Below, piece after piece: positions 1-64,000 of a stretch of 64,000 bases of DNA; within the stretch, counting starts at the first letter, position 1, and every line of letters starts with the position of its first letter. Both the position numbers and the translations under genes were made by a program. The stretch comes from Enoplolaimus lenunculus (taxonomy: Eukaryota): positions 248,001-312,000 of the forward strand of contig JASANG010002430.1 of the NCBI GenBank assembly GCA_030248215.1. Reading direction: 5' to 3'. Below the pieces are notes generated by a model. The model ran no database searches. It saw only the letters and a program-made list of their open reading frames with translations, and had not been told where the DNA came from.

Positions 1-174
1 CGCTGCAAGCATGTACCTAGGCTTTTTTCTTAATTGAAACTGTATCACTGCCTATGTTTATGGGAAAGAACAATAGCTTAAAACATATTTTTTTACCATT
101 TCAAATATAATGTTCTTTTTTTCATTTGTTTAATGAATAGTTTAATGACTTAATTATTTTTTATACAAATGCAG

Positions 175-869
175 TCAACACAGCTTCTCGTATGGAGTCA
201 ACCAGTAAAGCGATGCGCATTCATGCTTCAAAAACTATTGTTTCCTTACTACGGATTCACTATCCGGATGATTTTAAATGCACTAAACGCGGAGTTATTG
301 AAGTCAAAGTATGTATTGCGGTTTTCTTAGTACTAGTCTTCACCGATACCGGGGACGCTTTTCCTTAAGACTTCGCGAAGCAGAAGTGTGTCACACTGCG
401 AAATTCTGTTTTAGTATCTGTAATATAGCGTGTGAATACAAGCTTGTGAATCCAAACCTATTTTAAATCCAGGCGTTTATTTCTGAAAACAGCTACTACA
501 GCCGGTAATTTTGCAGTTTTGTTTAGAAAATTGGTTTTGTTAAGTAAACTTATTTCATGAACTTTAGTAGATACTTGGATTTTCAGATTAATTTCGTTCC
601 AAACTTTAAAATCTAAACATCGAACGTCAGAAAAATGTTTACGTTACGAAGCACTGAAACATCATAATTACGCTGCAAATCATGTCATTTGTTGAAAGGT
701 TTTCCATTTTTAGGGTAAAGGCCAAATGGAAACGTTCTGGATACACGAATCAGATACAAATTACGAATTGGATGCTGTAATACCAGGAATGAATGATGAA
801 TTTCAAGAAGAAGAAGAATTGATCTTACTAGGAACCGAAAAAAAGGACCAAGTCAAAGAAGAAACATAA
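175..869 (+). CDS. 3' end (last two exons) of a guanylyl cyclase gene, tandem paralog of 4212-12121; 5' part lies outside the window
   Basis: Exon 175-308 (ag|..|gt) reads (V)[44 protein letters not shown]. Exon 714-869 reads [51 protein letters not shown]. Both have class III cyclase motifs (NTASRMES, KGKGxMxTFW) and the same lengths (134, 156 nt) and phases as exons 7-8 of the downstream gene. Confidence 0.93.
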
Positions 870-3800
870 TTTGATTGAGCGACCCACAATTGATTTTTAA
901 ATTTCATGTTTAAATTCCACATTGTATTATTTATCGAATTCTAATTCAATATGAGTGGTCATCTATTATTGGTCATAAACCTTCAACACATTGTACACGA
1001 AATATTAAAAACTTAAAAATGTGCAATTGACAGTGGAACTTTCAAACTTATGGCTATTTACTTTGTACACACATTTACTCAAATTGTATGTTTGGCTTCT
1101 GATAACCAATATTCCGCTGAGTACTCTAGGTTGTATAGGCAATAATATATGTACTATTGTGGAACAAGTACAAAATTTCTTGAATTTTATCATAGCGTGT
1201 ATTAGAAATAGGTAACGAAATAAATCCTCCAAATTTTTTGAGCGGAGCAAAAGTTCACTTTTTTACAGGCTTTCGAATAACCTATTAAAACTTTAGTTGC
1301 ATTTAAGGATTTATGTTTGCTGTTGAAAAGAATGCCTGGTCCTGGGGATTGCATTAATGCTGTTAATACAGACATGATTCTGAGCAGTACAGATACTCTC
1401 TGCTAGGGCTGTTCTTGTACTATTCGTTCTTGTGTTTTATATTTTTTCTTTATTTATGTTACACAATTGCTTTCTTTGCATATAATTGGTACAATTTTGC
1501 ACCCCATGTTTAAGTACTCTGATGAGGTTTTCGGATCGGGTGTCGTTAATTCAGAATAGCTTTAATGTTGTAAATTTACTATGACCAGAGCTTAACAGTT
1601 TAATGGCCAAGTTCTTAAAATTGCATATCAAATTACGAAATGCGAACTAGGTTTGCAGTTTTCAACCTAGTTATAAATGTGATCCAACGATCTTAGCTTT
1701 ACTCTAAACGATCTTTTTAATTGAATATGTGTTACTTTTTTGCACTATTTTGTGTTGTGTTAGTAAATTCAGAATTACATCGGTTTGTCTAATTCTTGTA
1801 ACCAAATGATAACAGCTCATGTTATAGAACATACCCCAAACGTTCTCCTTGACTAAAGTTGAAGTTCTAATTTTGCTTAGGCTCATGCTCAGATTCATGC
1901 ATAGGCTGAGGTTTATACTTAGGCACACATGCACGTTTATAACGTTCTGGTTTGTTGAACTCACGGGTAAGCTAAACTATAGAAGTTGTGGTGTTGCAAC
2001 AGAATTGCATGAATCTAAACCTAATCTTATTTGCTTTAGCCTAAAGCCTAAACGAACACTTGAAGCAGTTTTCGCGTTTTGAAAAAACGTTTAAAGCAGT
2101 GACTTCGCTTTGCTATGGTAGCTAGTTATTTTAAAAGTTTTCAACTTGCAACCAAGCGTTTTGAAGGATGTTTTGGAAATGTAAAATGCATTTAAAACAG
2201 TGGTATTATATTAATGCGATCGATAAAAAACTTAGTTCGGAAATTTGCGTATTTGCACTAAGTACAAACCACCGCTAGGCTCTTTCACGATGGTATCAAC
2301 GCTTTTCAACAAGATTACCGGAAGCTTTTCACTAAATGTTGCAACCCATATATAACACAGGTTTGTTTTGAATTTTCGTGCGCGAAAGCCGCAAGCTCAA
2401 GTACTAAAATTAACTTGATTTGGGTTACATTCTTACGCTACTGGAATTTGGGCCATAAATTCATAAATGCTTTTTACAGGACATGATGTGTGGGAATTTT
2501 TAGGAAACAAGCCTCCTCACCTACGAAGCGAACCGTAGCCAGGATATTGAAAATGTTAACACACAATGTAGCCATGATTTCGTTTGAAGAGTAACGATTT
2601 TTGTTAACCTCCAAGAACAGTAGCGTAACGATAAAGTGAACGGTAAACCGCCTGACTCAATTTGTAAATATCACAAAATAAATTTTTTGCCCCATTAACT
2701 TTTGAGCAAGCTGCCGCCATCGTCAATAATTATTTTCGCAGTATTTTGTTTTGCGCACCGTACAGTCAAAAAATTAAAAAAATTTCGAAATCAACTCGAG
2801 TTTGGCGGATACGCAAAGAAAATTTAAGAAGCTTGGTAACCATAATTCAATAAAACCTGCTAGGTTGCATTTCATACCAATCAAAACAATTTCACAATTT
2901 GGTTTCAATTCACCTCATTAATCGCTACTGTACACAAAACATTATTAGTATAATAGGTATGTTTTTGATTTGCTGACAGGGCTGCTAAACGCCGTCTTTC
3001 CCTTTCCAGTTTTTAAAAAATTATAAAATTTTTTACAGACCCAGAATAAACAAAAATGAGACAATTCAGAGATCAGTTTAATTTTTCACAATTTGTGCCC
3101 TAAATTTTTGATTTGGTATCAGAGACCTAAAATACTGCTTGTGAATAGAATTTGAGATGGCGAACAACTTTATTTTAAATCATCTGACTTGTTAATCTTT
3201 TCTTTGTTTAGTAGAGCAACTTAGCGTAAACTGGGTATGCCAAATACTCTAGAATCAATTCGTATTAGAGTTCCGGGAACAAATTGTGGTTGGATATTAA
3301 ATGTCGCGCGAGTCACAACCCGCTCACGCAATTTAAACTCACCGGCGTACGACTTCCTTGTCTTCCAGACAATTATAGGAAACCGTATAACATGCTCAAA
3401 CGATTTTTGATTTAAACACTGAAAAATCATATTTTTGCCGCAGATTTAATATTTTCTCAAATATCTTCGTATGATGAATTTTTGTTCTGCGCTGGTCAGA
3501 TTTATGAAATTGTTGCTACAACGAATTGTGGCATGAAAATAAACAGATTTAGGGTTTCTTTTACACTATATTAACTTAAAATCAATTAAGTAAGCTCGCA
3601 GTGATAGAATAGTTTTATTACTTCCTCGTTCAGGTAACTTGGTAAAATTTGTTTCCATTTAGTAGAACTTTAGCTTGGCGTAAAGACCTGTTAACCTAAC
3701 ATATAGATCTCTACTAAAGAAAATGTAGTCTGAAGAAAAACAAATTAAACGGGTTTTGAATTGTTTGATTCAGCTAAATTATAGGTTCTGTTCCGTGCAA

Positions 3801-4211
3801 CTAAATTTAGTTTGGCAGTACTACTGAGTGGGTAAAGCTTAAAACTTAAAGCAAAAGTTGGACTCAGCGATAATTAACAAGTACAACTAGCACCTCCGGA
3901 AAATTCAAACTGATGTTACACGAAATTTTGTTTGTATTGTATAGACCTAATATGTATCTTTTAGCAGACGCTACCTACATATTGGCCAGACAGTCTTGGG
4001 TTCGAGCTAAATTTGGAAAGCACATGGCCTAGAAGTTTTGACAATGTATATGTTTGCGTTATTACTCGCTATGGTACATGTACATAACAATAAACCGGGT
4101 TTTGAATAACTGTAATATAATATACGAATGTGATAATAGTGGTGTACTGCATGTGTAGTTGCAAAGGGCACGCAATAAACCATTACAAACACTTTACAGA
4201 ATTTTTCCGTA

Positions 4212-7200
4212 ATGAATAACATAAGCACACTATTCTTACTTGTTTACGTTAGCTTAACAGCATTTAACTTTTGTGAGCAAGCTTCAATTGTTGTCAAAGG
4301 CATAGGAGCTTCACTTCCGGCAACGGTATATAGGGAATGGATTGTGCGGTATCAAATCGTAAAAGGCTCGCAGGTCAATCCGGTCAAAATAATGTATATA
4401 AGCTCAAATAGCCTTTTGGGCAAAGAATCAATGAAACGCTCAACAGCTGGAAATCAATCATCGTACGTCTTTGCTGGGACCAATTCCGATTTTAGCGACA
4501 AAGAATACTTGGAGAATCCGCAAATGACGATTTTTCCGGTGATGTCTGGGTAAGAATTTATTTGACGCTGGAGACAATCGCCGAAATACAGATACAAAAA
4601 ATAGACGCTTTGCAGTATTTAGAATTGATTAAATAAATTACTTACGAGAATGGCAATTTTTTCGGTATCACTTAGCAACTTATAATGATTTTAGCAGCGT
4701 CAGCACTTTTTACATTCATTCTCAATCGACAGTTTAATCTAGCAATAGAGAAACATTTTTTGACAGCAAATAATTTAAAACAAATACAAATAGCATTTAA
4801 TTTTCGTGTGTTACTTTAGCAAAAGTAACTTTAGTATAACTGTCGTTGGTAAACTTCAGAAAGACCAATATATCTTGGTTTTACAATACGGGTGCCATAG
4901 TGAGTTTTGAGCTCGCATAACTTTCACTCAGTGTAATGTATCGAGAGTGAAAGGTGTATTCTCGTATTCCTGTCGTAAGATGTAAACAGGTTTCCGTCTG
5001 CAAAATTTAACTCATTTCAATCATACTGGCACAAATTTAAATCTTTTATAAATTTTTGCGTTTCACAACCGTTTTCGGTTCTTATATGCAATTTTCTTAC
5101 TGACTATACCATATACACCGTGGTTCATCGCATATCGTTACGGACCTTTAGTAATTGGAACAGAAATTATGCACCAAAGAAGAAACTGAATGGTGAACGA
5201 AAGGTGACCACTATGCTTGCGTGCCTATTTCAGGTTCAGTGCGTGAAAGTTTCTGAACTGCTGTGCCTACCCACGGCATGTGTCAGTAAACAGGTAGTGC
5301 CAGGTAATCTTAAAATTCAAATTTTCAACCCATAATTTATGAATTAGAAAATTAAGACGGATGCAGTTTATAGCAGCTCGCTCACAAAGGCTTTTCAATT
5401 AGAACATATTGAAATGTATAAGATGTTCATCAACAGCTTTTAGTTGAAATTTATCACACGGTTTAAGCATGTTACTGTAAAATGCATAAGAAGTTGGCTA
5501 TGTTGCAGAAACAAGGAAATCACCTGTTTCACGTTGCCTAACTTTCACTAGAAAATAAAAATAGTACAGATTTGCCATGTCATTCATTAGTTAGGTACAT
5601 TAAAATGCTTATTGAATGCGTTTGACTTACTTCAAAACCGCAACACTTAGTCAATCACCACTTATTTCTCAAGATACGGTTTAGCTCGTTTCTGTAACCT
5701 AGGATTTATCAAAAATCGCATGTTAAATCGTTACCGCCATGAAAACCTAAACACGTCCTCGAAGGCCGAGTTAAATTGCATCTGCCCACAGATCAACTAG
5801 ATAATTATGCAGTAATTTTTAGCGCAATCGTTATCGTATACAACATTGACGGTCTAAACTTAACACTGACCTTGGAACAATGCGTTGGAATATTCAGTCG
5901 AACAATTACCAAATGGAACGATCCAAAACTGCTAAAACTGAACCCAGGCTTAGCTTCTCATGACGCTGAGATTAAGCTAATAGCTCGACAAGATGAGTCC
6001 GACTCTACTCGGATCCTAACTTCAGTCCTAAGCGACGCCAGTGAAATTTGGCGAAACAGCCAAGGGGTGTTTGTAACAGGACAACAAAATATCAAATCCA
6101 AAATAGCAGCCAGAGGGTGGTCTTTAGACGCGATCTATATGTACGGCAAAGGAACTGCTGGAGTCCTTGGATTTGTCAGTTCGATTCCGTATACTATTGG
6201 ATACGCGTCATTTTCCGCCGCTATGACAGTAAATTTGCAAATTGCACAATTATACAATAAAATGAACGTGTTAATTCCGACCGAACGAATATCACAAAGC
6301 GTTAAAAGCGCAACTGATTATTCGATGCGAACCTTTGGCAACAGATTGGTGACCAGTTTGACCAATTCGCCAACTCGTGATGGATACCCAATGTCAACAT
6401 ACACGTATATTGCTGTCAACAAAACAACATCAACAACAATTTCGTGCAAGCAAATGGTCGAATTTTTGCGATTCATCAATTGGGCGTTGACTGATCCCAT
6501 TGCTCGCGAAATCGCTGTTCAGTACTCTACTGTACCACTGGCGACTCCAATGGTTGCAAAAATACAGGAGAATGTGCTGCAAGTAAGTGCCCAAAATTTA
6601 CTCTAGGAATGTCTTATCATGTATACCAAAAAATATATTATTTTAAGAATTTTGGTGTGTGAATTTGAAACTTTATTTTTGAACAGACGTTTTCAGTAGA
6701 AATCAGTTAGATTAGAAATAGAATGTTTTGCAATCTCATGTTTATGATCCTATAAAAATTATTTGACAATTATTAAAGGGTTGTTTCGAAAATATCGCAG
6801 TTTGTTGTTCTATGTCACAAAACCATTTCGTTACAATTATGAACCGCAAGAAATAAACCCAACCTCATGAATCTATATCTAGCGTTTCTAAAGCTCCTAC
6901 AGTTATACCACAATCTTATTTTACCAACGTTTCGTAGAACAAAATATATCAAATACAAGTTTTGCTTCTTTCTATTAAAGGCGTGTCTTTGTTTCACTTG
7001 ACCTGCATATTTCAATATGCAATTAAATTAAGTGTGTATATTAATAATTCCCAATTTCTTATAACTTATAAGATTAACTTTAACCCTGAGCATACAACGT
7101 AAGTCTGTTCAACCGAAGTTTAACGCAGATAGAGTTGAAATATAAAACGAATTAAAGATGAAGCACGTTCATTTTTTACAACTAAAAGTCCAATTTAACC

Positions 7201-10200
7201 ATAAGAGTTTTCAACTCTTTTAAAAGGGGTTTTACAATTTATAAACATGTAATTCAGTAAACTGCTATTCAAGGATGTAAAATGCTGTTGTACATCATAT
7301 GTTCTGTGCCGTGTTGGCCGCTGAAAGAAAATGATGTGCGTTAATTATGTGAAATCTGGATTAAATTATTTTGATTTTAATATAATTCTTTAATTACAGC
7401 GTTTAAAATGTCAAGGAAGAAACTTGTGGGAACTGATGGAAGATGATATTACCGAAGAACTTGGCATAATTCAACGCAAAAAAACACTGGTTATTGTGCA
7501 AACAACTATACTTGTAATTCTGTTTATTAGTACAATCGTAGCTTGCAGTATATTACAGAAATATCGACTAAACAAAGCCGCAAACGCAAAATCGTGGCTA
7601 TGGACTGAAGCGGATTTGAAACTGTTCGTCAAAAGTAGCATGTCTGTCGGCAGCCGAAACACTCTTGAAGTCGAAGCCGATAATTTGCTGCAAAAGATCA
7701 GCAAACGACAAAAATTTGCTACAAACCAAGATCAAACATATGTTTTGTTCGAAGCGACCTTTAAACAGTTACCGGAAAATTTTTCTCTTCGGAGTAACCG
7801 GATGGTGAATGAGTTGATACAAAAAATCAACCATGAAGGCGTAATGCGTCTTGCTGGTATAGTAGTTTTAAGCGCTGGGTTGAAATGTTATTATCTTTTC
7901 GCTGGGCAAGAAGTTAGCTGGTTGCATTTTGTATTTAAAACCTCGCGATACAGAATTAGCGACGAAGTACGGCTTGAAATTATTATCGACGCCGCAGTTG
8001 CCATGGATTTTCTACATGACAAAGGCATCGCACATACAACGCTGAACTCGTTGTCGGTATTTTTAGACTCAAAATGGTCAATTAAAATTGGCGATTGGTG
8101 CAAAAAAGACATCTTTGAAACTGAAGGCGGAAAAGTAAACTGGTGTGGTCAGTTATCGGCCCAAATTAACACATACTTGGATCAAATGGAAAATGAAGAA
8201 TCAGAACAAAAACTAATTCTGCAATATATTGATCCACAAGTATTTGTGTTTGCTAGTGCGGCGGACGGTGCTTCGTGTCAGTCAATGGATTTTTATAGCT
8301 TTGGAATGTTGATGGTTGAAATGTGGACAAAGTTGACACCGCTTCACGAAACGAATACGGGAATTCCCGTCGAAGAAGGCATTAGGTGTGTGTTGTCGGG
8401 ACGTAGTCGGCCTGACGTTCCGGAAACTATTGATCAAAACACGAGAGATTTAATTAAGTCGATGATTCAACCAAACGCGGCAGCGAGACCTTCGTTTAAA
8501 AATACTATAAACACGCTTCGTGAATTTAAAGCTTCAGACAATAGCGATGGAATTGTGAGCACGCTGATGCGGTCGATGGAAGAATATATGGCTAATTTAG
8601 AATTGCGGGTAACGAATTATATATAGAATATAGAAGAGTTGTGTTGGTGGGTGTATTTTGTGGACAGCGCAGTAGACTGGAAACTGATGTAAATAAAGGA
8701 TCAAACTATATTTTGAAACCTTTCACCATTTTCAAAAACTTACATACTTATGCTTTTTCTGGCTTGTCCACCACTACATTGTTGTGATGTTCTTATTGAA
8801 ATGGAAATGTTGAAACACACCAGTTTGCCAGTACATTCTGCATGTATTAATAATAAGCAGTAAAGCGAAAATTAACCGTAAAACTGTGCGCATTATTCTA
8901 GGTTGCCCAGTCATGGAAAACCTTCATAATACTAATTTAGTAATTTAAAAGGTTTCCACTAACATTTTATCGCATGAAAGTCTTCAAATTCATTTGATAA
9001 GCAACTTCAAAGAGGTAGAATTCGATTTCTAGTTTCACCGCAGTTATAGGAACTAGGTAATTTATCACCGGAAGGCTTTTACGTCTTATAGATATTTTCC
9101 ATTGCGCGTATACGTATAAATTAATGTATACTGCTTTTGGGTTGTATGTATATCATTTGCATTTAGTTGTTCATAGTGTGCTTATCAGAAAAAGGTTAAA
9201 GTGGAACGAGGGTCAGAGTAGAATATCATTTTCACGTTCCTTTGTGAAGCATAACGCGGATTTGACACATATTAAAAATGTTACTTCTTCAGAGCAGTTC
9301 ACGCATTTCCAATCCAGCAACGCCGGAATATTTGCTAAGGACATAAGCCTAGCGTTGCTAACTGAGCTACAAGTTTATCACTATTTCACTATAATAAAGA
9401 AATTTAATGATCGGAAAACAATGTATTATCATGTGCTTTTGTATCTCTGTCATAATCCAGTGATTCACATACCTTTCAAATCAGATATCTTCTTTGTTTT
9501 AGATAGAGGAAAGAACTCAAGAGTTGAAAGCGGCAAATAACAAAGTCGAAGATTTGCTACAAGCAATGTTGCCTGGTGAAGTTGCGAAAAAGCTTCTTGC
9601 TGGGGAACAAGTTGAGCCTGAATTTTTCAACGAAGCGAGCATTTATTTTTCGGACATAATTGGTACGTTTATCGTTGTAAAACTATACTAGTCAACGTGG
9701 TTGCAAATTTGAAACTCAAAGACATTCTTCCCAAAATGTTTATTCCTGAAAACTGCACAATACGTTTTGTTTACATTTCGGTTCATTTTCAATTTTTTCC
9801 ACATCCTGGACATTTATTTGCAAAAAATGCGTGGTAGTTTACACATATATGTTCTCTTGTTTATATAATGTGAAAATACAACAGCTGGAACGATGCCCAA
9901 AATACGTATGTGGGTCGTTCCAGCATTAATAATAGATTTCTAACTGGGAGGCAAAATATATGAATTTTGTACACAGTAAAAATAAAACACAAATTCTATC
10001 TCGCTTAACATAAATTCTTCTAAACTAAGTCTAAATTGCACTTATTTTATGTTATTTTAATTATGCAGGGTCCACAATAAGGAGTGACACTGTGGTGGAA
10101 AATTTCCAGTCATTCCGACAAATTAATAAATTTACATTCATTTTAACGCAGTCTGGAATGAAAAAATATTTTTCAAAACAAATCGTAACTCATTTAATTT

Positions 10201-12121
10201 CCCCTTTAATTTATATTGCAGTTTTAAAATTGCAATTAAAAATTTTTAATATTATAAAATCGTGTAAAATTTTAGAATAAAATTTTACGTAGCCTGAATT
10301 GAATTTAATACTTGTTATGTAATTTAAAGTCAGTTTGCAAACTGTTATTACGTTACTGCAATGCATTCCTGGCTACGCGAACAAATACGATTCAGTTACC
10401 CGGAATTGAATATTGTTTAAAAGTTTATTTTCAAACTGAATTCCGTTTTCTAACCACTGTGTCACTCCTTATTGTGGACCCTGCATTACATACATTTACG
10501 CAGTAGTATATCAAGTGGGACCACTGGAAGCAAACCAACACGTTGTTCGTTGTCAACATTATTGCGTAGACGGTCATCTAGGCATTGGTCTACACATAAA
10601 AGCCGGTTACTGTAAAAGTTTCTTGTAAAATTTCAGGATTTTCAAAAGTAGCCACAGAGTCGTCACCGTTACAAATTGTCAATCTTTTGAATAAAGTATA
10701 CATTCTGTTTGACGAATGCATCGAAAAATTTGACGTGTACAAAGTCGAAACCATTGGTAATGTTATTTTGCATTTTTGGGTTTTTAGAGCCGCCACTAGA
10801 AATTGTTTTAGCTCTGCTCAAAGTTAACAACAACAACTTAAAAATTTATAAAACCGTTTTTACTATTTATACTTTGCCATTTTCAGGAGACGCGTATATG
10901 TGTGTCTCCGGTGTTCCAAAACGCAATGAACAACGACACATTTGTGAAATAGCAAAAATGGCAATTTCAATCGTCAAATCCATGAAAGGGTTCATGTTGC
11001 CACATAATCCTTCGAAGAGCGTTGAAATCCGCGTCGGAATCAATTCAGGCCCTGTAATGGCCGGAGTTGTAGGTGTAACCATGCCGCGATATTGTTTATT
11101 TGGCGATGCAGGTATACGCTCAGAACTACTTGGCTGTCTAAAAAAGTAAACACGGGCCTGCAATGAAACCAAAACTTAAACACAATTTTTGTCACCACCC
11201 ACACAAGGTAGATGTCTATCAGGTCTAAGCTCTCCAGGCGCCTATCCTTTAAACTACATTGACTGTATGAAGGCTAGTAGATTAAGACATAACTATAATC
11301 CACAGTGCGAATTTCAAAAATATCCTTAATCCATTCAAATGTTTCAACCAGAATTACTGTTATGAATCACTGTAGCCGAATAGCATGTGATTATTAGTTT
11401 TTCAGTGAATACTGCTTCACGAATGGAGTCAACAAGCAAAGCGATGAGAATACATGCTTCAAAAACAATTGTGTCGCTGCTAAGAATTCATTATCCTGAC
11501 GATTTTAAATATACAAAACGAGGTGTAATTGAAGTAAAGGTAAAATATAATAACATTTTTACCAAAACCGTTTCACACTCATTCGAGCTAAAATACAACT
11601 TGAACATTTATATTGATATTAAAACAGCGTTTTAATGAACGTTGAAAAGTGTTGGCACAATGCGGTTTGCTGAAATTGTAGCCTGTTTTCGGGCTTGTAC
11701 TTCCATGAGAAATCGATCCTTAAAGGTGTGGTCGTAAATTTCTGTAATTCTTAAAACTATAGTATATACAGAAAAAATGGTCAGAACAAATTGCTGGATC
11801 ATGTAATCGATGAAATATGTTATGCGCCGTTCCGTAAAACTGTTTGTAACGTTGACAATACGTGCATATAAGCTGCTGACAAGCATCAAACAATGTGAAG
11901 TCTACATATCACATATGCACATAATGAACAAGGATACAGGTACGGTAAGCGCTTATGTATTACAGGGTAAAGGTCAAATGGAAACGTTTTGGATCCACGA
12001 ACACGATACCAATTTCGAATTGGACCCAGTCATTCCGGGCATGAATGACGATTTTCAAGAAGAAGAAGAACTCATTCTGCTTGAGCAAGACAAGAAAGAA
12101 ACCGTCAAAGAAGATAAGTAA
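4212..12121 (+). CDS. Single-pass receptor guanylyl cyclase, 1033 aa: signal peptide, PstS-like phosphate-binding-protein ectodomain, TM helix, kinase-homology domain, signalling helix, guanylyl cyclase domain
   Basis: Exons 4212-4549, 5823-6582, 7400-8608, 9503-9662, 10637-10756, 10887-11111, 11406-11539, 11966-12121 join into 3102 nt with no internal stop. Hydrophobic signal peptide [24 protein letters not shown]. PstS motifs [75 protein letters not shown] about 7487-7555. Pseudokinase motif [22 protein letters not shown]. Helix [16 protein letters not shown]. Intact GC motifs [35 protein letters not shown]. Confidence 0.95.
10064..10485. mobile_element. MITE (422 bp) in intron 4 of the guanylyl cyclase gene, TTA flanks (PIF/Harbinger-like, or decayed Tc1/mariner-like)
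   Basis: 33-bp terminal inverted repeats TGCAGGGTCCACAATAAGGAGTGACAC(T/A)GTGGT with one mismatch; TTA on both sides (10061-10063, 10486-10488); AT-rich non-coding interior. Confidence 0.85.
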
Positions 12122-13184
12122 CGTTCGAATAAGCATTTAATATATACTTCTTAATTATAAATATAGTACGTCACTGTAGCAGATGGCCATAAATCAGAAA
12201 GCAGAACGAATACCAGAAATGCCGGTAATAGAGACGACAACATCCAAACTTAAAAATGATGTACATTTCATCTACTTTCTACTAAATTAGGCGGACCAAA
12301 TATAATTTAACCGAATTCTAAAAGGAGAGTAAATTTGTCGAAATTACTTTTTAACATAAGATATATCAAATGCTCATCCAGGATGTAACCAAATATCAGT
12401 TTCTTCCTCTGGTAAAACCAGTGTCCGTTTCCGTCATAAAATTCCATAAATTTTGCTGTTGTTACGTTCACCGATGTATTAAATCCCTTCAAACTCTTTC
12501 CGTTTTCAAAAATATACTTTGCATTGAATATATTTTCATATTCGATATACGGCAATTCGTACCGGAAAGTTTCAAATATGAAAGCTCACAGACGCAACAA
12601 ATTTGGTTTTCCATAATGGAAACCAAGATATGTTTCATAGGCAAATATTTGGTTAATTTTTCTTAATTTGTCATTGTATATGCACATTGCTAAATCATAC
12701 CTTCAGCCGTGTTATACATCGCAACTGTAACGTTTCTTTCACTAAACGGCCCATGTAAAGATCAGAGGCGAAACAATTTTCCACAGGACTACAATAGTGT
12801 AAGCCTTCCTGGATTTGAGGGAACAACATTTTTTCTCGTCCCCTGATACCCACTTGAAATGAAATTTTGGGTACGTTTTGTTGGTAGAAGCTTTAAACGA
12901 ACTTTTTCGCTAAGGCTTAGGCATATGGTCATTCTTTCGCTTAGGCTTGGGAATATGCTTATACGTCTCGGTTCTGTACATTGACCCACTGAAAAATATA
13001 CAATGCAATCTATGCGGTACGTAATTTTCAATTGAACGGCTGCGTCGTTAATTTATTTTTTAAAAATTTCAAAAAATCGTGATTCAGACAGCATCTATCC
13101 GTACTTTAAATCAGTATAATCAAGAGTGGATGATGCACACTTCAACAAGAGTATGCAACTGGGTAAATTCTGTGTAGAAAAGAC

Positions 13185-13358
13185 TGTACCCGGCACGCGT
13201 TGCGTTTTTGGCCTACCCCCTTTGTTTAGAGGGGGTACAACCTATGCGTATCCGGCAACAAATTGCTGCGCTTATAATTTAATTTAAAGTTATTGCATGT
13301 GACAGCGACCCCTCTAAACAAAGGAGGGCCGGCCAAAAACGCAACGCCCTTTGGTACA
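13185..13358. mobile_element. Short foldback MITE-like element
   Basis: Imperfect arms of about 50 bp: TGTACC..GCGTTGCGTTTTTGGCC..CCTTTGTTTAGAGGGG pairs with CCCCTCTAAACAAAGG..GGCCAAAAACGCAACGC..GGTACA. Confidence 0.7.
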
Positions 13359-13904
13359 TTTTGTATCTTGCGGAACCCCTAGAGTTGCACCCTCTTGTAT
13401 TATATGCACTCTTGGTGTAATATATCGTCGATTGTCTCTGCGAATTTGGATCGGTCACAAGATATTCTGGACCACGAAGTTTCGAACCAATGGAACCAAA
13501 ATCGTGAAAACTCGTAAATTTTGGAGATTTGAAGATTCTAAATGTTTTTAATTCAAAGTTAAACAATCGCTGCACTCAATAGTGAAAAATTCGGATGTTG
13601 AGTAGAAGTGGACAGTTTGAGATTATGTTTTATTGCACTTTTGGTCTTTAATATTTTTCAATCTGTGATTATTATTAAGCATCGATGTTAAATAAAATTT
13701 CAAACTTTACTGTTATACCTAAGTCATTATCTAGAGAGCAGATTTAGTTCATGCAGAGAACCGTTAAGGCTATGCATATAAAAGAAACCATGAAAATCTA
13801 TTATAAACATAAACAAATTCCCATAGCAACACACGCTTTGGGCTATATACACTTCTTACTCTGTTGCAGCCTCACACAAAAACGCTCCGCCCCTGATCTT
13901 AACC

Positions 13905-14350
13905 GAGGCTCACGTTACAACCGGGGCAGCTTGGGACACCTTTTGTCCCTATTAGACTACCGGGTAACATTTTGTCCGCTTGTAGACCCCATATCGTATT
14001 CAAAAATTCGTATTTGTCTGCTATTACATGCGTGGATCAACTTTTGTTCTTCAATATCGTATGATATTCGAGGTAATTATCTGCGAATATCATATGACAT
14101 ATTTTCAAATGTCTGCATAGTTGAAGTAACATACCTATATTGTCCTGCTGAATATAAATATAATAGAATTCGAATTTTGGTTTTTTGAATTTTGAAACTG
14201 TAGTTCTAAGCGATTTTGTGTCGGAAACGATTTGCAGGCATGTATTTGGTATTTAGAGTACATTTGTGCCGCTGCTATCCAACTATTTACTCATTTATTA
14301 ATACCCAAAGGTTACACTGCCCCGCTGAATATCATATGATATTCGCATAT
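13905..14350 (+). mobile_element. Truncated copy of the non-autonomous DNA element at 46580-47260
   Basis: Starts GGCTCACGTTACAACCGGGGCAGCTTGGGACAC and is colinear with the 46580 copy over about 440 bp (e.g. GACCCCATATC.TATTCAAAAT, GAATATCATATGATATTCGCATA); right terminus absent. Confidence 0.8.
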
Positions 14351-14602
14351 AATGTCCCCATCCATACGCTTAGGCTTAGGAATGTGCTTATACTATGTTC
14401 CGGCCCTGTTCTATACATTGGCCGCCTAAACCTAAGGTAAGCAAAAATGGTCTAAAACAGGGTGCAACCGGAAGTGAAAATACCGGAGCCGGAGGTCAAC
14501 GAAACTTGCCGGAGCTGGAGCCGGAGATGAGGCGAAATTAGGTAGTAAAAATGATGATTAATCCATTCTCACATGAATATTTTCTATTTCCCCTGAGACC
14601 TA

Positions 14603-14674
14603 CTTTTATGCTAGGATTCGAACTCCAGTGACCGGAGTGAGAGGCGTATACCATCACCACTCAGCTATAGGAGC
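14603..14674 (-). mobile_element. tRNA-derived SINE head or tRNA pseudogene (Glu-CTC-like loop)
   Basis: Minus strand reads GCTCCTATAGCTGAGTGGTGATGGTATACGCCTCTCACTCCGGTCACTGGAGTTCGAATCCTAGC. It has a Pol III A-box (TAGCTGAGTGG), a B-box (GAGTTCGAATCC) and a CTCTCAC loop, but the acceptor and anticodon stems do not pair. Confidence 0.55.
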
Positions 14675-15485
14675 TTGACGCTCGACCCGAGAGGGCTCTC
14701 GTCTTGTGGTGATTTCGTACTATGTATACGTGTTGCAATTGTTAAACACGGTGCGATATATATTATTTAACGTATCTCCGGTTGTACCTGGTCTAAAGCT
14801 TAAGCTTACCCTATTGCAGTTCCACAGAAAAACGTTCCACCCTTGCTCTTTACATGGGCCAATACATCTTACAAATATATTTTACTTGCGTTTCTACAAT
14901 AATTTAATAAAATAAAACTCCCGCGTGAGTTTTAATGAAGTTAGGATTTTCAGAAACTGTGCTTAATACTTCTCCACATGTTCCTCTGTCTTCACCACTC
15001 CTTATTTTACTGTGAGACAAACGCATATTTCACGCATTGAGCTTTGTTTTAACAGCTGACTACACGCTATTTTAAAAAAGTAGCCACTTAAATTTCTTTA
15101 TTGAACGTTTTTGTATTTACATGAAGGTTGCTCTTACATTGAGTTGGTTTGTAGCCTCGGGCAGCTTTGAAAGCTTTTATCGACAAATTTTCTCAATAAA
15201 GAAAAACGAAACCTAAAATTTTAGCAATGGTATATATAAGATTTGTTACATTTAGCAAATTTAGCATCATTACAGTTTTGTTTCAACTACCGCTTCAACT
15301 TTGGGGCTGGCATAATTTGTTGTTGTCTCTGGCTACGACAATTTTCATTTCCGGCTGAACGTGTTAACGAAGCTCGCTATTGTTTTGAAATTATTCAAAC
15401 TGCTCCGCTCTTCGCTTCAACCCTTATTCGCAATGTTTCACAATTAATATATAGGTAGTGGCGTAAGTTATAACTCATTTCAAGA

Positions 15486-15642
15486 CATGGACGTAGTTTC
15501 AAGATTTTGGGAACGGTTTCCACAAAATACTTCGAAGGGCGTTCGTGTGTTGTAAACTGATACCGTCTCTAAAGTAAAAACCCTGAAGAAATTTTCCGAG
15601 TGGGATTTTGATACTTGATGCCCATCCTTGGGTATGTCCTTG
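15486..15642. mobile_element. Small hAT-type MITE (157 bp)
   Basis: Imperfect TIRs CATGGACGTA / TATGTCCTTG; flanking 8-mers TTTCAAGA and TTGCAAGA (7/8 match) fit an 8-bp TSD. Confidence 0.55.
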
Positions 15643-16530
15643 TTGCAAGATAGATTAAATTTCTCGAGTTCTCTTAAGTTTCCGTTCTGTATAAATGATT
15701 GTCAAACAAAAGTCAAACTGGATTTAGTTTAAATAAACGTATTCATTATGAATAATAATAATAATAATAACATATGCGAACACTTATGCAATAAAAAGTC
15801 AATGGTTTCGGCCAAACAATTCAAAAGTACTTTATCAGCGATTCTAGCCAGGGTGTAACGGATATCCGTTTGGGTTGGAAGAAAAATAGCACATTTTTGA
15901 AACTTTTATACTTCAATATCCGTTTTTAGTTTCCGTTATTATGATCACTATCCGTTTCCGTTATTTACTTATCCGTTTTCCTGGAAACAATATTTACTTT
16001 AACAATGTAGTAACAAAAGATATGCCTAAGCTTAAGCCTCCTCAGCGTAATAAACACAAGTGTCTAAACCAAAGCTTAGCATAAGCCCAAGCAAAAAATT
16101 AGTCTAAATATTTAAGCTTAATCATTTCGATCTCGTGAGATGGCGGGCACTAGCGGATCCAGAGTAGAGCGAGCGGGCGTATGCCCCTCGTCAGAATCTT
16201 TTGTAATAAGATGGTAAGGTGCCATACTTTACAATTTTCCCCCTCAGAAAGTTTTTCTGTACAAAAATTACATGGTCTCTACATTACAGGTTTTCCTCAT
16301 AAAATTTTTTGGTGAAAAACTGCGTTTCAAAACATTTACGAGCCTGTCCGTCAGACGGGTTGATGTTTGTACGATTACGTGTAAGTATATTTCAATATGG
16401 TTTTTTGGAACGCAAAACGACTTATGTATATAAGTTCGAGGGAAGGGTGGCATTCAATAGAATCGGAAACAAACCAAATCTAACTTAATTTCAGGTGGCC
16501 AACGCAAGTATTTATTTTATTAGTCAGTAG

Positions 16531-16874
16531 CAGGGTGCCACTGGAGGTGAAAAATGCAGGAGCTGGAGGTCAACGAAACTTGTCGGAGCCGGAGATGAGA
16601 CGAAATTAGGTAGTAAAAATGATGGTTAATTAGTTAATTTTAGCCAATATCTGCAATATGCTGTTGAGTTGTTTGGTTTTACGCGAATTTGCTGCGAAAT
16701 TTCGGATATTCTTTCCCGAAAATTGTGACAAAAGTAAAACGAAACGCGCTAAACATATAAATTTTGCAAAATTGTGCAAAATTTTACTACCGAAATTGAC
16801 TGAAACTCCGGCAAAAATTCTACCGGAGCCGGAGACCGATTTTCTGCCGGAGCCGGACCTCCGGTTGTACCCTA
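16531..16874 (+). mobile_element. hAT-type MITE of the CAGGGTGCAACCGG family
   Basis: Begins CAGGGTGCCACTGG and ends CCGGTTGTACCCT, with internal CCGGAG/CCGGAA subterminal repeats. Closely similar to the partial copy at 14458-14560 and the inverted copy at about 41510-41918. Confidence 0.75.
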
Positions 16875-17287
16875 GATAGCAGCAATCTTCTAAACCGAAT
16901 ACCCAGCACCATTGAAGCAGTTGCATAATAAAAACTATTTTTTGATTTGTATGCTTTAGTTCCATACTGAAAACTGTTTTTAGATTTGCATGCTTTTACG
17001 CTCATAGCAATAGAAATTACGGGATATCCAGATATGAAAAATTTCCGATGCCCATTATTAATCCTTATAGGGCTTCCTATTGCAGCGGTTCGACCATGAT
17101 CTTAATACAGTATTTGACCACAGGCAAACCCAAAACATCAACAATGAATTTCTGGCCATCTGCTCCTGCGCTACTCACCCATGTAAACTTTCAGATGCAA
17201 CAGCTCTCACATTCAGTTATATTTTACCATAGATCCAATTTCACAGCAAATATGTAAATAAAATTTGAAATATTTTTACATTTTCTA

Positions 17288-20200
17288 TCAAAATTGAGTT
17301 CTGCACATTGGGCAAGTCGCGTTATCACTGGTATTGAACCATTTGTACTGAAATTAAATAAAATAAAAACACATTAAAATATAGTTCATAAGAATCTAGT
17401 TTATCTTCACTAATATTTTCAGTTTGTTCAAAAGCCGAGATTCTGGACTCACTCATGTTCTCAAAATCGTCAAAAAACAAAGATGCCACCATAAAATATA
17501 TAAGAAATATAGGATGCGAAAATATAAGAAGCATACGATCATTAGCACTATAAATTAACCACCTAGCTACATAATACAGTCACGGACAGAATTAAGTGCA
17601 CAGTACTTGCAATTGCGCCTGCGGTCGCAGCTTTAGAATCGAGGTCGAATTTTTTTTCGCAGTCACGTATCAAACCATGATTACACGATTGAGAATTTGA
17701 ATAACGGCATAAGCGGCGGCGGTTTATAGTCCCAGTAACCACCACCAGCTCAAAACGAGCGATCACGATCAGAACCGCGGTTTCGAACGCAACTACAATT
17801 TCACTCAATGACATCCGTGATTGTATAAACATCGAGACGATGTTACCCAAATTCTGTTGATACCCCCACATTATCATGCTATATCTAAGCCGCAGCTACA
17901 GAATTACCAGACACGCAGAATGAAACTTCTTTCTACATTGGCGGCACGTGATTTTTGGAAGTGTATAGTTGGTCCCGTGAACTGCCATCATACAAATCAT
18001 ACAGTCTTCAACGCCTTCTAAATGCCGGTCAATGTTACGTTTCCAAAGTTCAATACCATTTAGCAAAGAGCCATTCTATAACAAAGATAAAATTTCAAAT
18101 ACATGACACTTATATGATTTTGAAAGGATTCTTCAGTATGTGAAAATTGTATGTTAAATATAAATAATGTCTTTAAATGTAATTAAAACGAATTTTCTTA
18201 AAATTCAATTAAATTAATTCAAACAAATCTAAATAAAGAATGGAAACAAAAACAATTGAGCACAGAATACCAATCAAAAATTCGGTTTAGAATTAATATT
18301 GGTATTCAATGCTCAATAGTTTTGTTGTCATTTTTATCAACTTTAGGGATCCCAGTTTCAAACATTGTTGATCATATGAGTGGTTTGTCTAACAGATGTA
18401 AATCATAGCCACAGTGCCTTCATGACCGTTCAAGAGAGAAACCGATCAGAAGATAGCTTATTAACCGAAACAAATAACAAACAAACAAACAAACAAACAA
18501 AGAAACAAACAAACAAACAAAGAAACAAACAAACAAACAAACAAACAAACAAACAAACAAACAAACAAACAAAACAAATAAATAAATAAACAAGCAAACA
18601 AACAATAAGTGAACAATGAAGCAAAGAACGGTCAAGCAAAAACGAACAAACGAACAAACAAAAATAAACAGCAACATACTTGATGCATAAGCACAACATT
18701 AAGCTGTAGCATCCATTTCCGCCACCGTTGTTTTACGATCCCAACACGCTTTCCGGATTCCACTTTGATTTGTCCCAAAGGATAATTAGCCGGAAGCGCT
18801 ATCACCAGTTCGACACTTGCATCTTCTGTCAAATACGTTGCAATAAGCTCGCGAACACTTGGACGGCATTGAATCTAAAACAGGTTTATTTTAAATCAGC
18901 TCCTTAAGCATGACTCCCAAATATTCGACTTTGCTAATACAATAACATCTTCGAAGTGAAATCATCTAATTCTTTTTGACCGCAGTCGGACTGGATTGAT
19001 GAGCAACAAAATATTATATATTTGAAACAACGCTGATATAATAAGAGACCGCCAAACACTTGTAACCCATTCGTTAAGCCACCTCGGCTTCCAGTGGGCA
19101 AGCTAAAGGCGTAGAACAAATGGGGATCACAGGTTACCAACCTTTGAAATATTTGTAATAGTCTTGACACGGTTTCAGTGTGCAACATATGCACCCCCAC
19201 GAGATTTTTATACAACGTGATCTTCGTTTCCAAATTCTGGCTACTCCCATGGGGCAGGCTAACATAATTAACATGTACTTACCTTCAAATTGCCAAGCTT
19301 TCGATGATCAGCCGCGGCTACCACTTTGAATTCCTCTGCTGCTAACACAGGACCCAAATATGTCGTTACAAATCTAAAAATGTAACACCAAAATGTCAAA
19401 GGTCGCAATTCACTGGTTCAAATTTTAAAATATCGATCATAAGTTCACAAAATATCACAGATTTAGCTAAAACAATGAATAAAACTAACCGTTCGACCAC
19501 TTGACTTAAACGGCGTCTTTGATTTATCCACCACTGCCGGAATACAGCCGGATATGCGGTTAACGCATCATACAACAGAGATGCCGATAAGCATTCCAAA
19601 TACTGCTGTCCACTTGTTTGATCTGAAAAAACCCAGTTTCGCTAAAAACAGAAAAGTACTAATGTTACAGTTCTATAAAACTCTATACAAAGCCAAACCA
19701 CGGCTAAATATATAAAAAGTTAGTGTCTTCCACTATCCTTCCATCCAACACTGTGTAGTTACCAAAATCAAGCTTCCAAACAGGAGTTGTTTTGAACACA
19801 TCTGCCAACGGTTCATCGCCATCACCGGTCGTAGCTCCTGGAACATCATGACCAGGTTCTTTGAACAATTTCAATTCACGCGCTGGTGTTTCTTTCGTCT
19901 GCATTGGTTTTTCCGGCAAAACACAAAAGAGACACAACACAAAGGAGTTAAATCTGCCGTTTGCTGCTAATGACGCTCTATATCTGGCTCGATCCTAAAA
20001 TGATGAAACTAATTTGGTTTAGTTCTTGTACACCTTCCCTACATTCAAAGCTGTTTAAAGGCCTATTCTGTTGAAAAAACAGACTGTCGCTAAAGTGTAC
20101 CAATACTTGAAAATTCGGCCAAATTTGAGGTTTTGCAATAAAAACTAAAATTATTGCCACACTTAACAGACCATTTCTGATATTTTTTGTTTGAAAGCTT

Positions 20201-23200
20201 ATAATCATAATGTGTTAATCTTGCATTCTGGTGTTGAAATCCTGAGCCCCTTACTAGCTACGGCTAAATTTAAACAATATGGTCAAGCCTAAATTAGGAC
20301 TTTTTACATTACTTCAATTATTAGAATTACAAACCGACTGATTTTAGTACTAACTAGTCGTAGTGGAACTATATGTAGTCAGCGAAGATGGAACATACTT
20401 TTTTAATCAGCCGAGTAAAACATTCCAAGCTTACAAAGCACAAACGCATATTTTGGCCCACCTACTTTCTTCTAATAATCAGTGAAATAATTTAAGAAGT
20501 CCTAATTTAGGCTTATCATTATGCTAATATGCAACTTAGCTGGAGGTTTGTAAATAATTTATTCAGATTTCTCGTAGCTAGAAATCCTTTAGAACTGAAA
20601 TTAGACTGCTTGTAACCCTCAATCTAAATTTAATGTTTATAAGTCTCCGAAACCGATAAATTGCTAGCTGCTAACTAATTAGCATATCAATTAGCATATC
20701 AACTTAATTCGTTAAACCGAAATTACGACTTTTTACACTATTTCACTACTTATTATAGTTACAAGCGTTTTGATTTTGGTACTAAAAGGTTTTAGGTTGA
20801 AAGAAATCTAAATAAAATGTTTATTAATCTCCAAAACAGATTAATGAATAACTTAGAATAAACAAGTTAGCATTCGCTATGCCAACCGTGGAAGTTGAGT
20901 TGAGGAATATTATCATTTTGAACGCTAATGACTTTACGGTTTTCAGAAATCAGAAATTTTAACATATCGTTTAGAAATGGAAACACGTAGAAATTAGTTA
21001 GCTATACGCTAATTACCTGTACCAATTATAGTATTTTAGTGCATTATAGTTTTAGAATATTGGTTTTTATCGATGTATTGTATAACAAAATGCTTCGTAG
21101 GGTTTTTGGGCAGGGTTCAACCGGAATTCCTGTTCCGGCCGAAATTCCTGCAAAAATTCAATTCCTGTTTCTGTTCCTGCATTCGAAGATGTAGGAACCA
21201 GATATTTTACGGTTTTGGGGCAAATTATTTATAATTTAAATATTGGTAACTTTATCTTTGAAAAATTTTTATGTCGAAATTAGTGTTTTTGTACCTAGTT
21301 CAATTTTGTTACTAAAAATTGTTCATGATGTGTTTCCGCAAAACTGAATGATGAAATGGCTGAAAATTCTCTTAAGCAATTTTCTGGCAAGTTTTGTAAA
21401 AAGTCCAACAGTAATTCGGTGATGAAAATTATTTCAAATTCCGGTACTTAAGGATACTTGCAAATTTGCATTTGAGCACATTTTCAGCAAGCGAGCGCGA
21501 GCTTCGCTTTAATCGAGTACTATCACTACGACTGGTAATCCTTTTATCCTACTGCAAGTAATTATTTCACGGATCACCTTTGAATAACCGGCAAACTAAA
21601 ATGCAGGTTAAGGAGCGGGATGTTGCAAGCAAGACGTTCTTACACCACTCACCGAAAACTTACTTTAACTTCTAGACTAGCTAAGTATTTTAACGTCAAT
21701 TTCCAAGCCAACAAGTACGTAGTCAAATATTTTCGCAATTCTGGAGTTTCTAAATATCGCTGGCTAACAAACAAATCGCCATCTGTATCCAAACTAGACT
21801 GTAGTACCACAAAACTTTTATCAATAAGTGACGATAAATACGGTAACAGATCCCTGAAACAAAACCATAAACATGTTAGATATGTAAAGTGAGACAAAAA
21901 GTCAACTATGCAAAAAAATAAGTCAAGAATTTAAAATAACGGATAAGCGCGCACTGGAAATGGCTGACATATTGCGAAAGTTTGTCAAATATCAACCTTT
22001 AACTTTTTCCAAGGTTGCAAATAACTTAGCACAAAACCTCAGCCTCTTCCAGTGTATTTTAAAGAAGGAGTACAAATTTCGGTGAAAAACTCAAATTTTC
22101 AAATCAGAAACTATGACAAAATTTCTTGAATACATATTCACCCAAGGGACTGTTGACCAAATTATAACAAAATCTTAATTGTTAATTATGAATAGGAAAA
22201 AATGAAGGTTTCTCTTAAACCAACTCGTTTTCTGCGAAATAAAAATTACACTTACCGTTCTTCCAATTTTTCTTCCCGTGAAACAATTTCTTTCGTAGAA
22301 CCGTTAGACGGTGACGCCACACTTTCCTCAGAATTTACTTCAAGTTCATATTTTGAAATATCAGTGATCACTCTAAAATTACAAACAAACAAACAAAAAT
22401 ATTTACATACTACATAATACAAAATTCCGTAAACAGACAGAAGTGTTAAAACGAAGTATCATTTAAACCTAAATTTGTGGATCAAAAAGTACAATTTTTT
22501 AAAAGTCTCAACCTCCGTCTACATTTTGACTCCCGACAGAGTCCAAACAAACCTGTACAAACAATATTCTTCGCTTGTTACAAAAATTTTAGTGACAAAC
22601 TAAACAACAACACAAAGAATAATCTTCTACAAAATAGTAAGTTATTTTCAAAATCAATTTTTGCTGAGAAATTGCTTTCAGTAATTGTGTTGAAATAATC
22701 TAAACCACGACTTGTAAAACTTGAACCCACTCTCTTTCCTACTTACAATGATAGTAGAGTGCATCCTGCCACTTGGATCGGCATTGCGTCAGATTCCAAA
22801 AACGGAAGAAACGTGAGCAGTAGCGTTTGAAATTGCTCTGTATATCTGCAAAAACACCAAACTATAATAGAATACCGCCACCAATAAAATCAACTTATAC
22901 AAATAGTTTCAAATTAAATAAAAAAGCTAAGAATTTAAACGCGTTTTCCAAATCTTAGTGAATAAACTACAAATATTTAGCTTTTCAAAAAGGCCAAAAA
23001 AATTAATAATAATTTCATACCCAATCACATCGAGTTCAGGACACAAAATTTTCGGTAACTCCAATGATAACAATTCCTGTTGACCAACATAACGCATTGA
23101 AACAGCCAGGGCATCAAGCACTGATTGGACAGGAGCTGCCGTACTTTCGTTTTCTAAAATAAACAACCACACATAAAATTATAATTGTCAAACATACCGT

Positions 23201-26200
23201 ACAAAACTAAACTATTAATCATGCCCATGTTAATTATAAGTGCCTGCTTACTGGGAGACAAAAGATCGCAGGACTTAGACACTGGAAGCCTTATACCTAT
23301 GATAAAGATTAAGATTAGGCTTACTCACTCTTTTCGCACTATCTGATAGACCACCACCTCCTAATCATAAACCTTGCATATTACAGGTTGCTTATCTCCG
23401 TAAAAGAAACCATTTAAAACCCCACATTTAATTAATTAACTTATTGAAAATGTTACAAAACCTATTATTATAACTGGTGACATGCGCAACACAGAGTTGA
23501 AAATGCGACCTATAAAACTAACCGCTGCTTATTTTCAACATCATTGGAACCAGTATTTCAACGGCTCCTTTAAGAAAAAATTGTTTCCATTCTCGAATCA
23601 TTTCCAATGCACTGTCCGAAGCAGAACCGCAACTCTGCTCTAGCTCTGAGAAATAACAGGCTATCGTGTTAAAGTATGAAATCGCAGCAGCTGCAATAGC
23701 GCACCTGTTCACATTGGAACCGATATTCATGTCAGCTGATGACTAAAATACAAATTAAAATTAAAACATAAAATACATTAACGTATGCCTTCGAGATGGC
23801 CACTATTGTGCAGACAGGGTGGCACCGAACCCACAGTTTGACAGATTCGGAAACCGCTTCAAAAACCATTGCGATTTTGGAGAATCCGATTACAAACTCT
23901 TGTTGCAATCCTGGGTGTTGCATTCAACTGGTTCTAGCAAAGTAAAAAGAAACCGCTTTAAAAACCATTGCGATTTTGAAGAATCCGATTACAAACTCTT
24001 GTTGCCATCCTGGGTGCAGCAGTCAACTGGTTCCAGCAAAGTAATAAAACCTGTCTCGAGAATTCAAGTTTACAGGCCAGTAAGTCATCCTAAAAAATTA
24101 TATATTCGGTTGGTGATAAAGGTTCAAAATAAGAGCGAAGTCATGACAAGCTCGATCCCGGATATGGCGATATATCGACAACATGAGGTCAATTTTCTAC
24201 ATTCACAATTTTGTTTCTAATACGTACCTGGAGTGTGGCAATCATGACACACAGTAAATAATCACGCTGACCAGTATCCAACTTGGACAAGAGTGGCGCG
24301 AGGCGTTGCAGGAATGAAAGTAAATTTAGATTGAAAACTATTTCTTTACCATTTTGTACCAAAATGGATCTGCAACAAGAAATTTCAAAATAATTGTTTA
24401 GTCTCGCTATTTAGAAAAATTCAAATATATATATATATTACATATTTTCTACCAAATTGAACATTCATAGCCACATATATAATACTAGCTGTGCAATATA
24501 CAATTTGCGACACTGCACATGAGCTCTAGGTCAGTAGCCAATATTCTCAAACCGCCGTTTATGTTAAAGGAGATAACTAGTGATTCCAAATGCTAAATCC
24601 CTAAAAACCACACAAATTACAAATGAAATTAACCAAACTCCAGCTAATCCTTTATGAACAAAGTATTCTGAACTGCAAGAAGCATTAGTTTATCACTCCG
24701 TACCCATACAAACGACAATCGCTCGTATTGAATTGAGATAAATTTCAAAATTCAAAACCATTTCAAAAGCAACTGCTTACCCATCTAGCGTAGTCACCGA
24801 CTCAAACCGACCCCTAACATCCATCCATTTCACCAATAAATCTGTAAGACAATCGTCTGAACAGTTGAGCAATGAACACAGAGCAAACCGAAATGATGTG
24901 ACATGAATCTCGTAACGCGAAACACTATTGGACGCATTTTTATTCGGATCCAAACTTGTCTCACTTGAATCTAGAAAACTCATTTTAAGAAGTAACGCCC
25001 TAATTACACGTGCAAGATTTTGCAACAACCACTTGCACGTGCAATTCGCATGTGCTAGGTTGGTCGCAAAACCGCTTTTAAGTTCTTGAAACTGCAAACT
25101 ATTCACAGGAATTATTCGCACGTGTGAACCTGATGCAAGTCGCTTGAATTTCATGCACCTACAGTTTGATTGGCCAATCGGAAGACATGTTGTTGAGCGC
25201 TTCTGAAATTAATTCAGACTTTTTGATTTAAGCTTGAATTACTTTAAATATCACACTTGTTTGATATTTCGCAGTTCATAGCGATGCTGACTGGACTAGT
25301 TTTGCAACTATTGAGTTCTAAACGGAAACTGTATGCTTGGAAAGCGGTTTAAGCCACGAATTTTCGAATAAAACTTCATGCTTTAATTTTTGCAGAATTG
25401 ATAATAACCTAGCAAGTAGAATATTCATCATCATTGGCTGAACTGATAATTTACAGCTTATGCTTGATATTTATTACAGTTGTCTGCAAAATTATTCGTA
25501 TAAAATCATGTCAAGATTGAGAATAAATTATGTTCCTTTGCAAATAGTTCTCGCTGCGAACATTTGCACGTGTGCATAGGGTTTCAGCTAACCCTTTCTC
25601 ACACAGATATTTTCTATTATTTTCATTTAAGGTACACTTTCCAGCTAAGAGGGAGGCGTTTACCAATATACCGCTCAGATTCAAAATTTGCCTTCCACCA
25701 TTCTTGCAGACCTACGTCTCTATACTAACTATCCGGGTACATCGTTTAAATCGAAACTCTAATAGGAATCGGAATTCTGGTTGCACCCTGCTACCTATGG
25801 TTTTATTTTTGGGTTCATGAGAGGGTTTTTGCCCACTTTTTAATACCCAGTGAAATTAACGCACCAAGAAAACCCCACAAAGATTTTCAAGTTTTTTTAC
25901 AGAAAAAGAACCCTCAGCTGGAACTCTTTTACTATCATAACTGTGCCATAAGAGCAGCTCGTCTTTGTATTTTCTTATTTTAAAATATTCAGCACATAAC
26001 AAAGACTAAACCCTCGTCCTATCGAAAGTCACCAGCCTGTTTTCAGCCTGCTGAATGGGCATAATGGACAGTCACGAATGTAGCCATACCGGGGTGCAAA
26101 GCGGAACTGGATTATACCGGAATCGGAATCGGAACTACAAATTTTGTGACTATACGGATAGTATTAACAAGTATAATATTGATTTAGGGCGTATGTTGGC

Positions 26201-29200
26201 CGGCAACAATTCTTAAAAACGTCGCATGAACAAATTGGCAATCATTTTTTGGCTCCGTAAATCTAAACTACAATCAATTATTGAAAAGTTAACACATCGA
26301 AAAGAAATAGACAAATGATAAAGAATTTTTATACAACGTATCACAACAAGTAGGGCTAAAATTAAAATGCGGAAATTTCGATACCGATTGATTGTGCAAT
26401 CGGAATCGGAACTCGTTTTGAATCGAAATTCTAATCGAAATCAGAATTTCGATTGCACATTGGTAGCCACTAATTCAAGACGATTCCAAGTGCTAAACTA
26501 ACTACACAGATAGGCCATAATTTCGTTTACCCTAGCACTTATGACTCTCTCCAGTACTGCACACATTTTATATGTATTGTTGTAAAGTGTAAGCTTCGAC
26601 CTTACATAATGGTGTAAATTTTACATTTTCACCACACGAGACCGTACTAAGAAGATAATGATCTCAACAGATGCCCGATCTAATAATGTTGATTATAGCT
26701 GTTTTATAGAAAAAATGCATACGCCTTAGATTGAACATAATCGCAGTAAACGACTTATGTATCTACATAGGGCGTTTTATGATGTGGCGTATTTTAGTCT
26801 GAGAAATGGCCCCCATGTACATAAGGCCAAAGTTTCTACAGCAGGTTCGATGTATTTGAAAAAGCCCGCTGTTACACATGTGCGAATATTTTACCCTATT
26901 TGTCATATTTAAAAAACTGTTCCTTGTGGGTTTCTTTTTGTGACTTCTTAGCCGACCAAGTTAGTGCAGTGTACGCCGGCTAACTGCTAAAGGTCAGCTG
27001 TTGCGCTAATTTGCATATAGTTCAGCATTCTATATACCGTGTAACTATAACATAATCGCGTTTTTATAATCGCGTGCTATAATGTCCGTATTACAAAAGG
27101 GGGAATAGGTTGAGTAAAGATATAAGGCTACGTCTGATGGCTTTGTATTGCAACAATGACACATGATGAAGTTCGACAGGCGAATCTGAAGCCTGCCAAA
27201 CCGTTGCCACCGTGGGTCGAATTCTTTGGCACGAGCAATGTTTATAATGCAAACTTGACGGCTCTTCGTAAATTGTATTGCCTTGAACGTCAAAAATTGA
27301 TTGCATCAAAAGGTATATGAGAAACAGGGAAAATAATTGTACACAATTAGCATTATCAATGGGTATTACGAAAATCTATACGACACTTATGCGCCTTATC
27401 GAGTCTTTATCACTGGTTAACCTATATAGTTCAGTCCACGTGTATAGTTCAGAAATCAGTAAATGTTATCATTGATCGTCGTTAAAAGCCCGTATACAAG
27501 TCACAGTTTTTATACGTATGTTTCAGCACCTTGTTTGCGAGCTGCACTGGAGGCGACCATGTTGTACTGCATTACCAAAGAAATTTAGCCGAATGTTATT
27601 TCAACACTTAAATCAGTTTTGAAACCCACCGCCGAACCACACCTATCGTCAGACACTGCCATAGTGCCTACAACCGCCGATCAACAGCAACCGTCAGACA
27701 CTGCGACACTGCCTACAACCGCCGATTAACAGCAACCGTCAGACACTGCGACACTGCCTGCAACCGCCGATCAACAGCAACCGTCAGACACTGCGACACT
27801 GCCTACAACTGCCGATCAACACCAATCGTCATACACTGCGACACTGCATACAACCGCCGGTCAACACCAATCGTCCGACAATGCTGTAGTATCCACAACA
27901 GCCTAGGCAACTTTACCGCGAACAGCATATCCTCATAAACTTTTGCTTACAATTTCGGTACCTCGAAAACCCTTCGCGCTACCATCAGCATCGACGACAT
28001 GAGCGAGCGATCATTCGTGTCAGACCCGGACCCGGATTATAACAGCTGACGAGTCGTTTAATTCAATTGAGAGCGAGCGGAAATAAAGACTTGACAAGTC
28101 GGAATTGGATTTTAAATTGCACACTTATTCATACTTTATTATTTTTAGCGAATCGAAAGCGTGTGGTTGGAGACATGCATAGCGAAATTGTTGCTTTTTC
28201 CGTTCTGCTAGCAATTGTTTTCCGTAGATCCCCACAGGACGGGGCAGGTTTTGTTATCTCAGGCTCAGAGTGGTTTCATTCGCTACCGAGCGACCCTGAG
28301 TCTGAATTTGTTATCATTGTCAGGACAGGGGAGGGTTCCTTTTCTTTTCTTTTTGGATCCAGTGCTTTTCGGCCGACCAGTGCACATAAAAATTGCTTCA
28401 GCCGTAGAAATGGACGGTGCGGGTCCGGTCCCCCGTTTTCTTTTTCAATTTTTGACCAATTCCCCACTTTACCAAATTAATCTATCTTTGACAATTTTGA
28501 TGTTCGGTGGCGATAGTTTTGTGTTTGAGGCAAATCTGCGAGCCTAGGATGAGAAACCCATCCCGGACATAGATGAGCGGAGTATTAGGGTAACCAACCA
28601 TATACGAACAGAGATCTTCTATTATGTGCAATGGCCAGAACAACAACAATTTGTAAGTAATAATATTGATGTTATAAATGTTTCCCGTCGAACTGTCGAC
28701 CCCAAGCCAACCAGCAGCCATATGCAAATATTTTAACGGCTACGTTAGATATCGGTGAGAAATTTATCCGAAACTGTTTGAAAACGCGAAACGCAACCGG
28801 TGTTCCACATTATACCAAGGTATGCTCTCCTATAAGACACGCATTGACTCAACATCAAATTCAAGCAGTACAGGAGCATATTGACAGCTTCCGTCGTGTG
28901 CCAAGCCATTATTGCAGAAAGACCTGAAAACGTGGTTTACAAATAGAAAAAATATCGATGCGACACGTGTGTAACAGGGTGCAACCGGAATTCCGGTTCA
29001 GGCATCTTTTGACCTTCCGGTTTCGGTACATTTTTGCCAGAATTTAAAATTTCGGTATTAAAATTTGGTCGGTTGAGAAACAAACTTGGCTCTACCCAAA
29101 CACCCGTCAAAAACTAACCAGCTTCACCGTCGCTCCAATGGCATTCACGCAGCAAGTTCATCGCAACACTAGCTCCATGAAGATCAATCACATACGCTAC

Positions 29201-32200
29201 GTTAAGAATACGCTGAAGACTTTTTGCATCGCCAGCCTGGTCAGGATCAAATTCAACTGCGCTTACTTGAGCCGCCAATTTCTCAGCCAAACGTTCCAAC
29301 ATAGCTTTCATCCAAGCACCACCACTCGACTCATTATCGTAGCCACCTTTTGAGCACGAGATTCCTGTGTGACCCTCGGCCATTTCGTGCCCAGCAGAAC
29401 ATAACTGAGAATTTCTTTGACACAAACTCAAAATGAAGTCCAGGCCCAAAACATTGCACATACTATCATCACTGGGACCGCCACCATTCCCTAAAGCTCG
29501 TTCAAACATCTGTTCAACCAAGGTATTCGTCCAACCAGTTCGTAAACAGCTATACAAATACCGTTTTAAATGTTCAAATTCCGCTCCATCACAACCATTA
29601 TCAACTGCTCCAGTCAAAATTCCACAAAAATAAACACAACTAATTAGAAAATCTAGTTGTTTTTCAAATCCCTGGCCTTGCTCTTCTGTCAAGCCTCCGT
29701 ATATTCCATTAAGGCTGTTGGTCTCCGCATCTGCGTCAAGTAAGCCTTCAATACTTGTCATCATAAGCATAAGTCCAACCCTGGACTGACCCTTCGTGTC
29801 CAACCTACTACGTCCGCTATCCTCGAGCGCCGCTAAAAGCAACTCATAATCGACAACAGGATACTTTCTAGCTCTAATGAATTTCCCCAAACCGCACCCA
29901 AAACAATTCTTGTCGTCCAAGAAATCTTTCATCAACTCCCACCATTCCTGCTTTGAAGGTAAATACGCTTCTACAAAATATGACCACAACTTTCCACTTT
30001 TGACAGCGGGAGTTTCTTCCGATTTAACTTCATTTGTAAAATCAGACAAAATTGTTCGAATTTGAGCAAAAATTTCAGTCATCTGTCGCGATATTTGTGG
30101 ACTTGGCGCAACCTCCGAATTCAAAGCTTGTAGCATCGCCCGTTTGCATGCATCTCCAATTTCACTAACCAAGCCAACACAAACGTCGTCGTTGTTAACT
30201 AATGTTTTGCAAAATACGTTCACCAGCATAGACCCCCTTGCATTCCTAGCTCGGTCTCTCACGCGGTCCCATTGTTGCTCACCACGTTTACCAGCTGACA
30301 AAATGCTAATTTCACAAAGTGCCACAGCGACACGGCTTAAAATTTTCAAATCTGCACCACAATCGTGAGCCGACAAAACCGGTTCCCACGGCTTATAAGA
30401 AATTTCCGCAACGCCTACAAACAAATACACCAAATCTACGCGCAGATTGTAATCAGCCGCTATGATATTAGCATCTCTTCCCAGACTCCTTAACACGCTA
30501 CTAACCAAATCTCTCCAGAAATCACGAGCCTTTGTTGAACTTTTAGGAGTTGGCAGGGACAGCAAGGCATTAACTGATTCCAAAAATAGATCTGCTTCAA
30601 CTGTACGCCTCCAGTTGTTATTCGATCTATCTACCCGATCCGAATTTAAAATCACCTTCAAAATTTCATTCCCAACCCGATGACAAAACTCTTCCACTCG
30701 TTCGCTTTCATAGCAGTTCTCGACGGTAAATGCCCTCAACACGGCAAACTTACCCTCCAAATCTTCGCTCCGTTGAGTCGCGATAAGACTTTCCAACTCC
30801 TCCAAACTAGCCTTGACATCGTTCTCCCCCGATCTACAGTGTCCTTGCTCCTCATCCTGCGTCGCATTTGATCCTCGCGACATTTTAATTGAAAACCACA
30901 ACCTCACAAAAGCTTCCAATACCCTAAGCATAGCTCTGTACTCAGTTTCACATTTCGGGTTAACCGACAGAAAACCTGGCCCATCAGCTTTATCAATCCG
31001 CTGCTGCAATGCAACCCTACACAAGCTCTCACAAACATTTTTCTTTTCCTGACCAATAACCTCTCCCAAAATTTCCGGGAAGTCTGTTACAAGCCCAGTC
31101 AAAATCCTGAAACACGTCAGTTTTTTCTCACCAAAATCCGTCCAGTTTATGTTTTTATTCCCCATAGGAACTAAAGTTGCCTCCACACATTTTGTCGCTA
31201 CAACATCCACCAATGGTTCCACTTTAGACCGAGTCCCAAAACTACTCAAAATGTCAGGGTCCAAATCACCAGACCTGCCTCGCGTATAAAGATTTGAAGC
31301 ATCCCGTTTTGCTGCTCCTAAAGATCTGATAAAATCTTCAACTAAATTTCGACTGGAAACGTTTGTGCGTTCAAGTTCGGCGGAGCAAATTTCACCTATT
31401 CGAGTTATAAGGTCAGGATACTGAACAGCGTATTTTGTTTGATTCGAAAGCGATAAAATTAGCGATGCCAACGGTTGAAATAACGCACTGCTATTGGATT
31501 GTGTTTGCACAAGTAACGTGGATAAAATTGAACAAATCTAAAACCAAGAACACTTTATTTATTTATTTAAACCATCCCGGAGTTGTATCTCTTAACTTAC
31601 ATTAAAAATTAAACTTTTAATTAAAAATATTTAATTTATTCCAACAGATATTTTAATACGTGGTGCAAGTTCACATGTATGCGTGCGAAACCGTGTGCAT
31701 CTGAAGATAGGTTAACCGTAAACTGCGATTTCAATTATAATTCTTTTCACTCTTCTACGACCGCGCTGTGCGGTTCACTGTTTGCCTACATCAGATTCTA
31801 TGGAGAGGAAATCCCGATTTCCGTCCAGAAGAAGCGCGATGAAATGATCTGCGCATCAAAGAAGAAACGGATGACGAAATAAGAACTCGATGACTGATTA
31901 TACGTACGATGATACGCCGGCAATGTTGTATATATGTGTATAATTATTGTAGTTTATTACTCTGTAGACAAGAAACAGAGAAACTATTGTGCTGTTTTAT
32001 GCGGCGTAGCAAGCCCAATTGTTGCGATATGAATTTTTCTTATATCTACCGTTGGAAAATTAATTTTTTACTATATCTCGAAAGAGTATAATTTCATATA
32101 CCATTTTTTGATTCTCACACCTACCAATTTATATATACTCAGAAATAAACAAAAATAAACGCCACAAAACTTACATTTTCGACTATATCCCATCTGTTAC

Positions 32201-35200
32201 CCGTTGTGTTCCTTTCTTCATCACCGAAAGCAGTATAATTACGACAAACATATATCAGACAGCAATCCGCAAACGCTTGTAATACCGCGACAGCTGCTTT
32301 TGCATTAACTGGCGTAGACTGTAGTACAAATTGGCATCTAGAAAAGCAAAAATCCATTAAGAACGAAAATGACAGATTTAACTTTCAGTGGTTCATAAAT
32401 AGATTTTCCAGTACGGACCAAAACGCACGCGCATATTCTAGCGAACGACCTAAATAAGCGAAACACATATATACGTAAGATTAGCCATTTCATGACGTGG
32501 CTTATCAATACAGTACGTACCAATTTAATATTCTTAGCATGCATTTACTAGTTAAGAAGTGCTCTACAGATTCTTCTTCCATTCCACAACAATCACAAAT
32601 ACTCGAATTAGAGAGTCTTATTTTATACATATGCTTATTTAGTTGACAGTGTCCAGTAACTATTTATGTTAGTAATCTAACTCTATTCCTATTAGATCAC
32701 ACGATGAAGCTAGTTTGTTTTGGTTCCAGTTTACTAAAGAATTATTTCGACAAGTATTTAGCCCTAGCCATCTCTGGTTAGTGTGTGAAATACACCAATT
32801 TTGGATCATATTTTTGATCTGTCTTTGTGGAACACCTATAACAGGTTCTGTTCCTATAAACCTCATTAGCTACGACTTTCAACTTGTGTATGTACTTGCT
32901 AAGCAGGTACTTAACAAACGTCATCGTCTCTAAACCAATACTAAAGTTATGTATATACCTAAATCATCAACTAGATTTGATGTATTACAGACCACCAGTT
33001 CTGTAACTTTGACTTATTGAAGTTATAGACATGTAGTACATCCGCAGTATACAGAAAAATTATGGCTTTCCACTTCTGAAACTTCTTAAAAATAACATTT
33101 ATTTTACTTTTGCTCAAAAAGTTCAGCAGTTAGCTGTGAATAACTGCATAACTAATACTGCCTCGTAGGGCGCATATATTACAACTTCCCAAAAAACTAA
33201 GTAACTTGAAATTTTTCGCTGAATAAGATGAAACTGCTATAGGACACTACACTTGCATGGATAGTAGTGAGACATTTTACTTACCCGCATAGTAAACTAT
33301 CCATACACTTTGCATCACCACCGTTTCTCGCACAATCTTCAGGGAAACTTTTTAATACTACAGCAATACAAGGACTGATTATCGAAGATACTACCCCTCC
33401 ACCAAAACCGTTGGACATCGTTTGCGTCAACGCCGGCAAAAACGCTTTTTCAAAATTAATGTTTGGCCAAAATTTCTGAAACCAATATTCAAAATGTATA
33501 GCGTAGGCTGGCTGACTAAGCAAAACGAACCACCTGACTATCTTCACAGTCACAGCCAGGTTAATTAACAATAATTGGAAAACTTCCTAGCAATTACACT
33601 CATGGTTTAAATAAACTACAGCACTTATCACAAAATGCTCTAAAGGACAATTTACGTTTAACAATCGCCTTGTGTAAACTATGTTTTTCACAAACATGGT
33701 AGCTGCAATAGCAGACTTTTTGGCAACAGTTCCCATGTCTTAAATCCAAGCATTAACCAATGATATTTAATTCCCATTTCAGCTAAACAACTACATTTAT
33801 ATTACTTCATAAATACATATGCATACTTATTTTATACCTTAATATGTTTTCTCATCAAACTATTGTACTGGCAAATTATATACCATTTACATCCGCTAGA
33901 TTTTGGTTATTTATCGAAAAAAAAACTAAAAATAATCATCCCTGGTTGAAAAACCAATCGTTACCTCGATTGCGATAAGCCGGACCAACAAACTCCAACC
34001 AGCTCTGGCTAAACCAGGGTGGTTTTCAGTTAGCCCAGCAACAACACTCGCAGCAAAAAAATTTTCTCTTGTTCCTGCGATAATATCCGGAGCTCGATTG
34101 CTAATACTGCATAGCAATTCGTACGCCGCAGTTCGAACCTAAAGGAAAACAAATAGTGAAGTGTGTCGCCAAAAACTGTTGTTTAAATATATTTTTATAA
34201 CTATCCGTTAACCAGCAGACCAATAAGATCGCAATAATTCATGATTTGACCTGCAGTGAAAAACAGCAAAGATCACCACCCTACGCTTACCGCGCACACG
34301 TTATACATTAAACATGTTTAAAACATTTTGCTAACGCTTAAAAGGGCACTCTACGAAAAAGCGAAACATAAAAAAATTCGTGAAACTCAACAAAATAATG
34401 TAACCTCGCTTTTCAGACGTAATTACAAAGCTTTATTTCAACCAATAATAATTATACTCCATGACTAGGGCAGGCATTCTCAAACGCATCTAGCACCGAC
34501 TGCCAACGTGTAAAAGTCCTCAAACAAGCAAATTGGTGAACGATATAGCTCTAAATATCCTACTACAAGTCCAAAAATTGTATTAAATGCAAAGGTTGGC
34601 ATTCATTGCAGGGTGCAACCGGAATTACAATTTACCGGAACCGGAACCGGAATTTGAAAATTTTACCGGAACCGGAAAGTGAAAAATGCATTTCACCAAA
34701 AATTTCGTTTTAATCTTATTTTTTGCTCTATTATTTGTGAAATAACCTTAGTCGAACATAGATATTTATTTTATTTGTTGTATTTTAGATTTTCGTCGTC
34801 GACTGAAGTGAAATCCACCATCAATGGCTTATATTCGGAATACAAGTGGCTTTCTAAAGAGATTCTTAAAGATTAGCAAAGTTAAAAAACGGCCAAATTA
34901 TAACACCGGAATTTTTAAATCCGGTAAAAATTTACCGGAACCGGAACCGGAGGGTGAAAAAATGCCGGAACCGGAATTCCGGTTGCACCCTGATTCATTG
35001 GTTCAAAAATTACAACGCCTAAAACCAGCTGCTGATAGGCGTTACAGGCATAATAGAATACGGGCCTAAGCTAAAGGCTGTCATGTTCACATACCAAAAC
35101 AATTTCACTTCCAGCATTAATATAAACTTTCCAAAACTTATTGTTGTCCAAAATGTTTGTCCCTAATTCTCGACTGAATGATTTTATCATATTTTCAGGA

Positions 35201-38200
35201 CAATTTTCAACCACATCAATTAGCGTTTTGAGGGCACACGATGTCAAACGTATACGACGCTCTCTTTCTTGGTGTCTACTATTTTCATTCTCGGCTTTGC
35301 TTGATCTAAAAGAGTCGTTTATTTGCAAAATATACATATACTACAACAGAGAGTACCAATTGCACGTGTATTAAATACTAAAATCTAATGCCTAAGGCTT
35401 TGCATAATCCTCAGATTACACACCTAATTCTCAACTGTGCGTACCACTTACTTACTGCCAATTATTAATAGGTTCTAAAGAGCGAATTGCGAAGCTGCGG
35501 TTTAATACTTTCGCCTCGTAGCATGATAAATGACTTAAAAATGACTTAAAACGTATTTTAACCAAAAATGAACGTACTTTTTTCCATCATCTAAGCTTTT
35601 CCCATGTTTGAACAAAATATTACAACACACCTGAAATACGACAAAAGCCTCAACGCTATATATTATACTGGCTTCTCCACAGCGGGGGGCGGGGGCCCCC
35701 CAGCACTTTTCGAAATTTTCACTTTCCCCCGGCGAAAATTTTGCCGCCCCCAGGAAAGGCCCCCCGGCGAATTTTCGGCCGCCCCCCAGCAAATTTTTTT
35801 GCTGGGGGGCACCCCAGACACTATTCTAGGTCAAAAATTTTCAATGTTAAAACGTAAAAACCTGGACTTCTTTTGAGGCGGACATTCGGCAAAATGATTT
35901 TATATTACGCTGAGTACTCTAAATTTTTAATAGCGTTACAAATACCCGCAGTAACTAATACAATTCAATAATGAACAGAAAAAAGCACAATTATATAAAG
36001 ACCGTTTCAGGGCATAAAGCATTCGAAAGTACCTTTCAGCAGCAAGTTCAACCCGCCTGAGCCTTATGATAAACTGAAGCTGTGACTAATATACAAAATA
36101 TATATTAATCACACTTTCAATTATAGATTATCTATATTTTATATAATTGTGCTTCTTTCAACTTCTGGTTAAATTGTCAGTATATACGTAATATTAGTTA
36201 AAATTATTATTAGCGTTTGCGAGAAATTTTTGTCATGTTGAGCGATGAGTAATCTTAAGTTGAGTTGGAAACACGGTCTAGAATGAAAAAAATGGTCCAA
36301 AAAGTCGGTTTGCAAAATTTTAAGCCTGCCGCCCAGGACCCCCCAGATCATATGGGGCCCCCAGGAAAACTGCCCCCCAGCAAAATCAGCTGCCCCCCAG
36401 GAAACTCCTGGCGGAAATTTTCAAGCTGTGGAGAAGCCAGTTATATATACATATATATTATATGTCAAGTATAATGAGCGTATTTATTTAACAGGCTTTC
36501 TAAAAAAATCATAACAAACATAGATATGTTGCTCCAGTTTTTCAAGCTCAGCGGGCCTAACATGACAGCAGTTAATCCAGCGCTATATTTGTCGCGCGAA
36601 GCCGCACAAACTTGCGGTGCGGTACTTATTACCAACGGCAACGGACGGTTCCGGACGTCATCAAAAGTACAGCGCCACTGAAACTGACAAATAAAAAATG
36701 TTACATATACCAATTATTTAGAACACCGTGCATATATACCTCTAGAATTTCACCCGAACAAAATCCGTATGCTTTGGCTCGTTTGACTTCAGAAAAAGAA
36801 CTTTCAAAGCCGTTCTTTGCAGCAGCAGAAACGAGAGGATACGAGTCATGCTGGCACATAAGCCATAATGGAATTAGTTGCTTGAGCAGCGGTGATATTT
36901 GTTTTTGTAAACGATCTACTAGCACTTGTAAACAACTGAGTGCCGCCTCGCGGACTTTGTAATTATCATCCTAAAGTAAGCGAAATTTCTGCTCAGATTT
37001 GCAAACAGATCAAGTACAGCCTGGTAAATTATTTCAACTGTTCGCGTAGTTTTTGAAAAAAATCCACAATTCAACTTTCAATGCTTAACCAGTGGTTTAA
37101 GCTCTATTCAGACGTGCAAGTTTTTGCAGCGACAACTTGCAACAACCACTTGCAGCTGTAACTTTTGCTAGAAAAAACTTATTACTAATTTTTAATGAAA
37201 CTTGCACATGTGAAAGGGGCTAAAGCATAAAATACACAGTGAACATTTGAAACCTAAAGCATAGATACTCAACAAAAACAAGCAATACATAAAAGTTTAT
37301 TACCATGGCTACTCGATTAAAAATCCGTGGCCAGCACTGTGCTGCAATTAACAATTCGGCCTCGCTTTTACTACGGAACAATTCTTCCAAATTATTTAGG
37401 GCCTGTAAACAAAATCGTGCACCAAAAACAATATTAAGCATGTCAAACTTAAACAAGTTCGGTTTAGACAAGCTTACTTGATAAATAGTCATAGAAGTAG
37501 ATCGCTATACATACTTGTAAAATGTTGCCACATATGCAAATACAGTGAATGCAGGTCAGGTGTGTAATAAAGACTTTTATACCAGTTAGCCTCTGCTCTA
37601 CACAAAAAATAGATTGTATATATGCCTACCGATCATTTCAATGTGGCCATCAAACATCATGTACTAAAAAAAATAATATTCTCTGAGAACTTGCTTACTT
37701 TTAATTTTGTCACACTGTCAAGTTTAAACGATTGCCGAAACGCAATTCGAATGTCGGAGTCTAATTCAACAGAAGATTCAAATTCTTCATCGTTGGTGGA
37801 GCTATTCGGAAATAATCCAAGTGTTTTCGAAGTCGCTGACGGCCCACAAATGTTAAAGGCGTCGAAACCCGTAAAACCAACTGTAGTTGCATTTTGGTAT
37901 TCTCCTGATTGCATCAAAAGTGCTGCCGCTTTAGCACTGCTAGCCGGCTAAAACAGAATTGCATGAATTATATTAATTGACTCCAGCAACGTCACTTAAT
38001 GTATAACTGACACATAGTTACGTGTCGGTAATAAATTGATCAATCCATCAATCAATGCTGCAACATTTATATATTGGAGGGAGATACGAAAAACGCAACA
38101 GGCAAATTTTACCGAAAAAAAATATACAGCGCTAAATTAATCATTTTGTTTGTGTGACATTTATGCACAAATATACTGAAGATTCAAACGGTTTTGGTGT

Positions 38201-39125
38201 AGACTAGTGCAACATTTATAATTTCTTGATTAGACTGTCGACATGACAAATGCTGTAACAAAAAACTAACATTTTCTTTTCAAATTAGTTCAGCTAGTAT
38301 GCAAATTATTTATTAGCTAACTATTCAGTTATCGTGTATGGAGGTTTGTAAACAATTTATTCAGACTCCTCGCACCCGAAAACCCTTCAGTAACCCTAAT
38401 AATTAGTGAAATGTTTCAAAAAGTCCTAATTTATGCTTACCAATTATACTAGGGCCTCACACATGCGTGAACCGAAATAGATTTTAGACTTGGTTTATCT
38501 GTCAATAATGAGCTCGCGTTATAAAACTCAGTTTGAATATATTTAGTTAGTCGTAAAATCTGCTAAAACTAAGAATCATCGGATCAGAATTCGAAGAAAT
38601 TGTTTCGGTGGGGACCAAACCCCATTATAACTTTGAATTAAAAAGCACGGTTTGACAGTGGTCTGGCCAACTGCTTATAAAATGTTGTTCAGACCACTCT
38701 TGATGAGAATATTATGTTAGTTTTAGCTTACGAATGAGAAATAAGCTCTCTATACACTAATTTATTATTTGTTGATAGAGCCATAAAAATGTCTAGTATT
38801 GTTACATCGGCTTTACAAGATTGTGAATCAATTAGAAAGTGGGTGGTCAAGCAGCGCCAGTTATACCTAACATATGTAAAACTATCTCCTACACACTACT
38901 TGCGGACATAGTCATCTAGTTTTGTTGTATCAAATAACAATAGAAAAATTTCAATTCCTGATTCTCTTTCGGTAGCTAGCCTGAGCCGGATATTGAAGTA
39001 TATACACAGAAAATTGAAACCACCCAAGATTATGTATATACCAGTGTCTTCGAAATATTTCAGTAAAAATCCAAAATACACTTTACCTTAACATTGCCTT
39101 TTGTACGTTGTTTGCCTTTCGACAT
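17288..39125 (-). CDS. LTN1: E3 ubiquitin-protein ligase listerin (ribosome quality control), 22 exons, 1926 aa
   Basis: Exons (minus strand): 39125-39087, 37947-37699, 37402-37304, 36970-36740, 35340-35095, 34138-33965, 33475-33285, 32337-32175, 31537-29119, 24970-24781, 24369-24228, 23742-23523, 23153-23021, 22845-22747, 22372-22256, 21853-21664, 19994-19763, 19622-19490, 19373-19283, 18874-18680, 18075-17908, 17347-17288; total 5781 nt, phase-consistent. N-terminus [24 protein letters not shown] and [14 protein letters not shown]-like region [28 protein letters not shown]-terminal [60 protein letters not shown]. Confidence 0.96.
18468..18670. repeat. (AAAC)n microsatellite in LTN1 intron 20
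   Basis: Long imperfect run of AAAC/AAAT units; explains the spurious KQTN and FVCL ORFs. Confidence 0.95.
23850..24044. repeat. 99-bp tandem direct duplication in LTN1 intron 11
   Basis: GAAACCGCTT(C/T)AAAAACCATTGCGATTTTG(G/A)AGAATCCGATTACAAACTCTTGTTGC.. occurs at 23850 and again at 23949; a CAGGGTGGCA hAT-like terminus lies just upstream (about 23815). Confidence 0.9.
27156..28927 (+). pseudogene. Decayed, intron-containing transposase-like gene fragment (Sola1-like motifs), antisense within LTN1 intron 9
   Basis: Coding-like segment 27156-27312 ([30 protein letters not shown]) splices in phase (G|gt..tttcag|CA) to 27527 onward, which runs through the 45-bp repeat with in-frame stops. Segment 28739-28927 reads [37 protein letters not shown], resembling the TLxI and HIxSFPxxxSHYCR motifs I recall from Sola1-type transposases. 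Confidence 0.55.
27647..27900 (+). repeat. 45-bp minisatellite, about 5.5 copies
   Basis: Unit CGTCAGACACTGCGACACTGCCTACAACCGCCGATCAACAGCAAC at 27647, 27692, 27737, 27782, 27827 and a degenerate copy at 27872. Confidence 0.92.
32540..32870 (-). mobile_element. 3' fragment of a non-LTR retrotransposon ORF2 (R1/LOA/I-type C-terminal zinc knuckle) in LTN1 intron 7
   Basis: Minus-strand translation [31 protein letters not shown], then after a frameshift [47 protein letters not shown]. This is the TGH..LNxH..CxxC..EESxEHxLxxC pattern found after RNase H in these elements. Confidence 0.78.
34609..34992. mobile_element. Intact hAT-type MITE (384 bp) in LTN1 intron 5
   Basis: Perfect 18-bp TIRs CAGGGTGCAACCGGAATT / AATTCCGGTTGCACCCTG; perfect 8-bp TSD ATTCATTG (34601-34608 and 34993-35000); subterminal ACCGGA repeats. 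Confidence 0.95.
35667..36441. mobile_element. Non-autonomous DNA element (775 bp) in LTN1 intron 4
   Basis: Perfect 17-bp TIRs ACTGGCTTCTCCACAGC / GCTGTGGAGAAGCCAGT; GC-rich subterminal GCCCCCCAG repeats at both ends; inserted in a TA-rich tract, so the TSD cannot be resolved. Confidence 0.85.
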
Positions 39126-39469
39126 TAGTCCATATGTAAACAAAATATAATTATGACATCAAACAGAGCCAGACAGGCCTGAATATATTTTGTAGCCTAT
39201 CTACTACTGTTGGTTAACGTACTCTAGAAATACGTCTGGCTTCAAACTACAAACAAAAGCAAACACAAATAAACAAACAAACATTTATTGTATATGCACA
39301 TATATAATTATAATTATCCACACAGAAATAAAAGACTGTTTATAGAAATCAATTATTTCAGTATAATAACTTCATTTAGTTCTTGGTAACATAGTGCTGT
39401 TAACCCATGGGCACATGTAAACCGCTACGGGTTTCCAAATGTCCGCCTTTTCATAAAACTATACAAAAC

Positions 39470-40000
39470 TAGATCATTTTCATTCAAAACTTTTCTAAAA
39501 GCAGAGTGTGAAGACTCATTTACAATGTCAGATGGTAGAGTTCCAAATTTTTATAATTCGGTAATAGAAAGAATTTTGCACCTTATTATTATGTGCTAGT
39601 GATGGATAGTTTTTTTATTATGTCCTCTGGTTATAATGTCCACTTTCATTTATTTAACAGTGGAACACAATATAGTTAAACTAATACATAAGATCTCCCT
39701 ACATTACACACGCGAAGCATATTTAGTAGTAATGCGTTCCTTAATTGCTTTTCCTCAAATAAACTTCTTACATGTTGCACAACATTGAATGCAAGAGTGG
39801 TCCTAGCCAGGTATTTAACTTCTTATGTACTCGAATTTGAGAACGTTTCGAAAGTTGTACAAAATACTTTCAATAAAAAGTGTCAATCACTTATTGTACA
39901 CACATTGTTTACAAAGCAAATTTTACCTTTGGCGAACATATTGGAAGTAGAGCGAGTACATTTAAAACCAACAGTAAGATTCAATCAGGAAGTCTCAACA
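39470..40000 (-). mobile_element. Degenerate 3' end of a CR1-type LINE ORF2, upstream of LTN1
   Basis: Minus-strand frameshifted translation ITRGHNKKL..NSFYYRIIKIWNS/LPSDIVNESSHSAFRKVL matches the CR1 C-terminal pattern TRGHxxKL..FFxxRVVxxWNxLPxxVVxAxSxxxFK. Confidence 0.6.
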
Positions 40001-40699
40001 ACGTAATTATTCTTCAAGAATTGAATGCTGTTAATACACTGTTCTATTTTTGACTACATGGATATTGATGACATTAGATTGTTGTTATGAATTGTTTTGA
40101 TGGACTTTAAATGTTGCTAAACCCAAACCCCGAGTTGTGCGTACAAGTTCGCAGCAGGCTGTCAAAACATCATTACAAATTAATTGCTGTCAACACCCAG
40201 GTATATTTTCAACTCTACCGATACCGAAAAAATTTTGTGTTTTAACGAGCTGGTTTCTCTGATTGTGAAATTTATAAAATGTCTATATTTCATAATATGT
40301 CTTAGTCCAAACCTTGATTTATGCGTAAATGACAGAGAAGAAAAACATTTACGATTCAGCATAACGGAAGAGACATTGCATGGGATTTGTATACATGAGT
40401 CTTGCAAGTTGAGACTGGATATCCGTTTCAGTTTCTAGTGTCACTCACACGTTACCATACGTGCACTCGGCACACGAAATGTCCCCTGCCAAAAGAAATT
40501 CAATAGCTTGTCCGGCTTATATTTTATCGAAACCATTCATTTTCCAACAGTATCACCGCCATTCGCGGACACAATAAAGTTTCACGGAAACTCTATCCGG
40601 ACAAGACTGTTTTGCAGTGACACTGTCTAGGACATTGAAATGTTGGAAAAACAGTGTAGTGGACAATATTTTTATATGATAGACACATCAGGAACACCT

Positions 40700-41236
40700 T
40701 AGCGGGGAAATTAAAATTTTGGCGGGAAATTCTAATTTTGGCGGCAAAATTCGAATTTTGGCAGTAAATTCAAACTTAGGCGGGAAAATTCAAATTTTGG
40801 CGGAAATTCAAATTTTGGTGGGAAAATTCAAATTTTGGCGGGAAATTCAAATTTTAGCGGGAAAATTCAAATTTTAGCGCGAAATTCGAAATTTGACGGC
40901 AAATTCAAATTTAGGCGGGAAAATTCAAATTACAGCGGCAAATTCGAATTTTGGCGGAAAAATTCAAATTTCGGCGGGGAAAATCAATTTTTGGTGGTAA
41001 ATTCAAATTTTGGCGGGAAAATTAAAATTTTAGCGCAAAATTCAAATTTTGGCAGCAAAATTCAAACTTTGGCGGCAAAATTCAAATTTTGGCGGAAAAT
41101 TTAAATTTTGGCGGCAAAATTCAGATTTTGGCGGGAAATTCAAATTTTGGCGGGAAATTCAAATTTTGGCGGGAAAATTCAAATTTTGGTGGGAAAATTC
41201 AAATTTTGGCGCGAAATTCAAATTTTGACGGGAAAT
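40700..41236. repeat. About 20-21-bp minisatellite (GGCGGGAAAATTCAAATTTT)n, roughly 26 diverged copies
   Basis: Tandem GGCGG(G/C)AAA(A)TTCAAATTTT units read directly; unit length varies. Confidence 0.93.
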
Positions 41237-42889
41237 GTTGGCGAACTTGCAAAAAGCAACAAAATTACGCAGTAAATGAATTACCTTATTTAGCGCTTTC
41301 CGGCGACAACTTTTAGACTGTAACGACAGTCCGACAATTCACGCAACTCTACATTTAATATTAACATAATGCGCAAACAGTATACAAAATGTCCGTCAAT
41401 GCAATAAACTCTATGCGGACATTTTTTATTTAGAGATAAAATTTCCGCACACAGTTACACAATAACAGTATAGGTAGCCTTTTTCAAACAGTATAGGGGG
41501 ACGATGGGCCTCTGGCTCCGGCACAAAATCGGCCGCCAGCTCCGGCTCCGGTATAATTTTGCCCGAGGTTCTGGTAATTTAGGTAGTGAAGTTTTGCATA
41601 TTGCCAAATTTGTTTTTTGGCGGGTTTTATTTTAACTTGACAATAATTTGTTGAAAAAATTGCCGACATTTTGTAAAAAATAGCGTAAAACCAGACAGTT
41701 TAACAACGAATTTACGGATATTTGCTGAAATTAACAAATTAAACATCATTTTATCTGCTCGATTTCGCCTCACCTCCGGCTTCACCACCGCCGGCGGCTC
41801 CGGCTTCGGCAAGTATGTTGACCTCAAGCTCCGGGACTTTTGTTGACCTCAGGCTCCGGGAAGTTTTGTTCACCTCCGACTCCGGCTCCGGTATTTTTAA
41901 CTCTATGGTTGTACCCTTCTGCAGGGTTCCACACACAGAGAATAGAACATCAGACCTAAAAAGTTTGATCGTCGGGATTATGCTAAGGTTCCCTGGATTA
42001 TACTGATTATACTAAGGGTTCCAGTCAGGGCTGGAACCTGCCTGGGCCGGACACTGCTCCGGGCCGTGACTGAGCCTAAATATACCACACTGAACTGTAA
42101 ATTTAAGCGTGCTCTGGACCAGGGCGTTGTTCAAATTTTTAACCAATGAGCATCTGTACATTTGTATAAATTTTATTGAAAAATGCATGCCCATATTTAC
42201 TTTTAGCGGCGCGCTAGTTTTCTACGTGACTGCAATTGAGTACGCTTAAGCTTTAAACTGATTTTTTAAAGGCTAAGCTTTAGGACTAGGGCTAGGTTTT
42301 TAGTTTACAGGTTTATACGTTACGCTGATGCTTAAGGCTTAGACTTTGGCTTTGGCCTTGGAATATGCTTATTCTACTGTTACACCTTCCAAGCTTTGAC
42401 CATAATGCGAATGACTTTGAATAGTTCTGTTTGCACTGGAGGTTTATTTATGGGTTGTTACTTTGCTTTGACTCTTGGCTACCGAGTACTTATACGTTAT
42501 CTGATCCATTACCGGGCCGACATAAACAAGAAATTGCCTAAATCGTAATCTGTAAAATAGTTTGGACTCTCGCTTATATCGGTCTCGAAACCTCTTATTC
42601 TATGTATTGCAATTCAACCACCAACCGTCAAAATTCTATTGAGATGCAACAGTTATATGAAGGTATATTTCTACCTTCGTTTCTATTTCTCTTATTCGAA
42701 AAATTGCCGCTGCTCGGCCCATGCGGTCCGTTTCTGGGCCGCGGATGGTCAACGGAACCGAGCGCAAAAAGGCCAAGCCAGTTCTATTAACCCTAATTCA
42801 GGCATACTTTAGTGTTCCGCGCGCTGCAGCTTAATCAGGTCTAAAAACAAACAATGCCACAGCGGCAACAATCTACATGCATGTTAATA

Positions 42890-43098
42890 CACTGCCAAAA
42901 ATAGTGAGTCAAACTGACTCTCTGTGAAATAGGCTCTACGGGACTACACAAACTGAGTCAAATTCGACTCAGCCAGAGTCAAACGTGTGACGCATCGAGT
43001 CAAAATTGACTCTGGCAGAGTCTGAATTTGACTCAGTTTGTGTAGTCTCGTAGAGCCTATTTCGGAAAGAGTCAATATGACTCACTATTTTTGCAGTG
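42890..43098. mobile_element. Near-perfect 209-bp palindromic (foldback) element with CACTG..CAGTG termini
   Basis: CACTGCCAAAATAGTGAGTCA..AAATAGGCTCTACGGGACTACACAAACTGAGTCAAATTC pairs with GAATTTGACTCAGTTTGTGTAGTCTCGTAGAGCCTATTT..TGACTCACTATTTTTGCAGTG; built from repeated GAGTC/GACTC motifs. Confidence 0.85.
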
Positions 43099-43770
43099 AA
43101 ATCAGTATATATGTCAGGAAAATGCTAAACTTATCGCAGCAAAATAAAATGTATTTTTTATTTTACTCAAGTTATGAATCAAAGTAAAAATTTAAATACG
43201 AATTACCTTTGACTCCCGATGCGTCAATTTGACTCTCAGAGTCATACCAAGCGGACCGGATAATTTCAATTTTACTCCTGTGATATAATAGTGCAAAAGT
43301 CCTCGGTTCGGCTCATCATTTTTAAGACGGCCTGGAAGCCGTCCTTTTGCATCACTTGCAAGTGTGGCTAAAACTTCTGGGGTAGAGGTTAAGTTATTCG
43401 CAACGAATCCGTTGGTTCCTTCTGGCTGCTGGCCTGACTTGATTTTAAGGCTTCAAAAAGTCGCACAAGCCGCTTATCTGACAGAATCAATTTGGTAAAG
43501 AGGCAAAGCTGAAACTGCCTGTGCCGCGAATACTAAATACATAATTGCAGCATATGTATTGCAATTATTAGTGGCAAAACCAAAACTGGTGGTTTCGGCG
43601 TAAATTTATAGCTTACAGGAGCCCCCTTCCTAAAGTTAGTTAATAAGTAATGACAGTTTTGCGTTAAAAAAGCGACAGCAGCCGCGTCACTTAAAGTTGT
43701 AAAGACCTCGCTTATGTTTTACCCCGTCTCTATTGCCGATTTTAGAGGCTGCTTGTTAGATTGTCGTACC

Positions 43771-44705
43771 ACAAATTGTGCTGGTTACTTTGCTACGTTC
43801 AAAAATTGTGCCGGTTACTTTGCTACGTTCCAAAATAGTGCCGGTTACTTTGCCACGTTCAAAAATTGTGCCGGTTACTTTGCTACGTTCAGAAATTGTG
43901 CCGGTTACTTTGCTACGTTCAAAGATTGTGCCGGTTACTTTGCTACGTTCAAAAATTGTGCCGGTTACTTTGCTACGTTCAAAAATTGCGCCGGTTACTT
44001 TGCTACGTTCAAAAATTGTGCCGGTTACTTTGCTACGTTCAAAAATTGTGCCGGTTACTTTGCTACGTTCAAAAATTGCGCCGGTTACTTTGCTACGTTC
44101 AAAGATTGTGCCGGTTACTTTGCTACGTTCAAAAATTGTGCCGGTTACTTTGCTACGTTCAAAAATTGCCCTACGTTCAAAAATTGCGCCGGTTACTTTG
44201 CTACGTTCAAAGATTGTGCCGGTTACTTTGCTACGTTCAAAAATTGTGCCGGTTACTTTGCTACGTTCAAAAATTGTGCCGGTTACTTTGCTACGTTCAA
44301 AGATTGTGCCGGTTACTTTGCTACGTTCAAAAATTGTGCCGGTTACTTTGCTACGTTCAAAGATTGTGCCGGTTACTTTGCTACGTTCCAAAATAGTGCC
44401 GGTTACTTTGCCACGTTCAAAAATTGTGCCGGTTACTTTGCTACGTTCCAAAATAGTGCCGGTTACTTTGCCACGTTCAAAAATTGTGCCGGTTACTTTG
44501 CTACGTTCAGAAATTGTGCCGGTTACTTTGCTACGTTCAAAGATTGTGCCGGTTACTTTGCTACGTTCAAAAATTGCGCCGGTTACTTTGCTACGTTCAA
44601 AGATTGTGCCGGTTACTTTGCTACGTTCAAAAATTGTGCCGGTTACTACTTTGCTACGTTCAAAGATTGTGCCGGTTACTTTGCTACGTTCAAAAATTAT
44701 GCCGT
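43771..44705. repeat. Homogeneous 30-bp satellite (AAAAATTGTGCCGGTTACTTTGCTACGTTC)n, about 31 copies
   Basis: 13 units at 43771-44160, one 18-bp unit, then 17 more units (one with a 3-bp insertion near 44646); no unique spacers. Confidence 0.97.
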
Positions 44706-44851
44706 TTATAGCTTTGAATATACTTGTATTTTGCAGTTACTAGCAACGCATGCTGTTTTTCCACAATAATGTATTATCGCGTCAGGCGTAAATTAGACAA
44801 TTGCGTAACGAACTTTTACCGTTGGTACCTAATCATTTAAAGCTGTACTTA

Positions 44852-45385
44852 GGGTTGTGCTATACTTGACGTCGGGCGCCGTCCATCACCCGTAGGACGC
44901 CGTCCATCACCCGTCCGACGCCGTCCATCACCCGTCCGACGCCGTCCATCACCCGTCCGACGCCGTCCATCACCCGTCCGACGCCGTCCGTTACCCGTCC
45001 GACGCCATTCATCCCCGTCCGTCATCCGAACGGCGCCGTCCGTCATCCGAACGGCGCCGTCCGTCATCCGAACGGCGCCGTCCGTCATCCGAACGGCGCC
45101 GTCCGTCATCCGAACGGCGCCGTCCGTCATCCGAGCGGCGCCGTCCGTCATCCGAACGTCGCCGTCCGTCATCCGAACGGCGCCGTCCGTCATCCGAACG
45201 GCGCTGTCCGTCACCCGCACGGCGCCGTTCGTCGCTGTCCATCACTATATGTTATCGTACGTGAGTTATTTGCGTACGATACCGCACGGTTACGGACGGC
45301 GCGCCGTACGTGAAAAGACGTCGCCGGACGGTACCGTGCGGGTGACAGACGGCGTCGCACGTTAATGAAAGTACAGCGCAGCCCC
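44852..45385. mobile_element. PIF/Harbinger-like MITE containing two internal GC-rich 21-bp minisatellites
   Basis: TTA on both flanks (44849-44851, 45386-45388). Left end GGGTTGTGCTATACTT resembles the reverse complement of the right end, GGGGCTGCGCTGTACTT. Arrays (CCCGTCCGACGCCGTCCATCA)x~6 at about 44877-45010 and (CCGTCCGTCATCCGAACGGCG)x~10 at about 45015-45230. Confidence 0.7.
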
Positions 45386-46579
45386 TTAGACACACTGGTA
45401 ATACCTTATACACCACATTCGTTTATGTGTAGCAAAATACTCGGCGTAGCAATTTTACAATACATTATATGCGTTGAACTGAAAGGTATATTAGATACTA
45501 ACAATTCAATGTTAAAATAATGGATATATCTTTAATAGGCTGCATAGGCTAAGGCAAAATTTAGATTTCAACTGCTACGAATTTTGTGCGATTTTATTAC
45601 GTCATTGAGGTTTGTTAGTTATAGGGAGGTTTCGACATAATCATTTTCGCCAATTGTAGCGTTACAAAAAATACAATTTTTCAATATGTCCCGCAATATA
45701 TTTTGGTTTAAAAACAAAAATTGTCCTTACAAACAATTTATCGCTACAATATATTTTGCGTTTCTTAAAATGGTGCTGCTTCGTATTTTGGTTTGGGCCA
45801 AGCCCCTTTGATTGGGTTGTGTACAAATTTTTAGCCCAGTGTTTCAAATCCCGACATGAGAGGGGGACAGAGGGGCGCATTGGAGACCAAAAACAGGCTC
45901 ATCTGTCATAATTTTTTGCGACTCTTGCTCCGTATATATATGTATAAAGTCGCGAAAAGTCGTTACGTAATAATAATCAGCTTTAAAAGCCATTATTGTC
46001 AGTTTTATATCGCACAATTTGTCAACGTATTTTCATTTTATAGTTGTGCATGGAGTCAAAAAAGGCTGACAGAGATATATTTATGTTGTAGCGCAAATTG
46101 TTACGCAGAAATGAAAAGATTGGTGTTGTGGGAAACATGTAGCGTAGCGACGTGAACACTAGAACTACTTGCTGTGTGTAAACTGAAACCCGAAATTCAA
46201 TTTGGATTCCCCTTTGCAAATGCGTCCAGGGGTCCATCGAAATAAAAGTTTTTCATTCATGGGTCATCCACATTATACATGTCTACGCTACTGTATAAAG
46301 TCAACGCCCTTGGCTGCCGCAACGGCGGTACAAAACAATATTGTTTTTATGATATTACGACTTTACAGCGAGTATATTAAGGATGTTTTGGCGGTGGTCC
46401 CTTCGGAGGGAGTTAGGACAATGAGGACACTGTTTGGATACTGTGTCTCACAATTACAGTTCCTTCGGACAGACTGTATAATCTCTAAACGAATCTACGA
46501 TTATTGGTCCCCCCCGACATCTCGTCAGCCCTGACAACGCGACGACCACACCGACTTGTGGCCTCGACAACTCGCCGAC

Positions 46580-47260
46580 CATGACGCGGGGTTCACGTTA
46601 TAACCGGGGCAGCTTGGGACACAGTTTGTCCCTATTAGCCTATTGGGTAACATTTTGTCTGCTAACAGACCCCATATCATATTCAAAATGTCGTATTGGT
46701 GTGCTATTATTATGTGAAGTCACTTTTTGTCCTTCAATATCATATGATATTCGACGTATTGTCATAGTATATCACGCGATATATTTTGAAATGTCTGCAT
46801 ACTTGAGGTAACATTCCTAAATTGTCTTGTTGAATATCATATACTAGAATTTGAAATTTGAATTTTTGAATTATGACACTGTTTTTCTAAGCAATTTTGT
46901 GTCGGAAATGAATGTGCAGACGTGTATTTGGTATTTTAAGTATATCTATGCCTCTGCCGTCCGACTTTCCATTAATTTATTAGCACCCGAAGATTACACT
47001 GTCCCGCTGAATATTATACGATATTCGTTGTAATTTTTGAATATCATATGATATTCGCATAAATGCCCCTTATTATCACGTACATACCGACTCTTGTACA
47101 CGTTGATCTTCTCAGAGAAGTGGTTTGTAAGTAAATGTCGTATGACATTCGAGTTTTGTCTTTTCACCCGATATGAGTGCCGGTATTTCAACGTTGATGT
47201 CGAATCAACATGGGACAAACCGTGTCCCGCCTACCCCGGTGATAACGTGAACCCAGCATG
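46580..47260. mobile_element. Non-autonomous DNA transposon (about 680 bp) with imperfect TIRs of about 45 bp
   Basis: Left end CATG..GGGTTCACGTTATAACCGGGGCAGCTTGGGACACAGTTTGTCCC; right end GGGACAAACCGTGTCCCGCCTACCCCGGTGATAACGTGAACCCAGCATG; a second copy lies at 13905. Confidence 0.85.
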
Positions 47261-49439
47261 AGAACTCGCCGATCCCGACAAATAGTCACCTCAATAATTT
47301 GTCGCACAGATCATTGATAATGGTGACTTTTGGATTTTAATTTGGAAACACTGCAATTACTTACTTACGGACACGCATGTGGGTACAATTTTTTACCGTG
47401 GCGCAGACAGTATAACGTGAATGACCCACCAAAAGTAAATGCTACTTTTAGAACAGTATATATATCTAAATTATTATAGCTGAAACGTCCCACATACGTA
47501 TTTTGAGCAGTGTTCCAGTTGATTTTTACAAATTTTTATATACGTATGTACGCAAATCAACTAAATAGTAAAGAAAAATCAGATGGCTTACATTTTTATA
47601 CATTATTAATTCAATAAACTGACATGCTTTTTTAGATTGTTCTATTAAATAGAACGCAGATGACTGTTTAAATCGTGTTTGTTCCGGGCTTTGTACGGCG
47701 ATATTTTGTTTATATATTTAAGGTTTGCAAATTTGCAATCACGTTGACTAGTTAAACTTATTCCAGCAGTACTGTTCTTACAGCTGTAAGGCTGGAAATA
47801 TTTTGACGTGAAAAGAAAAAAGCTGATAGCAAACAATGCAATCGTTGCTCAGGAAGGGTTTGGTTAAATTTTGAGCAACCAGCTTTGCCAAAAAATTATT
47901 ACCAATTTTGATTTATTGGTTCAAGACGTGTTTTCGCGATACACCAACAATGTTTGTGTCACCACCTGAACACAATTTTATTCAATTTGTTTGAGTGTAA
48001 CAGCAATTTTGATTAATCGTTTACACAGGCCAATGTTACTTTTACGGCCGTAACGGTACCTAGATTAAACTTAGTCCTAAGCTTAAGCGTAAAAACGAGA
48101 AGTACTGAAAAAAGTGTAAACCTAGCCTATTCTAAGCAAAAAGTGTAGCCTAAAACTTAAGCTTACTCTTTTTGCCTTGCCACCAGAAAATGGAACGGCC
48201 CTAAAGGTATAACGTGGGCCGTAATACAGAGAAAAGAACTGGAATCTAAAGTGCGCTTACATATAGGAATAGGAACCGGATACGCGCAAACACTGACTTA
48301 AATGTTTCACAACAGTAAAATGTAATCATTCGTAGCCGGTATACTTACAGAAATTTAACAAACGTCAGGGTCAAGTGCAGGATTTTCTATTTCTGAAATT
48401 GTGAAGCGAGCAATATTTTTTAACTCCGATGAACGTAGTACCTAAATAAAATCGTAGTCGGTTAACTCTCTAGTTTGAAATTTTGGCTCAACAACGCTTT
48501 CCCCCCACAGGCTAAGACTTACGTAGCTATAATAAACTGGGTCAGCATTGTGCGATTTTTTGGCCAGCTAGTGGCAGCCACCTTAAAATGCATCAAAATA
48601 AGCAATTATGATTTTGAATCACTACATTGCAAACAAAGTATTGTTTTAGTGGCGGATCCAGAAGTTTTAATGGGCGTCATGCGGTTTATATTAATGAACA
48701 ACCCTTGAAGAGCGAAACGAGCGCGAAGCCAAACGCAATTATAGTGCTTCACATCTTAACACAAAATTTGCTTTTGATTCGTGTTGTAGAGCTTATGCCT
48801 GGGTAGGCCCCCGTTCGATTCGTCAGTGTTAAAAATTTCAAATTGTCAATACCTGTGCAGTAAGCTGCATAAAAAGCTTCTAGCATTTGCCAAAGAAGAA
48901 AAGAAACACCACAATTATCACCTTTTGATTAATTTACAGGTATACCTCTTGATTGGAAAAGATGTTGATAAACACGGAAATTATACACACATTCTTTATT
49001 GAATAAGGGTTGAAGGCGAGGAAGCAGGAACAGTTTTCACGTTTTATATTTGGGTTCCAATTTGCGCTCTAAAAATACGCGTAATTTTTAAAAAAGTGAT
49101 AATTAAAGCTTTGAAATTACCCGCTGTTTTGAATGTATATGTATTTCCGGTTGCTTTGGCAATTTGTTCGCAAAGAATGTTTATTTGAGACACGCTAACC
49201 ACATCCAAGACCGTATATATTTCAGTGGGTGAGTGGTTTTGAGTCCTGGCCCGAACTTAGCTTAACTTACTGAACGGACTAAAAAATTTGCAGGACGGGG
49301 GTATACAAGGGTTTTGTTTACTTACTAGCAAGGTTGAATATTCTCTGCCCCCCTACTTTGGCTACGGGCACGTTTGTGTGGGTGGCACGTTCCCATCATG
49401 TCTTCAGGTTTTATGTTCGCCGTATCTTTTACGGATTAA

Positions 49440-49793
49440 GTTGAGACAACCGAAGATGCAAATGAGAAAACCGAAGATGTAATTGAGAAACCCAATTTTT
49501 AATTGTAAAAACCCAAGATGTAATCTTGAAACCTAACTTGTATATAACTGAGAAAATGTAAGATGTAGTTGAGAAATTGGGTAATTAGAAATGAATAGTT
49601 AAAAACATTTCAGTATTCCGAGTTTTATGTTATTTCCTCATCGTGTAATACATCGATACTTCGTTTTCTACATCTTCTCGTTCCTCAATTAGAAATTGGA
49701 TTTCTCAATTACATCTTCGGTTTTCTCAATTTACAAGTTGGGTTTCTCATTTTCATCACCGGTTCTCTAAAGATCATCTTCGGAGTTCTCAAT
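49440..49793. repeat. Foldback element built from GAGAAAACCGAAGATGTAATT-like subrepeats
   Basis: The left half carries direct copies of TGAGAAAACCGAAGATGTAAT; the right half carries the reverse complement ATTACATCTTCGGTTTTCTCA. Confidence 0.75.
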
Positions 49794-49901
49794 GACGGGT
49801 GTGAAAGGTGTAGTTGTAAACTCGACTATTCGAAATGATACACAATGCGTAGTACCAAATCAAAAACTGCGAAAAATTGTTTTTGAATTTGATATGAACT
49901 T

Positions 49902-50699
49902 CAGTGGCGTACCGATAAATTTTGATTGGGGGGCGCATCCTCAGACTTTTGGCTTTTTTCCATCTAAAGCAAACTTAGAATCCTTTAGCATTATACGGAT
50001 CTCAATTTTTTCGTGGGATTTGTGAGGTTAGTCACGCTCCCCTAGTTGGCTCTGAGACCAATTTCAGAATTCTGTTTTAAATCATTAAAACTTACAGTTT
50101 GGGTATCTGGAAAGGTCGAATTGTTTGCCATGTGAACACGATTTGAAAAAACCACGAGCGAAGCGAGCGAAAGGCTAGACACAATTGTCTTGTACTCTAT
50201 TGCAGAACTTCAGTTTAAAGTCTGTGGGGAAATTTTTGTATAATATGAAATATTTCTAGGCACTAGGAGTTGAAACAGAGTGGCCGAAGGCTCAAAGCTA
50301 GAACTTAAACAGAAATGTGAAGAATACGCGAGCGAAGCGGGAGAGAAGCTCTACATTGTTAATCCTTCTGTAACAGTCTAAACATTTCTATGTTCATGTA
50401 GTGCGGGGTCTAAACCGAAATACCAAACCACCCCTGATCTAGGGGTTATGTAGTGAAGGTTTGCAAATTTTTATTACTATCTTTAGTTTTGAGCTGGTTA
50501 TGTTGGGGAATTTAACTTTGATGTCTACCCTTGAACAGCGCCGCAGGTAAAATTTTTTGAAATTTGATCAGTGAAAAACATCGCGAGCGAAGCAAACGCG
50601 AAACCATACGTAATTTTTGTATCTAATGTAAATTATGACGCAAGTACTGATTCCAATTGGGGGGGAGCGGCCCACCAGCCCCCCCTCGGTACGCCCATG
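49902..50699 (+). mobile_element. hAT-type non-autonomous element (798 bp)
   Basis: TIRs CAGTGGCGTACCGA / TCGGTACGCCCATG; perfect 8-bp TSD ATGAACTT (49894-49901, 50700-50707); internal CGAGCGAAGC motifs. Confidence 0.9.
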
Positions 50700-53600
50700 A
50701 TGAACTTCAAAACTTTCGGCACATTTGATAAAGCATACAGGTAATCGTAAAATTTAGAATTTAAATTATGCATTTTCGAAGAGAAAATTATTTTCGCAAA
50801 TAGAAACAGGATAATACTTTTAAAATCATTTTAACCACGACACTCGGAGTCGGCCTTCAGAGTGGTGGCGTCCGGCAGTACTGCGCCAAGCATAACCCGT
50901 TCCTGCATCAGCAAAGAATCGAATTACCATCTCGACAGCGTTGAGTGGAACTTAAAAACTAGGTATCCATGTTTTGATGAAACGAATCTTTGCCCCAAAA
51001 TAATAGGTAATACTCCCCGAATCTTGATAGATTTACGCCTACAATCATAGTTGTTGAAAAGAACAAACAAGAACTTTTTAAGGCAGAGATTTGCATCTGA
51101 CACAAAACCTCTGAGCAGCCATACAGTTGTTTAGGAACAATTTCATTGGTTTTTGTTTCGACAGTTATATAAAAATTTTGACATTGCAAGACGGCCAAAC
51201 CTTTAATAATAAACTTTGTATCTGCGTCCCATAAAACAGATTTGCAGGTGGTATAAAATTAAAAAAAAACTTAAAATAAAGAGCCCACAAGCGGCGTAAG
51301 CTGCTCTTGATGTTTTGTGGTGCCGAAGGGTTCCCGACTTGCCTTGTTATTCAACTGTAAACATAGTTTACCCTTGAAAACAAATCATTCTCATCACAAC
51401 TGTACTCAGGACAAACAAATGGCGTATGAGAATAGATATCAACCATTTTTGCCTTTTCTTTCAAGTGTTATATTAAAATTCAGAGACTGATGCTTTTTAT
51501 GCGCCGTTCACAATAATTTTAAAATTGTATTGCTTCGTTAAAGTTTAACGAGGATTGTTGAATGCGACCCTGTCGGAAAAAAGTGAAGCGAAACAAAGAT
51601 TTAGAAGGAACGCAGTACTACAAAAATCTTTAGCAAACAATGTCGAATAGTACACTTTTGGTGGGTATCATACATTGCCCATCCACGCGGACCCGGATCT
51701 TCCAGCGTTTCCTACAATGTTAAAGATTCTTATTCTACAATGTAAACAAAAATCATATGAAGTATTACCCACGTTTTTTATATTTGCTAATCTTTAAGAA
51801 GCATTTTGAATGCCTACTGGTTAATTAGAGACAACAAAAATGAAATAGATGTAATTATTACAGCATATAAAACACAAGACAATTGCCAAAAATAAACCAT
51901 CAAGAGTAGATTTCGCGTTTGTGGTTAAAGATACAACAGTTTAAAGTGAATATCTGTCTTAAAATAAAATACAGCAAAAAAGAAACTAAATTGATTTTTT
52001 CGGTGTCATGTATTTTATACTTTCCGGATACAGTTCCGGTGTTGGTACGTTTTCAAATTCATGTTCCGGCGTTGGTATTTTTCAAATTCATGTTGCGGCG
52101 TTGGTATTTTTTCAAATTCCAGTTCCGTTTCCGGTAAATTGTATTTCCTGTTGCACCCTGATATACGCATGTACTGCAAACTTGGGAATTTGCGGTTCGG
52201 ATTCGGATTCGGTTGTTAAAAAGCCGAAGAATCCAAAAGTCGAATCCAATAACGTTCGGCAATATATGTTTTTCATTTTTACAATAAAAATTTTGAATAA
52301 CTCGTTATATAAAAATCAATATTTTTTGTTTCAGATGACAACTCGTAGAACTTTAGGTGGGGCATGAAAAAATTGGGTTTACGAAAAAAGTAGACTTACA
52401 GAGCAATAAGATTTATTAGTTTTGACGGACGAAAGGCAATATTCAAATTTTATTAAGTTGGCATTCTTAAACAAATGGTATGTAGAACTGCTTGAGAAGA
52501 TGTGGGTTCGAAGAAGTCGAATTCAACAGAGGATAAAATTCTACCATGACTGGTGCCAGGAATACATACGGGGAAAAGAATGATTTTGTGAGCCGGGAAC
52601 TATTAAACTAGTCTAAGTTAGTCCAATGCGTCCGGGAAGAACAATTAAACTAAGGGAAGAATTATACCGTGAGCGGGAGAAAAATTAAACTAGTTGAATT
52701 CTTCCGGTGAAAGCATTAAATCAGGAAGGAATTATACCGTGACAACCCAAAATATTTGTCAAAAAGTTTGACGAATAATATATCATTCGATGCTGCTTAC
52801 AGAGCTGAGTTGAATGGTGTTAAAGTTTCCGTTATTAGACGACTGGTTAACGAATCTTGGTCAAACAACAGATTTAACGCCTTCCCGAATCGTTGGCAAC
52901 GCGCCAAATCAGGCTCCGCAAGCTGTGTAAACATTTTCCAGCCCGCTAGCAAAGAGTGAGCTGCTTACGGTATAGGTTGTCCCCATTGCAAGTGCCAATC
53001 AACACAACTTTGGATCCATAATTAGAGTACGTTTGTGGATACAGTCAGAAATACTAATTATAGTTCATAAGAAGCCAACGCGGAAAAATTCCGCACACTA
53101 AAAGCAACAACTGTTAAAACGTGTACAGTAGAAGACCGAACATCAAGCTCTCGTTGTAGCTGAGATACACACATTTGAGAATACGAGCCAGGGATTGTAG
53201 CAATAATTGCTATGAAACAGATTCGTATGGTGAAATGTCTCGTAGAAACGCATTACCAGCTGTATAACCAAGGGAGACACCGTTGAGGTAGAGCCATTGC
53301 CAGCGAAAGATTCGAACCTTTATCTTGCGGTGATTGCTACCTTTATTATCAATTTATATTATAGACTGACAATAATGTTTATATCGAATCTGATGTCAGG
53401 ACCTTTCCACATGAACACTTCCATATTGAAGTTCTGACTACTTTACACACCTGCGGCTGCTGGTAAACGCAGGTTGATGGTTAGCATTTAACGTGCGACC
53501 GGATAACAAACTGACGGAGCCCGAGCCAGATCATTTAATACTCGATTGCATTCCAATATCAGAACGTAACTTACCATTTTGCCTTCCGTGGCTTAAAGGA

Positions 53601-53999
53601 CTCCCACACCGATACATCTTTAACACTTTAACAACGACCCTATTATACTATTCTATGTTTATTTTGAAAATTTTATTGTTTTTGGGTGATGACCAAAAGT
53701 TGGCCGAAACTTAGACTTTTTATGGCCGCTCTGCGCTATTCCTGGCTAACATTAAAATGCTATTATTTTTTGCTTAGGTTGAGACTTAGTTAAAGACCAA
53801 TTTTTACGTTCAATTTTAGGCTTAGCCATAGGAATAATAGAAATATGCCGAGATATATTTTGCTAGGCCCATAGAATAAAACTCGTCATCTATATCTGGC
53901 TTTCCAGCGTTATTGTACCTAACGCAATAAAGATTTTAAACGTAAACGACAGCGTGCAAACATTTAAATTACACGTGTGACAGAAAAAAAATTGTAACA

Positions 54000-54338
54000 T
54001 TGGATATTTATGAATTTAAATGTCCTGGCTGTGAGTCGGGTTACATTGGCGCTGCGAATCGCCAATTGTACAAAAGGATATGTGAACATCTGCAGATTTC
54101 GAATCGGACCGAATTACCAACACATTCTTCTTTGAACTTGATTTCCGCTATTTGTTCACATCGTTCTGAATTTGATCATCCATGCTCCAAAATTGACTTT
54201 TCAATATTAGACCAGTGGCCAAACTCTAAAAGTTATTCAAATTTAGGTTTGCATATACTGGAATCATGTTATATCCGTAGAAAGCAACCAGAACTTAATA
54301 TACACTCTAATGTATTTTCTTTTAAAAATTTCACTTAA
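54000..54338 (+). mobile_element. GIY-YIG endonuclease fragment of a Penelope-like retroelement
   Basis: IYEFKCPGCESGYIGAANRQLYKRICEH..SAICSH..FSILD..LHILESCYIRRKQPELN fits the PLE endonuclease pattern (VYxxxCxxC..YIGxTxR.L..RxxEH..SA..H..ExxxI....PxLN); no intact RT upstream. Confidence 0.85.
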
Positions 54339-54564
54339 CGTTTTAGGCCTGGGCTTAAATTTAGTTCGTTAAGCTTACATTCTTGCCTAATTTATATTAA
54401 TTTTGTTTTATTTCTGCCCGTGGTATAGAATATTGACATTTAATTCTGTAATAATATTCATTTTCATTTCAATAGTTTCAGTTTTCAGCGTAATTTTAAA
54501 CATGACTGTTTACAATAAATTATAATTTTAATGTTTCCGTAACCAATTTCAAACAGTAAACAAA

Positions 54565-57500
54565 ATGTTGACCCGAGTAGCTGCATCGGATGCGATGTCA
54601 AAACGTGAAAAGCGGCGACAGGAACGTAAAAATCTTAAAGGTACTTACGCAAGTTATTGTGAAAAAATGCATTTGGTGTCGTTTTTGAACATAATAAATT
54701 TACACATCGACCAGTTTGCGATAAATATTAGGGTAGAAATCTATTGCTAAGTGTCGGATATCCCGATATGAAAAACATCCTGGACGTGTATTTGAATCGA
54801 ATGTATATATGTCACAGGCCAATCTGCTATTCCCACCAATTACTAAGTGGCATAAGCCAATCTGCGTTTTTTGTATTAATGGCACTTTGGCTGTGGCCAA
54901 ACTGCCATTAAACTTATTAACCAATCGGATTTGACTATTGGGCCAGACGTAATACAAAATTTGGTGGATCAAATTCAGTTTGATGACAAGCTATGTTCAG
55001 AGAGCGGAAATGTGTTACGGAGATTTTCTACAGCTTTTTAGATTTTGAATTTTTTTATAATTTCAGAGCTTGCCCTTCGAAACCGGCAGTATTACGCTCG
55101 TCTACGCCAATATTACGCAGATTCACCGAAATTTCGTGCATTTTTACTGTACAGCGCGTTTTGTTGTTATATTTTTGGAGGCGCGGCGATATTTTATGCG
55201 ATTGATCATAACGCGGCGCAACCTTTTGATTTGGATCCGCGTATGAATGGATTGGACATTACGTGTATTGGCCGTCATGATTTTTTCAGTTCTGTGTTGT
55301 ATGCACTTACGGCGATGTCAACCATTGGTAAGTTTTATCAAGATTATGGATACACTATGGTTAAGATTCTGCAACTGGGTACATTCTGTGCACAAAAGAA
55401 CGTACCCCAAACAAGTCGTTTTTTTGGACAACCACCAACCTCTTATTTAGGCAGGTTACGTTGCACAAATATTTTGAATTTTGACAAATTCCCTACGATT
55501 ATTTTCTTAACACCAATATTTACTATTCGGTTTTAAGAGATGATTCGCAAATCCACTCTTGTCTTTATCAAGAGTCAATAACGACTTTTTTAGACTAGAG
55601 TGTGCACTTTTAAAAAATATGCACGAAACTTAATGTACCTGCGCTTCTTGCTTCTTTCTTATGCCCCCTCATTTCGTGGAGGTCTAGGTTATATATACGC
55701 CACGCAAAACGGAAGACGAAATGATATCTGGTCAAAAACATTAGCGAACCATTTTTACCATGCATTTCATTATCATCTCTTCGAATTTCGAGGTTCCAAC
55801 CAAACCCCTGTGTGAACCACATCGAAAGACCACATCGAAAGAGTCCCAGCACGAAGAATCCCAATAAATCATTCAGGATCCCCCGGTGACTGTTGAATTG
55901 GATCAAATATACAGCGATGTTTTATAAACCGTATTTCACGTTTTAAACGGCATGTTTCAAAACGTTTTTTATACGCGGAGAAAAGATAATGCAAATGTCT
56001 TTTGGCCTGATCGGGAATTAATAGTACGCAAGGCGAGTGGGGGGTCGTACAGACAGGGGGGGCGGTGGATCGCGCCCCCACACCCAATCAGAATAGTTCG
56101 TGTGTCATAATTTACATTAGATACAAGAATTACGCCTACTTGCTCGCTCGATTCTCGCGGATTAATTAAAGCTCACTCTAAATCTTCTCTACAAGCCTTG
56201 ATTTTCTGTACTTAAGTTAATGGTAATGCGGTATTAGTTTTCGCGCGCTTCACCCGCGATATTATTTTCAAGTCGTGTTCACGTGGCGAACAACTGGGTC
56301 TGGTCCAGCTACCAAGCCCGCCTAAAATTTAGGGAGGGACTCTGAAATTGGTCTCGGAGCCGACTAACAAAGCGTGACCAACCTCATATATCCCGCCAAA
56401 ATGTCCATTTTTATGCGAAAACCTAAGGCACGGACCTAGCAGAATTCAGGTCTCCCCCAATGCAATTTTCTCGGTACGCCACTGACGCCACCACATCTAC
56501 AAACCGGGGTTGTTTCCCCGCAAACATTGGATGGACCGAAAAAGCAGGTTGTTTTAAAGATTGAAAGACATGTACTCGTAAACAAATGCACTGAGTGAAT
56601 GGACGCTAACTGTAGGCCCACAAAGACACTAAAAACATCATCATTTTACTAAAAGTATCATTTTTCAACACATGATAAGCGTATGGTGCATCCCACAAAA
56701 GTGTCAGAGCTGGTCACAGGAGAAGATCAATAATTGAGGATGGGGAGCGCGTGCTCACCATCACAAATTGTTTATGATAAATATGGTAAGGTCTGTGACC
56801 TACAAATTTTTATTTATGTGCTGGTAAAATGACGTTCGACTATTCGCGTGCGAATATACATTGCATCCACCACTGAACTTTTTTCAACAGCTTTAAAAAA
56901 TACAACACATTTCTTTCTCCCATCTGATAGTCTTTTCTCTGATTGCTTTGGCTGCTGGTCTGCTTTTGTCGTTTGTCTAAAGTCAAAACGCTATTGGCAC
57001 TAAAATAAATGTTTTTTTCAATACGCTGTTAGTGAACGATTCGAAAGTAAACGTTCAATCTTAATTAGCTTTTACCATATTCTTTCAGCATTCGGTCAAC
57101 TCCACGTTTGTACTACAGCGAGTCGCGTGCTCACCTTGATTTATTCAGCGGTCGGTATTCCGTTCATTGTGTACATTTTAGCAGATTTAGGCGGTCGAAT
57201 ATGCTACATTCTGGTAAACAGTTATGCGTATTGTATTAAAGTTGCGACATTGATTTCAAATTGGATCCGGCCTCGATGGCACGATTTTCGGCTCGAACTA
57301 AGCGAGCGGTTTCAACGGCCAAAATTTTCTTCATCTCAATTGAAAACTTTTTCAGTAGAATCGCTAATGTATATTGATGATTCAGATGTTACGACGCTTG
57401 ATTTGTCGCAAACTATTTTACTCAACGATAAACACCATCCCTTTTGGACTTTAGACCAGTCAACAATTGACGAGTCGCGCAACAAAACTGATATCCCAAG

Positions 57501-59493
57501 GTCACTATGCGGTAAAAACGTGGCGCTCAAGCTGCGAAAACGATGGTTTCACCGGTTTGACCCCAGAAGACTATTCGAATGGGGACGGGGTCGATTTTTA
57601 AATTCGGATAGCATCCAGCATAATCGGTTCGAAAATGGACCTGCTGTAATCGGGATACGAGATAGTGTAATAGGGTGTCGTGAGGAACCCAGGAGGTCTA
57701 GTGGGGTACGGTATAGCCAAGGAAGCTTGTCTGTCGGAAGCTCTACACGTGAACTTAGCTTGTTAGATGTTCAAAGTCTAGCGCTTGATGAAGAAACTGG
57801 GCCGTTACCTCCGTTTTTCTGTTCAGATTCTAAGCAAGCCGAGAGCCAAACTTACCAACAGCACCCTATAACCAAAGCTCCCGTGATAAACATTGTAAAC
57901 GTGGACGAAACGGAATATTTACAACTCAAACCGATGGCTTCTGACGATTATACCGAAAATCAACTAAGTAAACTAGCTAATAATGACATAGCTACTTTTG
58001 ACGCTCTTGAAAATCGCCGATTTGAAAAATCGGATGGTGGGATGAAGTTTTTGGCGGTTCCAGGGCTAGATTTAGCAAGTGGCGTCCCTCGGGACTTGGC
58101 TGGGTCAACAGAAAATTTGTCAGTATGTAGCAGCCGGCGTAGCAGTGTCGCAAGCAGCCTCGGGGACGGCAACGCAGTAGATTTTAACGAATTCACCCCT
58201 GATCTTCCTCTTTCGTTATGTTTTGCGTTACTCGTTTTGATTACAGCAGTGATTGCAATACATATACATGAATTTGAATACGTACCAGCCGGGTATTCGT
58301 TGTACTACGCTGCGCTATTTTTCATTATGCAAGAATACTACGTTAGAGATCATCAGAATTGCTTAGTAACGTTCAGTATTCTAATATCGGGTCTGGCTGT
58401 AATTTCAACGCTGATAAACGCCGTGATCTACAATATTCAAAATACATCCGCTCGGATACAAGCTAAGCTGCCGGAAGCTATCCGAAAACGGAAAGAAGAA
58501 CTAGCGGCGGCTGGATTTCCGGATGCGGATGTGAACCCGGATGAAATTCTGAACGAACTACTCGCAGCTGAAGGAAGCTTTTTGACTCGTCAAGCGATGC
58601 CACGTTCAACTATAGATCAATTGGAAACCGCTTGTGAATCCACGGTCACAAAAGTGGAACAGCAAATTGTTGACGAAGTCAAACGAAAAAATCCGCCGAA
58701 AAGCAAAGGAACACAAACCAAAGGACTATTTGAAGAAAAGCGTCAAGGTGTACAGGTGGCGGTTCAAGTGGGACACCAAACCGAAAGCCGACAAGCTGAA
58801 ATTCAAGCTACTTGCCAAGCTGAACATTCCAGTACTACGTGTGAAGGTTTAATCGAATTCAAAATTGCCGAAACAAATACAGACACCGTGGCGCCTCAAA
58901 AAGATGCTCAAACACAACTGGATTCGCTCAAAACATTTCTAGACGCCGCGTCTCAGTACGTATCTGAATGTATCAATGCGGCTATTGAAACTGACCCACC
59001 ACCAGCGCTAGCTCACGCAATTGCTCAAACGCTGCTGGTTGAATTCGCGACAGTTGGCACAGACGTTCTTCCAATAAAAATGCAGCATTCAGAAACAAAC
59101 ACAAAAATTGTTCAATTAACGGATAGCAGTTGTGAAATCGCTCCAATCACGGCGTCCGCCGGATGTACAGCTATACCGGAAACAACAAATCAAATTAGCT
59201 CAACAGACACAGTTGAACTTCAAGACATGGGCTCTGAGCCAATCAAAATAGAGCATCGTGATGTGGAAACAAGCATTAGACCGGAAACGAAAGATTTCGC
59301 TGCGGACATATCACCTGAAATGGAATGTAAAACAGCAGAAGTGACGGAAATGGATATCCGGTTGACCATGGGACCAAAAGCTATCAAAGCAACACCAGCT
59401 GCAGCTACGAAAGCCTACGCCAGGCAGGATATTGGCCGGGTTCAAGGCTCGCGATTGACGTCTGCGACATTGTCAAAATTTGAGAAAAAATAG
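54565..59493 (+). CDS. Two-pore-domain (K2P/TWK-like) channel homolog, 3 exons, 913 aa, with degenerate selectivity filters
   Basis: Exons 54565-54640, 55067-55327, 57089-59493 (2742 nt; both introns phase 1). M1 LLYSAFCCYIFGGAAIFYAID; P1 DFFSSVLYALTAMSTIAFGQLHVCT; M2 SRVLTLIYSAVGIPFIVYILADLG; long M2-M3 loop; M3 LPLSLCFALLVLITAVIAI; P2-like SLYYAALFFIMQEY; M4 LVTFSILISGLAVISTLINAV; long C-terminal tail. Confidence 0.85.
56040..56484 (-). mobile_element. Inverted, internally deleted copy of the 49902-50699 hAT-type element, in K2P intron 2
   Basis: Ends TCTCGGTACGCCACTG; the segments CTGAAATTGGTCTC.GAGCC.ACTA and ATAATTTACATTAGATACAA.AATTACG are reverse complements of about 50040-50070 and 50607-50640. 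Confidence 0.8.
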
Positions 59494-60649
59494 TGTAAAG
59501 TTTCTATCAATTCAATTTATCTGCATAACCAGGATATCATTTCGGAAGTGTATATTCTCATACATAAGAGTTTGTCAGCGAATGCTGAAAACAAGATTAA
59601 ATTTTCTGTATTTCAGGCACTAGTAAACTATTCTAAAAGCTGTATAATTGTGTTCTCGTTTCTACCATTTTTGGGAACATAACTACCACCTTATCTGCAA
59701 AATGTTTTTTTTATTTTGAATCTATTTGTTTCATTCTCGGGCCCATGTTACTTTAAAGGCAGTCCCGTTTTCTCGCACGACTGCAACAGAGTAGCATTGC
59801 AGTTTAGTCTGTATTTGCTTAAGCTTATGCTTAAGATTAACAGTTATTTTTACGCTTTAGCTTACGCTTAGGAATATAATTGAGTAAGAGCTGCGGTCGT
59901 AAAACTAACATTGGGCCATTCTTGCATTTAGTATCGTATAAATTACTGTTCCAATGTATTGGTGCAATGTGAGAACTACGACGGGTAAGTATTATTACGC
60001 GTATGTGCAGTACAAAATCAAGGCACAATTGCTTTACAAGTTTGGTTCGGAAGGCGTTAGAAGCTGAAAAAATTTAAACGTATGATTTTAGCAGAAAATA
60101 CGGATGGAAGTTTATGTGAGGGCGATTTGATATAAAACCAAACATGAACCAGAGCGTACTTTATAAAGCAAAACATTAAAAACAAATATATAAACCTTCT
60201 TACGAATATTTTACCAATGGCTTAAATATTATCATCAACTGGTATATTCCCCCGGCAATGTGAACGCAATGGAATATGCAATTCTTTAGCCCGTAGGTTC
60301 AAATTTGTGTAGCAGCTGTTACTACGGGTATTAATTGATGCTAGGTTTTGTATAACTTTTCAAACAGTAAAATGGTGACGTTCGAAATTAACCACAGTAT
60401 TCGCATTTGCTTAGTCCTATCTCTGTGCTAATTCTAAGATCAGTAATTGCAGGAGTTCGTCAGTTTGAAAACCTATAGCTAACTGGTCATAGATACAGGA
60501 TTTAAGCTTAAACATAACATAAAGTGGCTTATTATTGCAACTGCCTGCGGCTGGTTATTTTATAGATCTTGCCATTGAGGATCAGTCGTGTAAATCCTAG
60601 CTCGAAGTAGAATTTTAGACAAAACAGAAAATGTTAATTTGGCAAAGGG

Positions 60650-62443
60650 TTAAACTACAAATTCTTGATCGAAATCTTCACGATCACTTGGTAAGTCATC
60701 AAAACTGTCATGAACGTTTGGTTGTTTTTGTTGTTTTTGTTGTTGTTGTTGTTGTTGTTGTTGCGGCTGCTGTTGCTGTTCTTGTTCTTGTTCTTGTTGT
60801 TGTTGTTGTGGTGGTGGTGGTGGTGGTTCTTGTTGGTGGTGATGATGTTGATGTTGCAGGTGTGGTTGTTGTTGTTGCCCAGTCGTCTCCTCTGAGTGCT
60901 CCACATCTTCCGTCAACCTCATACTGTAATAGGTTCGCTGTGCAGACGGCAACTGGCCAGCATTGCTTTTCAGTCCCGAAACCTTGCTATTTTCGCAACA
61001 CCCCATTTGAGGACTACTACAACAATTGGCTCTAGCGGGCTGAGAGTCACGAGTAAGCAACGCTACTGTCTGTTGAGTCGCCTCCATGTGGGCAAAAGTA
61101 CCGTTTGCTGGCGATCCTCTTTTCTCTCCGTCCGGAGTTAGTTCCTTGCGCCGTCGGACCAACTTGACTACAGGACTCCAAAACGTTTCTACAAATGTTC
61201 GTCGAAATTCAGCACTCATACTGCAGTAAATACCGAAGTTTACAGGATACGTTGCTAATATTAGCATATTGTCTACGTTCGTTGTCAGTATAATCATTTG
61301 GCTGTTAATACGAAAACTGTATATTTGACTAGCGCAAAAAATACCCAAGATTATAGATTGAGGCAGGTTGACTACAAGAAATATAACAACAATTAGGGTA
61401 AGCATGACTGTAGTTGAGTTAGTTTCGTTCGCACGTTTGACATCTGCACTCGCAGCGGCCGGTGGTCGTTTTTCTCGAAGCAGACGCCGCTTTCGACGTT
61501 GCGCCTCGCTTATGGAGGCAATAAGCAGGGCTGAAAATGCAACCAGAAGCGCAGAAGGTACCAAACAAAACAAAGTGGACCGAATTCCGTAGTACACTGT
61601 GAAAAATACATCAGGACCTGCGGCTAGAACCACATCGGAATATGACGCCATACACAAGTGTTGAGAGTTTAGAATTTGACTAGTGTTCAGGGGGGACACG
61701 ACTTTCCAACTGTTTAGTTTGACGTCCCCTACGTCGAAAAATTTTTGACTCGCAAATAGTAAAGATATTGCAATTATTGCAATTGTTGCACGATTGACTG
61801 CACGCACAGTTACGACACGCGACGCTATACGGCTCATCCCATAGCGGATAGCGATAGTTCTTTGAACTGCCAGTAATACCGTTAGCCAAATGGCAACATT
61901 ATGACAAAACGGGGGCAGTACGTCATTGGTATAAAGCGCCAAGGTACACAACTGGGCGCTGATTGCCCCAGGCCGCCCGGTATAAGTCCCGAGTGAAAAC
62001 CAAAAAAAGAAAAACGGAAATGGAACCAAAGCGACCCCAAGGTCAGCAACACTCATATATAGCAGAACAGTGTTTGTAGGCGAGTTCATATGTTTCCGTG
62101 TAAGCACAACAACCAATAGGGCGCTTGTGACTAGGGTAAGCGAAACTAGTACGGGGTATACGTATAAATAGATAAATGTTGCGTACTTATTTGTATAGTT
62201 ATCTTCAATTAAAGTAAATGGAGCATAATTATAATAACATTCGTTTCGGCATGGGTTAAACAGGGACCAAGCGCACGTTGAGCGAAGCTTTCGGTATTGG
62301 CCAAGAGTCATCGAGCACATATCCGGTTGGTCTGGCTCCGGATCCTCGATGTTTAGACGTTGTCCTGGCACCATATTTAGGCTGTGAACAATCTTGTCGG
62401 GGGCCTGATCCGGATATGGCGAACTGGTGGTGTCGGAATTCAT
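60650..62443 (-). CDS. Class A neuropeptide GPCR of the sex-peptide/myoinhibitory-peptide receptor family (SPR/SPRR-like), single-exon ORF, 597 aa
   Basis: Seven hydrophobic segments; VVVLTRKHMNSPTNTVLLYMSVADL, CHNVAIWLTVLLAVQRTIAI (SPR family has QRY), TTVMLTLIVVIFLVVNLP, YPVNFGIYCSMSAEFRRTF; in-frame stop 8 codons upstream of the ATG. Confidence 0.92.
   Translation of the reverse strand: MNSDTTSSPYPDQAPDKIVHSLNMVPGQRLNIEDPEPDQPDMCSMTLGQYRKLRSTCAWSLFNPCRNECYYNYAPFTLIEDNYTNKYATFIYLYVYPVLVSLTLVTSALLVVVLTRKHMNSPTNTVLLYMSVADLGVALVPFPFFFFWFSLGTYTGRPGAISAQLCTLALYTNDVLPPFCHNVAIWLTVLLAVQRTIAIRYGMSRIASRVVTVRAVNRATIAIIAISLLFASQKFFDVGDVKLNSWKVVSPLNTSQILNSQHLCMASYSDVVLAAGPDVFFTVYYGIRSTLFCLVPSALLVAFSALLIASISEAQRRKRRLLREKRPPAAASADVKRANETNSTTVMLTLIVVIFLVVNLPQSIILGIFCASQIYSFRINSQMIILTTNVDNMLILATYPVNFGIYCSMSAEFRRTFVETFWSPVVKLVRRRKELTPDGEKRGSPANGTFAHMEATQQTVALLTRDSQPARANCCSSPQMGCCENSKVSGLKSNAGQLPSAQRTYYSMRLTEDVEHSEETTGQQQQPHLQHQHHHHQQEPPPPPPQQQQQEQEQEQQQQPQQQQQQQQQKQQKQPNVHDSFDDLPSDREDFDQEFVV
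60720..60880 (-). repeat. Coding trinucleotide repeat (CAA/CCA/CAT) giving a polyQ/polyP/His tract in the GPCR C-tail
   Basis: Plus strand shows (TTG)n and (TGG)n runs; translates to QQQQPHLQHQHHHHQQEPPPPPPQQQQQEQEQEQQQQPQQQQQQQQQKQQKQ. Confidence 0.92.
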
Positions 62444-64000
62444 GGAGACGTTGTTTATGATTTGTTAAACATAAACAAACAAGCTAACGAAACGATGTAT
62501 ATTATTCAAATTTATGTTAACATGTAATGATTATATTTGATGTCTCAAATATATTGAAAGCTAAAAATCAGTGGTTTGTTGAAGAATTTAGTTCAACTAT
62601 TTATTATCACAAAACAAAAGACATTACCGAGAAGCGAAGGTAAAAGCAATTTCAGGTGAAGCAAGCGGTGATTTGGCGAAATTTACAAGCAAAGTAGAAA
62701 CTATTTACCGGCGAACAATTTTCTATCGGGTCGTTGAATACCATTTGCTTGCTTGGTTACGATTTCGAAACTAAGTGACAGTCAATATTCAAGACTTGCC
62801 AACCTTAAGCCAATCTCTGCTTAAAAACCAAATCTTAGTTTAGCATTAGGGTATTAAGTTTAAGCCTAAATTTAAGAGCAAAAACCGCTAATATCAACGT
62901 TAGCTTTAAACCAGTGTTCTTTTAAATTTAAAACTTTTAATAATTTTTAGACGAATTTCAATTTTAAATTTTTCTGGGTTAAAAATTAAACTCTAAAGTC
63001 AATGGATACCGGATCCGGAACCAAAAGCAACCAATCTTAAATCAGTGTAGGCGTTGATGGTCTGGTAACTTAATACTTACTCATTTCAGCTTAATAGCGT
63101 TTTCTTAGTAATAAAGTGTCTAAAAATAACCTGTCATTATATATGTATATATTAGACTTAAGCATATGCTTATTCTTTTACAAAGGTTCAAGCTTAGATT
63201 TAGGAACATGCTTGTACAATGTCACGGCACTCATCTGTACTTTGGCCACTGTGTTTAACCAACTCTCTAGATGGCGATAGGTTGTATTAATTACTAATCT
63301 GTAAACAATTAATGAAATTTTTAGCAAAGCTACAGTAGTGCTTTAAGAAACACTTAAGCCGAAAAATTGGCTCTAGCTCCCTGTTGTACAACGCGGTAAA
63401 TTTTAAGTTTTCTGTAGTGCCCCGAATAAGAGGTGGAGACTGATATTCGTTTGGCCTCTCCATAGGGTACCGCCCTGTTATTTGGTTACGAACTGTAATT
63501 TATTTTAACCCACCCTCCGCTACCCTTCGTTACTGATATATCCGGTACTGCAACTATCCGTTGAATTAAATGTTCATTTGTCTTGCATTTGAAGCTTGTT
63601 CGATAATGCAAGGTTATACTCAGGAACAACTTTCAAAACTTAACTACGCTTTAAAGTTTCGAACTCAACTTAATTTGGTCCTGGACTCATTTACGCACAG
63701 CAATTAGAATTTATTGACATTTATGGAATCTAATTACGGTTTAGGAACTCTTCCCTTACGGACTTTTATTACTGATACAGACTCTTATTGATTGGGACTC
63801 AAAATGGGGACCCCCTCTTATTCGGGTCATAACAGTGCATTCAACAAGTCCAGCTCTAGCCCAACATTCTAGAGCGGCCTCAAGCTGCGTTTTCTTGTGT
63901 CTCCAGAAACCTTAGAAGGAGGAACATCTTCTGTATTTCTGTTCTCAAATACGCTGCTAAAAATTAGGGAGTTCGAAAAATTAATCTGGGATCGAAGCAC

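What the first reader, a model, noticed from the sequence alone, without database searches (positions are those of the whole stretch)
4212..12121. Receptor guanylyl cyclase with a bacterial-type PstS (phosphate-binding protein) ectodomain: candidate extracellular anion/phosphate-to-cGMP receptor
Seen: exons 1-2 align motif by motif with PstS of bacterial Pst ABC transporters (E. coli motifs from memory): [14 protein letters not shown] ~ GAGATFPAPVYAKW; FPVMSGAIVIVYN ~ [35 protein letters not shown] ~ [31 protein letters not shown] ~ RRADGSGTS; GKGTAGV..YTIGY ~ [21 protein letters not shown] ~ WPITSTTFI. This domain is spliced in frame to a TM helix, a pseudokinase, a signalling helix and a cyclase with both metal-binding Asp, the GTP-specifying Glu and Cys, and the catalytic Asn/Arg. 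Established: characterised animal receptor GCs (natriuretic peptide receptors, C. elegans GCYs) use an ANF-receptor type I periplasmic-binding fold, whereas PstS is a type II fold. Inference: a solute-binding ectodomain was recruited to make a small-molecule sensor coupled to cGMP. I know of no functional characterisation of this architecture, but similar uncharacterised fusions may already be in databases; I cannot check that.
Basis: partly seen in the sequence, partly recalled or inferred. Interest (0 to 1): 0.92.

Follow-up and report, generated by a model that had tools for sequence, protein, structure and literature searches.

The report
Worm receptor with retuned phosphate trap
This animal gene encodes a cell-surface receptor whose outer part has the fold of the bacterial phosphate-catching protein and whose inner part is predicted to make the messenger cGMP; most relatives keep the phosphate pocket, but this copy has an altered pocket and likely senses a different small molecule.

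Summary
Observation confirmed. Eight GT-AG exons (4212-12121) give a stop-free 1033-aa chain: PstS-fold ectodomain, one membrane helix, pseudokinase, signalling helix, and a guanylyl cyclase with all six key residues. It is not a one-off. Thirty-five of 150 best hits share the architecture; named relatives come from molluscs, annelids, nemerteans, a priapulid, a tardigrade and the nematode Romanomermis, often filed as 'ANP receptor-like'. My paper searches found no description; this scan noted the family earlier in an octopus.

The phosphate reading fits the family better than this gene. The core phosphate loop is kept in 88 of 93 other animal members but in 1 of 15 in the window's subclade, where 11 of 15 carry an acidic residue. 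The window has Asp56-to-Asn and Gly140-to-Asp (E. coli numbering). The animal domains group with protist and fungal receptor domains, not inside bacterial-type PstS, and share an old intron, so recent bacterial transfer is unsupported.

Best reading (0.5): a small-solute chemoreceptor with retuned specificity, probably from a nematode. Phosphate sensing by this copy: about 0.27. No RNA, binding or activity data.

The parts
4212..4549 (+). Exon 1: likely signal peptide (aa ~1-24, inferred) and N-terminal third of the PstS domain; S34, S67 and N91 match E. coli Thr10, Ser38 and Asp56
4482..4484 (+). Codon Asn91, in place of the phosphate-discriminating Asp56
   Evidence: Asp in 28 of 34 other animal rows that have a residue in this column
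4550..5822 (+). Intron 1, phase 2; the same position is inferred in 27 relatives
5823..6582 (+). Exon 2: rest of the PstS / PBP_like_2 domain
5986..6006 (+). Pocket loop R168-S174 (E. coli Arg135-Thr141); Asp173 at 6001-6003 replaces Gly140
6445..6447 (+). Cys321; likely disulphide partner of Cys370 (7409-7411). Both cysteines are invariant in the other animal members and rare in single-domain PstS
   Evidence: the disulphide is inferred
7400..8608 (+). Exon 3: juxtamembrane stalk, membrane helix (about 7481-7564), kinase-homology domain lacking the catalytic Asp (about 7709-8536), start of the signalling helix
9503..9662 (+). Exon 4: end of the signalling helix (HNOBA) and start of the cyclase with metal-binding D820
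10637..10756 (+). Exon 5: cyclase, with GTP-specifying E860
10887..11111 (+). Exon 6: cyclase, with D864 and C932; best solved match is GC-A (E 1.8e-23)
11406..11539 (+). Exon 7: cyclase, with catalytic N939 and R943
11966..12121 (+). Exon 8: end of the cyclase, acidic tail and stop codon
159..866 (+). Last two exons of a tandem paralogue, cut by the window start; its ectodomain is not visible
   Evidence: over 80 codons pS 0.78, pN 0.043

Best explanation
The gene encodes a single-pass receptor guanylyl cyclase with a PstS-fold ectodomain whose pocket differs from the phosphate-binding consensus, and it likely works as a chemoreceptor for a small solute other than ordinary phosphate, probably in a nematode. 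Shown: the domain order, the full set of cyclase residues, the pocket changes, and purifying selection between its cyclase and that of a tandem paralogue. Inferred from known receptor cyclases: it dimerises through the signalling helix, and ligand closes the two lobes. The stalk, likely pinned by a Cys321-Cys370 disulphide, would turn the membrane helices, release pseudokinase inhibition and close the cyclase dimer to make cGMP. Inferred from the subclade pattern: a nematode-like branch retuned an ancestral phosphate site by placing acidic residues in it, which would disfavour phosphate as E. coli binds it and favour a more protonated anion, a cation or a small polar organic molecule.
For: Architecture and catalytic residues. 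Fold; a full-length relative (Owenia) folds as whole PstS (TM 0.86 of the target) plus a GC-A-type intracellular part. Pocket: R-x-x-x-[SA]-G-[TS] kept in 88 of 93 other animal members, 14 of 15 single-domain PstS and 1 of 15 in the window's subclade. An acidic residue stands at the Ser139/Gly140/Thr141 columns in 11 of 15, 0 of 93 and 1 of 15 respectively, while Arg135 and Asp137 stay at 0.93. The subclade is recovered from the ectodomain (98/83) and independently from the kinase domain (window plus all 8 subclade members with that domain, 0.996). The nearest named relative is Romanomermis culicivorax (99/81). Tandem paralogue: pN 0.043 against pS 0.78. Precedent: C. elegans receptor cyclases sense salts, alkaline pH and CO2, with rotation-based activation (PMC5225109, passages), and salt specificity lies in the ectodomain (PMC12208668, passages).
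Against: No ligand, expression or activity data. The window keeps S34, S67, R168, S172 and S174, and E. coli Asp56Asn was solved with monobasic phosphate bound (entry title 1ixi), so phosphate binding is not excluded. The subclade evolves faster overall: 11 of 58 non-pocket conserved columns also fall below 0.62 retention, so relaxed selection could mimic retuning. The 15 rows are related and are not independent events, 13 of them are unnamed, and two have a one-residue insertion that blurs the loop alignment. Long branches may help to join the subclade.
Confidence: 0.5

Rival explanations
1. This copy is itself a phosphate (or close oxyanion) receptor. Asn91 and Asp173 shift it to monobasic phosphate or lower its affinity into a useful sensing range, with the carboxylate moved from one side of the pocket to the other.
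For: Five of seven pocket positions are kept or conservatively changed. Asp56Asn E. coli PstS binds monobasic phosphate (1ixi title). Gly140 contacts phosphate through its backbone (PMC6549937, passage). 18 of 20 named full animal ectodomains keep all seven positions. A Thr141Asp variant that selects monobasic phosphate is recalled, not checked here.
Against: Gly140 is kept in 91 of 92 other animal rows with a residue there and in 14 of 15 PstS. The glycine-rich loop around Ser38 is also replaced by Asn, Leu, Leu. The loop varies from member to member across the subclade, which does not suggest one shared ligand.
Confidence: 0.27
2. The ectodomain no longer binds a ligand. The protein is the catalytic partner or co-receptor of other receptors, such as family members with dead cyclases, or it relays GPCR or temperature signals.
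For: Of 45 complete cyclase domains, 34 have lost catalytic residues and 11, including the window, are intact. ODR-1/DAF-11 form an obligate heterodimer, and the ODR-1 ectodomain is dispensable (PMC5225109, passages).
Against: The ectodomain keeps its fold and core residues. The dead cyclases that carry names are from molluscs, a nemertean and a tardigrade; no other subclade member has a complete cyclase to judge (3 are partial).
Confidence: 0.18
3. The fusion is a prediction artefact, a pseudogene, or bacterial contamination next to an ordinary cyclase gene.
For: No transcript evidence. Read-through of exon 2 meets a stop 8 codons into intron 2, so a short secreted form is conceivable.
Against: The PstS part is split by a GT-AG intron, and its GC3 (0.43) is close to that of the other domains and neighbouring genes (0.37-0.40). 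Junctions are gap-free against relatives. In 16 of 27 relatives whose chain starts with intron-like sequence, PstS, membrane helix and kinase lie in one uninterrupted chain, 10 of them with cyclase too.
Confidence: 0.03

Closest known systems
Animal receptor guanylyl cyclases (GC-A/NPR1, GC-C; C. elegans GCY proteins)
   Same: One membrane helix, pseudokinase, signalling helix and class III cyclase in the same order; exon 6 matches GC-A best; a relative's model matches the GC-A intracellular domain first.
   Different: The ectodomain is PBP_like_2/PstS, with no ANF_receptor hit. That known receptor cyclases mostly use ANF-type ectodomains is recalled. Most family members have lost cyclase residues.
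PstS of the bacterial Pst ABC transporter (E. coli 1ixh; TIGR00975)
   Same: Same fold (Z 25.2). Relatives keep all phosphate contacts, and the Haliotis protein passes the TIGR00975 cut-off (210.9 against 205).
   Different: Fused to a membrane cyclase, intron-containing, with an added cysteine pair. This copy has Asp56-to-Asn and Gly140-to-Asp. No transporter genes were seen among the long ORFs of the window.
Protist and fungal receptors with PBP_like_2 ectodomains (class C-like 7TM; Andalucia PstS-cyclase)
   Same: PstS fold used as a receptor ectodomain (PMC3251606 and PMC4815078, passages). These are the nearest non-animal domains in the trees.
   Different: They have 7TM, bare cyclase or active kinase outputs, not the animal pseudokinase-plus-cyclase chassis.
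Pseudomonas CtpL chemoreceptor activated by phosphate-loaded PstS
   Same: PstS acts as the sensing element of a membrane receptor (PMC8050422, passage).
   Different: There PstS is a separate protein and the output is chemotaxis signalling, not cGMP.

Membership tests
Animal receptor guanylyl cyclase | Single membrane helix between ectodomain and intracellular part | tested here: met
   aa 394-421
Animal receptor guanylyl cyclase | Kinase-homology domain without the catalytic Asp | tested here: met
   His-Thr-Thr at the HRD position, Asp-Trp-Cys at the DFG position
Animal receptor guanylyl cyclase | Signalling helix between kinase and cyclase | tested here: met
   HNOBA E 0.0011 on exon 4 alone, below the gathering score; helix 781-821 in the relative's model
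Animal receptor guanylyl cyclase | Cyclase with two metal Asp, GTP-specifying Glu and Cys, catalytic Asn and Arg | tested here: met
   residue roles from established knowledge
Animal receptor guanylyl cyclase | Makes cGMP as a dimer, regulated from outside | not testable with these tools
   needs an assay
ANF-receptor-type cyclases (natriuretic peptide receptors, GCY type) | ANF_receptor (PF01094) ectodomain | tested here: not met
   no hit for exons 1-2 at E<=0.1; none in 9 of 9 named full or near-full relatives scanned (P0011-P0034 set)
PstS phosphate-binding proteins | PBP_like_2 sequence family and type II two-lobed fold | tested here: met
   (exon 2 only was folded for the window)
PstS phosphate-binding proteins | Phosphate contacts Thr10, Ser38, Asp56, Arg135, Ser139, Gly140, Thr141 | tested here: not met
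   window has S, S, N, R, S, D, S; residue list from PMC6549937; placing Ser38 and Asp56 on the alignment uses recalled E. coli motifs
PstS phosphate-binding proteins | TIGR00975 curated cut-off (205 bits) | tested here: inconclusive
   exons scanned apart: 12 and 113 bits; the joined domain could not be submitted; relatives score 137-211
PstS phosphate-binding proteins | Free or lipid-anchored subunit of a Pst ABC transporter | tested here: not met
   fused to a cyclase receptor
PstS-ectodomain receptor cyclases of protostomes (undescribed in my searches) | PstS + cysteine pair + membrane helix + pseudokinase + cyclase; phase-2 intron in the PstS domain | tested here: met
PstS-ectodomain receptor cyclases of protostomes (undescribed in my searches) | Single origin of the animal ectodomains | tested here: inconclusive
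   FastTree 0.98; IQ-TREE places one unnamed row inside, and the animals form one side in 1% of bootstrap trees; the AU test does not reject one clade, p 0.49

The most novel reading that the evidence does not exclude
Protostomes have an unrecognised family of receptor guanylyl cyclases built on a PstS ectodomain. Its canonical members in molluscs, annelids, nemerteans and priapulids are direct extracellular phosphate receptors, with active and dead-cyclase subunits pairing. A nematode branch, represented by this gene, retuned the same pocket into a varied chemoreceptor repertoire separate from the known GCY expansion.
Probability: 0.4. Interest if true: 0.88.

Novelty: new variant of a known kind. 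Interest (0 to 1): 0.66.

Why it matters
How animals sense outside phosphate is generally held to be unsettled (my own knowledge; one search gave no useful review). The family offers concrete, expressible candidates: members such as the Owenia protein keep both a complete phosphate site and a complete cyclase, so a phosphate titration with a cGMP reporter is a direct test. The window's subclade adds a natural series of pocket variants on one scaffold, which shows how a high-specificity anion site may be turned into new chemoreceptors. Many database entries named 'ANP receptor-like' or 'retinal guanylyl cyclase-like' are misleading about their ectodomain. This particular gene is a poorer phosphate candidate than its relatives.

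Tried and rejected
Word-index search with exon 2 among longer proteins: none of 2167 candidates scored; this was a sensitivity limit, as one search showed. Profile search with alignment A1: 1 hit of 7991, a PstS-kinase. No whole genome is held, so copy number was not counted. Sequencing runs: no RNA holder listed, which is no evidence either way. Atlas search of exon 2: only PBP_like_2 clusters, mostly bacterial; the Atlas search with a full-length relative did not complete. Ectodomain homodimer prediction for the Owenia relative: no verdict, score 0.27 against a mark of 0.42, not used as evidence. ANF-type ectodomain: rejected. Contamination or recent bacterial transfer: rejected. A tree against ANF-type receptor cyclases was not built, as none were stored. 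Paper searches for the architecture: searches gave 0 papers; one search gave 2, both off topic; one search gave 9, one search gave 88 (25 listed) and one search gave 3,415 (40 listed, none with PBP_like_2 or PF12849); no listed title or abstract start describes it. Unlisted papers, subscription journals and supplements were not seen; genome-paper supplements with domain tables could hold the architecture. Earlier scan notes by place and by sequence: none.
Full report
Observation. Eight exons from 4212 to 12121, all with GT-AG introns, give a 1033-aa protein without internal stops and with one strong hydrophobic helix at aa 394-421. The N-terminus did not reach the hydropathy threshold, so the signal peptide is inferred from its alignment to PstS precursors and relatives. 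Exon 2 is PBP_like_2/PstS by Pfam, NCBIfam and solved structures. Its model (pLDDT 91) matches PstS at Z 25.2, against 8.2 for the best non-phosphate binder. No ANF_receptor hit was seen. Exon 3 holds a kinase-like domain without the catalytic Asp. Exons 4-8 hold the signalling helix and a cyclase closest to GC-A, with D820, E860, D864, C932, N939 and R943.

Is the fusion real? No RNA was available. Against a profile of 19 named animal relatives, the model aligns without gaps over both ectodomain junctions (327 bits). Among 27 relatives whose predicted chains begin with intron-like sequence, 16 carry PstS, membrane helix and kinase in one uninterrupted chain, 10 with cyclase as well, so the fusion does not depend on my splice calls. 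GC3 of the PstS part (0.43) is close to the rest of the gene and its neighbours (0.37-0.40). A tandem paralogue ends at the window start; over 80 cyclase and tail codons pS is 0.78 and pN 0.043.

The family. The exhaustive search with exon 2 gave 2741 hits at E<=0.001. Of the best 150, 35 also match the window's kinase and cyclase, and 26 the kinase only. I looked up 30 of them, and a search with a Haliotis ectodomain gave 36 proteins. Named animal members come from gastropods, bivalves, a chiton, Owenia, Helobdella, two nemerteans, Priapulus, the tardigrade Paramacrobiotus and the nematode Romanomermis. Their database names include 'atrial natriuretic peptide receptor-like' and 'retinal guanylyl cyclase-like'. 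No arthropod, deuterostome or cnidarian appeared among the named hits; the search was too shallow to call them absent. A full-length model of the Owenia protein matches the GC-A intracellular domain and whole PstS, TM 0.86 of the target.

Origin. In 27 relatives the chain has Arg or Ser where complete proteins have Gly, the pattern expected from reading through a phase-2 acceptor at the window's intron 1 position. The gene is therefore likely as old as protostomes. In IQ-TREE (66 of 167 domain rows, exon-2 region only) the 16 single-domain PstS rows form one side at 98/91, and no animal row lies among them. These rows are unnamed and presumed prokaryotic; 8 of them were scanned and all pass the TIGR00975 cut-off. 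The nearest non-animal domains belong to receptors of protists and fungi. Such ectodomains on 7TM receptors are mentioned in print (PMC3251606, PMC4815078; passages). One animal clade is found by FastTree (0.98), not by IQ-TREE, which lets one unnamed row in, and is not rejected by the AU test (p 0.49). The simplest reading, inferred, is that a eukaryotic PstS-type ectodomain was placed on the animal receptor-cyclase chassis. The tree is unrooted, so the direction is not shown.

The pocket. E. coli PstS contacts phosphate through Thr10, Phe11, Ser38, Asp56, Arg135, Ser139, Gly140 and Thr141 (PMC6549937, one passage). Of 20 named animal ectodomains that cover seven of these positions, 18 keep all seven; the window has S, S, N, R, S, D, S. 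The window falls in a 15-member subclade (98/83; 0.996 on the kinase domain alone for the window and 8 members), next to Romanomermis (99/81), so the source is probably a nematode. The R-x-x-x-[SA]-G-[TS] loop is kept in 88 of 93 other animal rows (one of 94 lacks the region), 14 of 15 single-domain PstS, and 1 of 15 subclade rows. An acidic residue occupies the loop in 11 of 15 subclade rows and 0 of 93 others. Against over-reading: the subclade is faster evolving, with 11 of 58 other conserved columns below 0.62 retention, although their median is 0.92 against 0.33 for Gly140 and Thr141. The rows are also related, and E. coli Asp56Asn was solved with monobasic phosphate.

The cyclase. Of 55 cyclase rows, 11 are intact (the window and 10 relatives, among them Owenia, Priapulus and Lineus), 34 are altered and 10 partial. 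The family thus mixes likely active and likely dead enzymes, and this gene is on the active side.

Mechanism. By analogy with known receptor cyclases (PMC5225109, PMC1592074; passages), the protein would be a preformed dimer held by the signalling helix. Ligand would close the two lobes, the cysteine-pinned stalk would rotate the membrane helices, and the pseudokinase would release the cyclase. C. elegans receptor cyclases sense salts, pH and CO2, with specificity in the ectodomain. I put retuned small-solute sensing at 0.5, phosphate sensing by this copy at 0.27, a ligand-free partner role at 0.18 and artefact at 0.03. All steps after the anatomy are inferred.

Novelty. Ten paper searches were run; seven aimed at the architecture and none listed a description. 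I read passages only, of ten papers, and no supplements. What this window adds is an intact cyclase, a likely nematode member and the remodelled-pocket subclade. Verdict: a real new variant of receptor guanylyl cyclases, widespread and misnamed in databases; a strong phosphate-receptor candidate as a family and a weaker one as this gene. Interest 0.66.

Noticed in passing
window 159-311 and 714-866 (+): Last two exons of a tandem paralogue of the cyclase gene, under purifying selection.
   Followed up: partly
window 10063-10486 and 13197-13347: A 34-nt inverted repeat pair 356 nt apart inside intron 4 (97%), and a 40-nt pair downstream of the gene; MITE-like.
   Followed up: no
window 29114-31537 (-): 807-codon open frame with no Pfam hit at E<=0.1 and no solved-structure hit at E<=1.
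   Followed up: partly
window 55042-55536 and 57004-59493 (+): Exons that look like a two-pore potassium channel with a long cytoplasmic region (weak Ion_trans_2 hit, E 0.029).
   Followed up: no
window 60650-62464 (-): Single-exon GPCR, Pfam 7TM_GPCR_Srw E 2.8e-20, with a Gln-rich tail.
   Followed up: no
window 40702-41236, 43773-44708, 44870-45233, 27628-27884: Tandem arrays of 20/39, 30, 21 and 45 nt; they explain several long spurious open frames.
   Followed up: no
window 53946-54338 (+): Open frame that looks by eye like a GIY-YIG endonuclease fragment of a retroelement; label recalled, not tested.
   Followed up: no
proteins P0001, P0089, P0103, P0108, P0109, P0121, P0138, P0157: PstS ectodomains on other outputs in protists and unnamed records: 7tm_3 receptors, a bare cyclase (Andalucia), a two-kinase receptor, a four-PstS multi-pass protein (Chromosphaera), and PstS together with ANF_receptor (Rigifila).
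   Followed up: partly
proteins P0038, P0074, P0036, P0155: Asp replaces the GTP-specifying Glu in two subclade cyclases and in the tardigrade protein.
   Followed up: no
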